A stretch of 64,000 nt of DNA from Takakia lepidozioides (GCA_030704615.1 CM060732.1:81468001-81532000); one strand, 5' to 3'; positions 1 through 64,000 are shown, counted from the stretch's first letter. A program made the numbers and translations. Notes: generated by a model from the sequence alone, not told the origin.

Positions 1-698
1 CAAGGGAAACATCCCTTCCCAGTATGCAGGAACTACACCAAGGCCCTATTGTCAGATTGTTACTTCATATTGGCAGAAGACAGTACCAATTACTTCCTTC
101 AAAAGGCCAAGAACCAAGAGGGAGTTGAACCCACTGGCATGCCCAGCCACAAGTGGCTTGCATGTGGTCCAAAGTTGGGAAAAAACTGCAAGTGCTTAGC
201 TGGGCAAAACACTTTCCCCCCTTTTTGTTGTGACCACCATTCAGAATGCACAATACATGTATACACTGCAATGCAATGCAAATGCTCCCCATGAAGGACT
301 GACATGCTTGCAAATGCAGGACTGACTGACAGACATGGAGTGACTGACCAACTTGCAAAGTCCTGCTGAAGCCAAGCCTGCGGCTGCCTCGACGTTGGGG
401 ATTAATTTAAACGTGCAAAGCATGTCCAGCAACTAAAACCCTCATTTACAAAAACCTTTGCAATCTTGTAATCAGACAATTTTCCGGTTCACACATTTCT
501 GTCAAAAAGATTTCAAATTCCTCTTTGAAACATATTTTGCTTCTCCACTTCTACAGTGGACCTGCTGAATCTCAAGTTTCCCAGTCCTCACAGGATTTAT
601 GCAACTGTCTTCATCCAAAATTGACACAGCTACGACTGCACTTTGGAGAGGTGTTACACGCATCCTCTCCCTCTCTCTCTCTCTCTCTCACAGTCAAT

Positions 699-1217
699 TT
701 AAAATTGCAACTTCTTCTTATGGTGCCTCTCTTTCTTAAGGCGTCCTTGGCTCTTCCCTCTCTTCTTAATGCCTCCCCTTGCCTTCAACAGTCTCCCTGT
801 CACTGCACTTGAGACAGCCGTGCTCTCATCAATAGACATGGCGGTGACTCCAGTTCGTCCTCGAGTCTGTTCCTCCATCCCTGCACTCACGTGTTACCCC
901 AACAGTTCAGACAAAGCTGAAAAAACACACTCATGAGACGTTGAGAGATAATTGCACCAACGCCTACCTATCCAGACACAAAACGTGCAACGAGATTGAG
1001 TCATCGTAGAGAGAGAGGTAGAGAAAGAGGAGAGGGAAAACATACCTATTTCTTCAGGGTTGGAGCGACTCGTTTGAAGCTCGACCTTGGGGGCAGCCGC
1101 GGCCGCTTCCTGAGCAGCATACTTGGCAATGTCCTTGTGATCGTAGTGAGGCACCACCAGCTCCCTCTTGAGCGTCCTCAATCTCTTCTTCCTCTTGGAC
1201 CTTATCGACTTGCCCAT
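699..1217 (-). CDS. Protein LLP homolog (LLPH/LAPS18-like), 2 exons: 1217-1046 and 880-699
   Basis: N-terminus MGKSIRSKRKKRLRTLKRE resembles the LLP family start. Donor ATAG|gtatgt at 1045 and acceptor tgcag| at 881 join in frame (phase 1) to MEEQTRG...KKERHHKKKLQF*, a basic C-terminal tail. Confidence 0.8.
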
Positions 1218-1781
1218 CTCGCACTCTCTCCCTCACAACCTGAAGCTTTCCTCTCTGCTATTTGAGGGACCTTACACAGCAGAACTAGGGTTACGAGACA
1301 ACCCAGCCTTACGGGGGTTTCCCCGAAACAAGGTAAAAATGTGGTTAAAATCAGGGGTACTAGCTCATTCTGCCCTAAGTTTTGTAGACTGTAGTTATTG
1401 TGCAGAATAGGCGGGGGAAAGGTAACTGCCGATTTGGCAGCATGCAGAATCGGCTGACACCGTATATACACATATTTCATCGTATTCAGACTTACAGTTG
1501 AGTGATATTCTTCAATAATGTTTAGAATGAGAGAAGAATTATGTACTTTCTGAAAGGCTCCTAATTACACGACAAAATAGTAGGATTTGAACTTCGAACC
1601 AAGGAATGGTATATACCGGTATACAATAAGTGAAACCCTTTTTACCCTAGTTTTGCAAAAAAGGGTTTGGAAAATTAGGGGTTCAGATGTAAATTCTTTT
1701 AATTGGCCCACCCCTGGACATTTGAAACGGTTTTCATTACCGTTGTCTTCAGCCGGTCTTCTCTATTTTTTGGTAACAACA

Positions 1782-4700
1782 TCAATATATGATTTATGAC
1801 GATTTGTTTGTTTTGTTTTGTTTTGTTTTGTCACGTTGAGATGTCCCGAACCGCAAGGCCCCAACACTGGTGCTTGGTACCGTTGGAAAGCCCTCGACGA
1901 GGAGGGGTGCCCGGGCTTGGTCTCAGGATGTTTGGACATGTGGTGTGGGAGATGTGGAATTCCAAGTGCATTTGGTCGCTGGAAAATCACAAAAAATAGC
2001 AAAAATGGCAAAGTGGGCATTCCTGGACAATGGTTGGAGCCTCGACGGAAGAGATATCAAGGAAAAGGTCTCTGGTTCAAATCTGGTTGTAGGCTCCGTG
2101 GAAAAAAAACTGATTAGATTTGAATGACTTAGATGACATTGGACATTTGGGCCAACGGCACAGGCTATCCTAGGGCCTAGAGGTTGCACTTGGGCCTCGA
2201 CATAGGAGACGCACTTGGATACATAGGAAATTGCACTACATACATAGGAGATTGAACTTGGGCTTAGATGACGGTGGACAATTGGGGCTCTACATGGGAG
2301 ATGCACTTGGATACATGAATAGAAGATTGCGCTTGGATACATAGGAAATTACACTTGGTCTTAGATTTCAATTCTTCATATATTGGGCAAACGGCATAGG
2401 CTACACTAGAGGTCGCATTTGGGCCTCGACATAGGAGACGCACGGGGATACATAGAAGATCTTACACGTAGGCTTTGGACACTTGGGCCAACGGCATAGG
2501 CTACCCTAGAGGTTGCATTTGGGCCTCGACATAGGAAACGCAGTTGGATACATAGGGGATTGCACTTGGACTTAGATGACACTGGACACTTGGGCCAACG
2601 GCACAGGCTACCCTAGTCAATATATGAAGCGAGACGTTTGTTTGTTTGTTTGTTTTGTTTTGTTTTGTTTTGTAGCATTGAGATGTCCCAAACCGCGAGG
2701 GTCCGGCGCTAGTGCTTGGTACCGTTGGAAAGCCCTCGACGAGGAGGGGTGCACCGGCTTGGTCTCATGACTTTTGGACATGGGGTGTGGGAGATGTGGA
2801 ATTCCAAGTACTTTTGGTCGCTGGAAATTCACAAAAAATAGCAAAAATGGCAAAGTGGGCATTCCAATGGTGGGAGCCTCGACGGGAGAGATATCAGGGG
2901 AAAGGTCTCCGGTTCAAATTTGGTCGTAGGCTCTATGGAAAAAAAATGATGAGATACGGCTAACATGAACTTCAAGTACTTTTGGTCGTTGGACAATGAT
3001 TGGAGCCGCGAGATGAGAGATATCAAGGAAAAGGTCTCCGGTTCAAATCAGGTCGTAGATTCCATAGAAAAAAAATGATTAGACTTGGATGACATAGATG
3101 ACATTGGACACTTGGGCCAACGGCACAGGCTACCCTAGGGCCTAGAGGTTGCACTTGGGCCTCAACATAGGAGACGTACTTGCATAAACAGGAAATTGCA
3201 CTAGATACATAGGAGATTGGACTTGGGCTTAGATGTACGTGGGAGATGCACTTGGATACATGAATAGAAGATTGCACTTGGGCTTAGATGGGCCTCGACA
3301 TAGGAGACGCACTTGGAAACATAGGAAATTACACTTGGACTTAAATTTCAATTCTTCACATATGGGCCAACGACATAGGCTACACTAAAGGTCGCACTTG
3401 GGCCTCGACATAGGAGACATAGAAGATCTTACACTTGGGCTTAGATGACAGTAGACACTTGGGCCAACGGCACATGCTACCCTAGAGGTCGCTTTTGGAC
3501 CTCGACATAGGAGCCGCAGTGGGATACATAGAAGATCTTACACTTGGGCCTAGATGACAGTGGACACTTGGCCCAACGGCACAAGCTACCCTAGAGGTCG
3601 CATTTGGGCATCGACATAGGAGATGCACTTGGATACATAGTGGACCTGGACTTAGATGACACTTGGGCCAACGACACATGCTACCCTAGTCAATATAGGA
3701 ATTAAGACGATTTGTTTGTTTTGTTTTGTTTTGTTTTGTCACGTTGAGATGTCCCAAACTGCAAGGCCCCAGCCCTGGTGCTTGGTACCGTTGGAAAGCC
3801 CTCGATGAGGAGGGGTGCACGGGCTCGGTCTCACGAATTTTAGACCTGCGGTTTGGGAGATACTGAATTCCAAGTACTTTTGGTCACTGGAAAATCACAA
3901 AAAATAGAAAAAATGACAAAGTGGGCATTCCTGGGACAATGGTTGGAGCCTCGATGGGAGAGATATCAAGGGAAAGGTCTCCACTTCAAATCTGGTCGTA
4001 GGCTCTTTGAAAATAAAGAAATGATTAGATATGGGATTGCAAGTTGGATACTTGGGATTGTACATAGGAGATGCATTTGGATACATGAATAGAAGATTGC
4101 ACTTGGGCTTAGATTTCAATTCTTCACACATGGGCCAACGACATAGGCTACACTAGAGGTCACACTTGGGCCTCGACATAGGAGACCCACTCGGATACAT
4201 AAGAAATTGGGCTTAGATTTCAATTCTTAACACATGGGCCAATGGAGCAAACTACCCTAGGGCTAGATCTCCCAAACCGGAGGGTCGCTAGATACATAGG
4301 GGATACATCCCGTACGGGCTATCTTAGAGGTTGCACTTGGGCCTCGACATAGGAACGCACTGGGATACATAGAAGATCTTACACTTGGACTTAGATGATA
4401 CTTGACACTTGGGCCCATGACACATGCTACCCTAGAGGTCAAATTTGGGCCTCGACATAGGAGACGCACTTGGATACAGAGAGGATTGCACTTGGACTTA
4501 GATGACATTGGACACTTGGGCCAACGGCACAGGCTACCCTAGTCAATATATGAAGCGAGACGTTTATTTTGTTTTGTTTTGTCACGTTGAGATGTCCCAA
4601 TCTGCAAGGCCCCAGCCCCGGTGCTTGGTACCGTTGGAAAGCCCTCAACGAGGAGGGGTGTAGGGGCTTGGTCTCATGATTTTTGGACTTGCGGTGTGGG

Positions 4701-6509
4701 AGATCTCCCACACCGCAAGTACTTTTGGTCGCTGGAAATTCACAAAAAATAGCAAAAATGGCGAAGTGGGCATTCATGGGACAATGGTTGGAGCATCGAC
4801 AGGAGAGATATCAAGGGAAAGGTCTCCGGTTCAAATCTGGTCGTAGGCTATGTCGAAAAAAAATGATTAGATATGGCTTGCTTCATATATTGATGCACTT
4901 GGACTTAGATGACATTGGACAGTTGGGCCAACGGCATAGGCTACCCAGAAATTCGGGAAAAAGTAGCAAAGTGGGCTTTTCTGGACAATGATTGGAGCCT
5001 CCACATGACATATATCAATAATCATTGGATATATTACCACTCAATAAATTCATGAAAAACTTAAATTGGGCCTTAACATGGGAGACGAACTTGGAGACAT
5101 AGGAGATTGCACTTGGGCTTAGATGACACTAGACACTTGGGCCTCTATAGAGAGATACACTTGGATACATGAATAGAAGATTGCACTTGGGCTTAAATGG
5201 GCCTCAACATAGGAGACGCACTTGCATACATAGGAAAATGCACTTGGTCTTAGGTTTCAATTCTTCACACATAGGCCAAAGGCGTAGGCTACACGAGAGG
5301 TCACACTTGGGCCTCAACATAGGAGACGCACTAGGATAGATAGGAAATTTGTACTTGGTCTTAGATTTCAATTCTTCACACACATGGGCCAAAGGCACAT
5401 GCTACCATAGAGGTTGCACTTGGGCCTTGACATAGAGGACGCGCTGGGATCTTACACTTGGGCTTAGATGACAGGAGACACTTGGGCCAACGGCACAGGC
5501 TACCCTAGAGGTTGCATTTGGGCCTCGACATAGGAGACACACTTTGATACATAGGGGATTGCAGTTGGACTTAGATGACACTGGACACTTGGGCCAACGA
5601 CACATGCTACCCTAGTCAATATATGAAGGAGACGTTTGTTTTGTTTTGTAGATTTGAGATGTCCCAAACCGCAAGGCCCCAACGCTGGTGCTTGGTCCAG
5701 TTGGAAAGCCCTCGACGAGGAGGGGTGCACGGGCTTGGTCTCATGATTTTTGGACCAGCTGTGTGGGAGATGTGGAATTTCAAGTACTTTGGGTAGCTGG
5801 AAATTCACGAAAAATTGCAAAGTGGGCATTCCTGGGACAATGGTTGGAGCCTCGACAAGAAAGAGATAAAGGGAAAGGTCTCCGGTTCAAATCAGGTCGT
5901 AGGTTCTGTGGGAAAAAAATGATAAGACTTGGATGACTTAGATGACATTGGACACTTGGGCCAACCGCATAGGCCACCCTGGAGGTCATACTTGGGCCTA
6001 GACATAGGAGACGCACTCGAATGCATAGGAGATTGCACTTGGGCTTACATGACCCTCGTGAAAAGAAATGCATTTGGACTTATATGACATAGGAGATTGC
6101 ACATTGGGCTTAGATGGGCCTCGACATAGGAGACACACATGGGGAGACGCCCATCCTTGGATATATAGGAGATTGCACTTGGATGACATTGGACACTTGG
6201 GCCTCTACATAGGAGATGCACTTAGATACATTAATAGAAGATTGCACTTGGGCGATTTCAGATTTTCACACATGGGCCAACGGCATAGGCTACACTAGAG
6301 GTCGCACTTGGGCCTCCGACTTAGGAGATGCACTCCATACATAAGAAATTGCACTTGGTCTTAGATTTCAATTCTTCACACATGGGCCAAACACATAGGC
6401 TACCCTAGAGGTCACATTTGGGCCTCAGAGACGCACTTGGATGCATAGGGGATTGCACTTGGGTTTAGATGACACTTGACACTTGGGCCAACAGCATAGG
6501 CTACCCTAG
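1782..6509 (+). mobile_element. Tandem array of five non-autonomous Helitron copies (1782-2616, 2617-3689, 3690-4542, 4543-5615, 5616-6509)
   Basis: Each unit starts TCAATATA and ends in an imperfect hairpin (cttgggcc-aac-ggcacagg) followed by ctaccCTAG. Unit junctions read CTAG|TC. The array is flanked by A (1781) and T (6510) with no TSD. Internal minisatellites share a CACTTGG core. Confidence 0.85.
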
Positions 6510-6782
6510 TAAGACTAAACATTCCATGCAAGGCATTTTATCAATATAGAGTTAGTTGAGTGCTTCTTTGCAACAATCTGATCGTTGTCCTTGAAAGAGC
6601 AGTTCTCGAATGATATTGCATAAACAAGATTACGTAAATGGCATAAATTGTCAGTGAATGGCATAAATTGTGAGTGGTTCGATGCATGTTTCTACATTAA
6701 ACAAATCTTGGCACATCATATTTTCTCTTGGAGATGTGCTCCTTCACACAGCTGCTTTGATGTGAACAGGAGGAAGAAACGG

Positions 6783-9700
6783 TCAAAGGAAGTCCATCTT
6801 GACGTCCATGACATCCAGCTGCAAAATATTGGCTTCACAACCCAATATAGATCCGACACTGCACACATCAACCAACACTTTTCACTTTCTCAGCTCGTGT
6901 GTCAAATTACCTCTTGTACATGTGACTTACATGCCCCTACATATTACCAGAATCAATAGATTTGGTGCCAGCTTACTTTGGAAAAGTGCGCCCAAGATCA
7001 CCATGCACGAACTCCTTGATATATGTTCCTGCCTGCAATTGCCAACCAATGCTCGTCAACGGTTCCTTGTTGCTTATTGGGTATAGATTTCTTACGGGCC
7101 TAGTCCTTTGTAGAATCCTCAGCCTCCTGCAGCGGCTACTGGATAACCCACCATTGCCAAACAAGAGTACTGTTACTTCGGTGAGGTGGTAAATGACTTG
7201 AGGCTTGCCTTGACATTCCAATGGACAGGGTGATGGTCATTCAATACCACCGAGGAAATGAACTGAAATGAAATAAACTTTGTAACGGCCACAGAAAGCT
7301 CGAAGAGTCATGAACTATTATCATGCCAGACATTGATGTACAATGAGTGTGTAACCCCTCTGGGATACACACCTTGACAACACCAGTGGGTTCTCAGCTC
7401 ACCAGGGTCTAGGTGAAATTTCAATAATGCTCATGTACAGCTAAAAGAAAATTGTTCAAGGGAATTGAAATATACTCATTGACCATTCCCAGTGAACATG
7501 GGCAATGACATAAACTCCCCAATGGATACTACCAGCCTTGTGGCCACTGGATGTTATGAAGTTTTTTTTTTCTTTCCTTCGGAAGGGGTGGAAATCATGT
7601 CCAAACAGGATCACAACAGACTCACCAGAAGAGAGCTTATGGAACTTCATGTCAGGCAAACACAGAAGCCGGCCACTCTAACAACTCCATTTCTACGGAG
7701 ACATTCTTAGTTCTCCGTGATGATAGAACCTTGTGGCCTAATTACTTATTTGCACCTTTATCTCCCTCTCTTTTTAGGGCCTAGGGGCGATTCAGGGTGG
7801 GCTCCTACAATTTAAGGGTAGAGACTGGTAGGTGGGAAAACTTGCAGCAAGAAGACCGCCTATGCCCAGCATGCACTGATGTATCAAAACTGAAGTACAC
7901 TTCTTCTTTTACTGTCCTCTTTAGTATGAGATACGTGGGAGATTCCACTCTGTTCCGTGAAACCCAATCTCTCACAGAAGTCTTCCATTATGAGGATCAG
8001 AAATACTTTGCGACTTATCTGCACGAAGCTTTGACCCTTGGGCAATTCCTTCAGCAGTGGTTGCTTTTGGGCTGCTTATGGCTTCACCCGGTCTTCTATT
8101 TTCTTTCTTGTTTCTTGTTTCCTTCTGTCCCATAAGCTCTTTGAGCTTTCTGCGGACGTTATGAACTTCCATTTCATTTCAGTTCTATCCCTCTCTGGCT
8201 CTAAAATCAGCTTTCAGGATGCCACAGATGAGGCATGCACAAGAAAAGTGGGTACCTGAGTGCAGAGAAACAAGAGGAAATAGTGTTGGCTTCCCTGAAT
8301 CTCCTCACACCTCATCCTGCAATGGAATATTAACCAGAAGCACATTAGTATTGAAGTAACATTATTCATGATAGACCTTGCAGGACATGCAATGGGGTGA
8401 CAACCTCATACTGATGTATCAAACTATCCTATTCATGACCAAACCCAACAAGAGATTTCCTCTTCCTTGTCCAAAATTTTTACTAGTGTGAATCCAGAGA
8501 AATATTCAGGACAATACCTCGTATGCTTCATAGAATACCACAGCAAGGAGAAGGAATGTCCTGAGTGGAGTTTGCAATGGCCTTATGGCACAGACTATGC
8601 ATCTGGTCACATGCAAGGTAAGAAGGGCGAAGGGTGCAAGAGGTGAAAGGCCCCCAAAGGGAAAGGAATGAGAGAGAATCTTTCAAAAGAAAACAAAAAG
8701 AGGGAAAGAAACAAATCTAGAAACCCACAGCAAGCTTGAATGAGCGTATGAGAGCAGACGGGAGTGTGGCCTTGTCATATATGCCATGGCCAGTTTGAGT
8801 GGTGAAGAACAAGAAAGGATGATGAGGGAGAAGTAAAAGGGAGAGAAAATACCAATGGATTGTCCGTGGTCGTATAAGAGGGCTCCGACGGTGCAAGACC
8901 CTAATAGGTGTCTTTTGCTGTATTTCCTGTGTCCCACCATCAGTTTTACAAATTTTCAAATAATGCCATAATGCAGGGACTCCATAAAAGTCACGATACA
9001 ATAAATGAGGAGGGTTGATAATGAGGCCAGACTTTAGCAAATACAACGTTGAAGGGATTCATCCCCAGAAAAAGTGCCCCACAGGAGTGAAGAAACTTCA
9101 CCAGTTCTTTCAAGCTTGATAAGCTTTCAAAGTCGGCTTTGGTCACCTGGCGTGATAGCCACACCACTGCCGCATACTCCTTCTGTTCCAATCAACCACT
9201 TTAGACGGTTCCTTAGTGATAGATTCCATAGTTCGATTGGTTGCCGGGTTCATAGTGTTGATTTTAAGGGGTGGCTATGATATTATGAAGGAAATTGTGA
9301 TGTTGAATAAGCACTGCTGGGGAAACCTTAACAAAGTGACAATTGTGGCTGTAAGAAGAACACGATTGAGAAGACAGACCTGCTTCTCAGCTTCTCCTTC
9401 CCTCATAATGGCACATGCCTCAATGCCCACCTGTCGAAGCTCCCTAACTTTGACCTGCTCTGCCCTCGACAACATGGCATATCCACCACCCATTAAGAGC
9501 AACCCTCTTCTTTGAGCCCTTGAAAGCAAAAGCTCTGGGTTAATGAGCACATACCACAGGATTAGAATTTTGAGCTCCTACACAGATAGAACGTAAATAT
9601 AACAGAACCAGTCCTATCTAAGCCCATGCCTTTCAAGTGGCTGATGACCTTCGACTTCGTCAAAGGCCTCACCCAGCAGCAAAGGGTGCTAGATAATGTC

Positions 9701-12700
9701 CATCAAATGATAACTTAACATCAAAGCTCAAAAAGACTCTTGACTGAACTATATCAAGGTATGTGGCATTGAAAGTTAAAGAAATCCGACTTACCCAGCC
9801 TTCTTTAAGACTGTTTATCTCTGCCTCCATAGTTGGCATGGCTGATGAAGATGGGATAACCCTAGCATTTGAGATCTCCAATATAAAGGGCCGCCCAGGT
9901 CCAAGCATACGCACCTAACCATGAGACATTAAGAAAGCCATGGTTATCTTCTCTCTTTTGTTCAGTGTTTTTATTCTGGCGAAAAATCGCCAGAGTTCAA
10001 CTTGGCAAATGACTGAGCTACTTGTACAAAGGAATTATGGGGGACCAAAATGGGCCAGTGGTGGAATATCAGGCACCTGATTGCCCCATCATGGGCCCGC
10101 CAAAACGTGCCACATGTCATATAGCTACCTTTCCAAACGTGCCAGCTCATTATTATTGCCACCTGGGCGTCGGGTAGAATATACAGGTGGACTTGTCAGC
10201 GAATTTTGAAAAATGAAGGAAAAAAACACTGCTTTCGTCCTTCTCTGCTCCCACAATTACTGGCCCTCTTTCTGCTCCCCCCTTGTTCCCTCTACCTCCC
10301 CATATGCCGGCCCCATTCTGCTGTGTCTGAACTGGACTGAGAGTCTATGGCACAAGGTAAGCAAAGACCTACGGCCCCAATTTGTAGCAAAACGCCGAAG
10401 CCTTGCACTTGGTAATCGTTACACCTGATAGTTTCAGTTGCAGATGTGGGAATCCCAACCAAAAGAATATGACGCACAAATCTACTACACGTCTGCAAAG
10501 AGTCTCTCTGCTACTTGCAATGCCAAGCATGAGCTGGCTACAAGAGGAAAGAGAGCATACATCAATGTCCTCTCGACCAGCAGCATGGAACTTGTAGCTG
10601 TCTGCTTTATATGGAGGAAATACCAAGGCCCCTATCACCTCCTGCAACAGATACGTTCAGGAATTATAAATAGTCAGAATTTTGTTTTCCTGGTCTAAAC
10701 AAAAAAATGACACCAGTCATAAGTTGCAGTCCCTCCTGAAGTGAGGCCACCGCTCTTATGAGATAATGGACAATATCTTCAGTCACTTATTGTAGTTGTT
10801 CCATTCTTCCCATTAGAATTTGGCAAGGTAGTGAGCCCAGGTTTCCAACAGCGGTGGACAGACCCATAACCTCTAACGTAGTCCATTGGTTGAATTTGAA
10901 TCCACCTGCCAGGCTCCATGTACGGAAAAGCTGTACAGTAGTAGCATCTGAAAGTCACATGAAAGGTAAAGATTGTGCTGAAAGTAACCTGACGGCCTCA
11001 AATAGTAAAGAGAGATCTCACCTGCACAGACCCCTCACCCATGCGCTCATCATCTATCATCCAGCGGCTTTGGCTGATATTCCTTGAATACTGTCACACA
11101 CAAGGTACCAATTCTGAGATCTTCAAGAGCAGTCTCGTTTAACAATCCCAAACAATTTTCTTCTGAACTACAGCATGGAACCGTTTGAAATCTCCTAGTG
11201 ATTCCTTGTGGGCGATGGAAGTAGCATGAATTCATTATCCTCCATTCCACCCTTTGACTGCCTTAATACTTGGGCCCCAAGAGAGAACAGCACCGGGTTA
11301 GGAAAGTAGGACAAGGGAAATCAAATGAATTTCACCACCTGGATGAACTAACTGGTGTTGATGTGACACACCTTAAGATATCTGCCACCTACATACACGG
11401 GCATTCGCCAGCACATGGTCATCAACTCGCAAGGTGCTGTTGGCTGTCTCACATTTTCACAAAAAGAAACACTGTAAAGGTCATGAAATGAGATGAATGT
11501 CTGCGGGAAGCTAAAAGAGCTTATGGGACAAGAGGAAGAAAGAAACAAGAAACAGAGAAGGGCCACAAACAGCCCACAAGCAACTAAGTCTCAAGGGATT
11601 GTCTAGGAGTCAATGCTTCATGCACATAAGCTGCCAAGCATTTCTGATCCTCGTAGTGGAAGACCTCCGTGAGAGATTGATATCCTGGAATAGACAATTA
11701 ATCTCCCGCGGATCTCATAGTATAGAGGGCAGTGAAAGAAGAATGTTCTTCACTTTCGATTTCCTGTAGTTCCCAGCGCAGGCGGGGCATAGGTGGTCAT
11801 CATGTTGCAGATTTTCCTACCTACTAGTCTCTATCCACAGACTGGGAGCCCACTCTGAACCTCCCCAATGCCCTCAGAAGAGAGCCGTGTCCAAGAGCGA
11901 AATGAAATGGAACTTTATAATGTCTGCAGAAAGCTCAAAGAGCTTATGGGACAAAAGGAAAACAAGAAACAAGGAAGAGAATAAAAGACAAAGAGTGAAG
12001 CTAGAAGCAGCCCAAAAGCAACTACTGCTCAAGGGATTGCCTAAGGGTGCATGCGTCCAAGAGAGAAACGAAATGGAACTTCATAACTCCACAGAAAGCT
12101 CAAAGAGCTTATGGGACAAAAGAAAAGCAAGAAACAAGAAAGAATAACAGACAAAGAGTGAAGCCAGAAGGAGCCCAAAAGCAACCTTGGGAGGAGGGCA
12201 AGGAAAATGGCGTGCAAGTGTGTTGTAGTTCATTGATGTGAGGGCTCTCTGTACCCCAGCCACTGATTCATTTGCCTCCAATGCAGTCCGGGCTGCTACA
12301 ACAGCGGCCAGGCCTTCGGTTGGTGCCGCATCCACTAGCCCTGAAACTATCGTTTAGTCAATCAGAAGACGCTTTAAGCCAGGTGGATCAAGCCAACCTG
12401 ACAACTCTCATTCTCGATGTCTCCATGAGCCCTAGCCACATTTTTTTCTTCAGACACTGAATAAGAGAGATTTACCCTGTTTCCGACGCTTTGTGTCCCC
12501 TCCCATACAGCTACTGAGAAACTCAAGCTCTGCCGACGATTCAGGATGCTTGTACATCAACGCTACTCGGAACAAGGAATTCGCATCAAACTTGGCACCC
12601 TGCAATACACCACAAGAAGAAATTGGATGAAATTAGAAAAGAAAATTGAAAAGTCAAAATGCCTTGTGGCTGCTGGATGGTGCTGGCCTCAGTTAAATCC

Positions 12701-14072
12701 CCGCTATATTGTATGCACTGTTGGAGCTCTCTCAACCTACAAAAACAGCATAGAACAGAAAAAATACACTTGAACAAAAACAGGAAGTAAATGTGAGTAG
12801 GAGCCACAATACCAGCAACAACTCAAGAGGTCCAATCAAGGACCACTTGATGGCTTCCTTCAGAGACACAATCTGGTCGATCTCTTGGTCGGCGCAAAAC
12901 AGACCCTTTTCACTGAACTGTTGCTTCAGATGGTACCTGCTCATGTTTTTCTTAACATTTAGTACCACTTAGCTTCCAAAAGGCTAGTGCTGCCAACACC
13001 ATGAGGAAAATTCTAGGCAAAGTCAAACCTCATGTACTCCATCCCAAGGCCTGTAACAAATGGCGAGAAAAATGAAAATTTATTACCAAGAATAGAAGAT
13101 GAAAAAAAGAAAGTATTATTACGTCCATGGCAAGCCACACAGGACCCATCCAACACTGCAGAACAACAGAAAACAAAGAGTTGACTCATAGAGATTGACT
13201 CATGCCGTAGCTTGTGGCCATATACCCCATACACAGTTAGGATGGAACAAGAGGGAAGAGACACTACCTTAGTATGAATATAGTTTGGGTTTCCTCTAGA
13301 AAGCGCTTAACACAAGCATCAATCTGCTGTGTGTGAGCTGCCCAGCAATTAGCACCACGACCTGAATGGTTTCTAGAGATTTAACAGGGTTGGAATTGTT
13401 GACCCACACAGCAGATGCGTACTCCAAGGCCGGCCTAATAACATTGCAAAGCATGGTCCTTTGAACTTCAGTATTAATCCCTCTGCAGTGGAAAAATTTA
13501 TTGAGACCCAAAGCTTTGTGTTTAGCTGATTGAATCACTTTTTGTATATGCACATCCCAGTTATAGTTTCAGGAAAACTTTAAGCCGAACAAGAGAAATT
13601 GAGAGAGAATGTACTCATAAGACGTTTGCCGTAGCCTTGTGGCCATTGACCCCGCGCCCAGTTTGAGCGGAACACAAAGGGACAGAACCTACCTCTGTCA
13701 GGGGCTGGCGTCGGTAGTAAGAATTACCTTGAAACATTGATCCGGGTTTTCCAGATATCCTCTAGAAATCCCTTCACACAAGCATCAATCTGCTGTGTGT
13801 GGTTTGCCCAATAACTAGCCCCAGAAGGGCCTGGGCTTTTGGGTCAGCCTCGAGACTTTCAAAGTTGGTAAACAGAGGTACAGGCACAATTCCCTTGATA
13901 GAATTGAGGAGAGCGTCTCTCTGGTGAGAGAACCCCGGACAGTGAATCACAAAATGAACATTGTCTTCAGGTTGCCCACACAAGGGCAATTGCACTCTCC
14001 CTTTCCTCTCTGCTTCTGTTTGCTGTTCAAAGGTAGGCTTCCCGCCCTGAGTTTAAATTTCAGTCTAGTGAG

Positions 14073-14113
<41 letters not shown>

Positions 14114-15636
14114 ATTGTGGAAGACCGGAAAAAAGGGAAACATTGGAGGAAAAGAGATACCAAAGGGCGCGCTCCCTCACAAGAACAATCGCTGGAACTG
14201 ACACCTCCAAACAGAAGCTATCAAACTCATGGCCCTCCTTATGGGCTGCTTCCACAATCCGTCCTTTCGCTCCATGTCCTCCCCCCTTTTTCCCAGTTAC
14301 TGAACCCTCCTCTTTATCTTCATTGCCATCTAGAATGTGCAGCATACCTAGGCAGACAATGCACGGTTGGGGCATGCCCCCATAGCTGGGACCTATCAAA
14401 TTCTCTAAAGGAGTGTTGGGGTCAAAATCTGTTTCTGCTTTCTGAGCAGTTTCTGTTTCTCCAGCGATTTCTGTAGCCGCCTCAATCGACAGACTCTTGA
14501 GATGAGAGAGAAGCAGCAAGGGACTCGGTACTCTGACTGAGTAGTCGATGCTACGCTCATTAAGAAACCGGAGCATGCATCTTATGCACACCTGCATTGG
14601 CAGCAAACTTGGCATGATTAAATTATCCTCTGTTTCAAAGGTACTGCTGGAGTGAGAGTGATGCTGTCCTCACTCACCAGAAGGCGAAAGCATGACAGAC
14701 AGACAGAAAGAAACTTTGTAGAGTCCATGGAAAGCTCAGAGAGCTTGTAGCACAAAAGGAAGCATTATACAAGGCAAAAGAAGTTAGAGAGCCACCATCA
14801 CCGGTCAACCACAGAAATATAGTCATTCAGCGGGTTGAACTACACAGTTTGGGTGTTAGTTGTGATCTTGCCACATTCTTGGCTGACCACTAGCCTCACC
14901 AATATCCTGTGATAGCTTCACACATTCTTCACATGGCACCCACCAAGTCTCACACACCTCTTGTGCCAGGATGTATCCATTGAGTTCACCGGTTGATTTC
15001 CCTCCAGAACTAGAGGGAGGGTTTAGGGTTTTAATTGTAAGGTTAGTTGCTACACAGCAATTACAGTCTAAGACTAGAAAGAAAACATGGTCCAGCATAA
15101 GCAATAGACAAGCTAGCACAGGCTGTTAAACCCTCGACTTAGAAGTGGCAGATGGCTTTTTGAACTGTGGAACATTCAGACTTCACAAAGGCTTCGAGGC
15201 TGATCATGTAACTCCGGAGGCCCAAGAGACAAGTCAACTAAAGGGAAGAAATCAGCAGGAGGTCGAAGGCCTCAATGAGAACTAGACGTTTAGTTGAATC
15301 GTCTCCACACTAAACCCTACAATCAAAATTCTGAACCTTCCCTCTAGCTCTGGAGAGGTCGTGGTGCTTGGGACTCTCAGTTCTTTGTGCCATGTAGAGT
15401 ATGTTCAACTAATCACAGGACCATCTTCTTGAAGCTGTTGGCATGTGAAGATTTCAACTACGTACCAAGCAACCGATCACAAAGCACAAGGAAACACACT
15501 TTGACGCCCCACATGAAATTGATAAGGAGAGTTTCAAAGAGTTTAAAACGAAAAGGAGACGCACCCCATGTGAAAGTAGGTCGGAGACCACATCAGAGGG
15601 CAGCGATGGCAGCAGCAAACGCAAGGCTTCGTTCAT
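6783..15636 (-). CDS. PUS10: tRNA pseudouridine synthase Pus10, multi-exon
   Basis: Exons in order: MNEALRLLLPSLPSDVVSDLLSHG; VCIRCMLRF...ALW; IVSLKEAIKWSL; PVYVGGRYLK; YKFHAAGREDIDV; RMLGPGRPFILEISNAR; REGEAEKQ; KEYAAVVW; EIQQKTPIRVLHRRSPLIRPRTIHW; HYFLLFLCTQ; AGTYIKEFVHGDLGRTFP; ILQLDVMDVKMDFL*. These include the Pus10 catalytic GREDxDVR and AGTYIKEFVHGD motifs. Confidence 0.95.
7740..8180 (+). mobile_element. 5'-truncated LINE (RTE-like) 3' fragment in a PUS10 intron
   Basis: Degenerate C-terminal zinc-knuckle region FRVGSYNLRVETGRW...DRLCPAC, then a 3' UTR ending in ATTTC repeats. The same 3' end recurs near 7260, 11485, 11900, 12070, 14710, 39835 and 60640. Confidence 0.7.
11485..12190 (-). 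mobile_element. Three stacked 3' fragments of the same RTE-like LINE in a PUS10 intron
   Basis: Three copies of gaaatg...cagaaagctcaaagagcttatgggacaa at about 11485, 11900 and 12070. The first extends into the reverse complement of the 7740-8180 zinc-knuckle region. Confidence 0.7.
13185..14070 (-). mobile_element. Two fragments of a second LINE family in PUS10 intron 2
   Basis: RT-thumb-like HIQKVIQSAKHKALGL...NVIRPALEYASAVW and C-terminal KFKLRAGSLPLN...CPLCGQPEDNVHFVIHCP. The 3' end is duplicated (about 13185-13345 vs 13610-13800). Nearly identical to 63500-63600. Confidence 0.75.
14076..14112. repeat. (GA)n microsatellite
   Basis: Perfect GA dinucleotide run directly beside the LINE truncation point. 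Confidence 0.95.
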
Positions 15637-16101
15637 GGTGCCTGCGGCGCACATCCGGAAGCTGGGAAGAGAGAAGGCAAATTCTGAAAATCAAGCAACG
15701 GAGTTAAACTATGCATGCGTGCTTCAAGGTGCTTGCAGGAAGATTGCCCGAGCACCCTCTCCCCATGGTGTAGGCCAGATGACAGGGATGAAGTTGTGAA
15801 CGGATGTCTTTGGAGGCAAAACAAGTCCGACAGGGCCACCTCAATTGAGAGGTGAAATTTCTGTTTGACGTGGGTTTCAGATGAATTCAGAAGGGGTCTG
15901 TTGCTTACAATCTTATCGTATCGGTATGTTTTGCATTTCAGTAGCAAAATCGTTTCGTCCGTGAGTTCAGTATACAATCATGATTGATATGGTAAGCAGG
16001 TGATAGCCAAATCACATCTTTGGAGCCTGGAGGTTTTCAAGGGTTGAATCGTGAGAACGGCATAGAGAGAGAAGCGGTTTCTCTTCTGTTGACAGTCCCT
16101 G

Positions 16102-16497
16102 TTGAAGTATGGCATTTGGGTTAAAGCAGAAAAGTTGCCAAACGTCTTCTTGGACAGATGCACTTTCCAATGCACTGTCTGTGTGAAAAGACTTGAAGGT
16201 TACAAGGAGGCAGATGAAATATTTTTGCGCTCTCTTGAGCCCCTGAAAGAGATTACATGCGCCATATGCCTGAATGTTCTGGAAGATGCAGTGATGGCAA
16301 GTTCAGGCCACTCATATTGCCGACAGTGTATTGAGAGCTGGTTTGCTGCTGGTAACAAGACGTGCCCCCAAAGCCGGGCTGTGGTTTCTTCCAAGCTTTT
16401 TGAGAATATTGCACGACACCGGCTTGGATATGGATCTGACATCATCTGTCGCAGTGGGAAAAGTTATGGAGATTTCGATCTACATTTCAGTTGTTGA
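16102..16497 (+). pseudogene. RING/U-box-like E3 ligase domain fragment, probably a pseudogene or orphan exon
   Basis: ITCAICLNVLEDAVMASSGHSYCRQCIESWFAAGNKTCPQSRAVVSSKLFENIA. There is no in-frame ATG before the domain and there are stops upstream. Confidence 0.6.
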
Positions 16498-17619
16498 AAC
16501 TTGAAACCTTCCAGACGTGAGCGAAAAGAGACCTGACCTTCGGGTTCCCGTAGAACGTGGAGTTGAGGAAGCATCATCGCTAAGTAGATCTGATGAGTTC
16601 AGTGCTTGCTCCCTCCACTAATCAGTGTACGTGGCTGTCTTGCTGCATGACTCCAGCGTCTAATGGCAAGCGTCCATAAGATGAAGTGCTCCTGGATGGT
16701 ACCCTCGAAGTAATGTAGTAACGGAATTTCCAAAATCATGATTCAGCGCACTGCATTTGTTTCAACTGTGTTTGCTTCTTCTCAGAACTATACGACGAGT
16801 TGAAGAATCGTAGGTAGAAAGACTCACCAACCTCAATTGATATTTAGTTTTGGTATTGCCGATTCATGAGTTTAGTTGAAAGCCTCCAGCAAACGGTAAA
16901 CCTTCCTTACAAGCTGACACGAGAAGATTAGTGGAGAGGGTTTTAGTTATTTGTCAAACGGCAGGGGATTCGGGAGTGCCGACCACAGCCTGCTTACGGA
17001 ACTGCGGAAGATGGACTGCCTGAGCATATATACACTAATACTGTTGAAGACTTGCCCTCTTCTAGACCGGGTAACCTTGTTCACCCTGGTATTAAAAGTA
17101 GCATGCCACTGTTGCTTGAACTTTCTTCCTCACATGAAAGGACTACTTCGAGCAGTAATCCCACGACATACACTCATGCGCCTTACATGTGTCTACCCTT
17201 TATGCAGTAAAAGTTCGATTGCCAGTACTGCCAAGGTCCCTTGTCCTCTCTCTAGTTCTTTCCACCATCCGATCTCCCAATCCTATTGAGAAAAGAAAAA
17301 TGTACACTACTGCTATTTATGCCATTCGTAGACCTCATTTGACACGAGTTTTCAAAAGGTTCAGAGCGCCCGTCATGGAGCTGGCTCCCCTAACAGTGGT
17401 TCAATCCTGCAACTGTATCCCTGAGAAGAGAATGCTCGGTCCAGAGTTACACTTTGGCTGAATGGAACTCTCGTAGCTTTCCTTCTCACTACTATATACT
17501 TCGTTTCAGCCCAGAACAGTAGACGTTACGCTTCTTGGCAGCGTCGTCAGGCATGATACACAAACTGGAATTGTGGCCGACGAGTATTGCTAATAGCTAG
17601 TTCCGAGATTCTCTTTGCC

Positions 17620-18822
17620 CTACAAGATTGCATGCAAATTGGGTCGGAATGGAAATTCCACATGCTTTCCTAGATTGGAGGCAATGAGAGGACAGGGAGG
17701 CAGCCATAGCCACTCGCCTTGACTTGTCTCATACACCGCAACCACCATCTCCTTGAAGGGTGTAGTGCCTGTCACACACACCCGGTTACCAGATGCCACA
17801 CAGCTTCCGACGTAAGCGAAAGTCAAGAAGATCTCTTGCGGCATTCTCATCCGTAAGGCCCACTGTTTACTTACGAGATCCAGTTCAAAGAAGCCAAAGC
17901 TAGGAGTGCCGTCCTTTCCCGTATGATTGATCATCATCAGCAATCGCCCTTCACATTCGAACAGGAATGGGACACCTTGGATACCTTTAGGGAGGCAGTG
18001 AGGAACCTCGCTCCATACATCTCCCTCGATATCGTAGGCAATCAATACATTGTACAAGTATGACATGGGTCTGCTTGCCAGGTGATAGCAGAATCCGTTG
18101 CAATAAGCACCTAATGGAGAGGGAAGGTACAGCGACGGTAGAAACTTTCCTCCGTTCTTCCATGTCCCCAATGTTGAGTCGTACACCTCGGTGATCTGGT
18201 AAGCTTCGTCAGCAACTTCGTACTTTTGATTCCCAGCCAGGATTATCTTGTATGATTTGGATGCTTCATCTGCGAATATATGCCTCACAGCAGGCTCCCG
18301 CCAGTCGTGGGTCAGAGGAGGCAGGTCAATCCAATGCGTCGTAATTGGGTTACAAACAGACACGACACTCGTAGTGGGAGACTCTTCCAAAGCCCACAGG
18401 CACAAGAGCCCTCCGGCTGCCCCAATTAACCGATGCTTGCCAGGCGGCGATGTAAATCGGCTCGGAAGGGGTGGCATTGCCTGCCACTTGCATCGATCAA
18501 AATCGTAAACTGCCCACCAAAATCCTTCTTGATGTCTTCGATCATTGACATAGCACACAGCAGGGTATGGATGCAAGCCAGGGGAAGCTGACATCGCAGA
18601 ACAGGTCTTCAGAAATTCAGGTTGAGAGATAAGAGATCGCCATCTCTTACAAACGCAGCGGAACCGAAACAAATAGGGGAACGACAAGCGGGCCAGAATT
18701 CTATCCAGCACTTCCAGAGGCAGCCCTCCCCACAGAGACTCATCCATCTGCGCTGTGTCTGCCTGCATCCTGTGACTAAACTGCACTGACCTCCCTCTTC
18801 TGTCCTCGCCATCCCCTAGCAT
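17620..18822 (-). CDS. F-box protein with a kelch-like/FBA beta-propeller C-terminus, intronless CDS, 400 aa
   Basis: F-box LWGGLPLEVLDRILARLSFPYLFRFRCVCKRWRSLI. Propeller motifs AAGGLLC, VCNPITTHWIDLPP, YKIILAG, TEVYDS...W, YDIEGDVWSEV, and terminal FPFRPNL. Confidence 0.92.
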   Translation of the reverse strand: MLGDGEDRRGRSVQFSHRMQADTAQMDESLWGGLPLEVLDRILARLSFPYLFRFRCVCKRWRSLISQPEFLKTCSAMSASPGLHPYPAVCYVNDRRHQEGFWWAVYDFDRCKWQAMPPLPSRFTSPPGKHRLIGAAGGLLCLWALEESPTTSVVSVCNPITTHWIDLPPLTHDWREPAVRHIFADEASKSYKIILAGNQKYEVADEAYQITEVYDSTLGTWKNGGKFLPSLYLPSPLGAYCNGFCYHLASRPMSYLYNVLIAYDIEGDVWSEVPHCLPKGIQGVPFLFECEGRLLMMINHTGKDGTPSFGFFELDLVSKQWALRMRMPQEIFLTFAYVGSCVASGNRVCVTGTTPFKEMVVAVYETSQGEWLWLPPCPLIASNLGKHVEFPFRPNLHAIL

Positions 18823-19794
18823 GTCCCTCCGAAGATGGATGCAGAAGCTACAAAAAACAGGTGCAGACAGAGAGCAGAGAAAGAGAGGAGATAGATATGT
18901 AGATATGGAGACGAGCCTGCGAGTAGAATAAGATTACTGATCTAAACCATCATAACCCACCTGTATCCTACTGAAAGACACAAGACTCGGACCTTCTGTC
19001 GGACTCTCCTTGCTCAATATGGTGCTCATGGGGATCCCGCAAACTAAAAACGCCAATGTTTGGCTGTCTCTCCCGCGTTACTACCAATAGACTCAGCACA
19101 ACAGAACAAGAGCTTAAAGCCAGAGGTTTTATGTATCCCCCGTGATGGACTCACTAATTCTCGTCCCCCTCCCCAACCCTCCTCCTTCCTTCTTCCAGCT
19201 GTATCCACAGGGCTGGATATGTAGCCAAAAACATATCTGGAGTTCCTTCAGCACACAAAGATGACTCTTTTCCGAGACGAATTGCGGCATTCACATCTCT
19301 CACTGCCTCCTACTTGCACCTCGGGCCCCCTGAATCTACTAACTTTACACAAGAAAGAAGCACACAGTCCTACACTGGCATGCACGACAAGAAAAACTCG
19401 CCTACAATCCTGGCTCCTTTCTCTCGCTCATCACCATCCCTCGCACTCTAAAAACACCCCATCGACAGGGAGCGCCATGACAAGCCGCACAGGCTAGCCC
19501 GCATGCACAGCCGACAGCGATAGCGAATCTTTCAGTATAGCAAAACCCCCAACAACAAATCACTCCTGCGAGACACTGCCCCCAATCCTCACTCTGCACG
19601 AGGCATCCATCGCGACCTGCTTGCCATGTGTTCGAGCACGCTCTCCGACCTCCCTCCCTCTCTCTTCGCACTACCTACCTACTTCCTAACTACCTACACT
19701 TTCTTCTAATACTTTTTACTACCTGCACTTTTTTCGGTCCGATGCTGTCGGCTGCCCGCGCGTTTCACGCGGGCAGCATGGCTGACAGGGTTCT

Positions 19795-19895
19795 GTACTC
19801 TGTACATCACGGCTAATCTCGACCGCCAGTGTGTCAATCCACGGCTCAAATCGCGTAGGTGGGGTGGACCGTATGTCCTGTACATCGTACAGTAC
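19795..19895. promoter_or_regulatory. Cluster of five GTAC cores (candidate SBP/SPL or copper-response elements) upstream of the F-box gene
   Basis: GTAC at 19795, 19802, 19880, 19887 and 19892, about 1 kb upstream of the F-box ATG. Confidence 0.35.
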
Positions 19896-22800
19896 CTCAT
19901 AAGTCTTATGATGGGCGGTTAAGTTTCGCCATTAATAAATAATTAAATATACTCTTCTTACAGTATAATAATAATAATAATAATATATTATTATTATTAT
20001 TATTATTATGTCCCAACGGCAACCCCCAAGCAACTTACTTTTAGTTATTTCTCAACAAACAGAGGTCAACCTCACGTTCTTTTTTTTTTGTTTGAGTCCT
20101 GAGGTGAGTCGATTTTATGGATAAAAAAGGGGATAAATATAATAAGGACGGCACGTTTTCTTCATTTCAGTACAGATTTATTATTATTAGGAAGTGATTT
20201 TATTTGAAGGGTTTTTGCATATTTGCTATATTTTTAATCTTAAAAAGAAGAATTATGTCGTCTGTCCCTCTTGCCAAAATAAAAAAACAAAAGGAAAAAA
20301 ATAAAAAGGGGGCGGTGCTGGGTATTTGCTTTTTATTAATCTCTTTGGGAAAGGGGGCGGTCCCCTTGTTTCGGATTATTTGGAGGAAAAATTCCAAATC
20401 AGGTTGAGTGTGGGACCCAAATAGCACATTTTGTCTTAATGTTGTTTTTAATTTGTTTTCTTTTAAATTTTTCTTGTTGTTTTTTTTCTGGTTTTAAGCA
20501 GAATATCCCAGAGAAATGATTAGTTACATGGAGCAGCATGATGGGAGCGCATGCGAGAATTAATTGAATCCCCTCATGAGAATATATTAATGCCCAATAT
20601 TTGGCTCATGCGAACTTAGATCTTCACATGCGTTCACATCGGAAAGAGATTGTTTAAGCAACTGCCAGCTGGGCCTACTAATGACAAGTTGTCCGAGATG
20701 GATGACCGTGGCTCTCTAGTGGATGAACAGGAATCTACAGCTCGTGTCACAAAATTAGGCTGATTTTCTGGGAATCTGGCGAAATTTTGGGCGGAACGGA
20801 GGCGTGCGGCAAATGTGCGGAGTAGTGAGTGTGGCGAAACCCATGTGTCAGTCGGGCAGGCGATGGCTGTGTTGGCCCACGTGATCGCCTTCACGCGTGC
20901 CAGTCCCCATCGTACTCTGTTCTCTGTCGCACTATGGATGTACGCTGTACGTTCCTCACGTAAGTGGATCCACTGAGGATGGATGTGTAGTGCATGTCCA
21001 ACCTAAGCGGATGGATGAAGGATGTCCATCTCCGTATAACATAATCTAGATATGTATAGTGTGGGATTCAAAGCGTTTCGTGATTTTACAAACTCAGAGA
21101 GGGTTTACAGAAGGTACATGTTCCTCACTGATCTCTCTGCAGAAATTTCAAACTAGCGCAAGCTTGGGAGGGAGGGAGTGTGGGCCGATCTCTAGATTAC
21201 ATAGGCTTTTGTGAATGCTGGGAGAGATGAGGAGGCCACCTTCGAATGTATTTGAGCAACACGGAGTTCTCGTGAATGCAGGAGCTAGTATAAGATGTTG
21301 CAACAGAAAGTCATGAGCACTGGTCTGAATTTTGAGCTGCTAAGACAGCGCTGGTCAATACCTGGATACAACAGGTGTTTTCTTCTGCGTTGTGTAGAGT
21401 CTGGTGAATGAGTATATGAAAAAAACTATGTTACGGGGCTGATTGATCCGCTGCTAGAGCTCTGCACATGATGTTTATGATCGGTCCACATGTATGTGCC
21501 TTTTCAGATGATCCGTGCAATGTTTTTTTGCAAGATGTTTGTGTCTGCGCTGCAATTTCAGCTTTTTATGACCCTGTGCAGGAGCCTGATCCGGGAGGCT
21601 TGGTATAGTCGAGTGTGTGGTCAACATTGTGCCCATGCCCTTTTCGCCATTCGCAAGGTCTTCCTTGAATCTACAAACAGTTTGCCCTGTCGGAGAAGGA
21701 GGTTACATTCCTCCTTCAAAAGTTTTAACAGTAAATTCTCCTCCTCGTTTTGAAAGCCCCACTCCATACTTGTTGGACTTTAGTATCGAGCCTCTGCAAA
21801 GACGGTGGACCCATTTCTCCACTGCCTCTGTGCAATCATCTCCTAAGCATGCCTTTCTACATTTGATCAACTCTAGATTTGCGGCTGCATAGCATCTCTC
21901 CAAGTACACTTCAAATAGCTGCCCGGCCGGTCTACTGATCGATCACACCTTGCAACAAGTCTTCAATTCTGTTATGCCGATAAGCCCGGCGGTCAGGATC
22001 GTTAGCCCAGTCAGGGTCGTTTGGATTGTCGGTCTCTCCTCCTGCTGGAACATCATTACATGTGAAGACAAGCTCCCTCTCAAGATCATCACTAGCAGCT
22101 TGATCTGCCTTTCCAAACCTTCTGTTGCTCAGTCCTGCTGGCTTCAAGTACCTGTGATCGATTGTCATTCCTGGCCGGTCTCAAAATAGGCGAGATCTCG
22201 TCAATCAGTGACCTTTGATTTACCGAGGAACGATCAGGCGGGCGCTAGATATCACGATCGGGTTCAAAATTATGGGATGTACAGTTTACCTCGTAATCTC
22301 TAGATCACCGAATTTTTTACCTCGCGGGTCTCCGAAGCTACCTATATGGCGTTCTCAAGGGATGTTCGAAATACTTAAGAAGCTAGCTAGTGTACAAGAA
22401 TTCAAAGTTTTTCTTGATGAAAGAGTCACTTACACTTACTTGGAACAAATATATATAGCTCTCGAGTAACATGTGCAACTCTCTCCTGGGCACTCTTTCG
22501 AACGTTAAATTCTTGTGAAAAACTTGTGAAGTTTTGAAATCGGTCATCCGAGGCTCTCTATCTGAACTTAGTTATTCCTAAATCCGATTGCATTGATTGG
22601 TAGTTATAGAGAAAGAGAAAAAGGAAGAAGATGCCTGCCAGAGCTACTGTAATTAATAAGAACTTCCTGCTTTGTGATGTGGGTAAAGTCGTCTTTTGCT
22701 GTAACGGTTCCTCAGTGCCACTAGAATCCATGTTTCATCGTTCCCATATAGATCCACTGACATGCTCGATGTTGCACTAAATCCTTAGGCCAATTGGCCA

Positions 22801-23977
22801 ATTCGAAGTCTTGCCCACCAAGACCCTAGTGCGCTCTGGCCACCCTGTTGATCAGGACTCCCTCTATGATCATCCAGTAAGACCGTTTCTCCTTCTTGTC
22901 CCCTCAACCTCCAAAGGGTGCGAGATCAATAGTTGTCACCATTCCCAACGGTGGTGTCTCTTAGAAAAAAACCTCTGGAGGATCGATTCGCGGGTACGTG
23001 ATCCGCGTGCTTAATTAGGTCCATGACATTGTCTGTTACACTTGACATTGCAGACTGTGGCTGGAGTGACCAACATTTGAATGTTACATACTATTGAAGT
23101 TCATGACATTGTATCGATGTGTGATCCATCCATTTCGGTGTGAAAAAGTCTTGTAGATTCGCAACTATTTATCTGGCACTCGTGATTGATTCTGAAGCTA
23201 TCTAAAAACTGGAACTCTGAGTTCCATTTACTGTTTTCCTAAACTTTTGTACCTACCTGCCTCTTCATGTTGGAATATGTTACGAGTCTTTTAATATCCC
23301 CTAACGCTTCGTTTGCTCTTTGTGCCTCTTCATTTCTCTTTGGCACCCAGTCTTTGAGAAGACCCGTGCATATATACATGTGTGTATAGATAAATTAGGA
23401 GTACAGCAGATCGAGAGAGTCAAATTTATGAAGAGCTCTGGGTGGGCAATCATACAGTGATTTGAGAGAAAAAGGGTGAGATCTACACTCAGATAGTTTT
23501 GCCCTGCTCTTGAAGCGTTTGTTAAATCCTCTACAGATTGGACCTCTTTTTTCAGAGCACGTTGGCCTGTTGTAAACATGAATGAATCTGTTCATTCTAG
23601 ATGCAGATCGAGGGAGTCGTGAAGCTGGGGTGTGGGCAATCATCTGAGAGGGCCAGATTACACCAGTGAACGAGGGCAAACATCTCAAATAATTGTGTGT
23701 GTGAGAGAGACTGATCGAGGAGGGCAATCATCTGAGAGGTACATAACAGTGAAAGAGGGCAAAAACCTCACAATCCTGTGTGTGTGAGAGACTGAGGAGG
23801 GCAATCATTTGAGAGACACATACCAGTGAAAGAGGGCATGTGTGTGAGAGTACCGCAAGTGAGAAGTCAAGGGATAGGTACCTGTGTAGTCTACGCTAAA
23901 TAGGACTTCCCCGAGCTAGAGCTGGTTTTGGTCATTGTAAAGAACAGCACCAAGGCTGACTTCTCCCAGTAGAAAGA

Positions 23978-24538
23978 ATGGCTGGAAAGAAACCATGTTC
24001 CTTTCCACCATGTATGAACCAATGTCAGAAAGTGGTTCCAAGGCCGGGAGGGCTACTGACACTTCAACCGAAGGTGGACAACTGCAAAGCATGTACTGAG
24101 CTGCCTGACTGGCAGTTTCACTATGAGTTGCGTGTGATCAAGCAAAGTGATATGAAAGCGTATCGTCAATGTAGGTTACAGAGGTGGTTATATCACCTTG
24201 TGCAAAGAATGCCCGGGGAGCATTTTGGCCACTACATTGGAAGATGTCATGCCCTGGCAGATTATGAGCTTAACAATACAATGAATAAGGAGTGTGTTGG
24301 AGATGAGTATCCGCATTACCTTGACAAATATGTTTGGCGACTTTGGAATGGCGCACATCTCAATCTCAAAAAACATGGAGTGCATCTGTGCCAGAGCGAG
24401 GACCAGTTGATGTTGCAACTTTTGAGGGAAGAATGCAATGAGCTGTTTGAACACAGGGAGATTGTTCCAGATCCACTAAGAGGGAGAGCCGGTTCCAAAT
24501 CTGCCTGGGTACATCCGTCATCTAGTAGAAGAAGATGA
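23978..24538 (+). CDS. Orphan 186-aa Cys/His-rich ORF of unknown function, possibly a pseudogene
   Basis: ATG-initiated ORF with protein-like composition. Interrupted protein-like frames continue to about 24970. No family recognised. Confidence 0.3.
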   Translation: MAGKKPCSFPPCMNQCQKVVPRPGGLLTLQPKVDNCKACTELPDWQFHYELRVIKQSDMKAYRQCRLQRWLYHLVQRMPGEHFGHYIGRCHALADYELNNTMNKECVGDEYPHYLDKYVWRLWNGAHLNLKKHGVHLCQSEDQLMLQLLREECNELFEHREIVPDPLRGRAGSKSAWVHPSSSRRR

Positions 24539-25310
24539 GAACAATTGCGTGCAGGCCTTCAGTTTTCAGATGTACGTGAACTCGCACCATGTAGATTGAA
24601 GACAGATCTAGATCCGCCGAGTCACATTCTACGAGTATCCAATGCAGATCATCTTCAAAGATGTGATTACTCTGGTTCGAGTAGGAACTCTTAACGATTT
24701 TACAGTTTCCAGAGAAACCAAATACGTATCCTGCCCATTTCCTCCGACTTTTGGCCAGAATACATAAGGGACTGCAGGTACCATGCTCAAAACCACACAG
24801 CCCAGTACAGTTGGGGCAGTTTCCATCAACCAAGATTTGAAGGGCTTGTCGTTCAAAAGAACTGGGTCGATTGAAGGTCCTGAATACTTTTCGACTGCAC
24901 TCTATGAAAAATTTGGCACTCTTGTGGGTGCATGCTTCAGAGGGACTGGAAGTACCGGTACCTTGGGCTGAGTAGAGTAGCACGCCGTTATGAGAATGGC
25001 GCTGCTTGGATTCCATTCTCTTCTCTCTCTTTCTCCCTCGCCCTTCTGTATTTGTGAATTGGGATAGCCATGGCACTTACATTAGCTGTTTGGTCAGCCA
25101 TGAAACAGAAGTTCCCTCACACAAACTGAATGTTGATGAATATACCAATATTTCTCTCCTGCGAGACGGCAAGGTGAGTCTCGAGTACCTGTGCAGGGTT
25201 GCATGCCTGTCCCCCGCATGGTCTCCAGAAGGCATGGGGTTCTGCTCTTCTGAACTGTCTATCCATTCTTCGGACTGTATTCACTTCCCAATTTAGTTTT
25301 CTCTCTCACC

Positions 25311-27544
25311 ATGCGTTCTAAGGCCTCTTACTGGGCGCAGCTATGTGAGCCCTGCCAGGGCTTAGCGAGAAAGCTTGGCTACGAGACACTAGCAAAGAAG
25401 GGTCCTAGCAAACATGCTGCCACTGTCCAGGCAGAAACAGAGAAAAAAATAAAAGAGATGGAGACAAAGATTGAAGAATCAGAAGAGCGTGATAGATCAC
25501 TGCAGCGGCAAGCGGAGTTCATGAGCGCCTGGGATCCCGTCGTTATGAGCCCTCAATATACCGACGTTTTATTGCAATCGGGTGGCCACGTCTTCCGTGC
25601 ACATAAAGCTATTCTTGTAATCTCCATACCCTGAATGAGTTTCTTCCTTATTACAGAACACAGACGTAGGGATGAAGCTGAAGAGTTGTGCAGCATCAAC
25701 TACTTATCAAAACGACAGGGAGAGAGAAGAGAGTTTAAGACATCAGAAATAGAGGTAGTAGAGAAGAGAGCAAAAAGATATGTTACCCTAAAGTAAGTAA
25801 CCCTGTATTGAGCATATGATGCTGCTTCACATCTCCTGTCTCCTAGCAGATTTGAGTAAAATTCTGCAAGCTGTCACATGTCAATTTAAGAGTGCAGTCC
25901 CAAAAACATTGCAAAACCCTATGTGATGGTTCATGACGAAGGGTATCTAGCCCTGCAAGCACAAAGCACACATGCTTGCCCGTTTGCATCCGAGATTTTC
26001 TTACTCTCAAGCCATACTTATAAGGGCCACGGCCGTAGCTTATCTCATGACAGGATTTTTGGAGTTTCCATATTTGGCACCCACGCCAGAATGAGAGGGA
26101 AGGTTTTGTTCTCACATGCCATCTCCAGTAGGTGCCAGGAAAGACCAGCACTCACCCAGAATGTAGCCATTGCTTAACCATGGCTCAGCACACAGATGAA
26201 GTAATGTCTATTTGCCCACAGCTGAACCCCTCACAAGACCTGTCTGGTAATGATAGCTATTGGTACTGTAAGACACAAAATTTCAAGCTATCATGCTTAA
26301 AATCTTTTGCCTTAGCAGGGAGGGACAGTGGATGGCTGCTTTCAGGCAAACTCCTACTCTTAACCATCTCATTCTGTCAGGCTAAAAGTGGGAGAGATGA
26401 TCCTTGTTTCTCAATCGACTAGCCAGGCCAAGGTGCCAGGTACCTGAGTGTTAGCAATGGGTGGCTGACATGCCTCACTCAACAAGTTTCCAAAAATCTA
26501 TACAGAAGAGGTGGGATATGAAAGGTCAGGAATCACTGCTAAACTGAGAGCTTCGAAGTTTCATGAGCAAAGCAGTCAATGCTCTTGTATCCAGACTTTC
26601 AGACTGCCACAAGTTGTAAAGAGAGAGTTTGCGGCTGTTTGAGAGTTAACTCAAGCAATCCACGTAGAAGGAACTGCTTTGAGGTCACAAAAACAAAGTA
26701 CACATTGACCAAGAAAGGAACCGATCTCAAAACTGTTCTGATTCAACCATTGCCAATTCTTGGCAGATTTTTTCATACATCTTGGTAGCGTTGATGTTAC
26801 TCTTGATATGGTCTCTCAAGACACTCTTGTAGCTAACGTAAATGCAATTACCTGCTACTCAAAACTTCTCTCTTTACTGTCTCTTTCGAGATCGATCCCC
26901 CATCTTTTGGAAGGCCTTTAGCTTCGAGGACCAGAAGTGAGTGGCAGCTTCGCTATCTCTCCGAGAAACGTATGGCTCCTTCGATGTGTTATGTTTGGTT
27001 TTCTCCTGTACTTCTGCTTTGTCCAGAGCCCCATGGACGACGTAAAGTTTGTAATACTGTGGGTCTACAAAATTCTCAAACCTCCTTCATGATGCAGGCT
27101 GCACATTCTGAAGTCTTTCTGAAGAAGTTCAACTCAAACCAAGGGCAACTCGATGTCGGTGCTGATGTGCCAGTAGAGGTCCACATTGTGCCAGACGCAT
27201 TGGACCCGTTTATACGATACTTTTATGCAGGCCATGTGACTGACAGGGACTTGAGAAATCATGCAGCAAAGCTTCTCACAGCAGCTGAGCGATATAGTGT
27301 TCGACCTTTGCAATTGCTTTCAGAGCGCTATCTGGCAAAACACGTGACCAAAGAGACAGCACTTAGTACATGGGAACTGGGTATGGATCATAACTCGGAC
27401 AGAATTAAGGACGCTGTGTTAGATACTCTTCGAAAGGATTTGAAGGATATACTGAGGCTTAGTGAGTACCGCATCTTCCGATCCCAAAAGAATCCCGAGC
27501 TGCTTGTCGACCTTTTCGAACAGCTAGTACAAAGAATGACATAA
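25311..27544 (+). CDS. BTB/POZ protein (At4g08455/SIBP1-like), exons 25311-25616 and 27098-27544
   Basis: LCEPCQ, coiled coil, FMSAW...YTDVLLQSGGHVFRAHKAIL|gtaa...gcag|AAHSEVF...FIRYFYAG...LLTAAERYSV...NPELLVDLFEQLVQRMT*. Confidence 0.88.
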
Positions 27545-29819
27545 CTGATAGTCTCCATGTGAATTTCTGTGGAAAGGAATACGATCCTCAATTGCTCTGT
27601 TGGTTTTCGTAAGAGAAACTCGCATTTAAGACCTCAAAAACATGAAAACAGAGGGGCTTGCCTCCCCTTGTGGCGAGACCTCAAGGGTGTGTGTAAGTGA
27701 CAGTCTTAAGTTTGAAACAGCGATCGGGGTGCAGCGAATCGCACCGAGTTTCAAGAACCCTTCACTAGCACTCCCCCTCTCTATCCTCTCTCGCCTTGCT
27801 TGATCGATGGCAGTTCCCGGATGAATCTCTCTTCTGATTTCCCCTTTTCCCCCTACTTCCCTGGGCAATAGGTTAGGGGTACTGCATTATAGGCTTAACG
27901 ACTCCATGCGCTCTGTGTCTCATTTCTTAAAAGTAGTCTTGGACCGTAGTCTTTAAGTCTGAAATCTATCAGGGGTTGCTGAGGGCCGCTTTGCATTGAG
28001 ATGTGCACATATCTCTGTATCATAGAGAGAGAACAAGTTCTGAGGGAAAGAAAGGGAGCTAGAAAGAGAGTTGAGGTTACTTGATAAAAGTGTCACCCTC
28101 ATCCCAATTCGTTTTCTATTATTTCACTGAGAATGTTTGGAGGAAAATTTGGCAATAAGGAGCTGTAAGTTTTTGAAAAAGCCTTCTTCTCTCCCCACAC
28201 TCTCTCCCTCTCTTGTCAAGGCTTTCTTTTCACTTGCTTCCACAAGGAAACCTAAGAGCCTTGCAATGGAGGGCCGCTCCGCATAGCTTTTGGATTGGAG
28301 GATCAAAGTCAAAATGGACTTGTAAGGCAGCCCACTATATTCTACCATGCTCTTTCTCAAGCAACCAGCATATTGTGCGTCACTCATCCATGTTGCTGAG
28401 CTTGGGCTCAAATGTCAAATGTTGGTATGTAGCTTTTCGAGCGACAGGTTGACGTGAACCAGAGTGTCACGTCAAACAGGTCCTCACTAACTTATAAAGT
28501 GCTCCTAAGAGTACATTCCAACTTGCTCACTGCCTCCACCGGCACTGTTTTCGAAATGGTTCATCAAAAACTCCAAACCAATTGTTATCTACGATAGGTA
28601 GCTGTCTTTGTCGGTCAGCACCTCTGACAGGTACATAGTCAGCGTGAAGGCCATGAATTGAGTGGGACGTGAGTAATTGTGTCAAGGCTACCTAGCTGGC
28701 TGCCCAATAATGTGAATGCCTATCAGGTTGGCGCTCTGATGAGAGTCGGTGAGTTAGTTTGTGTGTGGTCAGAGGAATTGCTGCAGTGTGGGTCCGAGAT
28801 GATCCCGCACTGCACTAGCAAATCTCTTTGCACCATGTTTCAGTGCACTTCCCGAACTTGTCAGCCGCCACAAACGCAGAATGAAACTTAAATGGGGCCC
28901 CCTCGATAGATCTACTTTGCAACGTCAATTCGGTAAACGGCGGCTGGTGACAATATTGTCCATGAAGGTCCAAGAAATGGGCGATTTACACAAAGCACCT
29001 ATAGGTTATTCATCTCATAATGTTCGCCAGACCCTTACCATTAGTGTCTTCTTTTCCTCCCAAGTGACGGAGTTCTGATCTTCCTCTCCCTAGGCTGCAG
29101 TCAAGCTCAGACTCCACAAAGACATGAGAATTGATCAACAGATTAATCTCATCGGCAGCGTTGACGACTACGGTGAACTGTAAGTAATGCGACAAGCAAG
29201 AGAAGGCAAATGAGAGATCCTCGCAGCTGATCTTGACTCTCATTGGGACAGTCCAGAAACCACAGTGGAGACTGGAGAGCAGAACAGACAAGCTTCAGTC
29301 ATCAACAGACAGCTTCAATCTTGCACGACGATGATCGAGAACAGACAGGAAGGCGAGCAAATCGTGGCACTGCCAAGAGCATGTGTGCCACGACGCCACT
29401 GCATTCACGTCCTAATAAGGTTTATTCCGGCTCTGGGGGTTGAGCACAGGATCTGGTGAGGAAAAACCGCTTACCTGGGTAGCCGGTACGATTGTCGGAG
29501 CTCTCCCCGAAAGAAAAGGTCCGTGACATGTGCGATAAATGTATCGTGGCAGAGAGAATTCCGGGTTTTAGCCTCAAATCCCCGTTTAGTATCCCGGTTT
29601 TGTGGAGATATTGAGGTCAAGTCCCCGGGGTTAGAACTCGCCGGTTGACACTTGGGGGATTTTATATACCGTCTCTCTCGTTGGCTTGTTGCTCTCCCGC
29701 GCACATACTCGCAGAGTTTTGGTGTGGTGCAAGGAGGAGTTCGGGAAGAGTCGAAGGACCTAGGTCTGGTTTGGTTGTGAAGCTTGTGGTGCTGCTGCTA
29801 CATTCGGGGATCCGGCAGC

Positions 29820-32468
29820 ATGGGACGGGTGTCATGGCTGGTGGTCGGGCTCACGTTCTTGTTTGACATCATTGCCTTTGGCCTTGCCGTGGGAGCGGAG
29901 ACTCGACGGAGCAAGGTGATTTCTAGTTATGGATGGGAGTATGTTCTTGAGTGATTTCGGGATGTATACTGTGGATAAGCCGATATCCGTAAATGTCGAT
30001 CTCAATGGCTTGCTTGTGACCTGTGCATTCGGATCCATGACAAAGCAGTTCTGTCGATCTTGTCCGAGGGCAAGAGGTTAGGACGGCCTTGTGGGAGAGA
30101 TTTATTACTGAAATCACAGCTGATACCGTGTTCAGGTGTGGCGCGGAATAGAAAGCGCTAGGGGACGCTCTTACATCTTAGAAGCGGCGTCTTTGTGGAT
30201 GAAGTAGTAGCTCTTGGTCAGATTCGAATGTCATTTGTAGCACCAAACAAATCCATCTGTGTCCCTCTTTTAATGTTTTAGCTTTCTTCTCACTTCAAGT
30301 TCGGAGCCATTTTGTGCTTGTTTAGGGGTCGATTCTTTTGGTGTGAGATGACATTGTTCCTTCAACGTCGAATACTCTTACCAGTGGACATCTGTTCCTA
30401 GGCAGAGTGTACAGGGATGGAAGCGTACGTGGGAATGATACAGGTCTCTGAATGTAGAACTGACATCTAGTATAGGCTAATTTAGGCTTTATCCGTCTGT
30501 TGAAAAGTTGACAGTGGATAGTGCTAAGTCTCACCATAGCATCACGCCCTTTCTCATAGTGCTTTACACCAGATGTTTGGCAGTTCTTCTTGTCCTCACC
30601 TGGGGCATTCTTTATTTTCTGTCCAGAGAATCATGTTTCATTTTAACTAGCAAAGCAAGGAGATCTGAGGTGGTCTTCTAGTTTTCGAGCTTCTTGTGTG
30701 CCTGGAACTGAATTAGTTGTCCTTCTACTGTAAGTTTTGATGTGTTCCAAATATGTTACTCATGGTGAGCAATTAAATAGTAACTTTTTGGTGGGAGTTT
30801 TTAAAGGCGTAGAGCTGGATAAGCACATCTGTGCATGCACTCTTGGAAAGTGCTCCAGATGTTCTTTGATTCTTCCGGTGCAATTCAACACGTGAAAACT
30901 TAGATTGAGAGATGTCAGCCACTTTATCAACATGATTGCTTACAGAGTGGATTATTTGGTTCTCTATTTGCTTGGCATCCTCTTTGGGCCTCTTTCCATG
31001 TGACCCCCTCACTACAGGATGCTGTAGTCCAGACATTGGACCACCGTCTTATGCTCCAATGGTGAAGGGCAAAAATCCTTGCTATGTGCAAGCATTATTG
31101 GAGTATGACTGCCTAGGAAGTTCTAGAATGTAGATTATCTGTCATTGTGACCTGCTATGATTAGAGTAGAGATTGACCAGACCCCTGGAGCCCAAGAGTC
31201 TACCATTCATGTTGGCTACAAACCTCTTCACTCAGAACGAGTTGAGGGGTTTGAAGGGTCACTTGCAAGGTGTTATTCTGACCCTCGCAATGTGATGTCA
31301 ACATGTGGGGGATGGAAGGTGCTCTGAGGCTTGTTTGGATCCTATTTAGCTTGATAAGACTGTTGTCTGTGTGGTCTCCATCCAGATTGGACACATTAAC
31401 TGGTAGCCTTGTGCATTGGTGTGGAGTCATGTTTCACATTCTTAGAACTCCATCATTGCTAGGTTGAACCTAGTTGGTGAGTTCCTCAGCTGTAGTTCAA
31501 TAAGGACTTCTTTTGTGCTTGTCAGGACCTTGATCAAACACAGATTATCGGGGTGCACTGACAATATGCTGTTAAATGGGGCTAGTCTCTTTTTGGTAAT
31601 GAATTGGTTGGGATTGAGGGCATCAAACAGTGCCTCAGAGCCACATGTATTTGTGGGAGTGTAGCTGCTGTTGATGTATTGGTGGAGACCACAAACTCAA
31701 GTTCGTAAAGGGAGGGCCAGATAGAAGAAAATAGAAAAGATGGAGCAACAGCATGGTTTACAACCATTGCCTGGGTTGTGGGGTGCACTCCCTCTACTGG
31801 AAATACCAAATGGGACTGACAAGGGTGTGTGGTTTGTCCGCAGGGTACAGCTGTCCCTAATGTGACAGGGCAAGCTTTGATATGTCAGTATACTAGGGAC
31901 ATTGCAACCGGGCTGGCAGCTGGAGCCTTTTTGTTCTTGCTTGGAGGTCAGGTGTTCATTATGGTTGTCACTCGATGTCTCTGTTGTGGGGCCTCCTACA
32001 AGCCTGGTGCTGCCCGTGTGTTTGCCATTATCCTCTTCATTTTCTCATGGTAATTCACCTCTCTTCAGACCGAAGGTTGTTGGCGTTATGGACATCTCTT
32101 GTCATGTGTGTGCTTGGTTGATTTCTTGGTCTGTGGCGTAGACTGTGGTCTGACAGAAATGTGCAAGCCGTGTTAAGTGTCTATTGGGTTGTGTCAGGCT
32201 CAGTTTCATTATTGCCGAGGCTTGCTTACTAGCGGGGGCGAGTCAGAACAAGATTCACACACATGGGCTTTTTGATAATGGAGGTGCGGATGTGACTTGC
32301 AAACAAGTGCGGAAGAGTATCTTTGCTGCTGGAGCGGGCTTCACCTTCTTAACCATGCTGCTGAGCGAGATCTATTATTTGCTTTTGTCAAAGGCAGGCA
32401 ACAATGACGGAGGTTGGCAGTCTTACAAAGCTGGCGCCCCCACTGTGGGCATGACAGCCTATACTTAA
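29820..32468 (+). CDS. DUF1218 (MWL/fiber protein Fb34-like) small membrane protein, exons 29820-29915, 31844-32049, 32198-32468
   Basis: MGRVSWLVVGLTFLFDIIAFGLAVGAETRRSK | ...CQYTRDIATGLAAGAFLFLL...VTRCLCCG...FIFSW | LSFIIAEACLLAGASQNKIHT...CKQVRKSIFAAGAGF. All junctions are GT-AG and in frame. Confidence 0.92.
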
Positions 32469-33179
32469 GCCAGATCGTGCAGGACCTCCTCCCATTTGTG
32501 TCTCAGCAGACCTTTATTTTCTTTCTTATCCCCAGAGAACCAACATATGAGTATGAGATTGAACTCCAAAGTCCAGTTCAGGCATTCCACTTTTTCCCCT
32601 AGGATTTACAGTCTGTCGACCTCGAGGTTATCAAGGCCACAATTCTAGTATTTGCAGTTCGGGTCTGAAAGGTGGAGTGAGAGTTGGACGGCAGGATGAT
32701 GTGCAAGATGGACGTTGAAAAGATGATTGGTATTCTTGGAAAGGCCTGGGAACTGGAAGCTGGATTTTTTTCGAAATGCACATGACTATGTAGTTTTCTT
32801 CACCTTAGAATTGAGGGACAGTGGCTGTCGTACCAGGTTACAGAGGCTTTATGAAGCAGGGGGAAGCCCACATTGGGTTTGCAAGGTAGTATAGTTCTGT
32901 AGAGGTATGGGAATAGCCTCTCTCCCTACTTCGTGATTGCTAGATCTTGTATTTAATGCCATTATGACAGTTTTCAACTGGTAGAGTTAATCCTTGGTGT
33001 CACTGCCTTGGTGCACCTCTATGTAAAATCTTGTTTTCTCTAGTCCTTTCTGGTGTTTAAGGAAGGATCATGATGATGTATCACTAATGTCTCCACTAGG
33101 TGATTTCTGCTTGTGTATTTTTTTGGTCACATCAAACAGGTATCAAGCTTTTGGAAAGAGATCTCTCATTCACCATTGG

Positions 33180-34577
33180 TCATGCAGTCTCCACTAATCC
33201 TGTTTGCCTGGTTTTTTCTTCACTCTCAGCAGTAGTGGATGTCTCAGATACATCATCATCTGAGATGCATTCAAAGTCCTCGTCTTCTTCACATTCTGGA
33301 CCAAGCAAGACCCCAAAGAGATGTAAGGAGGGCAACAAAACAGCTCCTGTAAGTGCATGTAATGTCATTCACCGAAGTGAAATTCGTTTTTTGCATATGT
33401 TCACTTACAAATATATAGATGCAGTTAGAGCTGCCGCGAAGTGTTTGTGACACTAACGTTTTCTGTGAGAGAAAGAAACACTGGAAGTGAAGTAAGACAT
33501 TACCACAAAGTGGTCTGAATGTAGATCTCTTCAAGAGCCCAATGTAAAGCTCCAAGAGCAACTTAGGGTTCTGCTCTCTATAGTGGCGATATTCTCGGAG
33601 ATTCGCAATTGTTTTCCTGCTCTGCAAGGCCACTTGAATTGTAGCATCCCTTAGCACTTCACAGTTGTGCGTTTTGGCAAGATCAAATCTGCTAATCACA
33701 TTCTCCATTGAAATCGTATTCTCGGCCAAGTATTTCCCACAGACGTATTTCAAGTAGTCGAGCTCGAAGGCATCTCCAATAGACAGGAAATGTATTGCAT
33801 GCTTCTCCAAAACTTGAGTGGTGATGTCGCCCGTGTAGAAGAAGCGCACAAAGGCATGCAACTGCTCGTATGACATATCGTCAAAGATAACGACCCCACC
33901 CTTACCGTCCTTCAACCCTGCGGTGCTGTCATCGATCATGGCTTCCAGCAACCGCGATTTGCTCGCCTGTGTGTATAAATGTAGGTGAGAGATTCTCGAG
34001 AACTTCCAACCCGGAGACATACAGACACCAGCTCATTCACATGGCAACGATCGCTACCATGTCCGAAGCCATACTCGGAAGCATTCACAGCTACTAATTT
34101 GAATTCACGTTTCCAAAAACAGTCCATCAAAGGAGAATTTCTTTTTGTGAACCTGTAGGAGGGAGATTCGAATGGGGAATACAGTGGGGAATACTGAATT
34201 ACGTTTAGACAAGAAAGTTACAAGAATGAACTTGTGGCCTTGTACAACTTGATCGGCTGCTTCGTTAGGTTGGGAAGCCCTTTCAGCCTGTGCAGGAGTA
34301 TACCCAGCATTGGCAGCAGGGTCAGCTGTTGGACTGCTGTGATCGGGAGTAGCACCCTTATTGGTATCGTGATTGTCAGGCGCTGCAAGATTACTCTGAG
34401 CTGCCTTGAACGAAATGTCTGGAGGAAAAAATGTTTCTGTATCCGTCCACGTACTCAAGAAATCTACTTGGCCAACCCTTGCCTTGCTCTCTTCTTTCAA
34501 TCTTCTCAATCTCCTCAGAATATCTTCAAATTTCTGGTCTGATTTTAAATAGCAGCTTTCGCAATATACACTTCCAC
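33180..34577 (-). CDS. BTB/POZ module with an acidic tail; exons 34577-34222, 33966-33504, 33295-33180; lacks its own in-frame ATG (internal part of the upstream gene, or a pseudogene)
   Basis: YCESCY, coiled coil, FLSTW...GHKFIL|gtaac...acag|ASKSRLLEAM...FVRFFYTG...NPKLLLELYIGLLKRSTFRPLC-G|gtaatg...ccag|ECEEDEDFECISDDDVSETS...ETA*. Confidence 0.7.
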
Positions 34578-34816
34578 CTGTGCACACCCGAATAGAGCCC
34601 GGGGAAATCTCTTCATTTGCACCTCATGACAAAGAAAGGATTTGCTGTAGTCTCCTGAGTCTCTAGTCTCCTAGCTCATGAAATTTCTGAAATAAAGGGA
34701 GGAAAATGTCCTGTACATACTACACATAAATCAGAGTACTGCAACGCTCATGTCCAATATTCTGCAAAGACCATGTCTCAGAAGAGCTCACAATCCATTG
34801 AGGTACAATGCTCGAC

Positions 34817-36421
34817 TCATTGACTTTGGTAGAAGTAGCCTGATATCTTACCGTGCTTGGACAGGTGACATGATGGATGGTAAGGCGTCACATAGGAAGA
34901 GTCCCATACAACAGGTCCTTCTGACTGAAATTTTAGAATGGGATGCAGATGTATAGACTGCGTTGGATCCTGGAACGGTTTCATGCACAATGCGCATCGA
35001 TAATCGAACCTGCGGCAGACTTCCTGTTTGTATTGAGACAAGAGTCGACGCATGTTTTTAAACCTCTCGTCTTCGTCGCCTTGCCTTCGTTGCAAATTAC
35101 CTAGGGAAACAGATCATACATAGCCGTTGAACTGGGGCTTCAAGCTCAGCTGGTAGATTTCTGACGTCCACACATACAGCCATTGGAAAGACCATGAAAA
35201 AGTGACACAGGAGTATTATTGTGCAGAGCCTATGGCGTATGATCCAAGTCTACTGTCTCAGCTGTAAAATGTTGAGTACTCACTGGCGGTACCTGGCTTG
35301 CGCACAGTTGTCTTTCTTAGGAGCTTTTCATACAGCTCCAGGAGTAATGGCAAGTCCTCTTGTACATACAAATCGTGTTCCTTGAGTGTTGGAATTTCAT
35401 CTTGACCAGCGGCCATAAGAACTCGAAGTGCAGCTTTTCTATTTACTTCAGAATCACATTGTTTCGCAATATCAAAGAGACTGATTGCATTCTCCTTTGA
35501 AACCACAGCTGAAAGGTACCTTGCACACACTGATTTCAGGAGCTTCACTTCATATGTCCGGGCTAGAAACAGGAGGTCTGCTGCGTGTCTTTCCAGAACA
35601 ACAGGGCAAATCGTAGCAGTGTAAAAGAAGCTAATGAATGCGCTCAATTGCTCGTGAAGCATATCTTGCATGTCAACGATGGGAATCGCTCCTGGAGTTG
35701 TCACAGCCTTCTCCTGTCCGGTCGTTCGCATTTCCTCGCTCTCAATATTAGCAGGTGGACAAAACATTGTTTTAAACAGCTGCGATCTGCTTGCCTGGGT
35801 ACCTTGCGCCACCGTACACAAAATTCTAAGATCTCTTCTAAGACGCATCTACCAGCCTAACTGTAGAACTTTTGGAGAAGAGAGCGTACAGTAATATGAC
35901 CAACGGGTCATAACCTTATTGTGCTGCGACTTTCCTGTGCCATCCCCCAGCGATGTAAAAACGCCATACACGGGGGTTGCATGTATACATAGAGAGAGGT
36001 GATAATGACTGGACATGTCTTACCAGTTAAGCATTTAAGTTTCTTTCTTTGAACCTTCTTGCGTCTCCATTCAATTATCCTACTAGGTGTGGAACTTCTT
36101 GTAAGCAAGGAGAGTGGAACAGACGAGAGGTTGAAAAGGGATTACAAGAATGAACTTGTGAGCTGGTATGGGAGGTCCATCGAGTGGTTGCAGTAAGACA
36201 TCGTGATGCAGACTTCTTGGAGGAATCCAGGTACTCAAAAACTCCATGCGGGGTATCCCAGAGTTTAATGACTTCACTCTGGCCTTGTATATCAGAGGGT
36301 GGCATGCAACGCAGTTTTTGCAACAGCGGACGACCCCTTCTGCCAGTCCGCACAATTCACACGCCACTCTGGTATCTGAGAAGGACGACGATGTTGTTGA
36401 AGCGCTGGGGGCAATCTCCAT
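34817..36421 (-). CDS. BTB/POZ protein with a C-terminal HNH-like module; exons 36421-36146, 35794-35293, 35100-34817 (or 35100-34852 spliced onward)
   Basis: CELC...CKNCVAC, FLSTW...DVLLQPLDGPPIPAHKFIL|gtaatc...ccag|ASRSQLFKTMF...FISFFYTA...LPLLLELYEKLLRKTTVRKP-G|gtaccg...ccctag|GNLQRRQ...FDYRCALC...IHLHPI...YHPSCHLSKHG. Confidence 0.75.
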
Positions 36422-37477
36422 CTTTACAGGTATTTACACAGCTCGCTTTTGAAACTGGTTATGCTCCTGCCAGACCCCTTCAATACATATCTAACGTACC
36501 TATAACACTGGTGTCTGTTGGGGTGTCATGATTGGCCTTTTACTTACATCTTGCAATCTCTCTCAACCATTGCACCCTCTTGAAATCTCTTCAACCTCGC
36601 TTGGCGAAATGTGACTGGCCCTCAGACTTCCAAAACCTAAATTGTTCGCAGAACCTTGGGAGGGTTAAGATTCTCCTCGTATCTCCTGACTATTATTGCT
36701 CATGATTTTGATGTCCAGGCTGAGAATTTCTGGCCGTTTGGTCCAGCCTCCACCTAATCATTTTAGTTCAGATAATACAAATAACTGCATGCTTTCCCTG
36801 ATAATAGAGGAAGTGAAAGAGCATTGACTAGGAATGAGTATTGTGGGATGAAATGTACGAATACATGAGGAAAAACACAAGCAAAGAACTCATAGCCTGG
36901 CCACACATACCATTTGCCTCCGTTGGCGCAGGACGCACGTCGAACAACGGCGTCTTTCCAACATTGAGCCTAACCAACCGCCCTGATAGCCAGGCCACAC
37001 ATGACGGATGCAAAGCCTCAACGCAGTTCCCATAACGCAGGAACTTGGCGTGCAACGGTGTCAGGCCATTCCTAAACGCAGGCGGGGCGTCCGCTCGACG
37101 TAGTTTTCTAACGCAGGAGAACCTGCGTTATGCAGATGGAAGTGCGTTCTTTGAAAGCTGCAACCTTTAATAGGGCGCCACCAATGTGGGAAGGCGCCAT
37201 GAGAGCGGAAAAGGAGGAAGTCACCCTTTGCCTTGTTGGATCTTAGCAACGAATCCCTGCTATTGAAATTGGGTCCCACCAAGGAGCCACCAAGGAAGAA
37301 TGGGGCTTGTGTGGCCGCTCCCTTAGCAGGAGGGATGAAATCAGCAGTAAGAAGCGGACGGAGACCACACCGCACAATTTCGCGGTTGCACTCAAAGACC
37401 CACAGTGTGGAGTTAGGTGACAACACCGTGGAGTTAGGTGACAAAATGATGTTAAGCTAGAAGTACCTGCCATGGGG

Positions 37478-38975
37478 GGTTGGTATCGCGTGAGCACAAC
37501 CCACGGTCATGGGAGTTTTATGTTTTCTTAACTTCGGTCATAGGAGTTATATGTTTCCAAAGCGGAAAAAAACCTTCACTACAGGAAAAGGGGAGGGGGT
37601 TACTAAAGCCCCCTTTTGGGGCGGGTAGAAGCCCCAGATTGCGACGCCCGGGCGTCGCAAGAATATCGTCGCTAATTTGCAACGTATGGGGTCGTTAGGT
37701 AACGCGGGCGACTTGCGACCTCATAATATATATATATATATAGCCGATTTTCACATCAAAAAACAAGCACAAAGGGGGGCTCAAACAGTGTGCATTGCCG
37801 CACACTGTTTGAGCTTCCAATTAGGGGTGTTTACAACTTGCTAGAGTGGCCGAAGGTGGCCATTTTCTCATCAAAAATCAAGCACAAAGGAGGGCTAAAA
37901 CAGTATGCGTTGACGCACAAACAGAAGAAGACGATAATGTTGTTCCAATTAGTGAAAGTGAGACTCAAAACGATAGTATTGCGAATGATTGTAATACACT
38001 AATAGAGTCGGATCCAGACTACATTCTAGCTGGCGTTGAAGGGGCCAATCCATTTGGTGAAAGAACAGAGATGAACACTGTGGATGGATTTCATTATACC
38101 GTGGATTATATAAGCGCTTCAAGCTCCGTCATCCTAGCGCGGGGCGCCCCCAGCGACGCTTTTGCAACGCCGGGGGTCACAATGTCCACCCAAAAAAAAA
38201 AAAAAAAACGGATGCGACCCCCAACGTCACAAGAAAAAAAAAACCGTCGCAACCCCCACAGCGACGCACCATCATCGCATGTCTCGGCGCCCTTGGGGGC
38301 CCCCTTTCCCCCTTCATGCCATGTTGCGACGGTTGTGCGTCGCAGCGGTCTTGGCGTCACAAAAAGCGGCCGCGGGGGTAGCGTCGCAGGCCCAGCACCG
38401 CGCCCAGCATGGGGGCGCGGTTGGCGTCGCTAAACCCCCCATTTGCAGTAGTGCATAAGCAGGTATAGATGACCGGTGCATATATACGGTACGTCTGTAC
38501 CAATTCAGCGAGGCGAAAACTTCAGTGGTGTAGCCAGAAACCCTAAACTTATAGCGGCAGACAAGTTTCGCATTGAGGAATACTTGGTGATATGGGCACA
38601 AACCTACGCAGCAGTGGGTTTCGCATTGGGAATAGCTTGAGTCGAAACTTTCTATATGAAATCCCATCACCCATAAATCCCACATCCAATTCAGGCTAGT
38701 TAGTACAGAGTTTCGTCGTGCAAAATTATCCTTCAGTGATTTCTTCTCAGGCTATTTGGTATAGAGTTTCCCTGTGAGAAATTAGCTATGGGCGAGGACC
38801 TACAATTTGAAGTGGTCTAACTGCACTCTCGCCCCTGTTATGGAGAAAAAGCCACGCTTATAGGGTAAGATGTTCATCAAGTATAGGGGCTATTTGTTCT
38901 TTATGTGTTAGTTTCGGATAAGTTTCGCCAAGTTCATTTCATTGTAGAAATTTCACAGAAATTTCCTGAAAATTC
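37478..38975 (+). mobile_element. Non-autonomous dispersed repeat, interrupted by a CACTA insertion; related copy in the opposite orientation at about 62415-63236
   Basis: ttggtatcgcgtgagcacaacccacggtcatgggag (37480) and ataggggctatttgttctttatgtgttagtttcg (38883) match the reverse complements at about 63200-63235 and 62475-62510. Confidence 0.7.
37577..38453. mobile_element. Non-autonomous CACTA (EnSpm) element, 877 bp
   Basis: Termini CACTACAGGAAAAGGGG ... CCCCATTTGCAGTAGTG. Flanks CTT/CAT form a 3-bp TSD with one mismatch. Subterminal GCGTCGC/GCGACGC motifs are repeated. Confidence 0.8.
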
Positions 38976-39136
38976 GGGGAATATGCCCTTGTGCTCATTT
39001 GAGCATGCTTACGCGCTCCCAACCTCCCTGCCAAGCCTACGATATGCGTGTCGTTGGCCACAGAGGAAAATAGACAATATGGGTGTACTTGTGCGGAAGC
39101 TGTCAGAGTGCGGACATGAGCCATGGCAAATAAAGG

Positions 39137-39420
39137 TCATCCTAAAGGGTCGCCTTGGCGAGTTCCATCCTCTGATTGAATAATGGAGCATTCACCCAGG
39201 CGAGAATGATGACTACAATAGACGGGAGTGGCGAATGCATAGAATGATTGAACAAACGGAATGAGCGGGTGGAAATCTCCCCCAGCTGAACGGAACTCTT
39301 GAAAGATAGCCGACCGTGACACGGTGTTGAAAGCATTGGTAACGTCGACCTGCAGAACCACCCAATCCGGATGAAGATGGAGGGCGGCACGAATCCCTTG
39401 AACCACCGCCTCACAACCTC
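39137..39420 (-). mobile_element. Reverse transcriptase fragment of a CRE/R2-type non-LTR retrotransposon
   Basis: GGCEAVVQGIRAAL...VVLQVDVTNAFNTVSRSAIF...IPFVQSFY...IIQSEDGTRQGDPLG, covering RT motifs DxxNAFN and GxRQGDPL. Confidence 0.75.
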
Positions 39421-40411
39421 CTAGAGTGCCGAGATCTTGGTCTGGCTTGAAGCCCTCGACAAAAAGCGGAAGGATATCCTCAGTTGATGGGAAGCTTCTT
39501 ATGAAAGTCGGTCTATGCTTCGTGCCTGGGATCATCGACATCACCAATAGACCCTTGGTGCATGTGGGCCCTCATGAACCGGCCCCATGATCAAAAGAGA
39601 CTAGTCCCTCGAGACTCATGCAGGTCTTCACAATTACAGATATAACCCATATCCCCAAAAACGTCGTAGCGAACATCGATTGAGTATTCTATCCAAAGTT
39701 GAGCGTGTGCTTGACATGAAGACTTATGAATTATAATAACATATGGCTGATTGGCCTATGCAAACCTCAAGAGAAAACCCTTTTGAAACGTCAAACCACC
39801 CACCCAGTACTATAAAGCATCCACCACAGCTGAGGAAGCTCAGAACTTATGGGACAAAGGAAAATGAAAACACAAGATGGAAAGAGAAAGTGGGCCCACC
39901 ACCACAACAAAAAACTAACTTCAATCTCCACCAATTCTCCAAAAAGAGAGTTCAATTGGTCCATTTCGTTCGTACAAACGTATAGACCCTTCCATAAACA
40001 AGACGAGCAGTAACCGTTTACGGGCTTGGTTGTTTGGAACTCACATGGGAGACTTTAGAAATATGTAGTGTTTTCAGAGAACAACTGCGAGAGGGCTTGT
40101 ATTTTGCTCAAAATCTATAACTTCCCATATATCTCACCCAAGGGTTTTTAGACTAAGACAACTGGTGTCAATACCTTTTGAATCTTACATAAAGTGATCT
40201 CCAGAAGTTTTCTGAATGTGCTAAGATTAAGATAGTGCCATCAATGTTGTGACTGTGTTGGTGTGGTGACAATACCCTCTCAATTTGCAGATGATGGCCA
40301 CTTAATGACGAGATGCACAAGTATGGTTGTATAGGTTGAATCTGCACTAAGTAGGGCTAGTTTGGGATGGTGGCTTACTTGCTTAAAGGTGGCTAGTGAC
40401 TGGTGCCACCC

Positions 40412-41044
40412 GAGGTTGGGTAGCGTGTGAGCATGCTCACGCCAGTAGGCGTGAGCACAAAGGTATTATTCTCAATATTCCAAAATACTCTAGAGAATAT
40501 GCGATTGCGAAACCAAAATGCACTCACGCAGTGAGAAATACGAAACTATGTGAAAACCGTGCTCACACGAAAAAAAATCATGAAATTAATCGTCCAAAGC
40601 TTAACTCGCGTGAGCACAATGACCCACAAATGTATCCGCCAAAACTCAAAGATTAGCGCACGTAAACAATGTGGCATTTGGTAACATTGTGTGTAGAACA
40701 TCCCCAAGAACCACCCAAAAAATGGGTTTCGCCAGCGAAATGCAAATGGGTTTCGCACGTGAAACTTGTATGTTCGCCAGCGAAACCTGGTTTCATCGGC
40801 GAAATTAGGGTTTGGTTTTTGTTTTTTCTTAAAGGTTTCTCCCTTTCAAGCTCCCTCTATATGTTTAAGTTTATATTTAGAAACGACGGAGACCCTTTTA
40901 ATGCAGAAAGACCCTATGTCCGTCTATTTATATGTATTTCCGCTAACATATATATCACCCCTATAACCGTGCTCAAGCGGCGATTTTTTGGTGCTCACGC
41001 CATACTTTGTGCTCACGATATACCAATCCCTGTGCTACCCGAAC
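40412..41044. mobile_element. MITE-like element with repeated GTGAGCAC/GTGCTCAC subterminal motifs
   Basis: Ends resemble GGGTAGC...GCTACCC. The left end gaggttgggtagcgtgtgagcatgctca also occurs as reverse-complement fragments near 38990-39030 and 58350-58395. Confidence 0.45.
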
Positions 41045-42225
41045 AATTTTGACGTTAGCCTCAAGCTTGTCCTGGTTATTTTTTCCAGAACATGAGTTCC
41101 ATTTCCCTTTAAGAAAAAAAGGGGGTATACAAACACTACTGATCTTTTTGACAACGTCCATGTAGGAAGAACTCCGTTTCATGCTGAGTCACCAACATTG
41201 GAATTCCAGTGCAAAGAAGAATGATGAATAGACCTCGTCCATTCATCTCTTGGAAGAGAGAAAGAAACGTCAGTCGGGGGTCTTCCTGGAGGAAAATAAG
41301 CCTGAAGTAATGGGGAGAGGAGATTGTGCTGAAGTCACCGTTATGTTGAGTTGACAGCTTTCAATCAATCATGTAAGCAAGAATAAATGAAGCCCGTCCA
41401 AGCTCTTCTAATTGAGGGGCACAGGTAGTGCATGACTATATCATTGAACAAATAAATCAATACCAGACTGTATTCGAGAATCATGTAGGCAAGAAAAAAT
41501 GAGGCTGGCCCGAGCTCTTCAAGTTCAGGGCACAAGTAGTGTGCATGACTATATTATTGAACAAGAACTTACAAACAGGGTTGCTTCAATACTGAAGTGT
41601 ACCTGAGTACCAATGCAGATTAAAATCTATCTAGCTTTGTATATCCGGCACTAAGTAAATATGGGTGTGTAAGTCTTGTGACTTCAAGCAATAGAAGCAA
41701 GCACACTGACGAAAAAAAATTACTTCAATTCATGGACCCTTGCCATAGTCACTCCCCATAAGCCCTCATGGAGTTGGTGGCAAGAGACACGATTCCAGAG
41801 GGTTGAAGGAAACAACTCTCAGGTTTTAGAGAGATGACCATAACTGGTATATTGAAACAATTTTTGGTAGCGAAACATTTTCTGGAAGTGACAACAGTGT
41901 AGAATATAAATGGTATAGTTTTGCTACCATGCAATATCTTTCCCCATTGGGTCTCTAACTGGAGAATCCAACTTCATGGTGGGCCCATGCTAGACATTAG
42001 ACGAAGAGAGGGTAGAGGCCACCACTTGAACCAAGGTACCCTCAAGAAACTGAAACCTTATAGCAATCAATGCCCTCCGGAAATGAGGACTCCAGAGAAT
42101 GGAGTGCGAACCATCCAAAGCTGGACTAAACAATCTACATAGGCAAAAAGGGAAGAATGCATTGAAACAGCTCTTTGCTGAGAAATCATGGGAAAAAAAT
42201 TGTACGCTTTGGCATGTAACTCTAC

Positions 42226-49381
<7,156 letters not shown>

Positions 49382-49495
49382 GGCTGACCCAACCGGCTTG
49401 GATGCAGACTCGCCTCCGTCCTCCCTCCGTCCTCCACAGACATACAGAACGGAAGCTCCCTCAAGCCCTAATCGCCATCGCGAGAAGCTTACAAG

Positions 49496-49511
49496 TAGGG
49501 TTTTAGGGTTT
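49496..49511 (-). promoter_or_regulatory. Tandem telo-box (AAACCCTA x2) upstream of the LysRS start
   Basis: TAGGGTTT TAGGGTTT on the + strand, 115 bp upstream of the LysRS ATG. Another copy lies near 50000 in the shared divergent promoter. Telo-boxes are typical of plant translation-machinery promoters. Confidence 0.6.
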
Positions 49512-50224
49512 ACACAACCTTACTAATCGATAACATGGACGAGTATCATCCGTCCATCTATAACTTTGGGAACACATTAGAGACGTTTACAAAACCTACG
49601 GGAACCTGCGAACAGGTCTTTCACCGAGATCTTTCGTCCCTGGCCCGATTGTAACCTGAGTTGGACCATTCTTTCAAATCCTGGCTTTGGAATGTAAATA
49701 GAATTACCCTTATGGTGGTATTTTTAATAGCATTACACCGATGCTTAGAGAACAACCTTCATGCTGCAAGTCTTGCGCTTCGTAGAGTTTGAGGATAGAA
49801 AGGAGCGGATTGCGTGAGATGTTGAAACTCGTTCGTCCACTCGTGGCCGGATGTCACGCCGGGTTTCGCCAGATTTCGCCGCGGGTCTGTTGAGAGACAA
49901 GCAAGGAAGGGGAGAGTGTCGCCAGGTTTCGCCGCGGTAGGTTGTGTAGGTGTCGACACCTCGAGGCGTCCGGAAGGAGGTCTTATCCTGTGCTAGAGTT
50001 AGGGTTTCAATTCGGGCCCTCCCTGTCTTTGCATGCCTCTGAGCAAGATCGATCTTGCTTGAGAGATTTTGCAGATTGCTCTGCTAGAATTCGAGAATTT
50101 GTGCGATTTGAGTGATGGGCTTTTGCCTGGAGAATGCGGAGGAAGCTCCTCCTGCAATTGTGGGAGGTTGAATGTTCCGGGAGTGCAATTCGGTGCAGGA
50201 AGTGCTGGATGAAAGTGCTGGGAA

Positions 50225-53200
50225 ATGAGGATGACGACACATGAGGCCACAACGAGTGCAAAGCTGTTTCCGAAGAAACGAAATCTGAGAGCGAGAGCTT
50301 CAGATACCGTTAGGAGTTTGAAATCGCAGGTGAAACGGTTGGAGAGACAAAGGGAGTTCTTGAGTCTTTGGAAACCAGACACGCACATTGGGGCAGATGT
50401 TGAGGGTTCCTATGTGGATGTTGAATTACGGGCCTCTGATGGTGTCCGAATTCATGCTCACAAGGCAGTCTTGGTCAGCTTTTGTGCCTTTCTCCCCATT
50501 GTTTACCTCTCCTGATTCTATCCAGAGACTGTAGAGGCGGACTTGGTAGACAGTAGGAAGATAAATAGATACTCGGATCCCTGCAAGCATGTAGCATGCA
50601 CAGTGAACTCTAAAGGAAATTGTGAACCATCTAATGAACTAGGGACTATCTAAAGGACTGAGGCATGATCATTACCCCCACAATTTCCTTGTTCAAGCAA
50701 CTACTATCAATTTCCTGGAGCCTTGCAGCCATAGACCCACCAAAGGGAGAGTCTTGTGAATGTCGTATGTCTTACTCCAATATAGTGAGGATGAACTAAG
50801 TGCCCGCTAGTCTGTCAGCCTCATGTGGTCTTTGGTAAGAGAGTAGATGTTGTTTATCCATGGAATTGAACTATTTGGGCAGGGGATGGTGGATTATGCT
50901 TCAACATGGACTCACAAGGCTAATTGCAGGTGGCCAAGTCCAAAGCATTTGAGGCGATCTTTCGAGCGGATAAAAATGTCAAGGTTTTGGAGGTACCCGA
51001 CATGGATCATGAGGAATTAAAAGCCTTTGTAAACTTTTTCTACACTGCAACTGTCAGCATCAGTGTTATGGCAGAACGGATGACCTCTTTTCTGCGTGCG
51101 GCAGACAAATATAAGGTCCATTATCTTACAGTACTATGTGAGGATGCTCTGGTGGCCAACCTTTCTAGAGAGAATGCAATCACTACTTTTGATATAGCTA
51201 AGAAGCATTGCTCCATCAATGCCAAGGAAGCCGTGCTTAAGAAGGCGATCAAAATGGGGGAACTCTCAACATTTGATGAGTACAAATTGTATTCCCAAAA
51301 GGATCCCGGATTGCTGCTGGAGCTATATGAGCAATTGTCAGAACGGATAGGGCCATTACTGGCTAAAAGACGGCGAGTCACTCCAGGCAAGTACCACTAG
51401 CAATGTACCACTAGCAATGTAGTCCACATCATCTCTGTCATGTTGCCAACCAATGTATCTGAAAATTGTAGTCTGGTAGGGTTGAAGGCCTACTATTGCT
51501 CAATATGCAACCACTCTGCAAAAAGGAAGCATAGTCACAGTGGAAAGACCAGTTCCGTAACTATTGATGATTCTGTATATGTGGGGGTGTCCGCTGGACT
51601 GGTATTGTTGCGGTGCATTGAGGCAAGTAGTCTCTGCCTGGACCACCTTAGTGCAACAATCCCTTTCAAACTGACTAGGCTCCAGAGAGGAATTTAGACA
51701 TTTGTGGGTTGAGGATGGAACCTCTTAGTACATCATCCCGTGCTGATGGATTGGTTTGAAGCCATGGCAGCAGAGTAGCCAAGGCATACCAGTGTATGGG
51801 GTCTTTCCATAACCGCAGTAGTTTACCTTTTGCTCAATGATTTTTTTGCAATTTCTCTACTGAAAGCAGAACTCGAGAAATTGTGCATTGTATGCAAACT
51901 ATTGTTCAGTGCAGTTTGAGACTTTATCCTTTTATAAAAATTTAGGGTACTTGCCATAAACCTGATTTACATTGACTTTAATGGGGTTCAACTGTGTGGG
52001 CATGTTGTGCCTAGCACCTTTTAGCAGTTTGAAAGAATCTATTCTACAATGTAGATTTGAACTGAGGCTCTTATGATGGCTAATCTATCTAGTAGTTGGA
52101 ATCCAACTTTTTCATCGAACCTGAATTTGGAAAGCCAATATAATATACAGAATAGCTTGCAGATTATGCTAAACCACTTAAAGTTGGTTGGTTTTTATTG
52201 CTTGATTTCTGCATGCAGAGAATGGCACTGGTGAGCATGAGGTGAACAATACCTGCATCATGTATGATGGGGTAAATGACAAATCAGACACTGATGAAGA
52301 TGAAGGTGAGGACGACCAGAAGGGAGATGATAAAGAGATCAAGCAAGAAGGAGAGGGCGATGCGACTTTAGGTAATTTGATGACTTTCTAAGTTTGATGT
52401 CTACGTGTCTGAGCAACAGTCTCTGTTTGTTTTGGTGGGTCCCAGTTTGCCTTGTTTTATTGCAGGATTGCTCCAGGCATAGTGTGGGACTCATCAATTA
52501 GTTTGACACACAGAATTGGCTGGTGTGCAGGAGGTTCAGTAGCCCTCAACGGATTGCCTCCGTTTGGGGGTGGTGGTGGAGCAGGGTGGTGGCCTGGAGC
52601 AGCCATTCAACCCCAGCATGGGCGACCCTTTCCTGCTGGCTATGATAAGAGCATGTATGGTCCAGGTCAGAGGCCGGCTTTTGATGGGTCCATGATGCCC
52701 AGTTCACCCTATGGTGTGGCTCCACCCTTTATGCCTCAGATGTATACTGGTGGCATTCCTAGGTGAGAGTCATGGTCTTACATTCTTCATATTTTCCTGT
52801 CCATATTAGGTTGACAGCCCATATTCATTTTTTCAGACTGACGGAGTTGGCTACAGTCTACATATTCTACTGAGGGTTGGCCAAATAATAATCATTGGTG
52901 CTCTATCATATACAATTTTGTGTAGGTTTTTTTATATTCCAATGGCTTGTAATTCAAGGTTCTCATGCATCATACTACTTGAGGGTCTGCATTACAGGAG
53001 TATGTATAAGATGTACCAGCCCAGAGTCACAATCTTGATGGGCACATGCTAGTGGCTGCTGATCTGGTGCTAAAAGAGTTCTGGAAGTGTTTCTGCCTTT
53101 CCAATTCCCGCTATTTATTCTGTTCGTTTTAAGAGGCTGGGCTCACTCTGTATACAGGTATTGTTGTAACTATTGAGTTATGAATGTGACTTGATTCAGA

Positions 53201-54352
53201 GTATTTATGGGAGCTGTGGGCCCGGGGTTGCCTAGTCCTGGGGAAAGGCCTGCCGGTGGCGAGGAGCTTGTCATTCAAGAACACAAAGGGAAGAAGATGT
53301 CAGAAGCCCAAGCCAAACTTGAGGGTAAACGGGGACAGAACTGGACTAATAGTGAGGTGGAAACTCTGATTGCGTTGAGGGGTGAAATGCATGACGAGTT
53401 TGAGAGAAACAAGCAGAAACAGGGTATGTTACCTCTTACAAACTCTTTACGTATTGGAACGTTTTTGTATGCTCTCCTAAAACCCTGAAAAGAATTGTGC
53501 AGGGACTGGTGCAGAGGGAAGTGTGCCCTGGACCAGGCCCTGTTGATGGGCACATGTAGTGGGGTTGGGCGAGGCCAACATAGGCCACATTACCTTCCCC
53601 ATTGTCCCTTTAATTTAAACCCAACAAGAGCTCTGGACCCAGACAGTTGCCTCCAATAGTGTATAGCAGGTCATGCTGTCAGCACCACTCAGAAGCCTCG
53701 TGTTCAGATTGACCCAAAGCCGTGCATTTAGCAGGAGGGGCTGGAGCTGCAGAGCACATGACTGAGAAGCAGACCTAGGAGGTCACATAGGCTAGTTATG
53801 GGCCCAGGCCAGTTTGATGGGGACCAGTGGTAAGGCTGTATTTCTTTGAGGTTAGATAGGTGGAGTAATCTGAGCACCAATTTGCTTGTTGTTTCCTAGA
53901 GAGAATTGGCTCCTGAGTCTCAAGGCAATTACAGAATTGATGAACTATGGTTCATGGTTCAATCTTAGAGGTAGTATTGAGGAAAATATCCAGTTCTAAA
54001 ATCTCATGGTTAACCAGCAGCTTTTTTTGATTGGCTTGCAGGTGTAAATACTTGGAGCAAACTCCATGTCAGGATGCTTGGAATGTGCAGAGGGTTCCGC
54101 AAAAGTGCAAATGCTTGCAAGAAGAAGTACTCTATCCTTTATAATGAATACAAAAAGGACAGAGAATCTACTAACAGTGAGTCAGGTAGCATTAACAAGA
54201 ACAGCAAGAAGTGTGCATACTTTGAGCAGATGGACATGTGGCAACTGCATAGGCCTCGTATCAAAAGCCATGCTGATGCTAGTGCTGGAGACACTACAGA
54301 TAGTCCCTGCTCTAGTAGGGAGGAGGAAATAGAGATCAAAGAGGAAGAGTAG
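50225..54352 (+). CDS. BTB/POZ - acidic - Gly/Pro-rich - trihelix (Myb/SANT-like) fusion protein; exons 50225-50473, 50930-51386, 52219-52371, 52531-52762, 53200-53423, 54042-54352
   Basis: BTB: FLSLW...YVDVELRASDGVRIHAHKAVL|VAKSKAF...DPGLLLELYEQL. GC donor CCAG|gcaagt at 51387. All later junctions are in frame. Trihelix: KRGQNWTNSEVETLIALRGEM...GVNTWSKLHVRM...FRKSANACKKKYSILYNEYKK...CAYFEQMD. Confidence 0.8.
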
Positions 54353-54736
54353 GATATGTCCATCCAACCCTTAGGCAACAGAGAAGGATATAGTAAGACT
54401 GAGGGCATGCTCAAGAATATGAAAATATAAAGCACACAAATTAGCTTTTCGACTAACCAATGCGTTCCTTCAGGGAATGGACAGCCACATGGCTTCACTT
54501 GTTGGAATTGCATACATCAATTTCCCTGATTGTCATGTTTGTGCCATACATGTATTGGTCCTCTTGAGCTAGAATTAGTCTCAAATGAAAATAGGAGAAC
54601 AGGTGGGCAGCATTCAAGAGCCTACTTGACAGTGTGTCCAAACTATTGGTCCATACTACTGGTGGATGTTTGATGTATCCCATGTTCATTTGTGCACAAC
54701 CAAGACCCCTTCAGGCCCTGAACTCTGGGTACACAC

Positions 54737-55960
54737 CAGTGTTGGACTGGTATAGGGTAAGTTGGCCTATGACCGAACAGGCGTCTATGACCGAACACCC
54801 TATTAACGCCTCTGTCAGTACCTATGACCATGTAAGTGCTGGTCCCAAGACTGTCCATTTTTGCCACTTGGTAAACAATCATTCGATATAACCCCCCCAA
54901 AAGTGTGGGTGGTCATAGGGCTCTTGGTGTATACCATTGTTGTATATAGGGTCTGGCCGGGTATCAACCAGGGTATTGAATGACCGACCCGGTTGGTATT
55001 GGCTTTTGTAATACTATGGTTAATAACCGACCCGGCTGGTATTGGCATTTCCAATACTATGGTTGAAAATCGGACCGGCTGGTATTGCCTTGGCAATACC
55101 CGGGTGCATACCCGTATTATGGGCAAAACAACCATGGTATGAATAGGAAATTGGCTTTTGTAATACTATGGTTAATAACCGACCCGGCTGGTATTGGCAT
55201 TTCCAATACTATGGTTGAAAATCGGACCGGCTGGTATTGCCTTGGCAATACCCGGGTGCATACCCGTATTATGGGCAAAACAACCATGGTATGAATAGGA
55301 AATTGGCTAGGTGCAGGGTCAGGTAAGAGGGTGCACATGTCAGGGAGGGCATGTCCAGCCCCAAGGGCATGCCACTATGCTTCATTTCTTACCACATGTC
55401 CCACCCCTGTTCTTTATTTTAAAGAATTGGTCGGATGATGTACGGACGGATTGCAAGGTGGTTTCGCACGGGATCAAGGATTTCTTTTTGTCGGAAGACA
55501 ATTTCATTGATGAATATGAGGACCTCATTGCAGATGCTAGTTTATTTGACGATGAGGAGGGTTGCAATCAGTCTTCTTTTAACTAAGCTTGCTTCAATTT
55601 GGATACTAAAATCTGCAACGTTGTTATTATGTAATGCAAAGACTGAATTTTGCAACATAATAATTAATTTCCTTGTGAAATCAACTGAAATCTTCTAAAT
55701 TCAATATATATTAATGATTTAGTGGTTTTGTTATTTTATTTTATTTATACCCGGGTTGATAACCGGCTGGTATTAGATTGGAATACCCATCCTATTGATA
55801 CCTGTCCGCAAATCGAAAATCATACTACTATTGAGAACCGGCGGGTATTAAAATTGAGAGAATCTTTCAATACTATGGAACCGGCTGGTATTGCAAATTA
55901 ATTTCTTTTCAATACCCAGACCCGGCTGGTATTAGAAAAAGTAATACCCACCCAACACTG
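54737..55960. mobile_element. hAT-like non-autonomous DNA transposon with an internal 152-bp tandem duplication
   Basis: TIR CAGTGTTGG...CCAACACTG and many subterminal ccggctggtatt motifs. 55001-55152 is repeated at 55153-55304. The internal KNWSDDVRTDC...acidic stretch may be a transposase C-terminal remnant. Confidence 0.65.
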
Positions 55961-56550
55961 GTGTATACAAGCATTCTGATTGGTTCGACTTTGAAACCCT
56001 ACAACTTTGTGTAGGATTCATGAAATCAAATACCGACCCTGGACAACCGTTTAGGCGATAATTAATTCAAAATGAAAGTGCCTAATCAATTCTGTGAATT
56101 TTTCAGATTTTGGCCTAATAGTTGGGAAATTATGGGACCAATGTGCCTAATGCCCAAAAATTCCACCAAAAAACTTGCGAGCCTCTTCTCAAGTTGTTTG
56201 CAATAAGATCAAAATTTCTTTGAACAAAAATCAATACAAATATATGCATGCGAAAATAACTAGCCTACCAGCCTACCACAACTCAAGAGTACCATTATGT
56301 AAGAGGTTTCACCATGCACCAGCATACCAATATGAAAACCAGTGTACCCAATGACCAATGTATCAAAGCCCTGAACCAGCGTGCCTACCCAATGACCAAT
56401 GTACCAAAGCCCTGTACCAACGTGCCTACACTAGTGTGGACTACCAATATTGAACTCACCTAAAGTGTGAGAGCAAAGGGAGAGCTTGCCTGTACTGGCT
56501 TGAGCCTTGGAGCACCGCGTACAACAAAGAGGGGCATTTTTAGGGTTTCA

Positions 56551-57183
<633 letters not shown>

Positions 57184-57211
57184 TTAACTAATAAACTAAA
57201 TGATTTAGATC

Positions 57212-57421
57212 TTAAATTATCATGAAATCCAGTAAATTTTCTTGATTCTTCATCTCTTTTCCATTCTCGATGGGATTTAAGTAAAATTCGGGAAGTAAAC
57301 TAAATAATTCTCGATCTGGAACTTCTTTTGGTACGATTCCTTCCGGTTGAGACAAAATTTGATCCGCTAGATTTAAATAAAATTCACGGACGTAGTTGAG
57401 AGAAGGTTGGGATTCAACCGT
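57212..57421 (-). pseudogene. chlL: chlL 3' fragment, NUPT
   Basis: Reads [49 protein letters not shown], then an apparent frameshift to [11 protein letters not shown]. It lies directly upstream of chlN, as in plastomes. Confidence 0.85.
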
Positions 57422-57521
57422 ATAGATTAATATATATCTTAAGGAAAAAATGCTTCTAAAGCGAATAAATATTTCGGCTCTTTCATCCCATCAAAATTAA
57501 CAAAATCTGGGAGACTTTGTT

Positions 57522-58076
57522 ACGAATTGGCAATCTGAATGGCTTCGAGTAGAACCTATAATAGGTTCTAGAAGAATAAGTAATTTTTGCAGGGCGTGCA
57601 TTATTCTGTTGGGTGCATTAGGATTCTTTTCAGTTGGAATTTCTAGTCACTTCGGTAAAGATTTAATACCCTTTCTATCATCCCAGCAAATTCTTTTTGT
57701 CCCACAAGGAATTGTAATGTGCTTTTATGGTATTGCAGGTCTGTTTCTCAGCCTCTATTTATGGCGTACAATTTTGCGGAGTGTAGGTAGTGGCTACAAC
57801 CAATCCGATAAACGAGAAAAAATCATTTGTCTTTTTCGTTGGGGATTCCCCAAAGAAAATCGTTGTATTCGTATCCAATCTCTCATGAAAGATATCCAAG
57901 CAATACGTATGGAGGTTCGCGAAGGTATTTATCCCTGTCGTATCCTTTATATGAAAATAAAAGGTCAACAAGATGTTCCTTTAACTCGTATTGCGGAAAA
58001 CTTAACTCCGGGAGAAATGGAGGAAAAAGCTGCGGAGTTGGCTCGATCCTCGCGCGTATCAATCGAAGGACTCTAA
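57522..58076 (+). pseudogene. ycf4: ycf4 (photosystem I assembly factor), full-length NUPT copy with an ACG start
   Basis: ACG-AAT-TGG-CAA-TCT-GAA-TGG...GSRRISNF...[19 protein letters not shown]...FRWGFP...[16 protein letters not shown]. Confidence 0.92.
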
Positions 58077-61000
58077 ACTTCACTTTAGGACAAGAAATAG
58101 ATGTTTTTTCTGTTTCTTTTCAGTTCTTGAGAAATAAATAAATTTTTGATAAGAAATGAAAAAAGAAACTGAAAATTCAGTTTTTTTTATGCAACTTCGT
58201 TCTGGCAAAGTATAAGTAGCACTTATGAAATCATACTGGGCACAAAATTCTTGTTAGTCTATTTTGTAATTTTCTTTTTAAGAAAATAAATGTTTTCTCT
58301 TCTCATGTGCCTAATTCTAAAAAATTATAGCGAATATCCTAAATATTCACTTGTGCTCATGTGAGCATGCTCACACGCTACCCAACCTCCCTCCATAGGC
58401 TGGTATTGACGATGGCAATACACTAGCAATGCCCATAAGTGGGCATGCCCGGCCCCAAGGGCCTCGCCACTATTCTTCATTTTTTAGCACATGTCACTTA
58501 GGGCGTTACGTGCCGGCCCATCCAAGAGTTTGGAGGGCGTCGCCCGCCTCAAGACCTATACAAGCCAGCCACAAACACTTTAGAGTTTAGGGTTCCACTG
58601 GAGTATTATCTCCGTATGATCCGGAGCCAAGTCGAGATAGAATGCGATACCTATTCCCCACTTCCCAAATCCAGGTGCCCACCAGATACACCCCTTTGCT
58701 TGCATCCATGCGCTCTAACAACAGATCTCCGGATTGTGAAATCGTATAAACAAACTATGCTCTCACTGACAGTGTCGCTGCAAACAGAAGTATGCTCTCT
58801 CACTGCCAACTCCAAGCAAAACCATGAGCACTCTCACTGCCCAGCTCCAAACAAAACTAGGCTTTCGCTGCCAACTGCAAACTCCTTCTCCAAATCTGTG
58901 ATGCAGCGGGGCAATCTCCAGCTATTCCCTACGCCAACAACTTTAACAAGGAAGCCCCCAACGTAGATAGAAAGGGAGCCCTGGAACGTGAAGCCTCCGA
59001 TCAGCACAAATGATAATCGCTTCCGGTGCGTATGTCGTCTCAACCAGTTTGACTAAATTTGGAATTCAGAACTTTTTTGTGCTCTGTTGTATTTTGGGCA
59101 AAAGTTGTTTTCAGTCTTTCTCTCTACAGTACCATCTCATTTCATTTCTCTCCACGGTCACGCTGTTTGACGGAGCACCTCTAAGATCCTCTTTCTTATT
59201 ATGTGTTGAAACACAGGAAACCTCGTGCCAGTGTACTAATCTGATCAGACTCATTACAGACAAACACACTCAGTTGAAACACGAAGAGCTTCTTCAGAAG
59301 ATACCTTCCTCAACATTTCTCAAATATTTGGATCTGTCAATTGAAATTCATGAGTTGTTGGTGGAGCATTGAACCTATTTGAGGTGGCAAAGAAAGAGAA
59401 ACTATATATGGCCCGAGGAAAGTTTATGGGACAGAAGAAAAGCAACAAACAAGGAAAAAGTGGGCCCCTGAAAAGAACCATAAAGTCAAAAACTCCCTTT
59501 ATGGATATAGTGACACTAAGCAGGAGGTACCAGCTCATTGTTGGATTATGTTGCTCTGCCCCAGCGATTCTAGTGTTCCATGAAAGTTTAAGGATTTGCC
59601 CATTCAGCTTTGTGAAATTTTGATGAGCTTCTCATGGTGACAAGGCCCATGGGCATCAAGATAAAAAACTCCTTCCAGTTATGCCTGTTGGTTGGTCTGT
59701 CTCTGTCAGGAGGAGGGAGTGATTCATCTCGCCCATCGGCCTTGTCACCATGAGAAGTTGCAGAAGAATTGCTCGTCAAAATTAATTCACAGAGTTGAAT
59801 GGGGAAATCCTTTCATAGAACACTAAAAAAAACACCAGGTTTTATACCACACCAGGTTCACACTAGGTTTATAAACAGTTTCGAAGCCTGATGCCATTCC
59901 AGACCAGAACATACATATCTTGCTACAAAAGATCAGACTCCACACATTGCGTGTAAGGGAAAAATATTCCCCAAGTACTTATGCATAGCATTAAACACTA
60001 CAGCTTTTTCCATCTATTACCGTGGGAGGACCGTTGCTCTAGAAATACCACTGCTGCTCCCACAAAGATGTGGAAGTCGATACATATTTATACTTCCAAA
60101 GAATGATCATGGAGCTGAATGTTTGGGGTTATGTACACAATACTTCACATTTCTTGGTGTTTGTAGAATACTGAACTGTCTTGAATGCTCAAGGTCCCCG
60201 TCAGTCTCGCAGAATTGTCTTATATATATTTTTATCTCCAGTATGACATCTTTTCATCGCGCGTGAAGCAAGCTTTGTGAGATACTCAAGTCTGATGTTT
60301 ATTTTTCCGGGGAATTTTGACATTCTCGGCGGATTTATTTTGCCTGAGATCATGGTTCTAAACTGCATTATATGTGAACCTATACACATGTCAGCAAAGT
60401 CGAGATCACAAAGAACTGGTCCGTGAACAAATATGCTGGGAGACTAGACATAGGTTTATTGTTTTCAGTTTATTAGGATATACCGCTGTGAGTTTCTAAG
60501 CTTCCCAGCAGCTTTGCCACGAAGCTAAAAAAGAGCCATGTGTTGAGATACATCACCATATATGGAACTGGTGTCTGGTGAGGAAATCGATGGAGTATCC
60601 GTCACAGTCTTCTCCGCGCTCTCTCTGGATCCCTTTCTCTCTATGAGCTTTCCGCGGACGTTATAAAGCACCATTTCATTTCATTTCTCTTCTCCATGAA
60701 TGTGGCCAAGTTCGTTGTAACAACACTCAAAGAATTGCCAGACCCCCCCTCTCTCTTCGCTCTTCCTTGGTTTTGCGACGCAGAAGACTGCCCCAAAAGC
60801 TATCAGTTGGCCGTAGGCTTCAAACTCTCGTTTGTGGGAAGTTTTCCCATCCAAACGCACGACCTCCTTGCATTGTTCATCCACCAGCTCAGGTCCCGCC
60901 ATCCAAAGTAGCCTCTGAGGAGGACATGGATGACACAATGTCAGAAATGAGGCTTGCACCATACATAGTGTTTGATCCATCAGAGCTGGTGGGAGTCCTA

Positions 61001-62414
61001 AGGGAGACTGCTCCATGCCAAGCTTCTCCCTGGAAATCAAGACTCCCAGAAGATTTTACTCAAATTACTCAAATCAGTTAGATACTGGCTACTTTGCCAG
61101 GAGGGACACTAACAGTCAGTACTCAGTATTGCAGACTTCTCTAGTGAACATTTCTTGGCTATTTACTTTGTTAACCCTTAAACGCCCAGTGCCATAGTTT
61201 GACTTTTTCAGAAAACATGACCCCTTAAGTGAAAAAAATGTGTAACTTTCAGAAAATTAACTTTTTAAAGTACTTGACCGCACATTAGGTGCGTACCTTC
61301 CTCCTGCAATTTAATGCACAACATTTGTAACTTCTTGTTAGGAGTCTTATGAACAGACAACCTTGAGATTTGAAGCATATGGCAAGACAGACAACACTTC
61401 CAACATCTGAACTGACCTCTTGATAGGAAAATCCAGGTCAGCAATGTAGTGAAGTGTAAAGTTAATAAACTATGCACATCAAAAAGGCATACAAAAAAGA
61501 CCCCATCATTTCCCATGTTATTAACCTGATGTAAAACTGGTTGAGGTCTACTCTCAAACTCAAATACATGCCAGGCGCAGTGCACATCCAAGCATAATTG
61601 GATAATGCCATTGAAGCCAAACCAGTCAACCTATAGATCAAGAAACAAGACACCAGCATAGGACATTTGCCACTTCCCTGGGGTTCACAACAGTATTGCG
61701 GCTTTGTCTTGGAAGGGCCCATCACAAACTGTCTGTCTATTATGCAAAGATGATCCAGTTACTTATGATATTCATATCTTACATGAACAGAATTCTGTTG
61801 GGTATGCAACATTGAACCCCTTGTGATTTATCAAGCAACGAGACCTGTGGATGCACACAACTTTCCTCCAAGGACTCACACGAGTCGAAGTGTGTTTGGT
61901 ACAACTTCAAGCCCCAGTTCCAGCCTATGTTATCTTGTGTAGACAATTCAAAGTTTAGAGCGTTTATGGCAATAACCACTCATAAGCATGCAGGATATGA
62001 CAGCGTAGAAGAATACCAAACAAAGGTAGATGCAATAGTTACCTGGAGCTTTGCCTCACCCAAATGTGCCTTCAGGCTCTACACCCAACACAGTCCATCT
62101 TCCCCTTCAGCATCAGGACTTTGGTAGCTAGCTTGCAGAATCAAAGGAAGGCAGACAATTTTTTTGATAATCAGCTCCACAAGCTATCACAAACCGCAAT
62201 ATCTAAAATGAAAGCACCCAAATGTAGTCTTCAAGAGGTGAGCAAGAGATGCATTCATCATCTTTCCTACAGACAGTACCATAGGTCGGCAATAGTTCAA
62301 GGGAACATGAAGTGAAGGCCAAAGGAGGGACATAAACAGACCTGATTGCCAATAAGTTCCCCATTCTTGTGAGCCACAAGCCCATTCTCTGAAAAGACAT
62401 AATCATACTCAAAT

Positions 62415-63236
62415 TCCCGTGAAATTTCCCGGAAATTTCCACAACGAAATGAAATTGACGAAATTAACAATTATGCGAAACTAACACATAAAGAACAAAT
62501 AGCCCCTATACCTGATGGACATTAACCCCTATAGGCGCGATTTTTTCTCCATAAGCTCAATTTTAAGGTCATTTCCCTTGCCAACAAAAAAGAAAAAAAA
62601 ACCATGCATTGCGAAAATCCGCCTGAGAAACAATCAGATTGTGGCCCCACACATACACACACGGAAAAAAAGAAAAAAAAAAGAAAAAAACCATGGATAA
62701 TTTTGCCTTGCAAAAATCCGCTTGAGAAACAATCAGATTGTGGCCCGACACATACACACGGAAAAAGAAAGAAAGAAAAAGAAACCATGGATAATTTCGC
62801 AATGCGAAATCCCGCCTGAGAAGCAATCAGATTGTGGCTAAAAGGACGAATAGGTCAATTTTAAAGCCCCCACCCATTCCTTTTGGATGTAGGATTTTTG
62901 GGTGACGGGACTTTTCCGTGCAAACCCACCGCTTGCTTAGTTTGTTCCCATATCACCAAGTATTTCTTAGTGCAAATTTCACCACGGGTTAGTTTGTGCC
63001 CATATCACCAAGTGTTTCTCAATGCGAAATTCAATGCCACCACTATCGGTTTAGGGGTTTTGGCTACACTACTGAAGGTTTCGCCTTGCTGAGTTGGCAC
63101 ATATGTACTGTACAAATGCACCAGTTTTCTATACCCGCTTATGGTTTTAGTCCGTGTTGAAAACATATAACTACTATGACCAAGGTTTAACATTATAAAC
63201 TCCCATGACCATGGGTTGTGCTCACAGGATACCAAA
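62415..63236 (-). mobile_element. Second copy of the 37478-38975 repeat, without the CACTA insertion and with an internal ~90-bp tandem repeat (about 62590-62835)
   Basis: Reverse-complement similarity to both ends of 37478-38975. The unit aatccgc.tgagaa.caatcagattgtggc occurs three times. Confidence 0.7.
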
Positions 63237-63499
63237 CCCCAAAAAATTTAGTAACCGCAACCGCAGGTTATTAGTTTCCAAAATTTTGATGCAACTGGAA
63301 CCGCCGGTTATGAAAAAAATCAAATAACCGCCCAACACTCGATTTGACCCATCAACATAATCGGCCATCCCAGCCGATTCGGCAGTACACCCTGGGTGGC
63401 TGTGGCCGATTCGGCCTGAGAATTAGTCTTAAAAAGCGGCCGAATACTCCACACGAGAGACCCCCGACGGCCCATGTGTAGTCGTGTAGACACCGCTCA

Positions 63500-63860
63500 C
63501 CCCACACAACGGGCAATTGCACTCTCCCTTTCCTCTCTGCTTCTGTTTGCTGTTCAAAGGTAGGCTTCCTGCCCTGAGTTTAAATTTCAGTCTAGTGCCG
63601 AGAGTGGGTAGACCCTTGAGGTCATCCAAGATGTCCTCCCCCATGTCACAGACTGGAAACAAGTTCAGGGAAGTTTTCTGCCTAACTTCATTTTCATCAG
63701 ACAATCTCATGGCAATAGACATGGCTGAGGACACTACAGCCTCTAAGTCAGATTTATCTAGCAGTGTCAAGACTTGCGGATCCAGGTCCAGATCCTTGAG
63801 GATCTCTTCTACTCTCTTCTGCCAGGACTTAGCCTGATGACAGGGCGGTCCTGTTTCCAA
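63500..63860 (-). mobile_element. LINE ORF C-terminal fragment, same family as 13185-14070
   Basis: SWQKRVEEILKDLDL...LKGLPTLGTRLKFKLRAGSLPLNSKQKQRGKGECNCPLCG, nearly identical to 13980-14070. Confidence 0.75.
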
Positions 63861-64000
63861 GATATAGAGTCGATTAACTTAGGAGAGAAATGTCAAGGTA
63901 GCAGGATTTGACCCCAGAATCATCTCGGTGGCACTCAGTGCACTATCCAACTGAGCTGCATACTGTCGGTAAAATTTTAGAACCATTCAAACCGAATAGC

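Follow-up and report, generated by a model that had tools for sequence, protein, structure and literature searches.

The 64-kb stretch of Takakia lepidozioides DNA analysed here (the window) contains a cluster of four BTB exon cassettes (C1-C4), one of which, C4, belongs to a single gene with a single mRNA of ~2.0 kb that encodes a BTB-BACK module fused to a trihelix (Myb/SANT-like) domain. In our preferred reading, which we consider probable, the four cassettes are ancient paralogues on an ancestral three-exon plan, with C4 as this one BTB-trihelix gene and C2 and C3 as tandem sisters. No description of a BTB-BACK and trihelix fusion was found in a full-text literature search.

Self-tblastn of the window recovered four BTB exon pairs and no others: C1 (25311-25616 and 27098-27544) and C4 (50225-50473 and 50930-51386) on the plus strand, and C2 (34577-34222 and 33966-33504) and C3 (36421-36146 and 35794-35293) on the minus strand. 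Exon 2 of every cassette passed the Pfam BTB/POZ (PF00651) gathering cut-off of 20.5 bits (C1 27.8, C2 31.4, C3 28.4 and C4 47.5 bits), and exon 1 of C1 and C4 matched the start of the profile (positions 8-35), the match in C1 being a weak one on residues 82-104. By direct reading, C1 to C4 carry FMSAW, FLSTW, FLSTW and FLSLW, respectively; a phase-0 intron whose GT donor directly follows HKAIL, HKFIL, HKFIL and HKAVL and which ends at an AG acceptor; and a terminal helix reading PELLVDLF, PKLLLELY, LPLLLELY and PGLLLELY. The first-pass annotation had claimed four paralogous BTB cassettes at these positions, and self-tblastn, Pfam, motifs and phase-0 introns bear this out; the coiled coil that it saw in all four is clear in C1, C2 and C4 and doubtful in C3. 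Exon 2 identity among the cassettes is 29-42%, and C1-C4 are, as judged from their sequences, old paralogues of SPOP-like BTB-BACK type. In a BTB tree, the C4 and C1 clades had support of 99 and 100, and C2 and C3 were sisters at 91, each on a long branch (0.76-0.78).

The C4 gene was recovered as spliced contigs of ~2.0 kb in two runs from two studies, one contig per run (X1 and X2); we took the runs as RNA from the spliced form of their contigs. Both contigs join 50019-50473, 50930-51386, 52219-52371, 52531-52762, 53200-53423 and 54042-54528 at five identical joints, starting at 50019 (X1) or 50042 (X2). Depth was none in introns 1-4, and in intron 5 it came from one low-depth contig only. 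The reading frame comprises, by arithmetic, 541 aa. Exon 1 contains the 5' UTR and coding sequence from ATG 50225, with the coiled coil and FLSLW, and is joined at HKAVL (50473>50930) to exon 2, which encodes the BTB-BACK part and a basic patch, RRRVTP-G. The phase-1 intron behind this patch (51387-52218), the socket of the first-pass annotation, is of the GC-AG type. The joint across it was reported as 51383>52216 with three ambiguous letters, and only 51386>52219 gives a known splice class; this is the junction that had been predicted from the sequence, now confirmed by the spliced contigs of two runs and two studies and by its conservation, with phases, in diverged relatives.

Downstream of the socket lie a 153-nt acidic exon with phase 1 at both ends (52219-52371), a Gly/Pro/Met-rich exon (52531-52762), an exon for a linker and the first trihelix helix (53200-53423; Myb_DNA-bind_4 profile positions 2-30, 20.3 bits), and a last exon (54042-54528; profile positions 35-87, 26.8 bits) that encodes the second and third helices and an acidic C-terminus, with the stop at 54350-54352 and 3' UTR to 54528. 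Scored separately by exon, each half of PF13837 falls below the 27-bit cut-off, and jointly they span the profile. The last exon reached 0.92 in the ESM Atlas (176 shared features), with Myb/SANT-like clusters as look-alikes. C4 thus resembles plant trihelix factors (GT factors, Myb_DNA-bind_4) in that its exon halves match PF13837, but differs from them in having a BTB-BACK module fused in front of the domain. C4 may have further isoforms, for example an intron retention ending at 51400, with which the contigs are compatible.

The same exon series occurs in relatives. At ~59% identity, L006 has all six exons in unchanged phases, keeps the GC donor and encodes 578 aa in an uninterrupted frame; three other contigs of this type retain exons 2-6, and two further lineages retain part of the series. 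The acidic exon is conserved in L004-L008, and in L005-L008 the Gly/Pro/Met-rich exon is 48-50% identical, the linker/first-helix exon 55% and the last exon 56-57%. Where the window's acidic exon encodes an internal Met, that of L004 lacks an ATG, and in L006 there is none until late in the exon. At the socket, the GC donor is kept in L006, the donor is GT in L001 and L004, and L003 has no intron at the site, its exon 2 running contiguously into an acidic region that is followed by a similar Gly/Pro exon. The BTB-trihelix arrangement is evidently older than the split from the ~59%-identical relatives.

Phase-1 donors also end exon 2 in the two minus-strand cassettes: CCAG/gtaccg in C3 (exon end 35293) and TGTG/gtaatg in C2 (33504), compared with CCAG/gcaagt in C4 (51386). 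The proximal read-through stops, at 35258 (C3), 33289 (C2) and 51400 (C4), are the ends given in the ORF list. A donor had been expected 12-18 codons past the helix; phase 1 stands, but in C4 the distance is ~20 codons after ELY. L001, L004 and L006 have their donors at the same codon. In the Ceratopteris homologue L009, a phase-0 intron follows AHRVIL and a phase-1 intron follows QKRRRK-G, with a 31-aa terminal exon behind it, and fern genomic ORFs read through ...RKG/KL at this position. That both introns recur in the Ceratopteris homologue, with a short tail exon behind them, marks the phase-1 intron that follows the basic patch as ancestral. Fern BTB genes annotated as 'hypothetical protein' (Adiantum nelumboides L7F22_055248, A. 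capillus-veneris GOP47_0029319 and Ceratopteris richardii KP509_38G026300) share the family, the domain order, the two intron positions and phases and the short terminal exon; unlike the window's genes, they form a separate clade in the tree and carry only a ~30-aa Ser/Asp/Cys tail, without a DNA-binding domain.

We infer a family of land-plant SPOP-like BTB-BACK proteins whose ancestral gene would have had three coding exons: a first with zinc knuckles, coiled coil, FLSxW and the first BTB strands; a second with the remaining BTB, BACK-like helices and the basic patch; and a third with a short Ser/Asp-rich tail. Its introns would have been of phase 0 after H[KR]x[IV]L and of phase 1 after the basic patch. 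The suggestion that this conserved socket served exon shuffling holds in so far as intron position and phase are kept in distant relatives, but the independent domain acquisitions demonstrated number one, not three. Both the acidic exon (153 nt) and a putative HNH-like exon (249 nt) are 1-1 by arithmetic; splicing was seen for the C4 series only. In C1 the tail exon would have been lost. Its exon 1 encodes one CxxC, the coiled coil, FMSAW and the start of the BTB domain, ending in phase 0 at HKAIL/gt, and its exon 2 encodes the remaining BTB and BACK-like helices and ends in QRMT and a stop, without a tail exon. A spliced homologue, P0047, has the same exon 1/exon 2 junction and likewise terminates directly after the helix.

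C2 and C3 would be fast-evolving sister copies in tandem. In C3, exon 1 has an ATG (also in the ORF list), CxxC...CCxxC zinc knuckles and FLSTW and ends HKFIL/gt, and the BTB-BACK exon 2 ends RKPG, with its donor at the ancestral phase-1 intron position. Position 34577, previously taken as the start of C2, proved instead to be a phase-1 acceptor (cag/GT); the open frame upstream of it stops at TGA 34626-34624 and contains no ATG. The exon that begins there encodes YCESC, a coiled coil, FLSTW and a low-complexity stretch of ~50 aa inserted into the first BTB hairpin, ends HKFIL/gt and has a codon log-odds of +0.15; the BTB-BACK exon 2 ends PLCG. Read-through past 33504 continues for 70 codons to the stop at 33289, with an intron-like -0.14 bits per codon. 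By frame fit, an acidic/Ser-rich terminal exon of ~38 codons is predicted at 33180-33295 on the minus strand (acceptor tccag/AA; codon log-odds +0.26), matching the fern terminal exon in position and character, and C2 most likely keeps an acidic tail of the ancestral type. Protein searches found no homologues of C2 within the searchable length range and no transcript-derived products.

Between C3 and C2 lies the putative HNH-like exon (34852-35100, minus strand), 249 nt long and of phase 1 at both ends, with acceptor ccctag/GT, donor CACG/gtaaga, an internal ATG at ~35049 and a read-through stop at 34817. It would be a symmetric 1-1 HNH-like zinc finger exon, joinable in frame both upstream and downstream. 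Its codon log-odds is best in the predicted frame and exceeds the 99th percentile for intron windows. In the ESM Atlas, its first match scored 0.95, with 170 features shared, and HNH clusters accounted for 18 of the 30 matches. A single-sequence model (pLDDT 73) was obtained, and HNH nucleases led the Foldseek list (E 0.25-3) and took almost every one of the first 17 VIA rows (Z 3.1-4.9), in both cases below significance. The HNH endonuclease profile (PF01844) did not match, Pfam at E <= 0.1 gave only chance zinc-finger rows, the PDB held no sequence match, and protein searches returned neither a sequence homologue nor a transcript-derived product. Its best look-alikes, by structure as well as by language model, are HNH domains. 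HNH (beta-beta-alpha-metal) nuclease fingers are known, among others, from T4 endonuclease VII and from the HNH domain of Cas9. Like these, the exon carries CxxC, followed by an H-L-H-P segment and HxxCHxxKH, and on visual inspection it has the first His and the CH..KH segment; unlike these, it has no Pfam HNH match and no evident middle Asn, and with all scores below significance it is a putative finger only. Support for its HNH-like identity is weak but concordant.

This exon had been regarded as the domain plugged into C3. It does join C3 in frame, but its own phase-1 donor at 34852, which joins in frame to C2 at 34577, and its internal ATG weaken that assignment. Its ownership is ambiguous because it is symmetric (1-1) and its donor fits C2, which has no start codon; it may be part of C3, of C2 or of a double-BTB read-through gene. 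The chance is about even that it is either the first coding exon of C2 (ATG ~35049, 34852>34577) or sits inside a read-through gene ordered BTB3, HNH-like exon, BTB2, acidic tail. C2 lacks an in-frame ATG, the donor is a good plant-consensus match in frame with 34577, the exon measures exactly 249 nt and both its ends are in phase 1, and it would supply M...CxxC upstream of YCESC, the pattern of family N-termini. Moreover, under either model less than ~200 nt lie between the C3 stop and the coding exon that follows, a distance hardly sufficient for distinct UTRs and a promoter. However, a seven-base mini-exon at ~34798 (ATGGATT/gtgagc), also in frame with 34577, could supply the C2 start, and the predicted long helix of the HNH-like exon starts upstream of the internal Met.

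Turning to the C4 protein, its BTB-BACK part would make it dimeric or oligomeric and its trihelix part would place it on DNA, and it would then act either as a transcription or chromatin factor that associates with itself or as a DNA-tethered CUL3 adaptor. The closest solved structure to C4 exon 2 is SPOP (E 7e-10), and phmmer aligned the BTB and BACK-like helices with SPOP residues 220-368, through the BACK region; Pfam BACK_BPM_SPOP matched C2 only, weakly (19.2 bits, below the 27.4 cut-off). As in human SPOP and plant BPM proteins, which are MATH-BTB-BACK CUL3 adaptors, the alignment takes in the final helix, and the basic patch of the cassettes sits at the place of the C-terminal basic stretch of SPOP. 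Unlike those proteins, the window's cassettes lack MATH, their N-terminus consists of zinc knuckles and a coiled coil, and their C-terminal region is either a tail or a trihelix domain, or perhaps an HNH-like finger.

C4 also lacks the M-E-E (phi-x-E) segment of SPOP, opposite which it has a three-residue gap, although loop alignments here are uncertain. The phi-x-E motif, in the alpha3/beta4 loop, is the main Cul3 contact, no other residue burying as much surface in BTB/Cul3 structures, and E85A within it severely disrupts KLHL3-Cul3 binding; the BACK region of SPOP mediates higher-order self-association (PMC3616122). No phi-x-E was seen at this place in C1, C2, C4, L001, L004 or L006, and none is conserved in the C4 clade; the distant family members P0012 and P0013 have M-K-E and M-R-E there. 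These observations favour, as a serious possibility that we rate somewhat below even, C4 being a trihelix transcription factor that uses its BTB-BACK part for self-association only and recruits no CUL3 ligase, against which stand its alignment through the BACK region with a CUL3 adaptor as its nearest solved relative and the uncertainty of the loop alignments. Animal BTB-zinc-finger and BTB-HTH factors likewise combine an N-terminal BTB self-association module, a long low-complexity linker and a C-terminal DNA-binding domain, but they have another DNA-binding fold and a ZBTB-type rather than SPOP-type BTB, and the plant arrangement would have an independent origin. The earlier assignment of these proteins as CUL3 adaptors is thus weakened by the gap at phi-x-E, while kinship to SPOP speaks for it; CUL3 recruitment by the window's BTB proteins is something we only infer, and for C4 it is doubtful. 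The analogy to integrated decoys of NLRs, drawn in the first-pass annotation, is conjectural.

It is unlikely that in this lineage the ancestral phase-1 intron served on more than one occasion as the site at which nucleic-acid-binding modules were grafted, namely the conserved trihelix domain and an HNH-like finger joining two BTB cassettes into one double-BTB protein (BTB3, HNH-like exon, BTB2, acidic tail). If true, such repeated grafts would make DNA-tethered CUL3 ligases, or else oligomeric chromatin factors, without a described counterpart in plants.

Quite improbable, finally, is that C2 and C3 are decaying lineage-specific duplicates, the HNH-like and acidic 'exons' chance open frames and only C1 and C4 working genes: the long branches, the lack of close relatives found for C2 and C3, the missing start codon and low-complexity hairpin insert of C2 and the frequency of 90-130-codon open frames across the window would fit, but the four BTB exons of C2 and C3 contain neither stops nor frameshifts even at ~42% identity, have coding-like scores in the correct frame and have intact splice sites at both ancestral intron positions, and the HNH-like frame gave concordant HNH leads from three methods.

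We located four BTB exon pairs in the window by self-tblastn, which returned exactly four and at the positions where the first-pass annotation had placed them: cassette 1 at 25311 (+), cassette 2 at 34577 (−), cassette 3 at 36421 (−) and cassette 4 at 50225 (+). Exon 2 of each scored above the Pfam BTB cut-off. Direct reading of the sequence also showed the common motifs, a phase-0 intron following HK[AF][IV]L and three donors in phase 1 (35293 in cassette 3, 33504 in cassette 2 and 51386 in cassette 4), as claimed. Pairwise identity among the cassettes is only 29–42%, so they are old paralogues, not recent copies. The BTB-only tree placed cassette 4 within a clade (99*) together with its relatives L004, L006 and P0001–P0009, cassette 1 within a clade of its own relatives (100*), and cassettes 2 and 3 as sisters on long branches (support 91). 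No Pfam domains were found in the family N-termini. Tandem two-BTB matches among the representative sequences (P0015, P0019 and others) were MATH-BTB models and were set aside as irrelevant here, and paper searches on At4g08455 found nothing useful.

Cassette 4 belongs to a single BTB–trihelix gene. RNA-contig mapping covered 5,001 letters at this cassette and placed one contig of about 2.0 kb from each of two runs, from two studies, in six plus-strand blocks: 50019/50042–50472 (the start differs between the runs), 50929–51383, 52216–52369, 52529–52760, 53198–53422 and 54041–54528. Block edges are ambiguous by 1–3 letters; given this ambiguity, four of the joints fit GT-AG, and the second joint has a sole placement with a known splice class, the GC-AG junction 51386>52219 that had been predicted. 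Contig depth was zero across introns 1–4. The frame is open from the ATG at 50225 to the stop at 54350–54352 (1,626 nt, 541 aa), by arithmetic and by exon-wise translation. In exon-by-exon searches of the spliced models, the last two exons matched the two halves of the trihelix domain Myb_DNA-bind_4 (PF13837), and ESM Atlas look-alikes of this part of the protein concurred. Within intron 5, one contig from run X1 (53594–53879, depth 3.2) differs from the window by a 4-base insertion and one base, and may derive from unspliced RNA, carried-over DNA or another allele.

Relatives of cassette 4 are present in JGI, ENA and Logan environmental assemblies. The contigs of two of them, P0001 and P0008, are 1–2 kb and too short for the downstream exons; scanning JGI metagenome contigs with cassette 4 exon 2 gave longer contigs and five loci. 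L006 (60% identity in exon 2) has all six exons in the same order, with an intact frame of 578 aa and the intron phases of cassette 4; its donor CCAG|gcaagt and next-exon start AG-AAT-GGC-ACT are both identical to those of cassette 4. Exons 2–6 are present in L005, L007 and L008. At the matching codon L004 (75% identity) has a GT donor, with the acidic exon behind it, and it lacks an ATG where the window's exon has an internal Met. In L003 (53% identity, from a sister subclade) exon 2 runs straight into the acidic region with no intron between them; a phase-1 donor comes next, and then an exon rich in Gly, Pro and Met. Taken together, these loci show that the frame across the phase-1 intron site after BTB exon 2 (the 'socket') is genuine in four lineages. 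Downstream exons with a start of their own would have argued against the fusion, and no conserved start was found in the relatives. Cassette 4 is transcribed and conserved in diverged relatives, and is therefore a functioning gene rather than an artefact of annotation. A tblastx comparison of the window flanks with L006 found no synteny outside the gene itself.

Among solved structures, SPOP, a CUL3 adaptor, is closest to cassette 4, and the alignment spans the BTB and the BACK region (E 7e-10). Opposite SPOP M-E-E, however, cassette 4 shows a gap of three residues. This phi-x-E motif makes the largest single contribution to the buried surface in BTB–Cul3 complexes, and in KLHL3 binding is severely impaired when the Glu of the motif is mutated (PMC3616122). 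Because of the gap, CUL3 recruitment by cassette 4 is something we infer and do not count as a finding; the proposed adaptor role retains SPOP as its closest structure and is missing the phi-x-E contact. A DNA-tethered CUL3 adaptor and a self-associating trihelix factor working without CUL3 are about equally likely. The gene makes it possible to test directly whether CUL3 ligase activity, or else a BTB oligomer, is placed at particular DNA sites in plants. Among animal regulators, proteins that combine a BTB with a DNA-binding domain form a major class, and known plant BTB partners include MATH, TAZ, ankyrin and NPH3. Full-text literature searches found no description of a BTB–trihelix protein or fusion, which may already sit unremarked in genome annotations. 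It is new as a variant; the fusion of a BTB to a DNA-binding domain as such is already known.

Fern members of the family are annotated as proteins of about 290–324 aa. In Ceratopteris the gene (L009) is divided into three coding exons, with a phase-0 intron after AHRVIL, a phase-1 intron after QKRRRK-G and a terminal exon of 31 aa rich in Ser, Asp and Cys; fern genomic ORFs run through that same donor as ...RKG|KL. Judged from gene structure, the phase-1 socket is ancestral. Cassette 1 and its relative P0047 both stop directly after the last helix, so tail loss is also old in the cassette 1 clade. The conserved socket of the first-pass annotation thus stands as an ancestral intron; of the lineage-wide modular adaptor system built on it, one acquisition is demonstrated so far. 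The intron data provide a dated case in which an old phase-1 intron let foreign exons replace or extend the terminal tail exon.

For cassette 2, the predicted acidic tail exon (33180..33295, −) joins in frame, scores +0.26 bits per codon in codon log-odds versus −0.14 for the 70-codon read-through, and resembles the fern tail exon in position and character; we consider this tail reasonably likely. A profile (A2) combining P0011 with the second exons of cassettes 2 and 3 retrieved fern relatives of P0011 only and no transcript-derived product of either cassette, and a protein search with the 243-aa cassette 2 ORF gave zero matches. Cassette 2 also carries an insert of roughly 50 aa, rich in Pro, Ala, Asp and Asn and separating the first BTB strand from HKFIL (34222–34440, −), which is absent from the other three cassettes.

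Between cassettes 3 and 2 lies a predicted exon (34852..35100, −) for which evidence of an HNH-like fold is weak but concordant. A protein search found no candidate with enough shared words, and Pfam gave no match. ESM Atlas returned a score of 0.95 with 170 shared features, HNH clusters making up 18 of 30 matches; a single-sequence model (pLDDT 73) gave Foldseek and VIA lists headed by T4 endonuclease VII, Cas9 HNH, Cap5 and retron HNH, at Foldseek E of at least 0.25 and VIA Z of at most 4.9. The exon measures exactly 249 nt, and both of its ends are in phase 1. Upstream, the cassette 3 donor, at the ancestral intron site, joins it in frame, and use of this joint (35293>35100) is slightly favoured. 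Downstream, its own donor CACG|gtaaga (34852) joins 34577 in frame; cassette 2 starts there without any ATG, and the HNH-like exon has an internal ATG followed by CxxC, as in family N-termini. Its inclusion in a product containing cassette 2 is an evenly balanced prospect, and the finger probably resides within some BTB-containing protein. The exon is unlikely to be non-coding. Its codon score (−0.001) is higher than that of the other two frames and lies beyond the 99th percentile of intron windows. The start of cassette 2 could alternatively come from a seven-base mini-exon at about 34798. At 34781–34798 (−), between the HNH-like exon and cassette 2, ATG-GAT-TGT-GAG-CTC-TTC-TGA (M-D-C-E-L-F-stop) is similar to V-A-C-E-L-C-G of cassette 3, and may be the original cassette 2 start, disabled or intronised.

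The window comes from the nuclear genome of a land plant; its genes are spliced, with introns of 160–1,500 nt. Neighbours of the BTB cluster are a DUF1218 gene (31829–32465, +) and a class II lysyl-tRNA synthetase-like gene (about 42.5–49 kb, −); a weak reverse-transcriptase fragment (PF00078, E 0.01; 39140–39547, −) lies between the latter and the BTB pair. About 7 kb from the cluster, a 400-aa intronless open frame (17623–18822, −) with an F-box and a Kelch/KIB1-4-type beta-propeller represents a further ubiquitin-ligase substrate receptor. The open frame at 13950–14615 (−) matches the N-terminal domain of eukaryotic Pus10 (PF21237, E 4e-7) and is likely to be a single exon of a gene for a pseudouridine synthase. 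Adjoining plastid-type open frames occupy a low-GC stretch (0.377) at 56551–58073, with a nitrogenase-component-1-type oxidoreductase of the chlB/chlN kind on the minus strand (PF00148, E 5e-8) and Ycf4 on the plus strand (PF02392, E 2e-59); this segment is probably plastid DNA inserted into the nuclear genome.

What the first reader, a model, noticed from the sequence alone, without database searches (positions are those of the whole stretch)
50225..54352. BTB-trihelix (Myb/SANT-like) fusion created by a GC-AG intron
Seen in sequence: the BTB ORF appears to end at 51400, but CCAG|GCAAGT at 51386/51387 matches the GC-donor consensus. Splicing to tgcag|AG at 52219 keeps the frame. The three further junctions (52371>52531, 52762>53200, 53423>54042; phases 1, 2, 1) also stay in frame through to the stop at 54352. 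The product is BTB, then a basic NLS-like KRRR, acidic DTDEDEGEDD, a Gly/Pro/Met/aromatic low-complexity segment, and a GT-type trihelix (W-x-x-x-E-x-x-x-LI...W...CKKKY..L..EYK...YFEQMD). No separate first exon for the trihelix part is evident. I do not know this architecture among described plant BTB classes (MATH, ankyrin/NPR, TAZ, NPH3, ARM, TPR). Inference: either a DNA-targeted CUL3 adaptor, a BTB-dimerised transcription factor analogous to animal BTB-ZF proteins, or a decoy. Retention of the GC intron would give a BTB-only isoform.
Basis: partly seen in the sequence, partly recalled or inferred. Interest (0 to 1): 0.85.

Follow-up and report, generated by a model that had tools for sequence, protein, structure and literature searches.

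The report
Moss BTB-trihelix fusion gene, expressed
This is one real, expressed six-exon moss gene (most likely Takakia) whose protein joins a SPOP-like BTB-BACK self-association module to a GT-type trihelix DNA-binding domain. The architecture is conserved under purifying selection across mosses and already sits unnamed in Sphagnum protein sets, but no paper in the searched library mentions it.

Summary
Two transcriptome-like public runs from two studies each hold a single ~2 kb contig joining all six exons at exactly those junctions.

- **The GC donor did not create the fusion.** The same six-exon gene, with the same intron positions, occurs in Sphagnum and in at least two other unidentified lineages. 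There the equivalent donor is an ordinary GT.
- **Both domains are constrained.** dN/dS is 0.04-0.16 for the BTB and trihelix parts, with saturated dS.
- **The architecture is not absent from databases.** Sphagnum magellanicum KAH9558166.1 and S. jensenii CAK9233559.1 / CAK9276688.1 are uncharacterised full-length models. Both BTB and Myb_DNA-bind_4 score above Pfam thresholds in them.
- **No paper in the searched library combines the two domains**.

The BTB part folds like SPOP BTB-BACK but lacks the phi-x-E CUL3 contact. The trihelix is nearest to Arabidopsis GT-1.

My best reading is a self-associating nuclear DNA-binding regulator, with CUL3 coupling unresolved. I rate it a new variant of a known kind, of moderate interest.

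The parts
50019..50224 (+). 5' leader of the mRNA, carrying five upstream ATGs
   Evidence: The X1 transcript contig starts at 50019 and the X2 contig at 50042. The upstream ATGs were counted.
50225..50473 (+). Exon 1 (aa 1-83): basic N-terminus, a conserved helix (SLKSQVKRLERQREFL) and the first BTB strands
   Evidence: Translation. The Pfam BTB match covers residues 61-83. It is 61-71% identical from residue 1 in L002 and L007. The joint 50473>50930 is present in both runs.
50930..51386 (+). Exon 2 (aa 84-235): remainder of the BTB domain, 3-box/BACK-like helices, and KRRR at aa 229-232
   Evidence: Pfam BTB 2.5e-12. phmmer aligns it to SPOP residues 220-368 at 6.7e-10. dN/dS is 0.04-0.16.
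51387..52218 (+). Intron 2, GC-AG, 832 nt, phase 1. It holds the in-frame TAG (51398-51400) inside a 14-nt tandem duplication.
   Evidence: Sequence. It is skipped in both transcript contigs. Orthologous introns carry GT donors.
52219..52371 (+). Exon 3 (aa 236-287): acidic segment (DTDEDEGEDD...)
   Evidence: Translation. It is conserved in L002, L006 and L007. Sphagnum proteins have the same junction...ITP|ENGAGDHD.
52531..52762 (+). Exon 4 (aa 287-364): Gly/Pro/Met/aromatic low-complexity segment with the conserved motif YGV-PPFMP
   Evidence: Translation. Composition is G 17 and P 14 of 76 residues. Alignment and dN/dS of 0.15-0.28.
53200..53423 (+). Exon 5 (aa 364-439): linker and helix 1 of the trihelix (NWTNSEVETLIALR...)
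   Evidence: Pfam Myb_DNA-bind_4, profile positions 2-31. Alignment A3.
54042..54352 (+). Exon 6 (aa 439-541 plus stop): trihelix helices 2-3, a fourth helix (CAYFEQMDMW) and a conserved acidic tail (DSPC.S..E.EIKEE)
   Evidence: Pfam Myb_DNA-bind_4, profile positions 35-87. There are 56 invariant columns among 7 sequences. GT-1 is the only significant match among solved structures for the orthologous region.
54353..54528 (+). 3' UTR, at least to 54528
   Evidence: Both transcript contigs end at 54528.

Best explanation
This is a single nuclear gene of a moss, most likely Takakia lepidozioides. It is transcribed and spliced into one mRNA for a 541-aa protein.

The protein has these parts in order:
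- an N-terminal helix;
- a SPOP-type BTB domain with 3-box/BACK helices;
- a KRRR basic patch;
- an acidic stretch;
- a Gly/Pro/aromatic low-complexity linker;
- a C-terminal GT-type trihelix (Myb_DNA-bind_4) domain with a fourth helix and an acidic tail.

The gene is an old, conserved moss gene, with orthologues in Sphagnum and at least two other lineages. It is not a recent accident. The GC donor is a T>C variant of a conserved GT intron.

Inferred mechanism: the trihelix binds DNA sequence-specifically (GT-element-like sites), while BTB-BACK makes the protein self-associate. The result would be a multivalent, dimeric or oligomeric DNA-bound regulator, analogous to animal BTB-zinc-finger or BTB-HTH factors. 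The phi-x-E CUL3 contact is missing, so strong canonical CUL3 recruitment is less likely, though not excluded.

Shown here: gene structure, expression, splicing, domain identity, conservation and purifying selection. Inferred only: DNA binding, self-association, nuclear location and the relation to CUL3.
For: - **Splicing and expression:** two runs from two studies each hold one contig joining all six exons.
- **Frame:** 541 codons with no internal stop.
- **Domains in the window:** BTB and Myb_DNA-bind_4 by Pfam.
- **Domains in full-length Sphagnum orthologues:** BTB 5e-20 and Myb_DNA-bind_4 1e-12, both above the curated cutoffs.
- **Colinear orthologues:** L002, L006, L007, L011, L015 and L016 have the same intron positions and phases.
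- **Linkage:** in the one metagenome scan, the two E6-like exons with enough upstream DNA (L015, L016) both have the BTB exons upstream.
- **Selection:** dN/dS is 0.04-0.16 for BTB and 0.07-0.15 for the trihelix, with saturated dS.
- **BTB fold:** the AF2 model of the Sphagnum BTB-BACK has pLDDT 90. Its best matches are SPOP BTB-BACK (4.6e-9), then KBTBD2, KEAP1 and KLHL3.
- **Missing CUL3 contact:** the alignment to SPOP has a 3-residue gap exactly at M233-E234-E235. [quoted passage not shown]
- **Trihelix:** GT-1 (2ebi, 2jmw) is the only significant solved relative, at 2e-4, and is also the top Foldseek row.
- **Organism:** the plastid-derived ycf4 at 57609-58076 is 90% identical to Takakia lepidozioides Ycf4, with the next best at 79%.
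Against: - No experiment or computation here shows DNA binding, self-association or nuclear localisation.
- The homodimer prediction gave no verdict.
- All the nearest structural relatives of the BTB part are CUL3 substrate adaptors, not BTB-ZF transcription factors. This favours the rival reading.
- The trihelix model is only moderately confident (core pLDDT 63-81) and its Foldseek match to GT-1 is not significant on its own (E 0.49).
- The third conserved aromatic of the trihelix is Tyr rather than the Trp seen in GT-1.
- The exact placement of a gap in a loop alignment is uncertain. However, no phi-x-E is conserved in that loop in any of the orthologues.
Confidence: 0.55

Rival explanations
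1. It is a DNA-targeted CUL3 substrate adaptor. The SPOP-type BTB-BACK recruits CUL3-RBX1, and the trihelix takes the place of the MATH substrate-binding domain. The ligase would then be brought to particular DNA sites to ubiquitylate chromatin-bound proteins, or the protein itself would be turned over there.
For: - The BTB part aligns with SPOP through the 3-box/BACK region.
- Its model's best structural matches are all CUL3 adaptors: SPOP, KBTBD2, KEAP1, KLHL3, KBTBD4 and vaccinia A55.
- The nearest ESM Atlas shapes are plant At4g08455-like BTB-BACK, BTB-TAZ and BPM/SPOP clusters.
- From general knowledge, most plant BTB classes tested bind CUL3.
Against: - The phi-x-E motif is absent. The alpha3-beta4 loop is 3 residues shorter exactly where SPOP has M233-E234-E235, and no such motif is conserved in the orthologues. 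This motif is the largest CUL3 contact in the solved complexes, and mutating it severely disrupted CUL3 binding (PMC3616122).
- There is no MATH or other substrate-binding domain.
- No CUL3 sequence was available to test a complex.
Confidence: 0.33
2. The main product is a BTB-only protein. The GC donor is weak, the intron is usually retained, and translation stops after four extra residues (239 aa). The full-length fusion would be a minor or regulatory isoform, or retention would act as an NMD switch.
For: - GC-AG introns show lower average splice-site usage than GT-AG (PMC6310983).
- RNA-derived Sphagnum contigs retain the orthologous intron, even though it has a GT donor (P0170, P0176, P0177, P0179; L010).
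Against: - Both runs of this organism hold only the spliced form, with zero depth in the intron-2 bins from 51470 to 52177.
- Except for the C at +2, the donor matches the consensus perfectly.
- The downstream exons are under strong purifying selection.
- L010 also retains intron 4, so it looks like partly processed pre-mRNA.
- The early stop is not conserved. In Sphagnum the read-through runs for about 38 residues (P0004, P0176) or about 70 (P0170, P0177, P0179).
Confidence: 0.07
3. These are two neighbouring genes (a BTB gene and a trihelix gene) joined only by read-through, a chimeric assembly, or a processed copy elsewhere in the genome.
For: The BTB frame has an in-frame stop 12 nt beyond the donor, so an ab initio caller that allows only GT donors would end the gene there.
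Against: - Two independent runs give the same contig with five precise intron removals.
- Exon order and phases are the same in at least four other lineages.
- Independent Sphagnum annotations call one 533-551 aa protein.
- RNA-derived Sphagnum ORFs span E1 to E4 in frame (P0328).
- The trihelix part has no start codon or first exon of its own.
Confidence: 0.02

Closest known systems
Uncharacterised Sphagnum proteins KAH9558166.1 (CY35_07G122700, S. magellanicum, 533 aa) and CAK9233559.1 / CAK9276688.1 (S. jensenii, 551 aa; UniProt name 'BTB domain-containing protein')
   Same: They are orthologues with the same six-exon structure and the same domain order. The BTB-to-acidic junction is the same (ITP|ENG...). 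Identity to the window's exons is 61-72% for E1 and E2 and about 70% for the trihelix exons.
   Different: The intron-2 donor is GT there and GC here. The S. magellanicum model uses an acceptor 18 codons further into exon 3. Neither entry has a functional description or a trihelix annotation in its name.
SPOP / plant BPM (MATH-BTB) CUL3 adaptors, and plant At4g08455-like BTB-BACK proteins
   Same: They share the BTB fold followed by 3-box/BACK helices. SPOP is the best match by sequence (6.7e-10) and by structure (4.6e-9, 28-31% identity).
   Different: This protein has no MATH domain. The phi-x-E CUL3 contact is deleted. It has an extra conserved N-terminal helix and a C-terminal DNA-binding domain.
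Plant trihelix (GT) factors, e.g. Arabidopsis GT-1 (PDB 2ebi, 2jmw)
   Same: It matches Myb_DNA-bind_4. The three helices carry the first two conserved Trp residues, followed by a basic stretch and a fourth helix of the (F/Y)(F/Y)xx(L/I/M) type. GT-1 is the only significant solved relative.
   Different: The third conserved aromatic is Tyr. The domain lies at the C-terminus of a BTB protein, and I know of no described GT clade that carries a BTB domain. Clade membership among GT-1, GT-2, SH4, SIP1 and GT-gamma was not tested.
Animal BTB-zinc-finger factors (PLZF, BCL6) and insect BTB-HTH/ZnF factors (GAGA, Pipsqueak, Bric-a-brac)
   Same: The design logic is the same: an N-terminal BTB self-association domain, a disordered linker and a C-terminal sequence-specific DNA-binding domain (general knowledge).
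   Different: The DNA-binding fold is different (trihelix, not C2H2 or psq). The BTB is of the SPOP/BACK type, not the BTB-ZF type. The origin in plants is independent, so this is analogy and not membership.

Membership tests
BTB/POZ domain (PF00651) | Profile match above the curated cutoff | tested here: met
   Window exon 2 alone scores 47.4 bits against a cutoff of 20.5. The Sphagnum orthologue scores 72 bits over profile positions 2-109.
BTB/POZ domain (PF00651) | BTB fold | tested here: met
   The AF2 model of orthologue residues 30-245 has pLDDT 90.2. Foldseek finds 142 PDB matches at E<=0.001, and every one of the 50 listed is a BTB protein. This was done on the Sphagnum orthologue, not on the joined window protein.
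SPOP/BPM-type CUL3 substrate adaptors | 3-box/BACK helices after the BTB domain | tested here: met
   phmmer aligns exon 2 with SPOP residues 220-368. Foldseek aligns 170-190 columns with SPOP BTB-BACK. A window paralogue hits BACK_BPM_SPOP weakly.
SPOP/BPM-type CUL3 substrate adaptors | phi-x-E motif in the alpha3-beta4 loop (the main CUL3 contact) | tested here: not met
   There is a three-residue gap opposite SPOP M233-E234-E235. The loop is equally short, and without the motif, in all orthologues. The motif's importance is documented in PMC3616122.
SPOP/BPM-type CUL3 substrate adaptors | N-terminal MATH substrate-binding domain | tested here: not met
   Neither exon 1 nor the full-length orthologues give a MATH hit.
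SPOP/BPM-type CUL3 substrate adaptors | Physical binding to CUL3 | not testable with these tools
Plant trihelix / GT factors (Myb_DNA-bind_4, PF13837) | Profile match above the curated cutoff | tested here: met
   The orthologues score 48.7-49.4 bits against a cutoff of 27. In the window the domain is split by intron 5, giving 20.2 bits (profile 2-31) plus 26.8 bits (profile 35-87). The joined window protein was not searched.
Plant trihelix / GT factors (Myb_DNA-bind_4, PF13837) | Three helices with regularly spaced conserved aromatic residues (W, W, then W/F/I) | tested here: inconclusive
   The alignment to GT-1 shows the first two Trp residues conserved and Tyr at the third position. AF2 gives three helices with pLDDT 63-81.
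Plant trihelix / GT factors (Myb_DNA-bind_4, PF13837) | Fourth amphipathic helix downstream | tested here: inconclusive
   The motif K-K-C-A-(Y/F)-F-(E/D)-Q-M-D-M-W is invariant or nearly so in 7 sequences. It is predicted helical, but at pLDDT below 50.
Plant trihelix / GT factors (Myb_DNA-bind_4, PF13837) | Binding to GT elements | not testable with these tools
   This needs DAP-seq, PBM or EMSA.
U2-type GC-AG introns | GC donor in an otherwise consensus site, AG acceptor, and removal in RNA | tested here: met
   The sites are CAG|GCAAGT ... TGCAG|AG. The intron is removed in both runs. GC-AG makes up 1.2% of plant introns (PMC6310983).
Animal BTB-ZF transcription factors | C2H2 zinc fingers C-terminal to the BTB domain | tested here: not met
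   No zinc-finger family was hit in any exon or orthologue. The resemblance is functional analogy only.

The most novel reading that the evidence does not exclude
Mosses may have independently evolved a BTB-plus-DNA-binding-domain class of regulators on a SPOP-type BTB-BACK chassis. The same chassis appears to carry different C-terminal modules in paralogues: the trihelix here, and another conserved exon type in L008, L009 and L017. The BTB-BACK would then do one of two things. It could build higher-order, SPOP-like nuclear assemblies on DNA. Alternatively it could bring a CUL3 ligase to defined genomic sites, making a 'DNA-addressed' E3 ligase, a kind I know of no description of in plants.
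Probability: 0.25. Interest if true: 0.75.

Novelty: new variant of a known kind. Interest (0 to 1): 0.5.

Why it matters
- **A new plant BTB class.** As far as I know, plant BTB proteins are catalogued as CUL3 adaptors with protein-binding partner domains (MATH, NPH3, TAZ, ankyrin, ARM, TPR). BTB fused to a sequence-specific DNA-binding domain is regarded as an animal design (BTB-ZF, BTB-HTH). This gene shows that at least some mosses have had such an architecture for a long time, that it is expressed, and that both halves are under selection.
- **A testable case.** It allows a direct test of whether a SPOP-type BTB-BACK lacking the phi-x-E contact still engages CUL3, or has become a pure oligomerisation module for a transcription factor.
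- **An annotation lesson.** A single GC donor is enough for a gene caller restricted to GT donors to truncate this gene to a BTB-only model.

Tried and rejected
1. **Representative-library search.** phmmer of exon 2 against the 1.84-billion-protein representative library returned no hit longer than 308 aa at E<1e-20. No trihelix was found among the 150 best hits. I first read this as 'architecture not annotated'. It was a clustering artefact, because exact look-up of a Sphagnum exon-6 ORF found full-length 533-551 aa proteins in its cluster.
2. **Length-filtered searches.** The search for homologous proteins on exon 6 and exon 2 returned only genomic ORF fragments, since its length filter excludes the full-length proteins.
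3. **Homodimer prediction.** Complex prediction on two copies of Sphagnum BTB-BACK residues 30-245 scored 0.03 and gave no verdict. This is no evidence either way.
4. **ESM Atlas.**
   - Exon 6 found only generic Myb_DNA-bind_4 and MADF clusters.
   - The full-length Sphagnum protein gave no usable hit.
   - The shape search with the BTB model found no cluster combining BTB with Myb_DNA-bind_4.
5. **Weak dsrm hits.** They appear downstream of the paralogous BTB genes L008 and L009 at E 0.08-0.2. They are probably spurious. The shared exon (..KASI.VNGK.H.LG..KTQEEAAHLYDR) looked AP2-like to me, but neither Pfam nor PDB sequence search supports any family.
6. **Literature.** No paper combines a BTB domain with a trihelix domain, and nothing was found on Takakia BTB genes.
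7. **Takakia's own ORFs.** They are not in the protein collection, so the existing annotation of this locus could not be seen.
8. **Joined window protein.** It was concatenated only inside a script, to count codons and stops. Natural full-length Sphagnum orthologues served as proxies.
Full report
**1. Observation**

Gene model and sequence:
- I read 49800-54700, translated each proposed exon by reference and checked the junctions by script.
- The model is E1 50225-50473, E2 50930-51386, E3 52219-52371, E4 52531-52762, E5 53200-53423 and E6 54042-54352.
- It gives 1626 nt and 541 codons with only the terminal stop.
- The donors are GT, GC, GT, GT, GT and every acceptor is AG.
- The E2 donor is CCAG|GCAAGT, which matches the consensus apart from the C at +2.
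- If intron 2 were kept, the frame would stop after four more codons at 51398-51400, giving a 239-aa product.

Domains:
- Pfam finds BTB across the E1 tail and E2 (E2 alone 2.5e-12).
- It finds Myb_DNA-bind_4 split by intron 5: E5 covers profile positions 2-31 and E6 covers 35-87.

Handling of the joined protein:
- It was concatenated only inside a script, to count codons.

**2. Expression and splicing**

- The look-up of sequencing runs returned two runs of the same organism from two studies.
- They hold 0.41 and 0.36 of the stretch's words, which is about the exonic share.
- Read laying showed one contig in each run, of 2008 and 1991 nt.
- Each contig covers 50019/50042 to 54528 and skips exactly five segments.
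- Four of the joints resolve to GT..AG.
- The fifth, reported as 51383>52216 with three ambiguous letters, is equivalent to 51386>52219, which is GC..AG.
- The intron-2 bins from 51470 to 52177 have zero depth, and no contig starts between the BTB and trihelix parts.
- A contig lacking five introns is RNA-derived, whatever the library record says.
- These are contigs, so rare isoforms and expression levels cannot be judged.

**3. Conservation**

Source of the related loci:
- Homology searches with single exons returned ORF fragments from metagenomes and Logan assemblies.
- I fetched their contigs.
- tblastn with the window's exon pieces then showed all six exons, colinear and on one strand, in these loci:
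  - L002 (Logan);
  - L006 (a 174-kb ENA contig);
  - L007 (ENA);
  - L011 and L012 (JGI);
  - L015 and L016 (JGI).
- L013 and L014 are cut off by contig ends but hold the downstream exons.

Intron 2 in the relatives:
- Intron positions and phases are the same in all of these loci.
- The E2 donor is GT in every relative: CAG|GTGATT, CTG|GTAAAT and CAG|GTATGT.
- The GC in the window is therefore a derived T>C change in a conserved intron.
- GC-AG introns make up about 1.2% of plant introns (PMC6310983).

Selection between the four lineages:
- dS is saturated (at least 0.97, or not computable).
- dN is 0.15-0.22.
- dN/dS is 0.04-0.16 for BTB exon 2 and 0.07-0.15 for the trihelix exons.
- It is 0.15-0.44 for the acidic and low-complexity exons.
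- Both halves are thus kept by purifying selection.

**4. Who has it, and is it annotated?**

Organism of the window:
- A plastid-derived insert lies downstream at 56.5-58.1 kb and holds a chlN fragment and ycf4.
- Its ycf4 is 90% identical to Takakia lepidozioides Ycf4, and the next best match is 79%.
- The window is therefore most likely from Takakia.

The Sphagnum orthologues:
- Exact look-up of ORFs from L011 placed that species in Sphagnum.
- The neighbouring gene clusters with a S. troendelagicum protein.
- The exon-6 ORF clusters with three full-length proteins:
  - KAH9558166.1 (S. magellanicum, 533 aa);
  - CAK9233559.1 (S. jensenii, 551 aa);
  - CAK9276688.1 (S. jensenii, 551 aa).
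- All three are uncharacterised.
- Pfam on them gives BTB at 57-162 (about 5e-20) and Myb_DNA-bind_4 at 401-499 in the 533-aa model and 419-517 in the two 551-aa models (about 1e-12).
- The S. jensenii models read ...KRRRITP|ENGAGDHD across the junction, mirroring ...KRRRVTP|ENGTGEHE in the window.
- The S. magellanicum model reads ...KRRRITPG|TGKSDSG, because it uses an acceptor 18 codons further into exon 3.

What this means for novelty:
- No paper in the searched library combines the two domains.
- Takakia's own ORFs are not in the collection.
- The lineages behind L002, L006 and L013 carry no names.

**5. Intron retention**

- Several JGI proteins of the Sphagnum type (P0170, P0176, P0177, P0179) have E1 spliced to E2 and then read into intron 2.
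- Their contig L010 has introns 1 and 3 removed and introns 2 and 4 retained.
- Others (P0328, P0329) have E1 to E4 correctly joined.
- Transcripts retaining intron 2 therefore exist in Sphagnum, but they look like partly processed RNA.
- No such form is seen for the window's organism.

**6. What the parts are**

The BTB part:
- Its closest solved relative by sequence is SPOP, aligned over residues 220-368, i.e. through the BACK region (6.7e-10).
- The AF2 model of the Sphagnum BTB-BACK has pLDDT 90.2.
- That model matches SPOP BTB-BACK best (4.6e-9, 28-31% identity), followed by KBTBD2, KEAP1, KLHL3, KBTBD4 and vaccinia A55.
- In the ESM Atlas it resembles plant At4g08455-like BTB-BACK, BTB-TAZ and BPM clusters. 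None of these carries a trihelix.
- The alignment to SPOP has a three-residue gap exactly at M233-E234-E235, the phi-x-E motif.
- According to PMC3616122, phi buries the most surface in the three BTB/CUL3 complexes, and the E-to-A change severely disrupted binding.
- The loop is equally short in all orthologues.
- A conserved N-terminal helix precedes the BTB domain, at pLDDT about 90.

The trihelix part:
- Its model is moderately confident (core pLDDT 63-81). It shows three helices plus a fourth.
- GT-1 is the only significant solved relative by sequence (2e-4) and the top, though not significant, Foldseek row.
- The first two signature Trp residues are kept and the third position is Tyr.
- The C-terminal tail (DSPC.S..E.EIKEE) is also conserved.

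**7. Mechanism**

Shown:
- One expressed, spliced gene for a BTB-BACK, disordered linker and trihelix protein.
- It is old and constrained.

Inferred:
- The trihelix gives sequence-specific DNA binding.
- BTB-BACK gives self-association.
- KRRR and the basic N-terminus give nuclear import.
- The protein would be a multivalent DNA-bound regulator, analogous to animal BTB-ZF factors.

The main rival:
- It could be a CUL3 adaptor addressed to DNA.
- The SPOP-like fold speaks for this and the missing phi-x-E against it.
- The two readings are not mutually exclusive.
- I put 0.55 on the regulator reading and 0.33 on the adaptor reading.
- The homodimer prediction gave no verdict.

**8. Context**

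- The window holds three further BTB paralogues, at about 25.4-27.5 kb (+), 33.3-34.0 kb (-) and 35.3-35.8 kb (-).
- Earlier notes of this scan (s1-459418, s1-460508) read them as a modular family.
- In relatives, the paralogous loci L008, L009 and L017 have the same BTB-acidic-PPFMP chassis but a different conserved downstream exon.
- In L005 and L017 the BTB and acidic parts share one exon.
- This suggests the chassis predates the choice of C-terminal module, but I did not establish what that other module is.

**9. Verdict**

- This is a new variant of a known kind (BTB plus a DNA-binding domain). It is present but unnamed in databases and not described in the literature I could search.
- Interest is 0.5.

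Noticed in passing
window 56548-58076: A plastid-derived insert in nuclear DNA. It holds a chlN fragment on the minus strand (NCBIfam subunit N, 1.6e-56) and ycf4 on the plus strand. Local GC drops to 0.38. Several codons read Arg where plastid proteins normally have Cys or Trp (e.g. TFRP, IRIGTRT), as expected for unedited C-to-U RNA-editing sites. The ycf4 is 90% identical to Takakia lepidozioides, which identifies the organism.
   Followed up: partly
window 25407-27544 (+), 33289-34020 (-), 35258-35848 (-): Three further BTB paralogues lie in the same window, 32-39% identical to exon 2. One gives a weak BACK_BPM_SPOP hit. None has a trihelix detectable by tblastn. This overlaps the earlier notes s1-459418 and s1-460508.
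   Followed up: partly
L008 5053-5256 and 6929-7015; L009 5764-5943; L017 1998-2192: Paralogous BTB loci in relatives share a conserved downstream exon ending ...KASI.VNGK.H.LG..KTQEEAAHLYDR, present twice in L008. It looks AP2-like by eye. Pfam gives only weak dsrm or FKBP-like_N rows and PDB gives nothing, so its family is open.
   Followed up: partly
window 51391-51418: A 14-nt unit (GTACCACTAGCAAT) is tandemly duplicated starting 4 nt behind the GC donor. The TAG that ends the unspliced BTB frame lies in the first copy.
   Followed up: no
window 50019-50224: The 5' leader of the mRNA carries five upstream ATGs with short ORFs of 9-36 codons. Three of these ORFs end just past the main ATG.
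   Followed up: no
L010 (JGI 3300056985) against L007: A Sphagnum RNA-derived contig has introns 1 and 3 removed but introns 2 and 4 retained. Four protein variants read from exon 2 into intron 2.
   Followed up: yes
P0317 against P0322: The S. magellanicum gene model joins exon 2 to an acceptor 18 codons inside exon 3 (ITPG|TGKSDSG). The S. jensenii models use the acceptor equivalent to the window's. This is either an annotation difference or an alternative acceptor.
   Followed up: no
window 53594-53879 and 54753-54792: Run X1 holds a low-depth (3.2) 290-nt contig inside intron 5, carrying a 4-nt insertion. Both runs hold a high-depth contig that shares only 40 nt with 54753-54792. These are probably repeats or another transcript.
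   Followed up: no
window 17620-18822 (-) and 13947-14615 (-): A single-exon F-box / beta-propeller (KIB1-4-like) ORF of 400 aa, and an ORF with a eukaryotic Pus10 N-terminal match.
   Followed up: no
L011 5839-6948 (-): The Sphagnum orthologue lies about 3 kb from a penicillin-binding-protein-type peptidoglycan glycosyltransferase gene (Transgly). It clusters with a 1018-aa S. troendelagicum protein.
   Followed up: no
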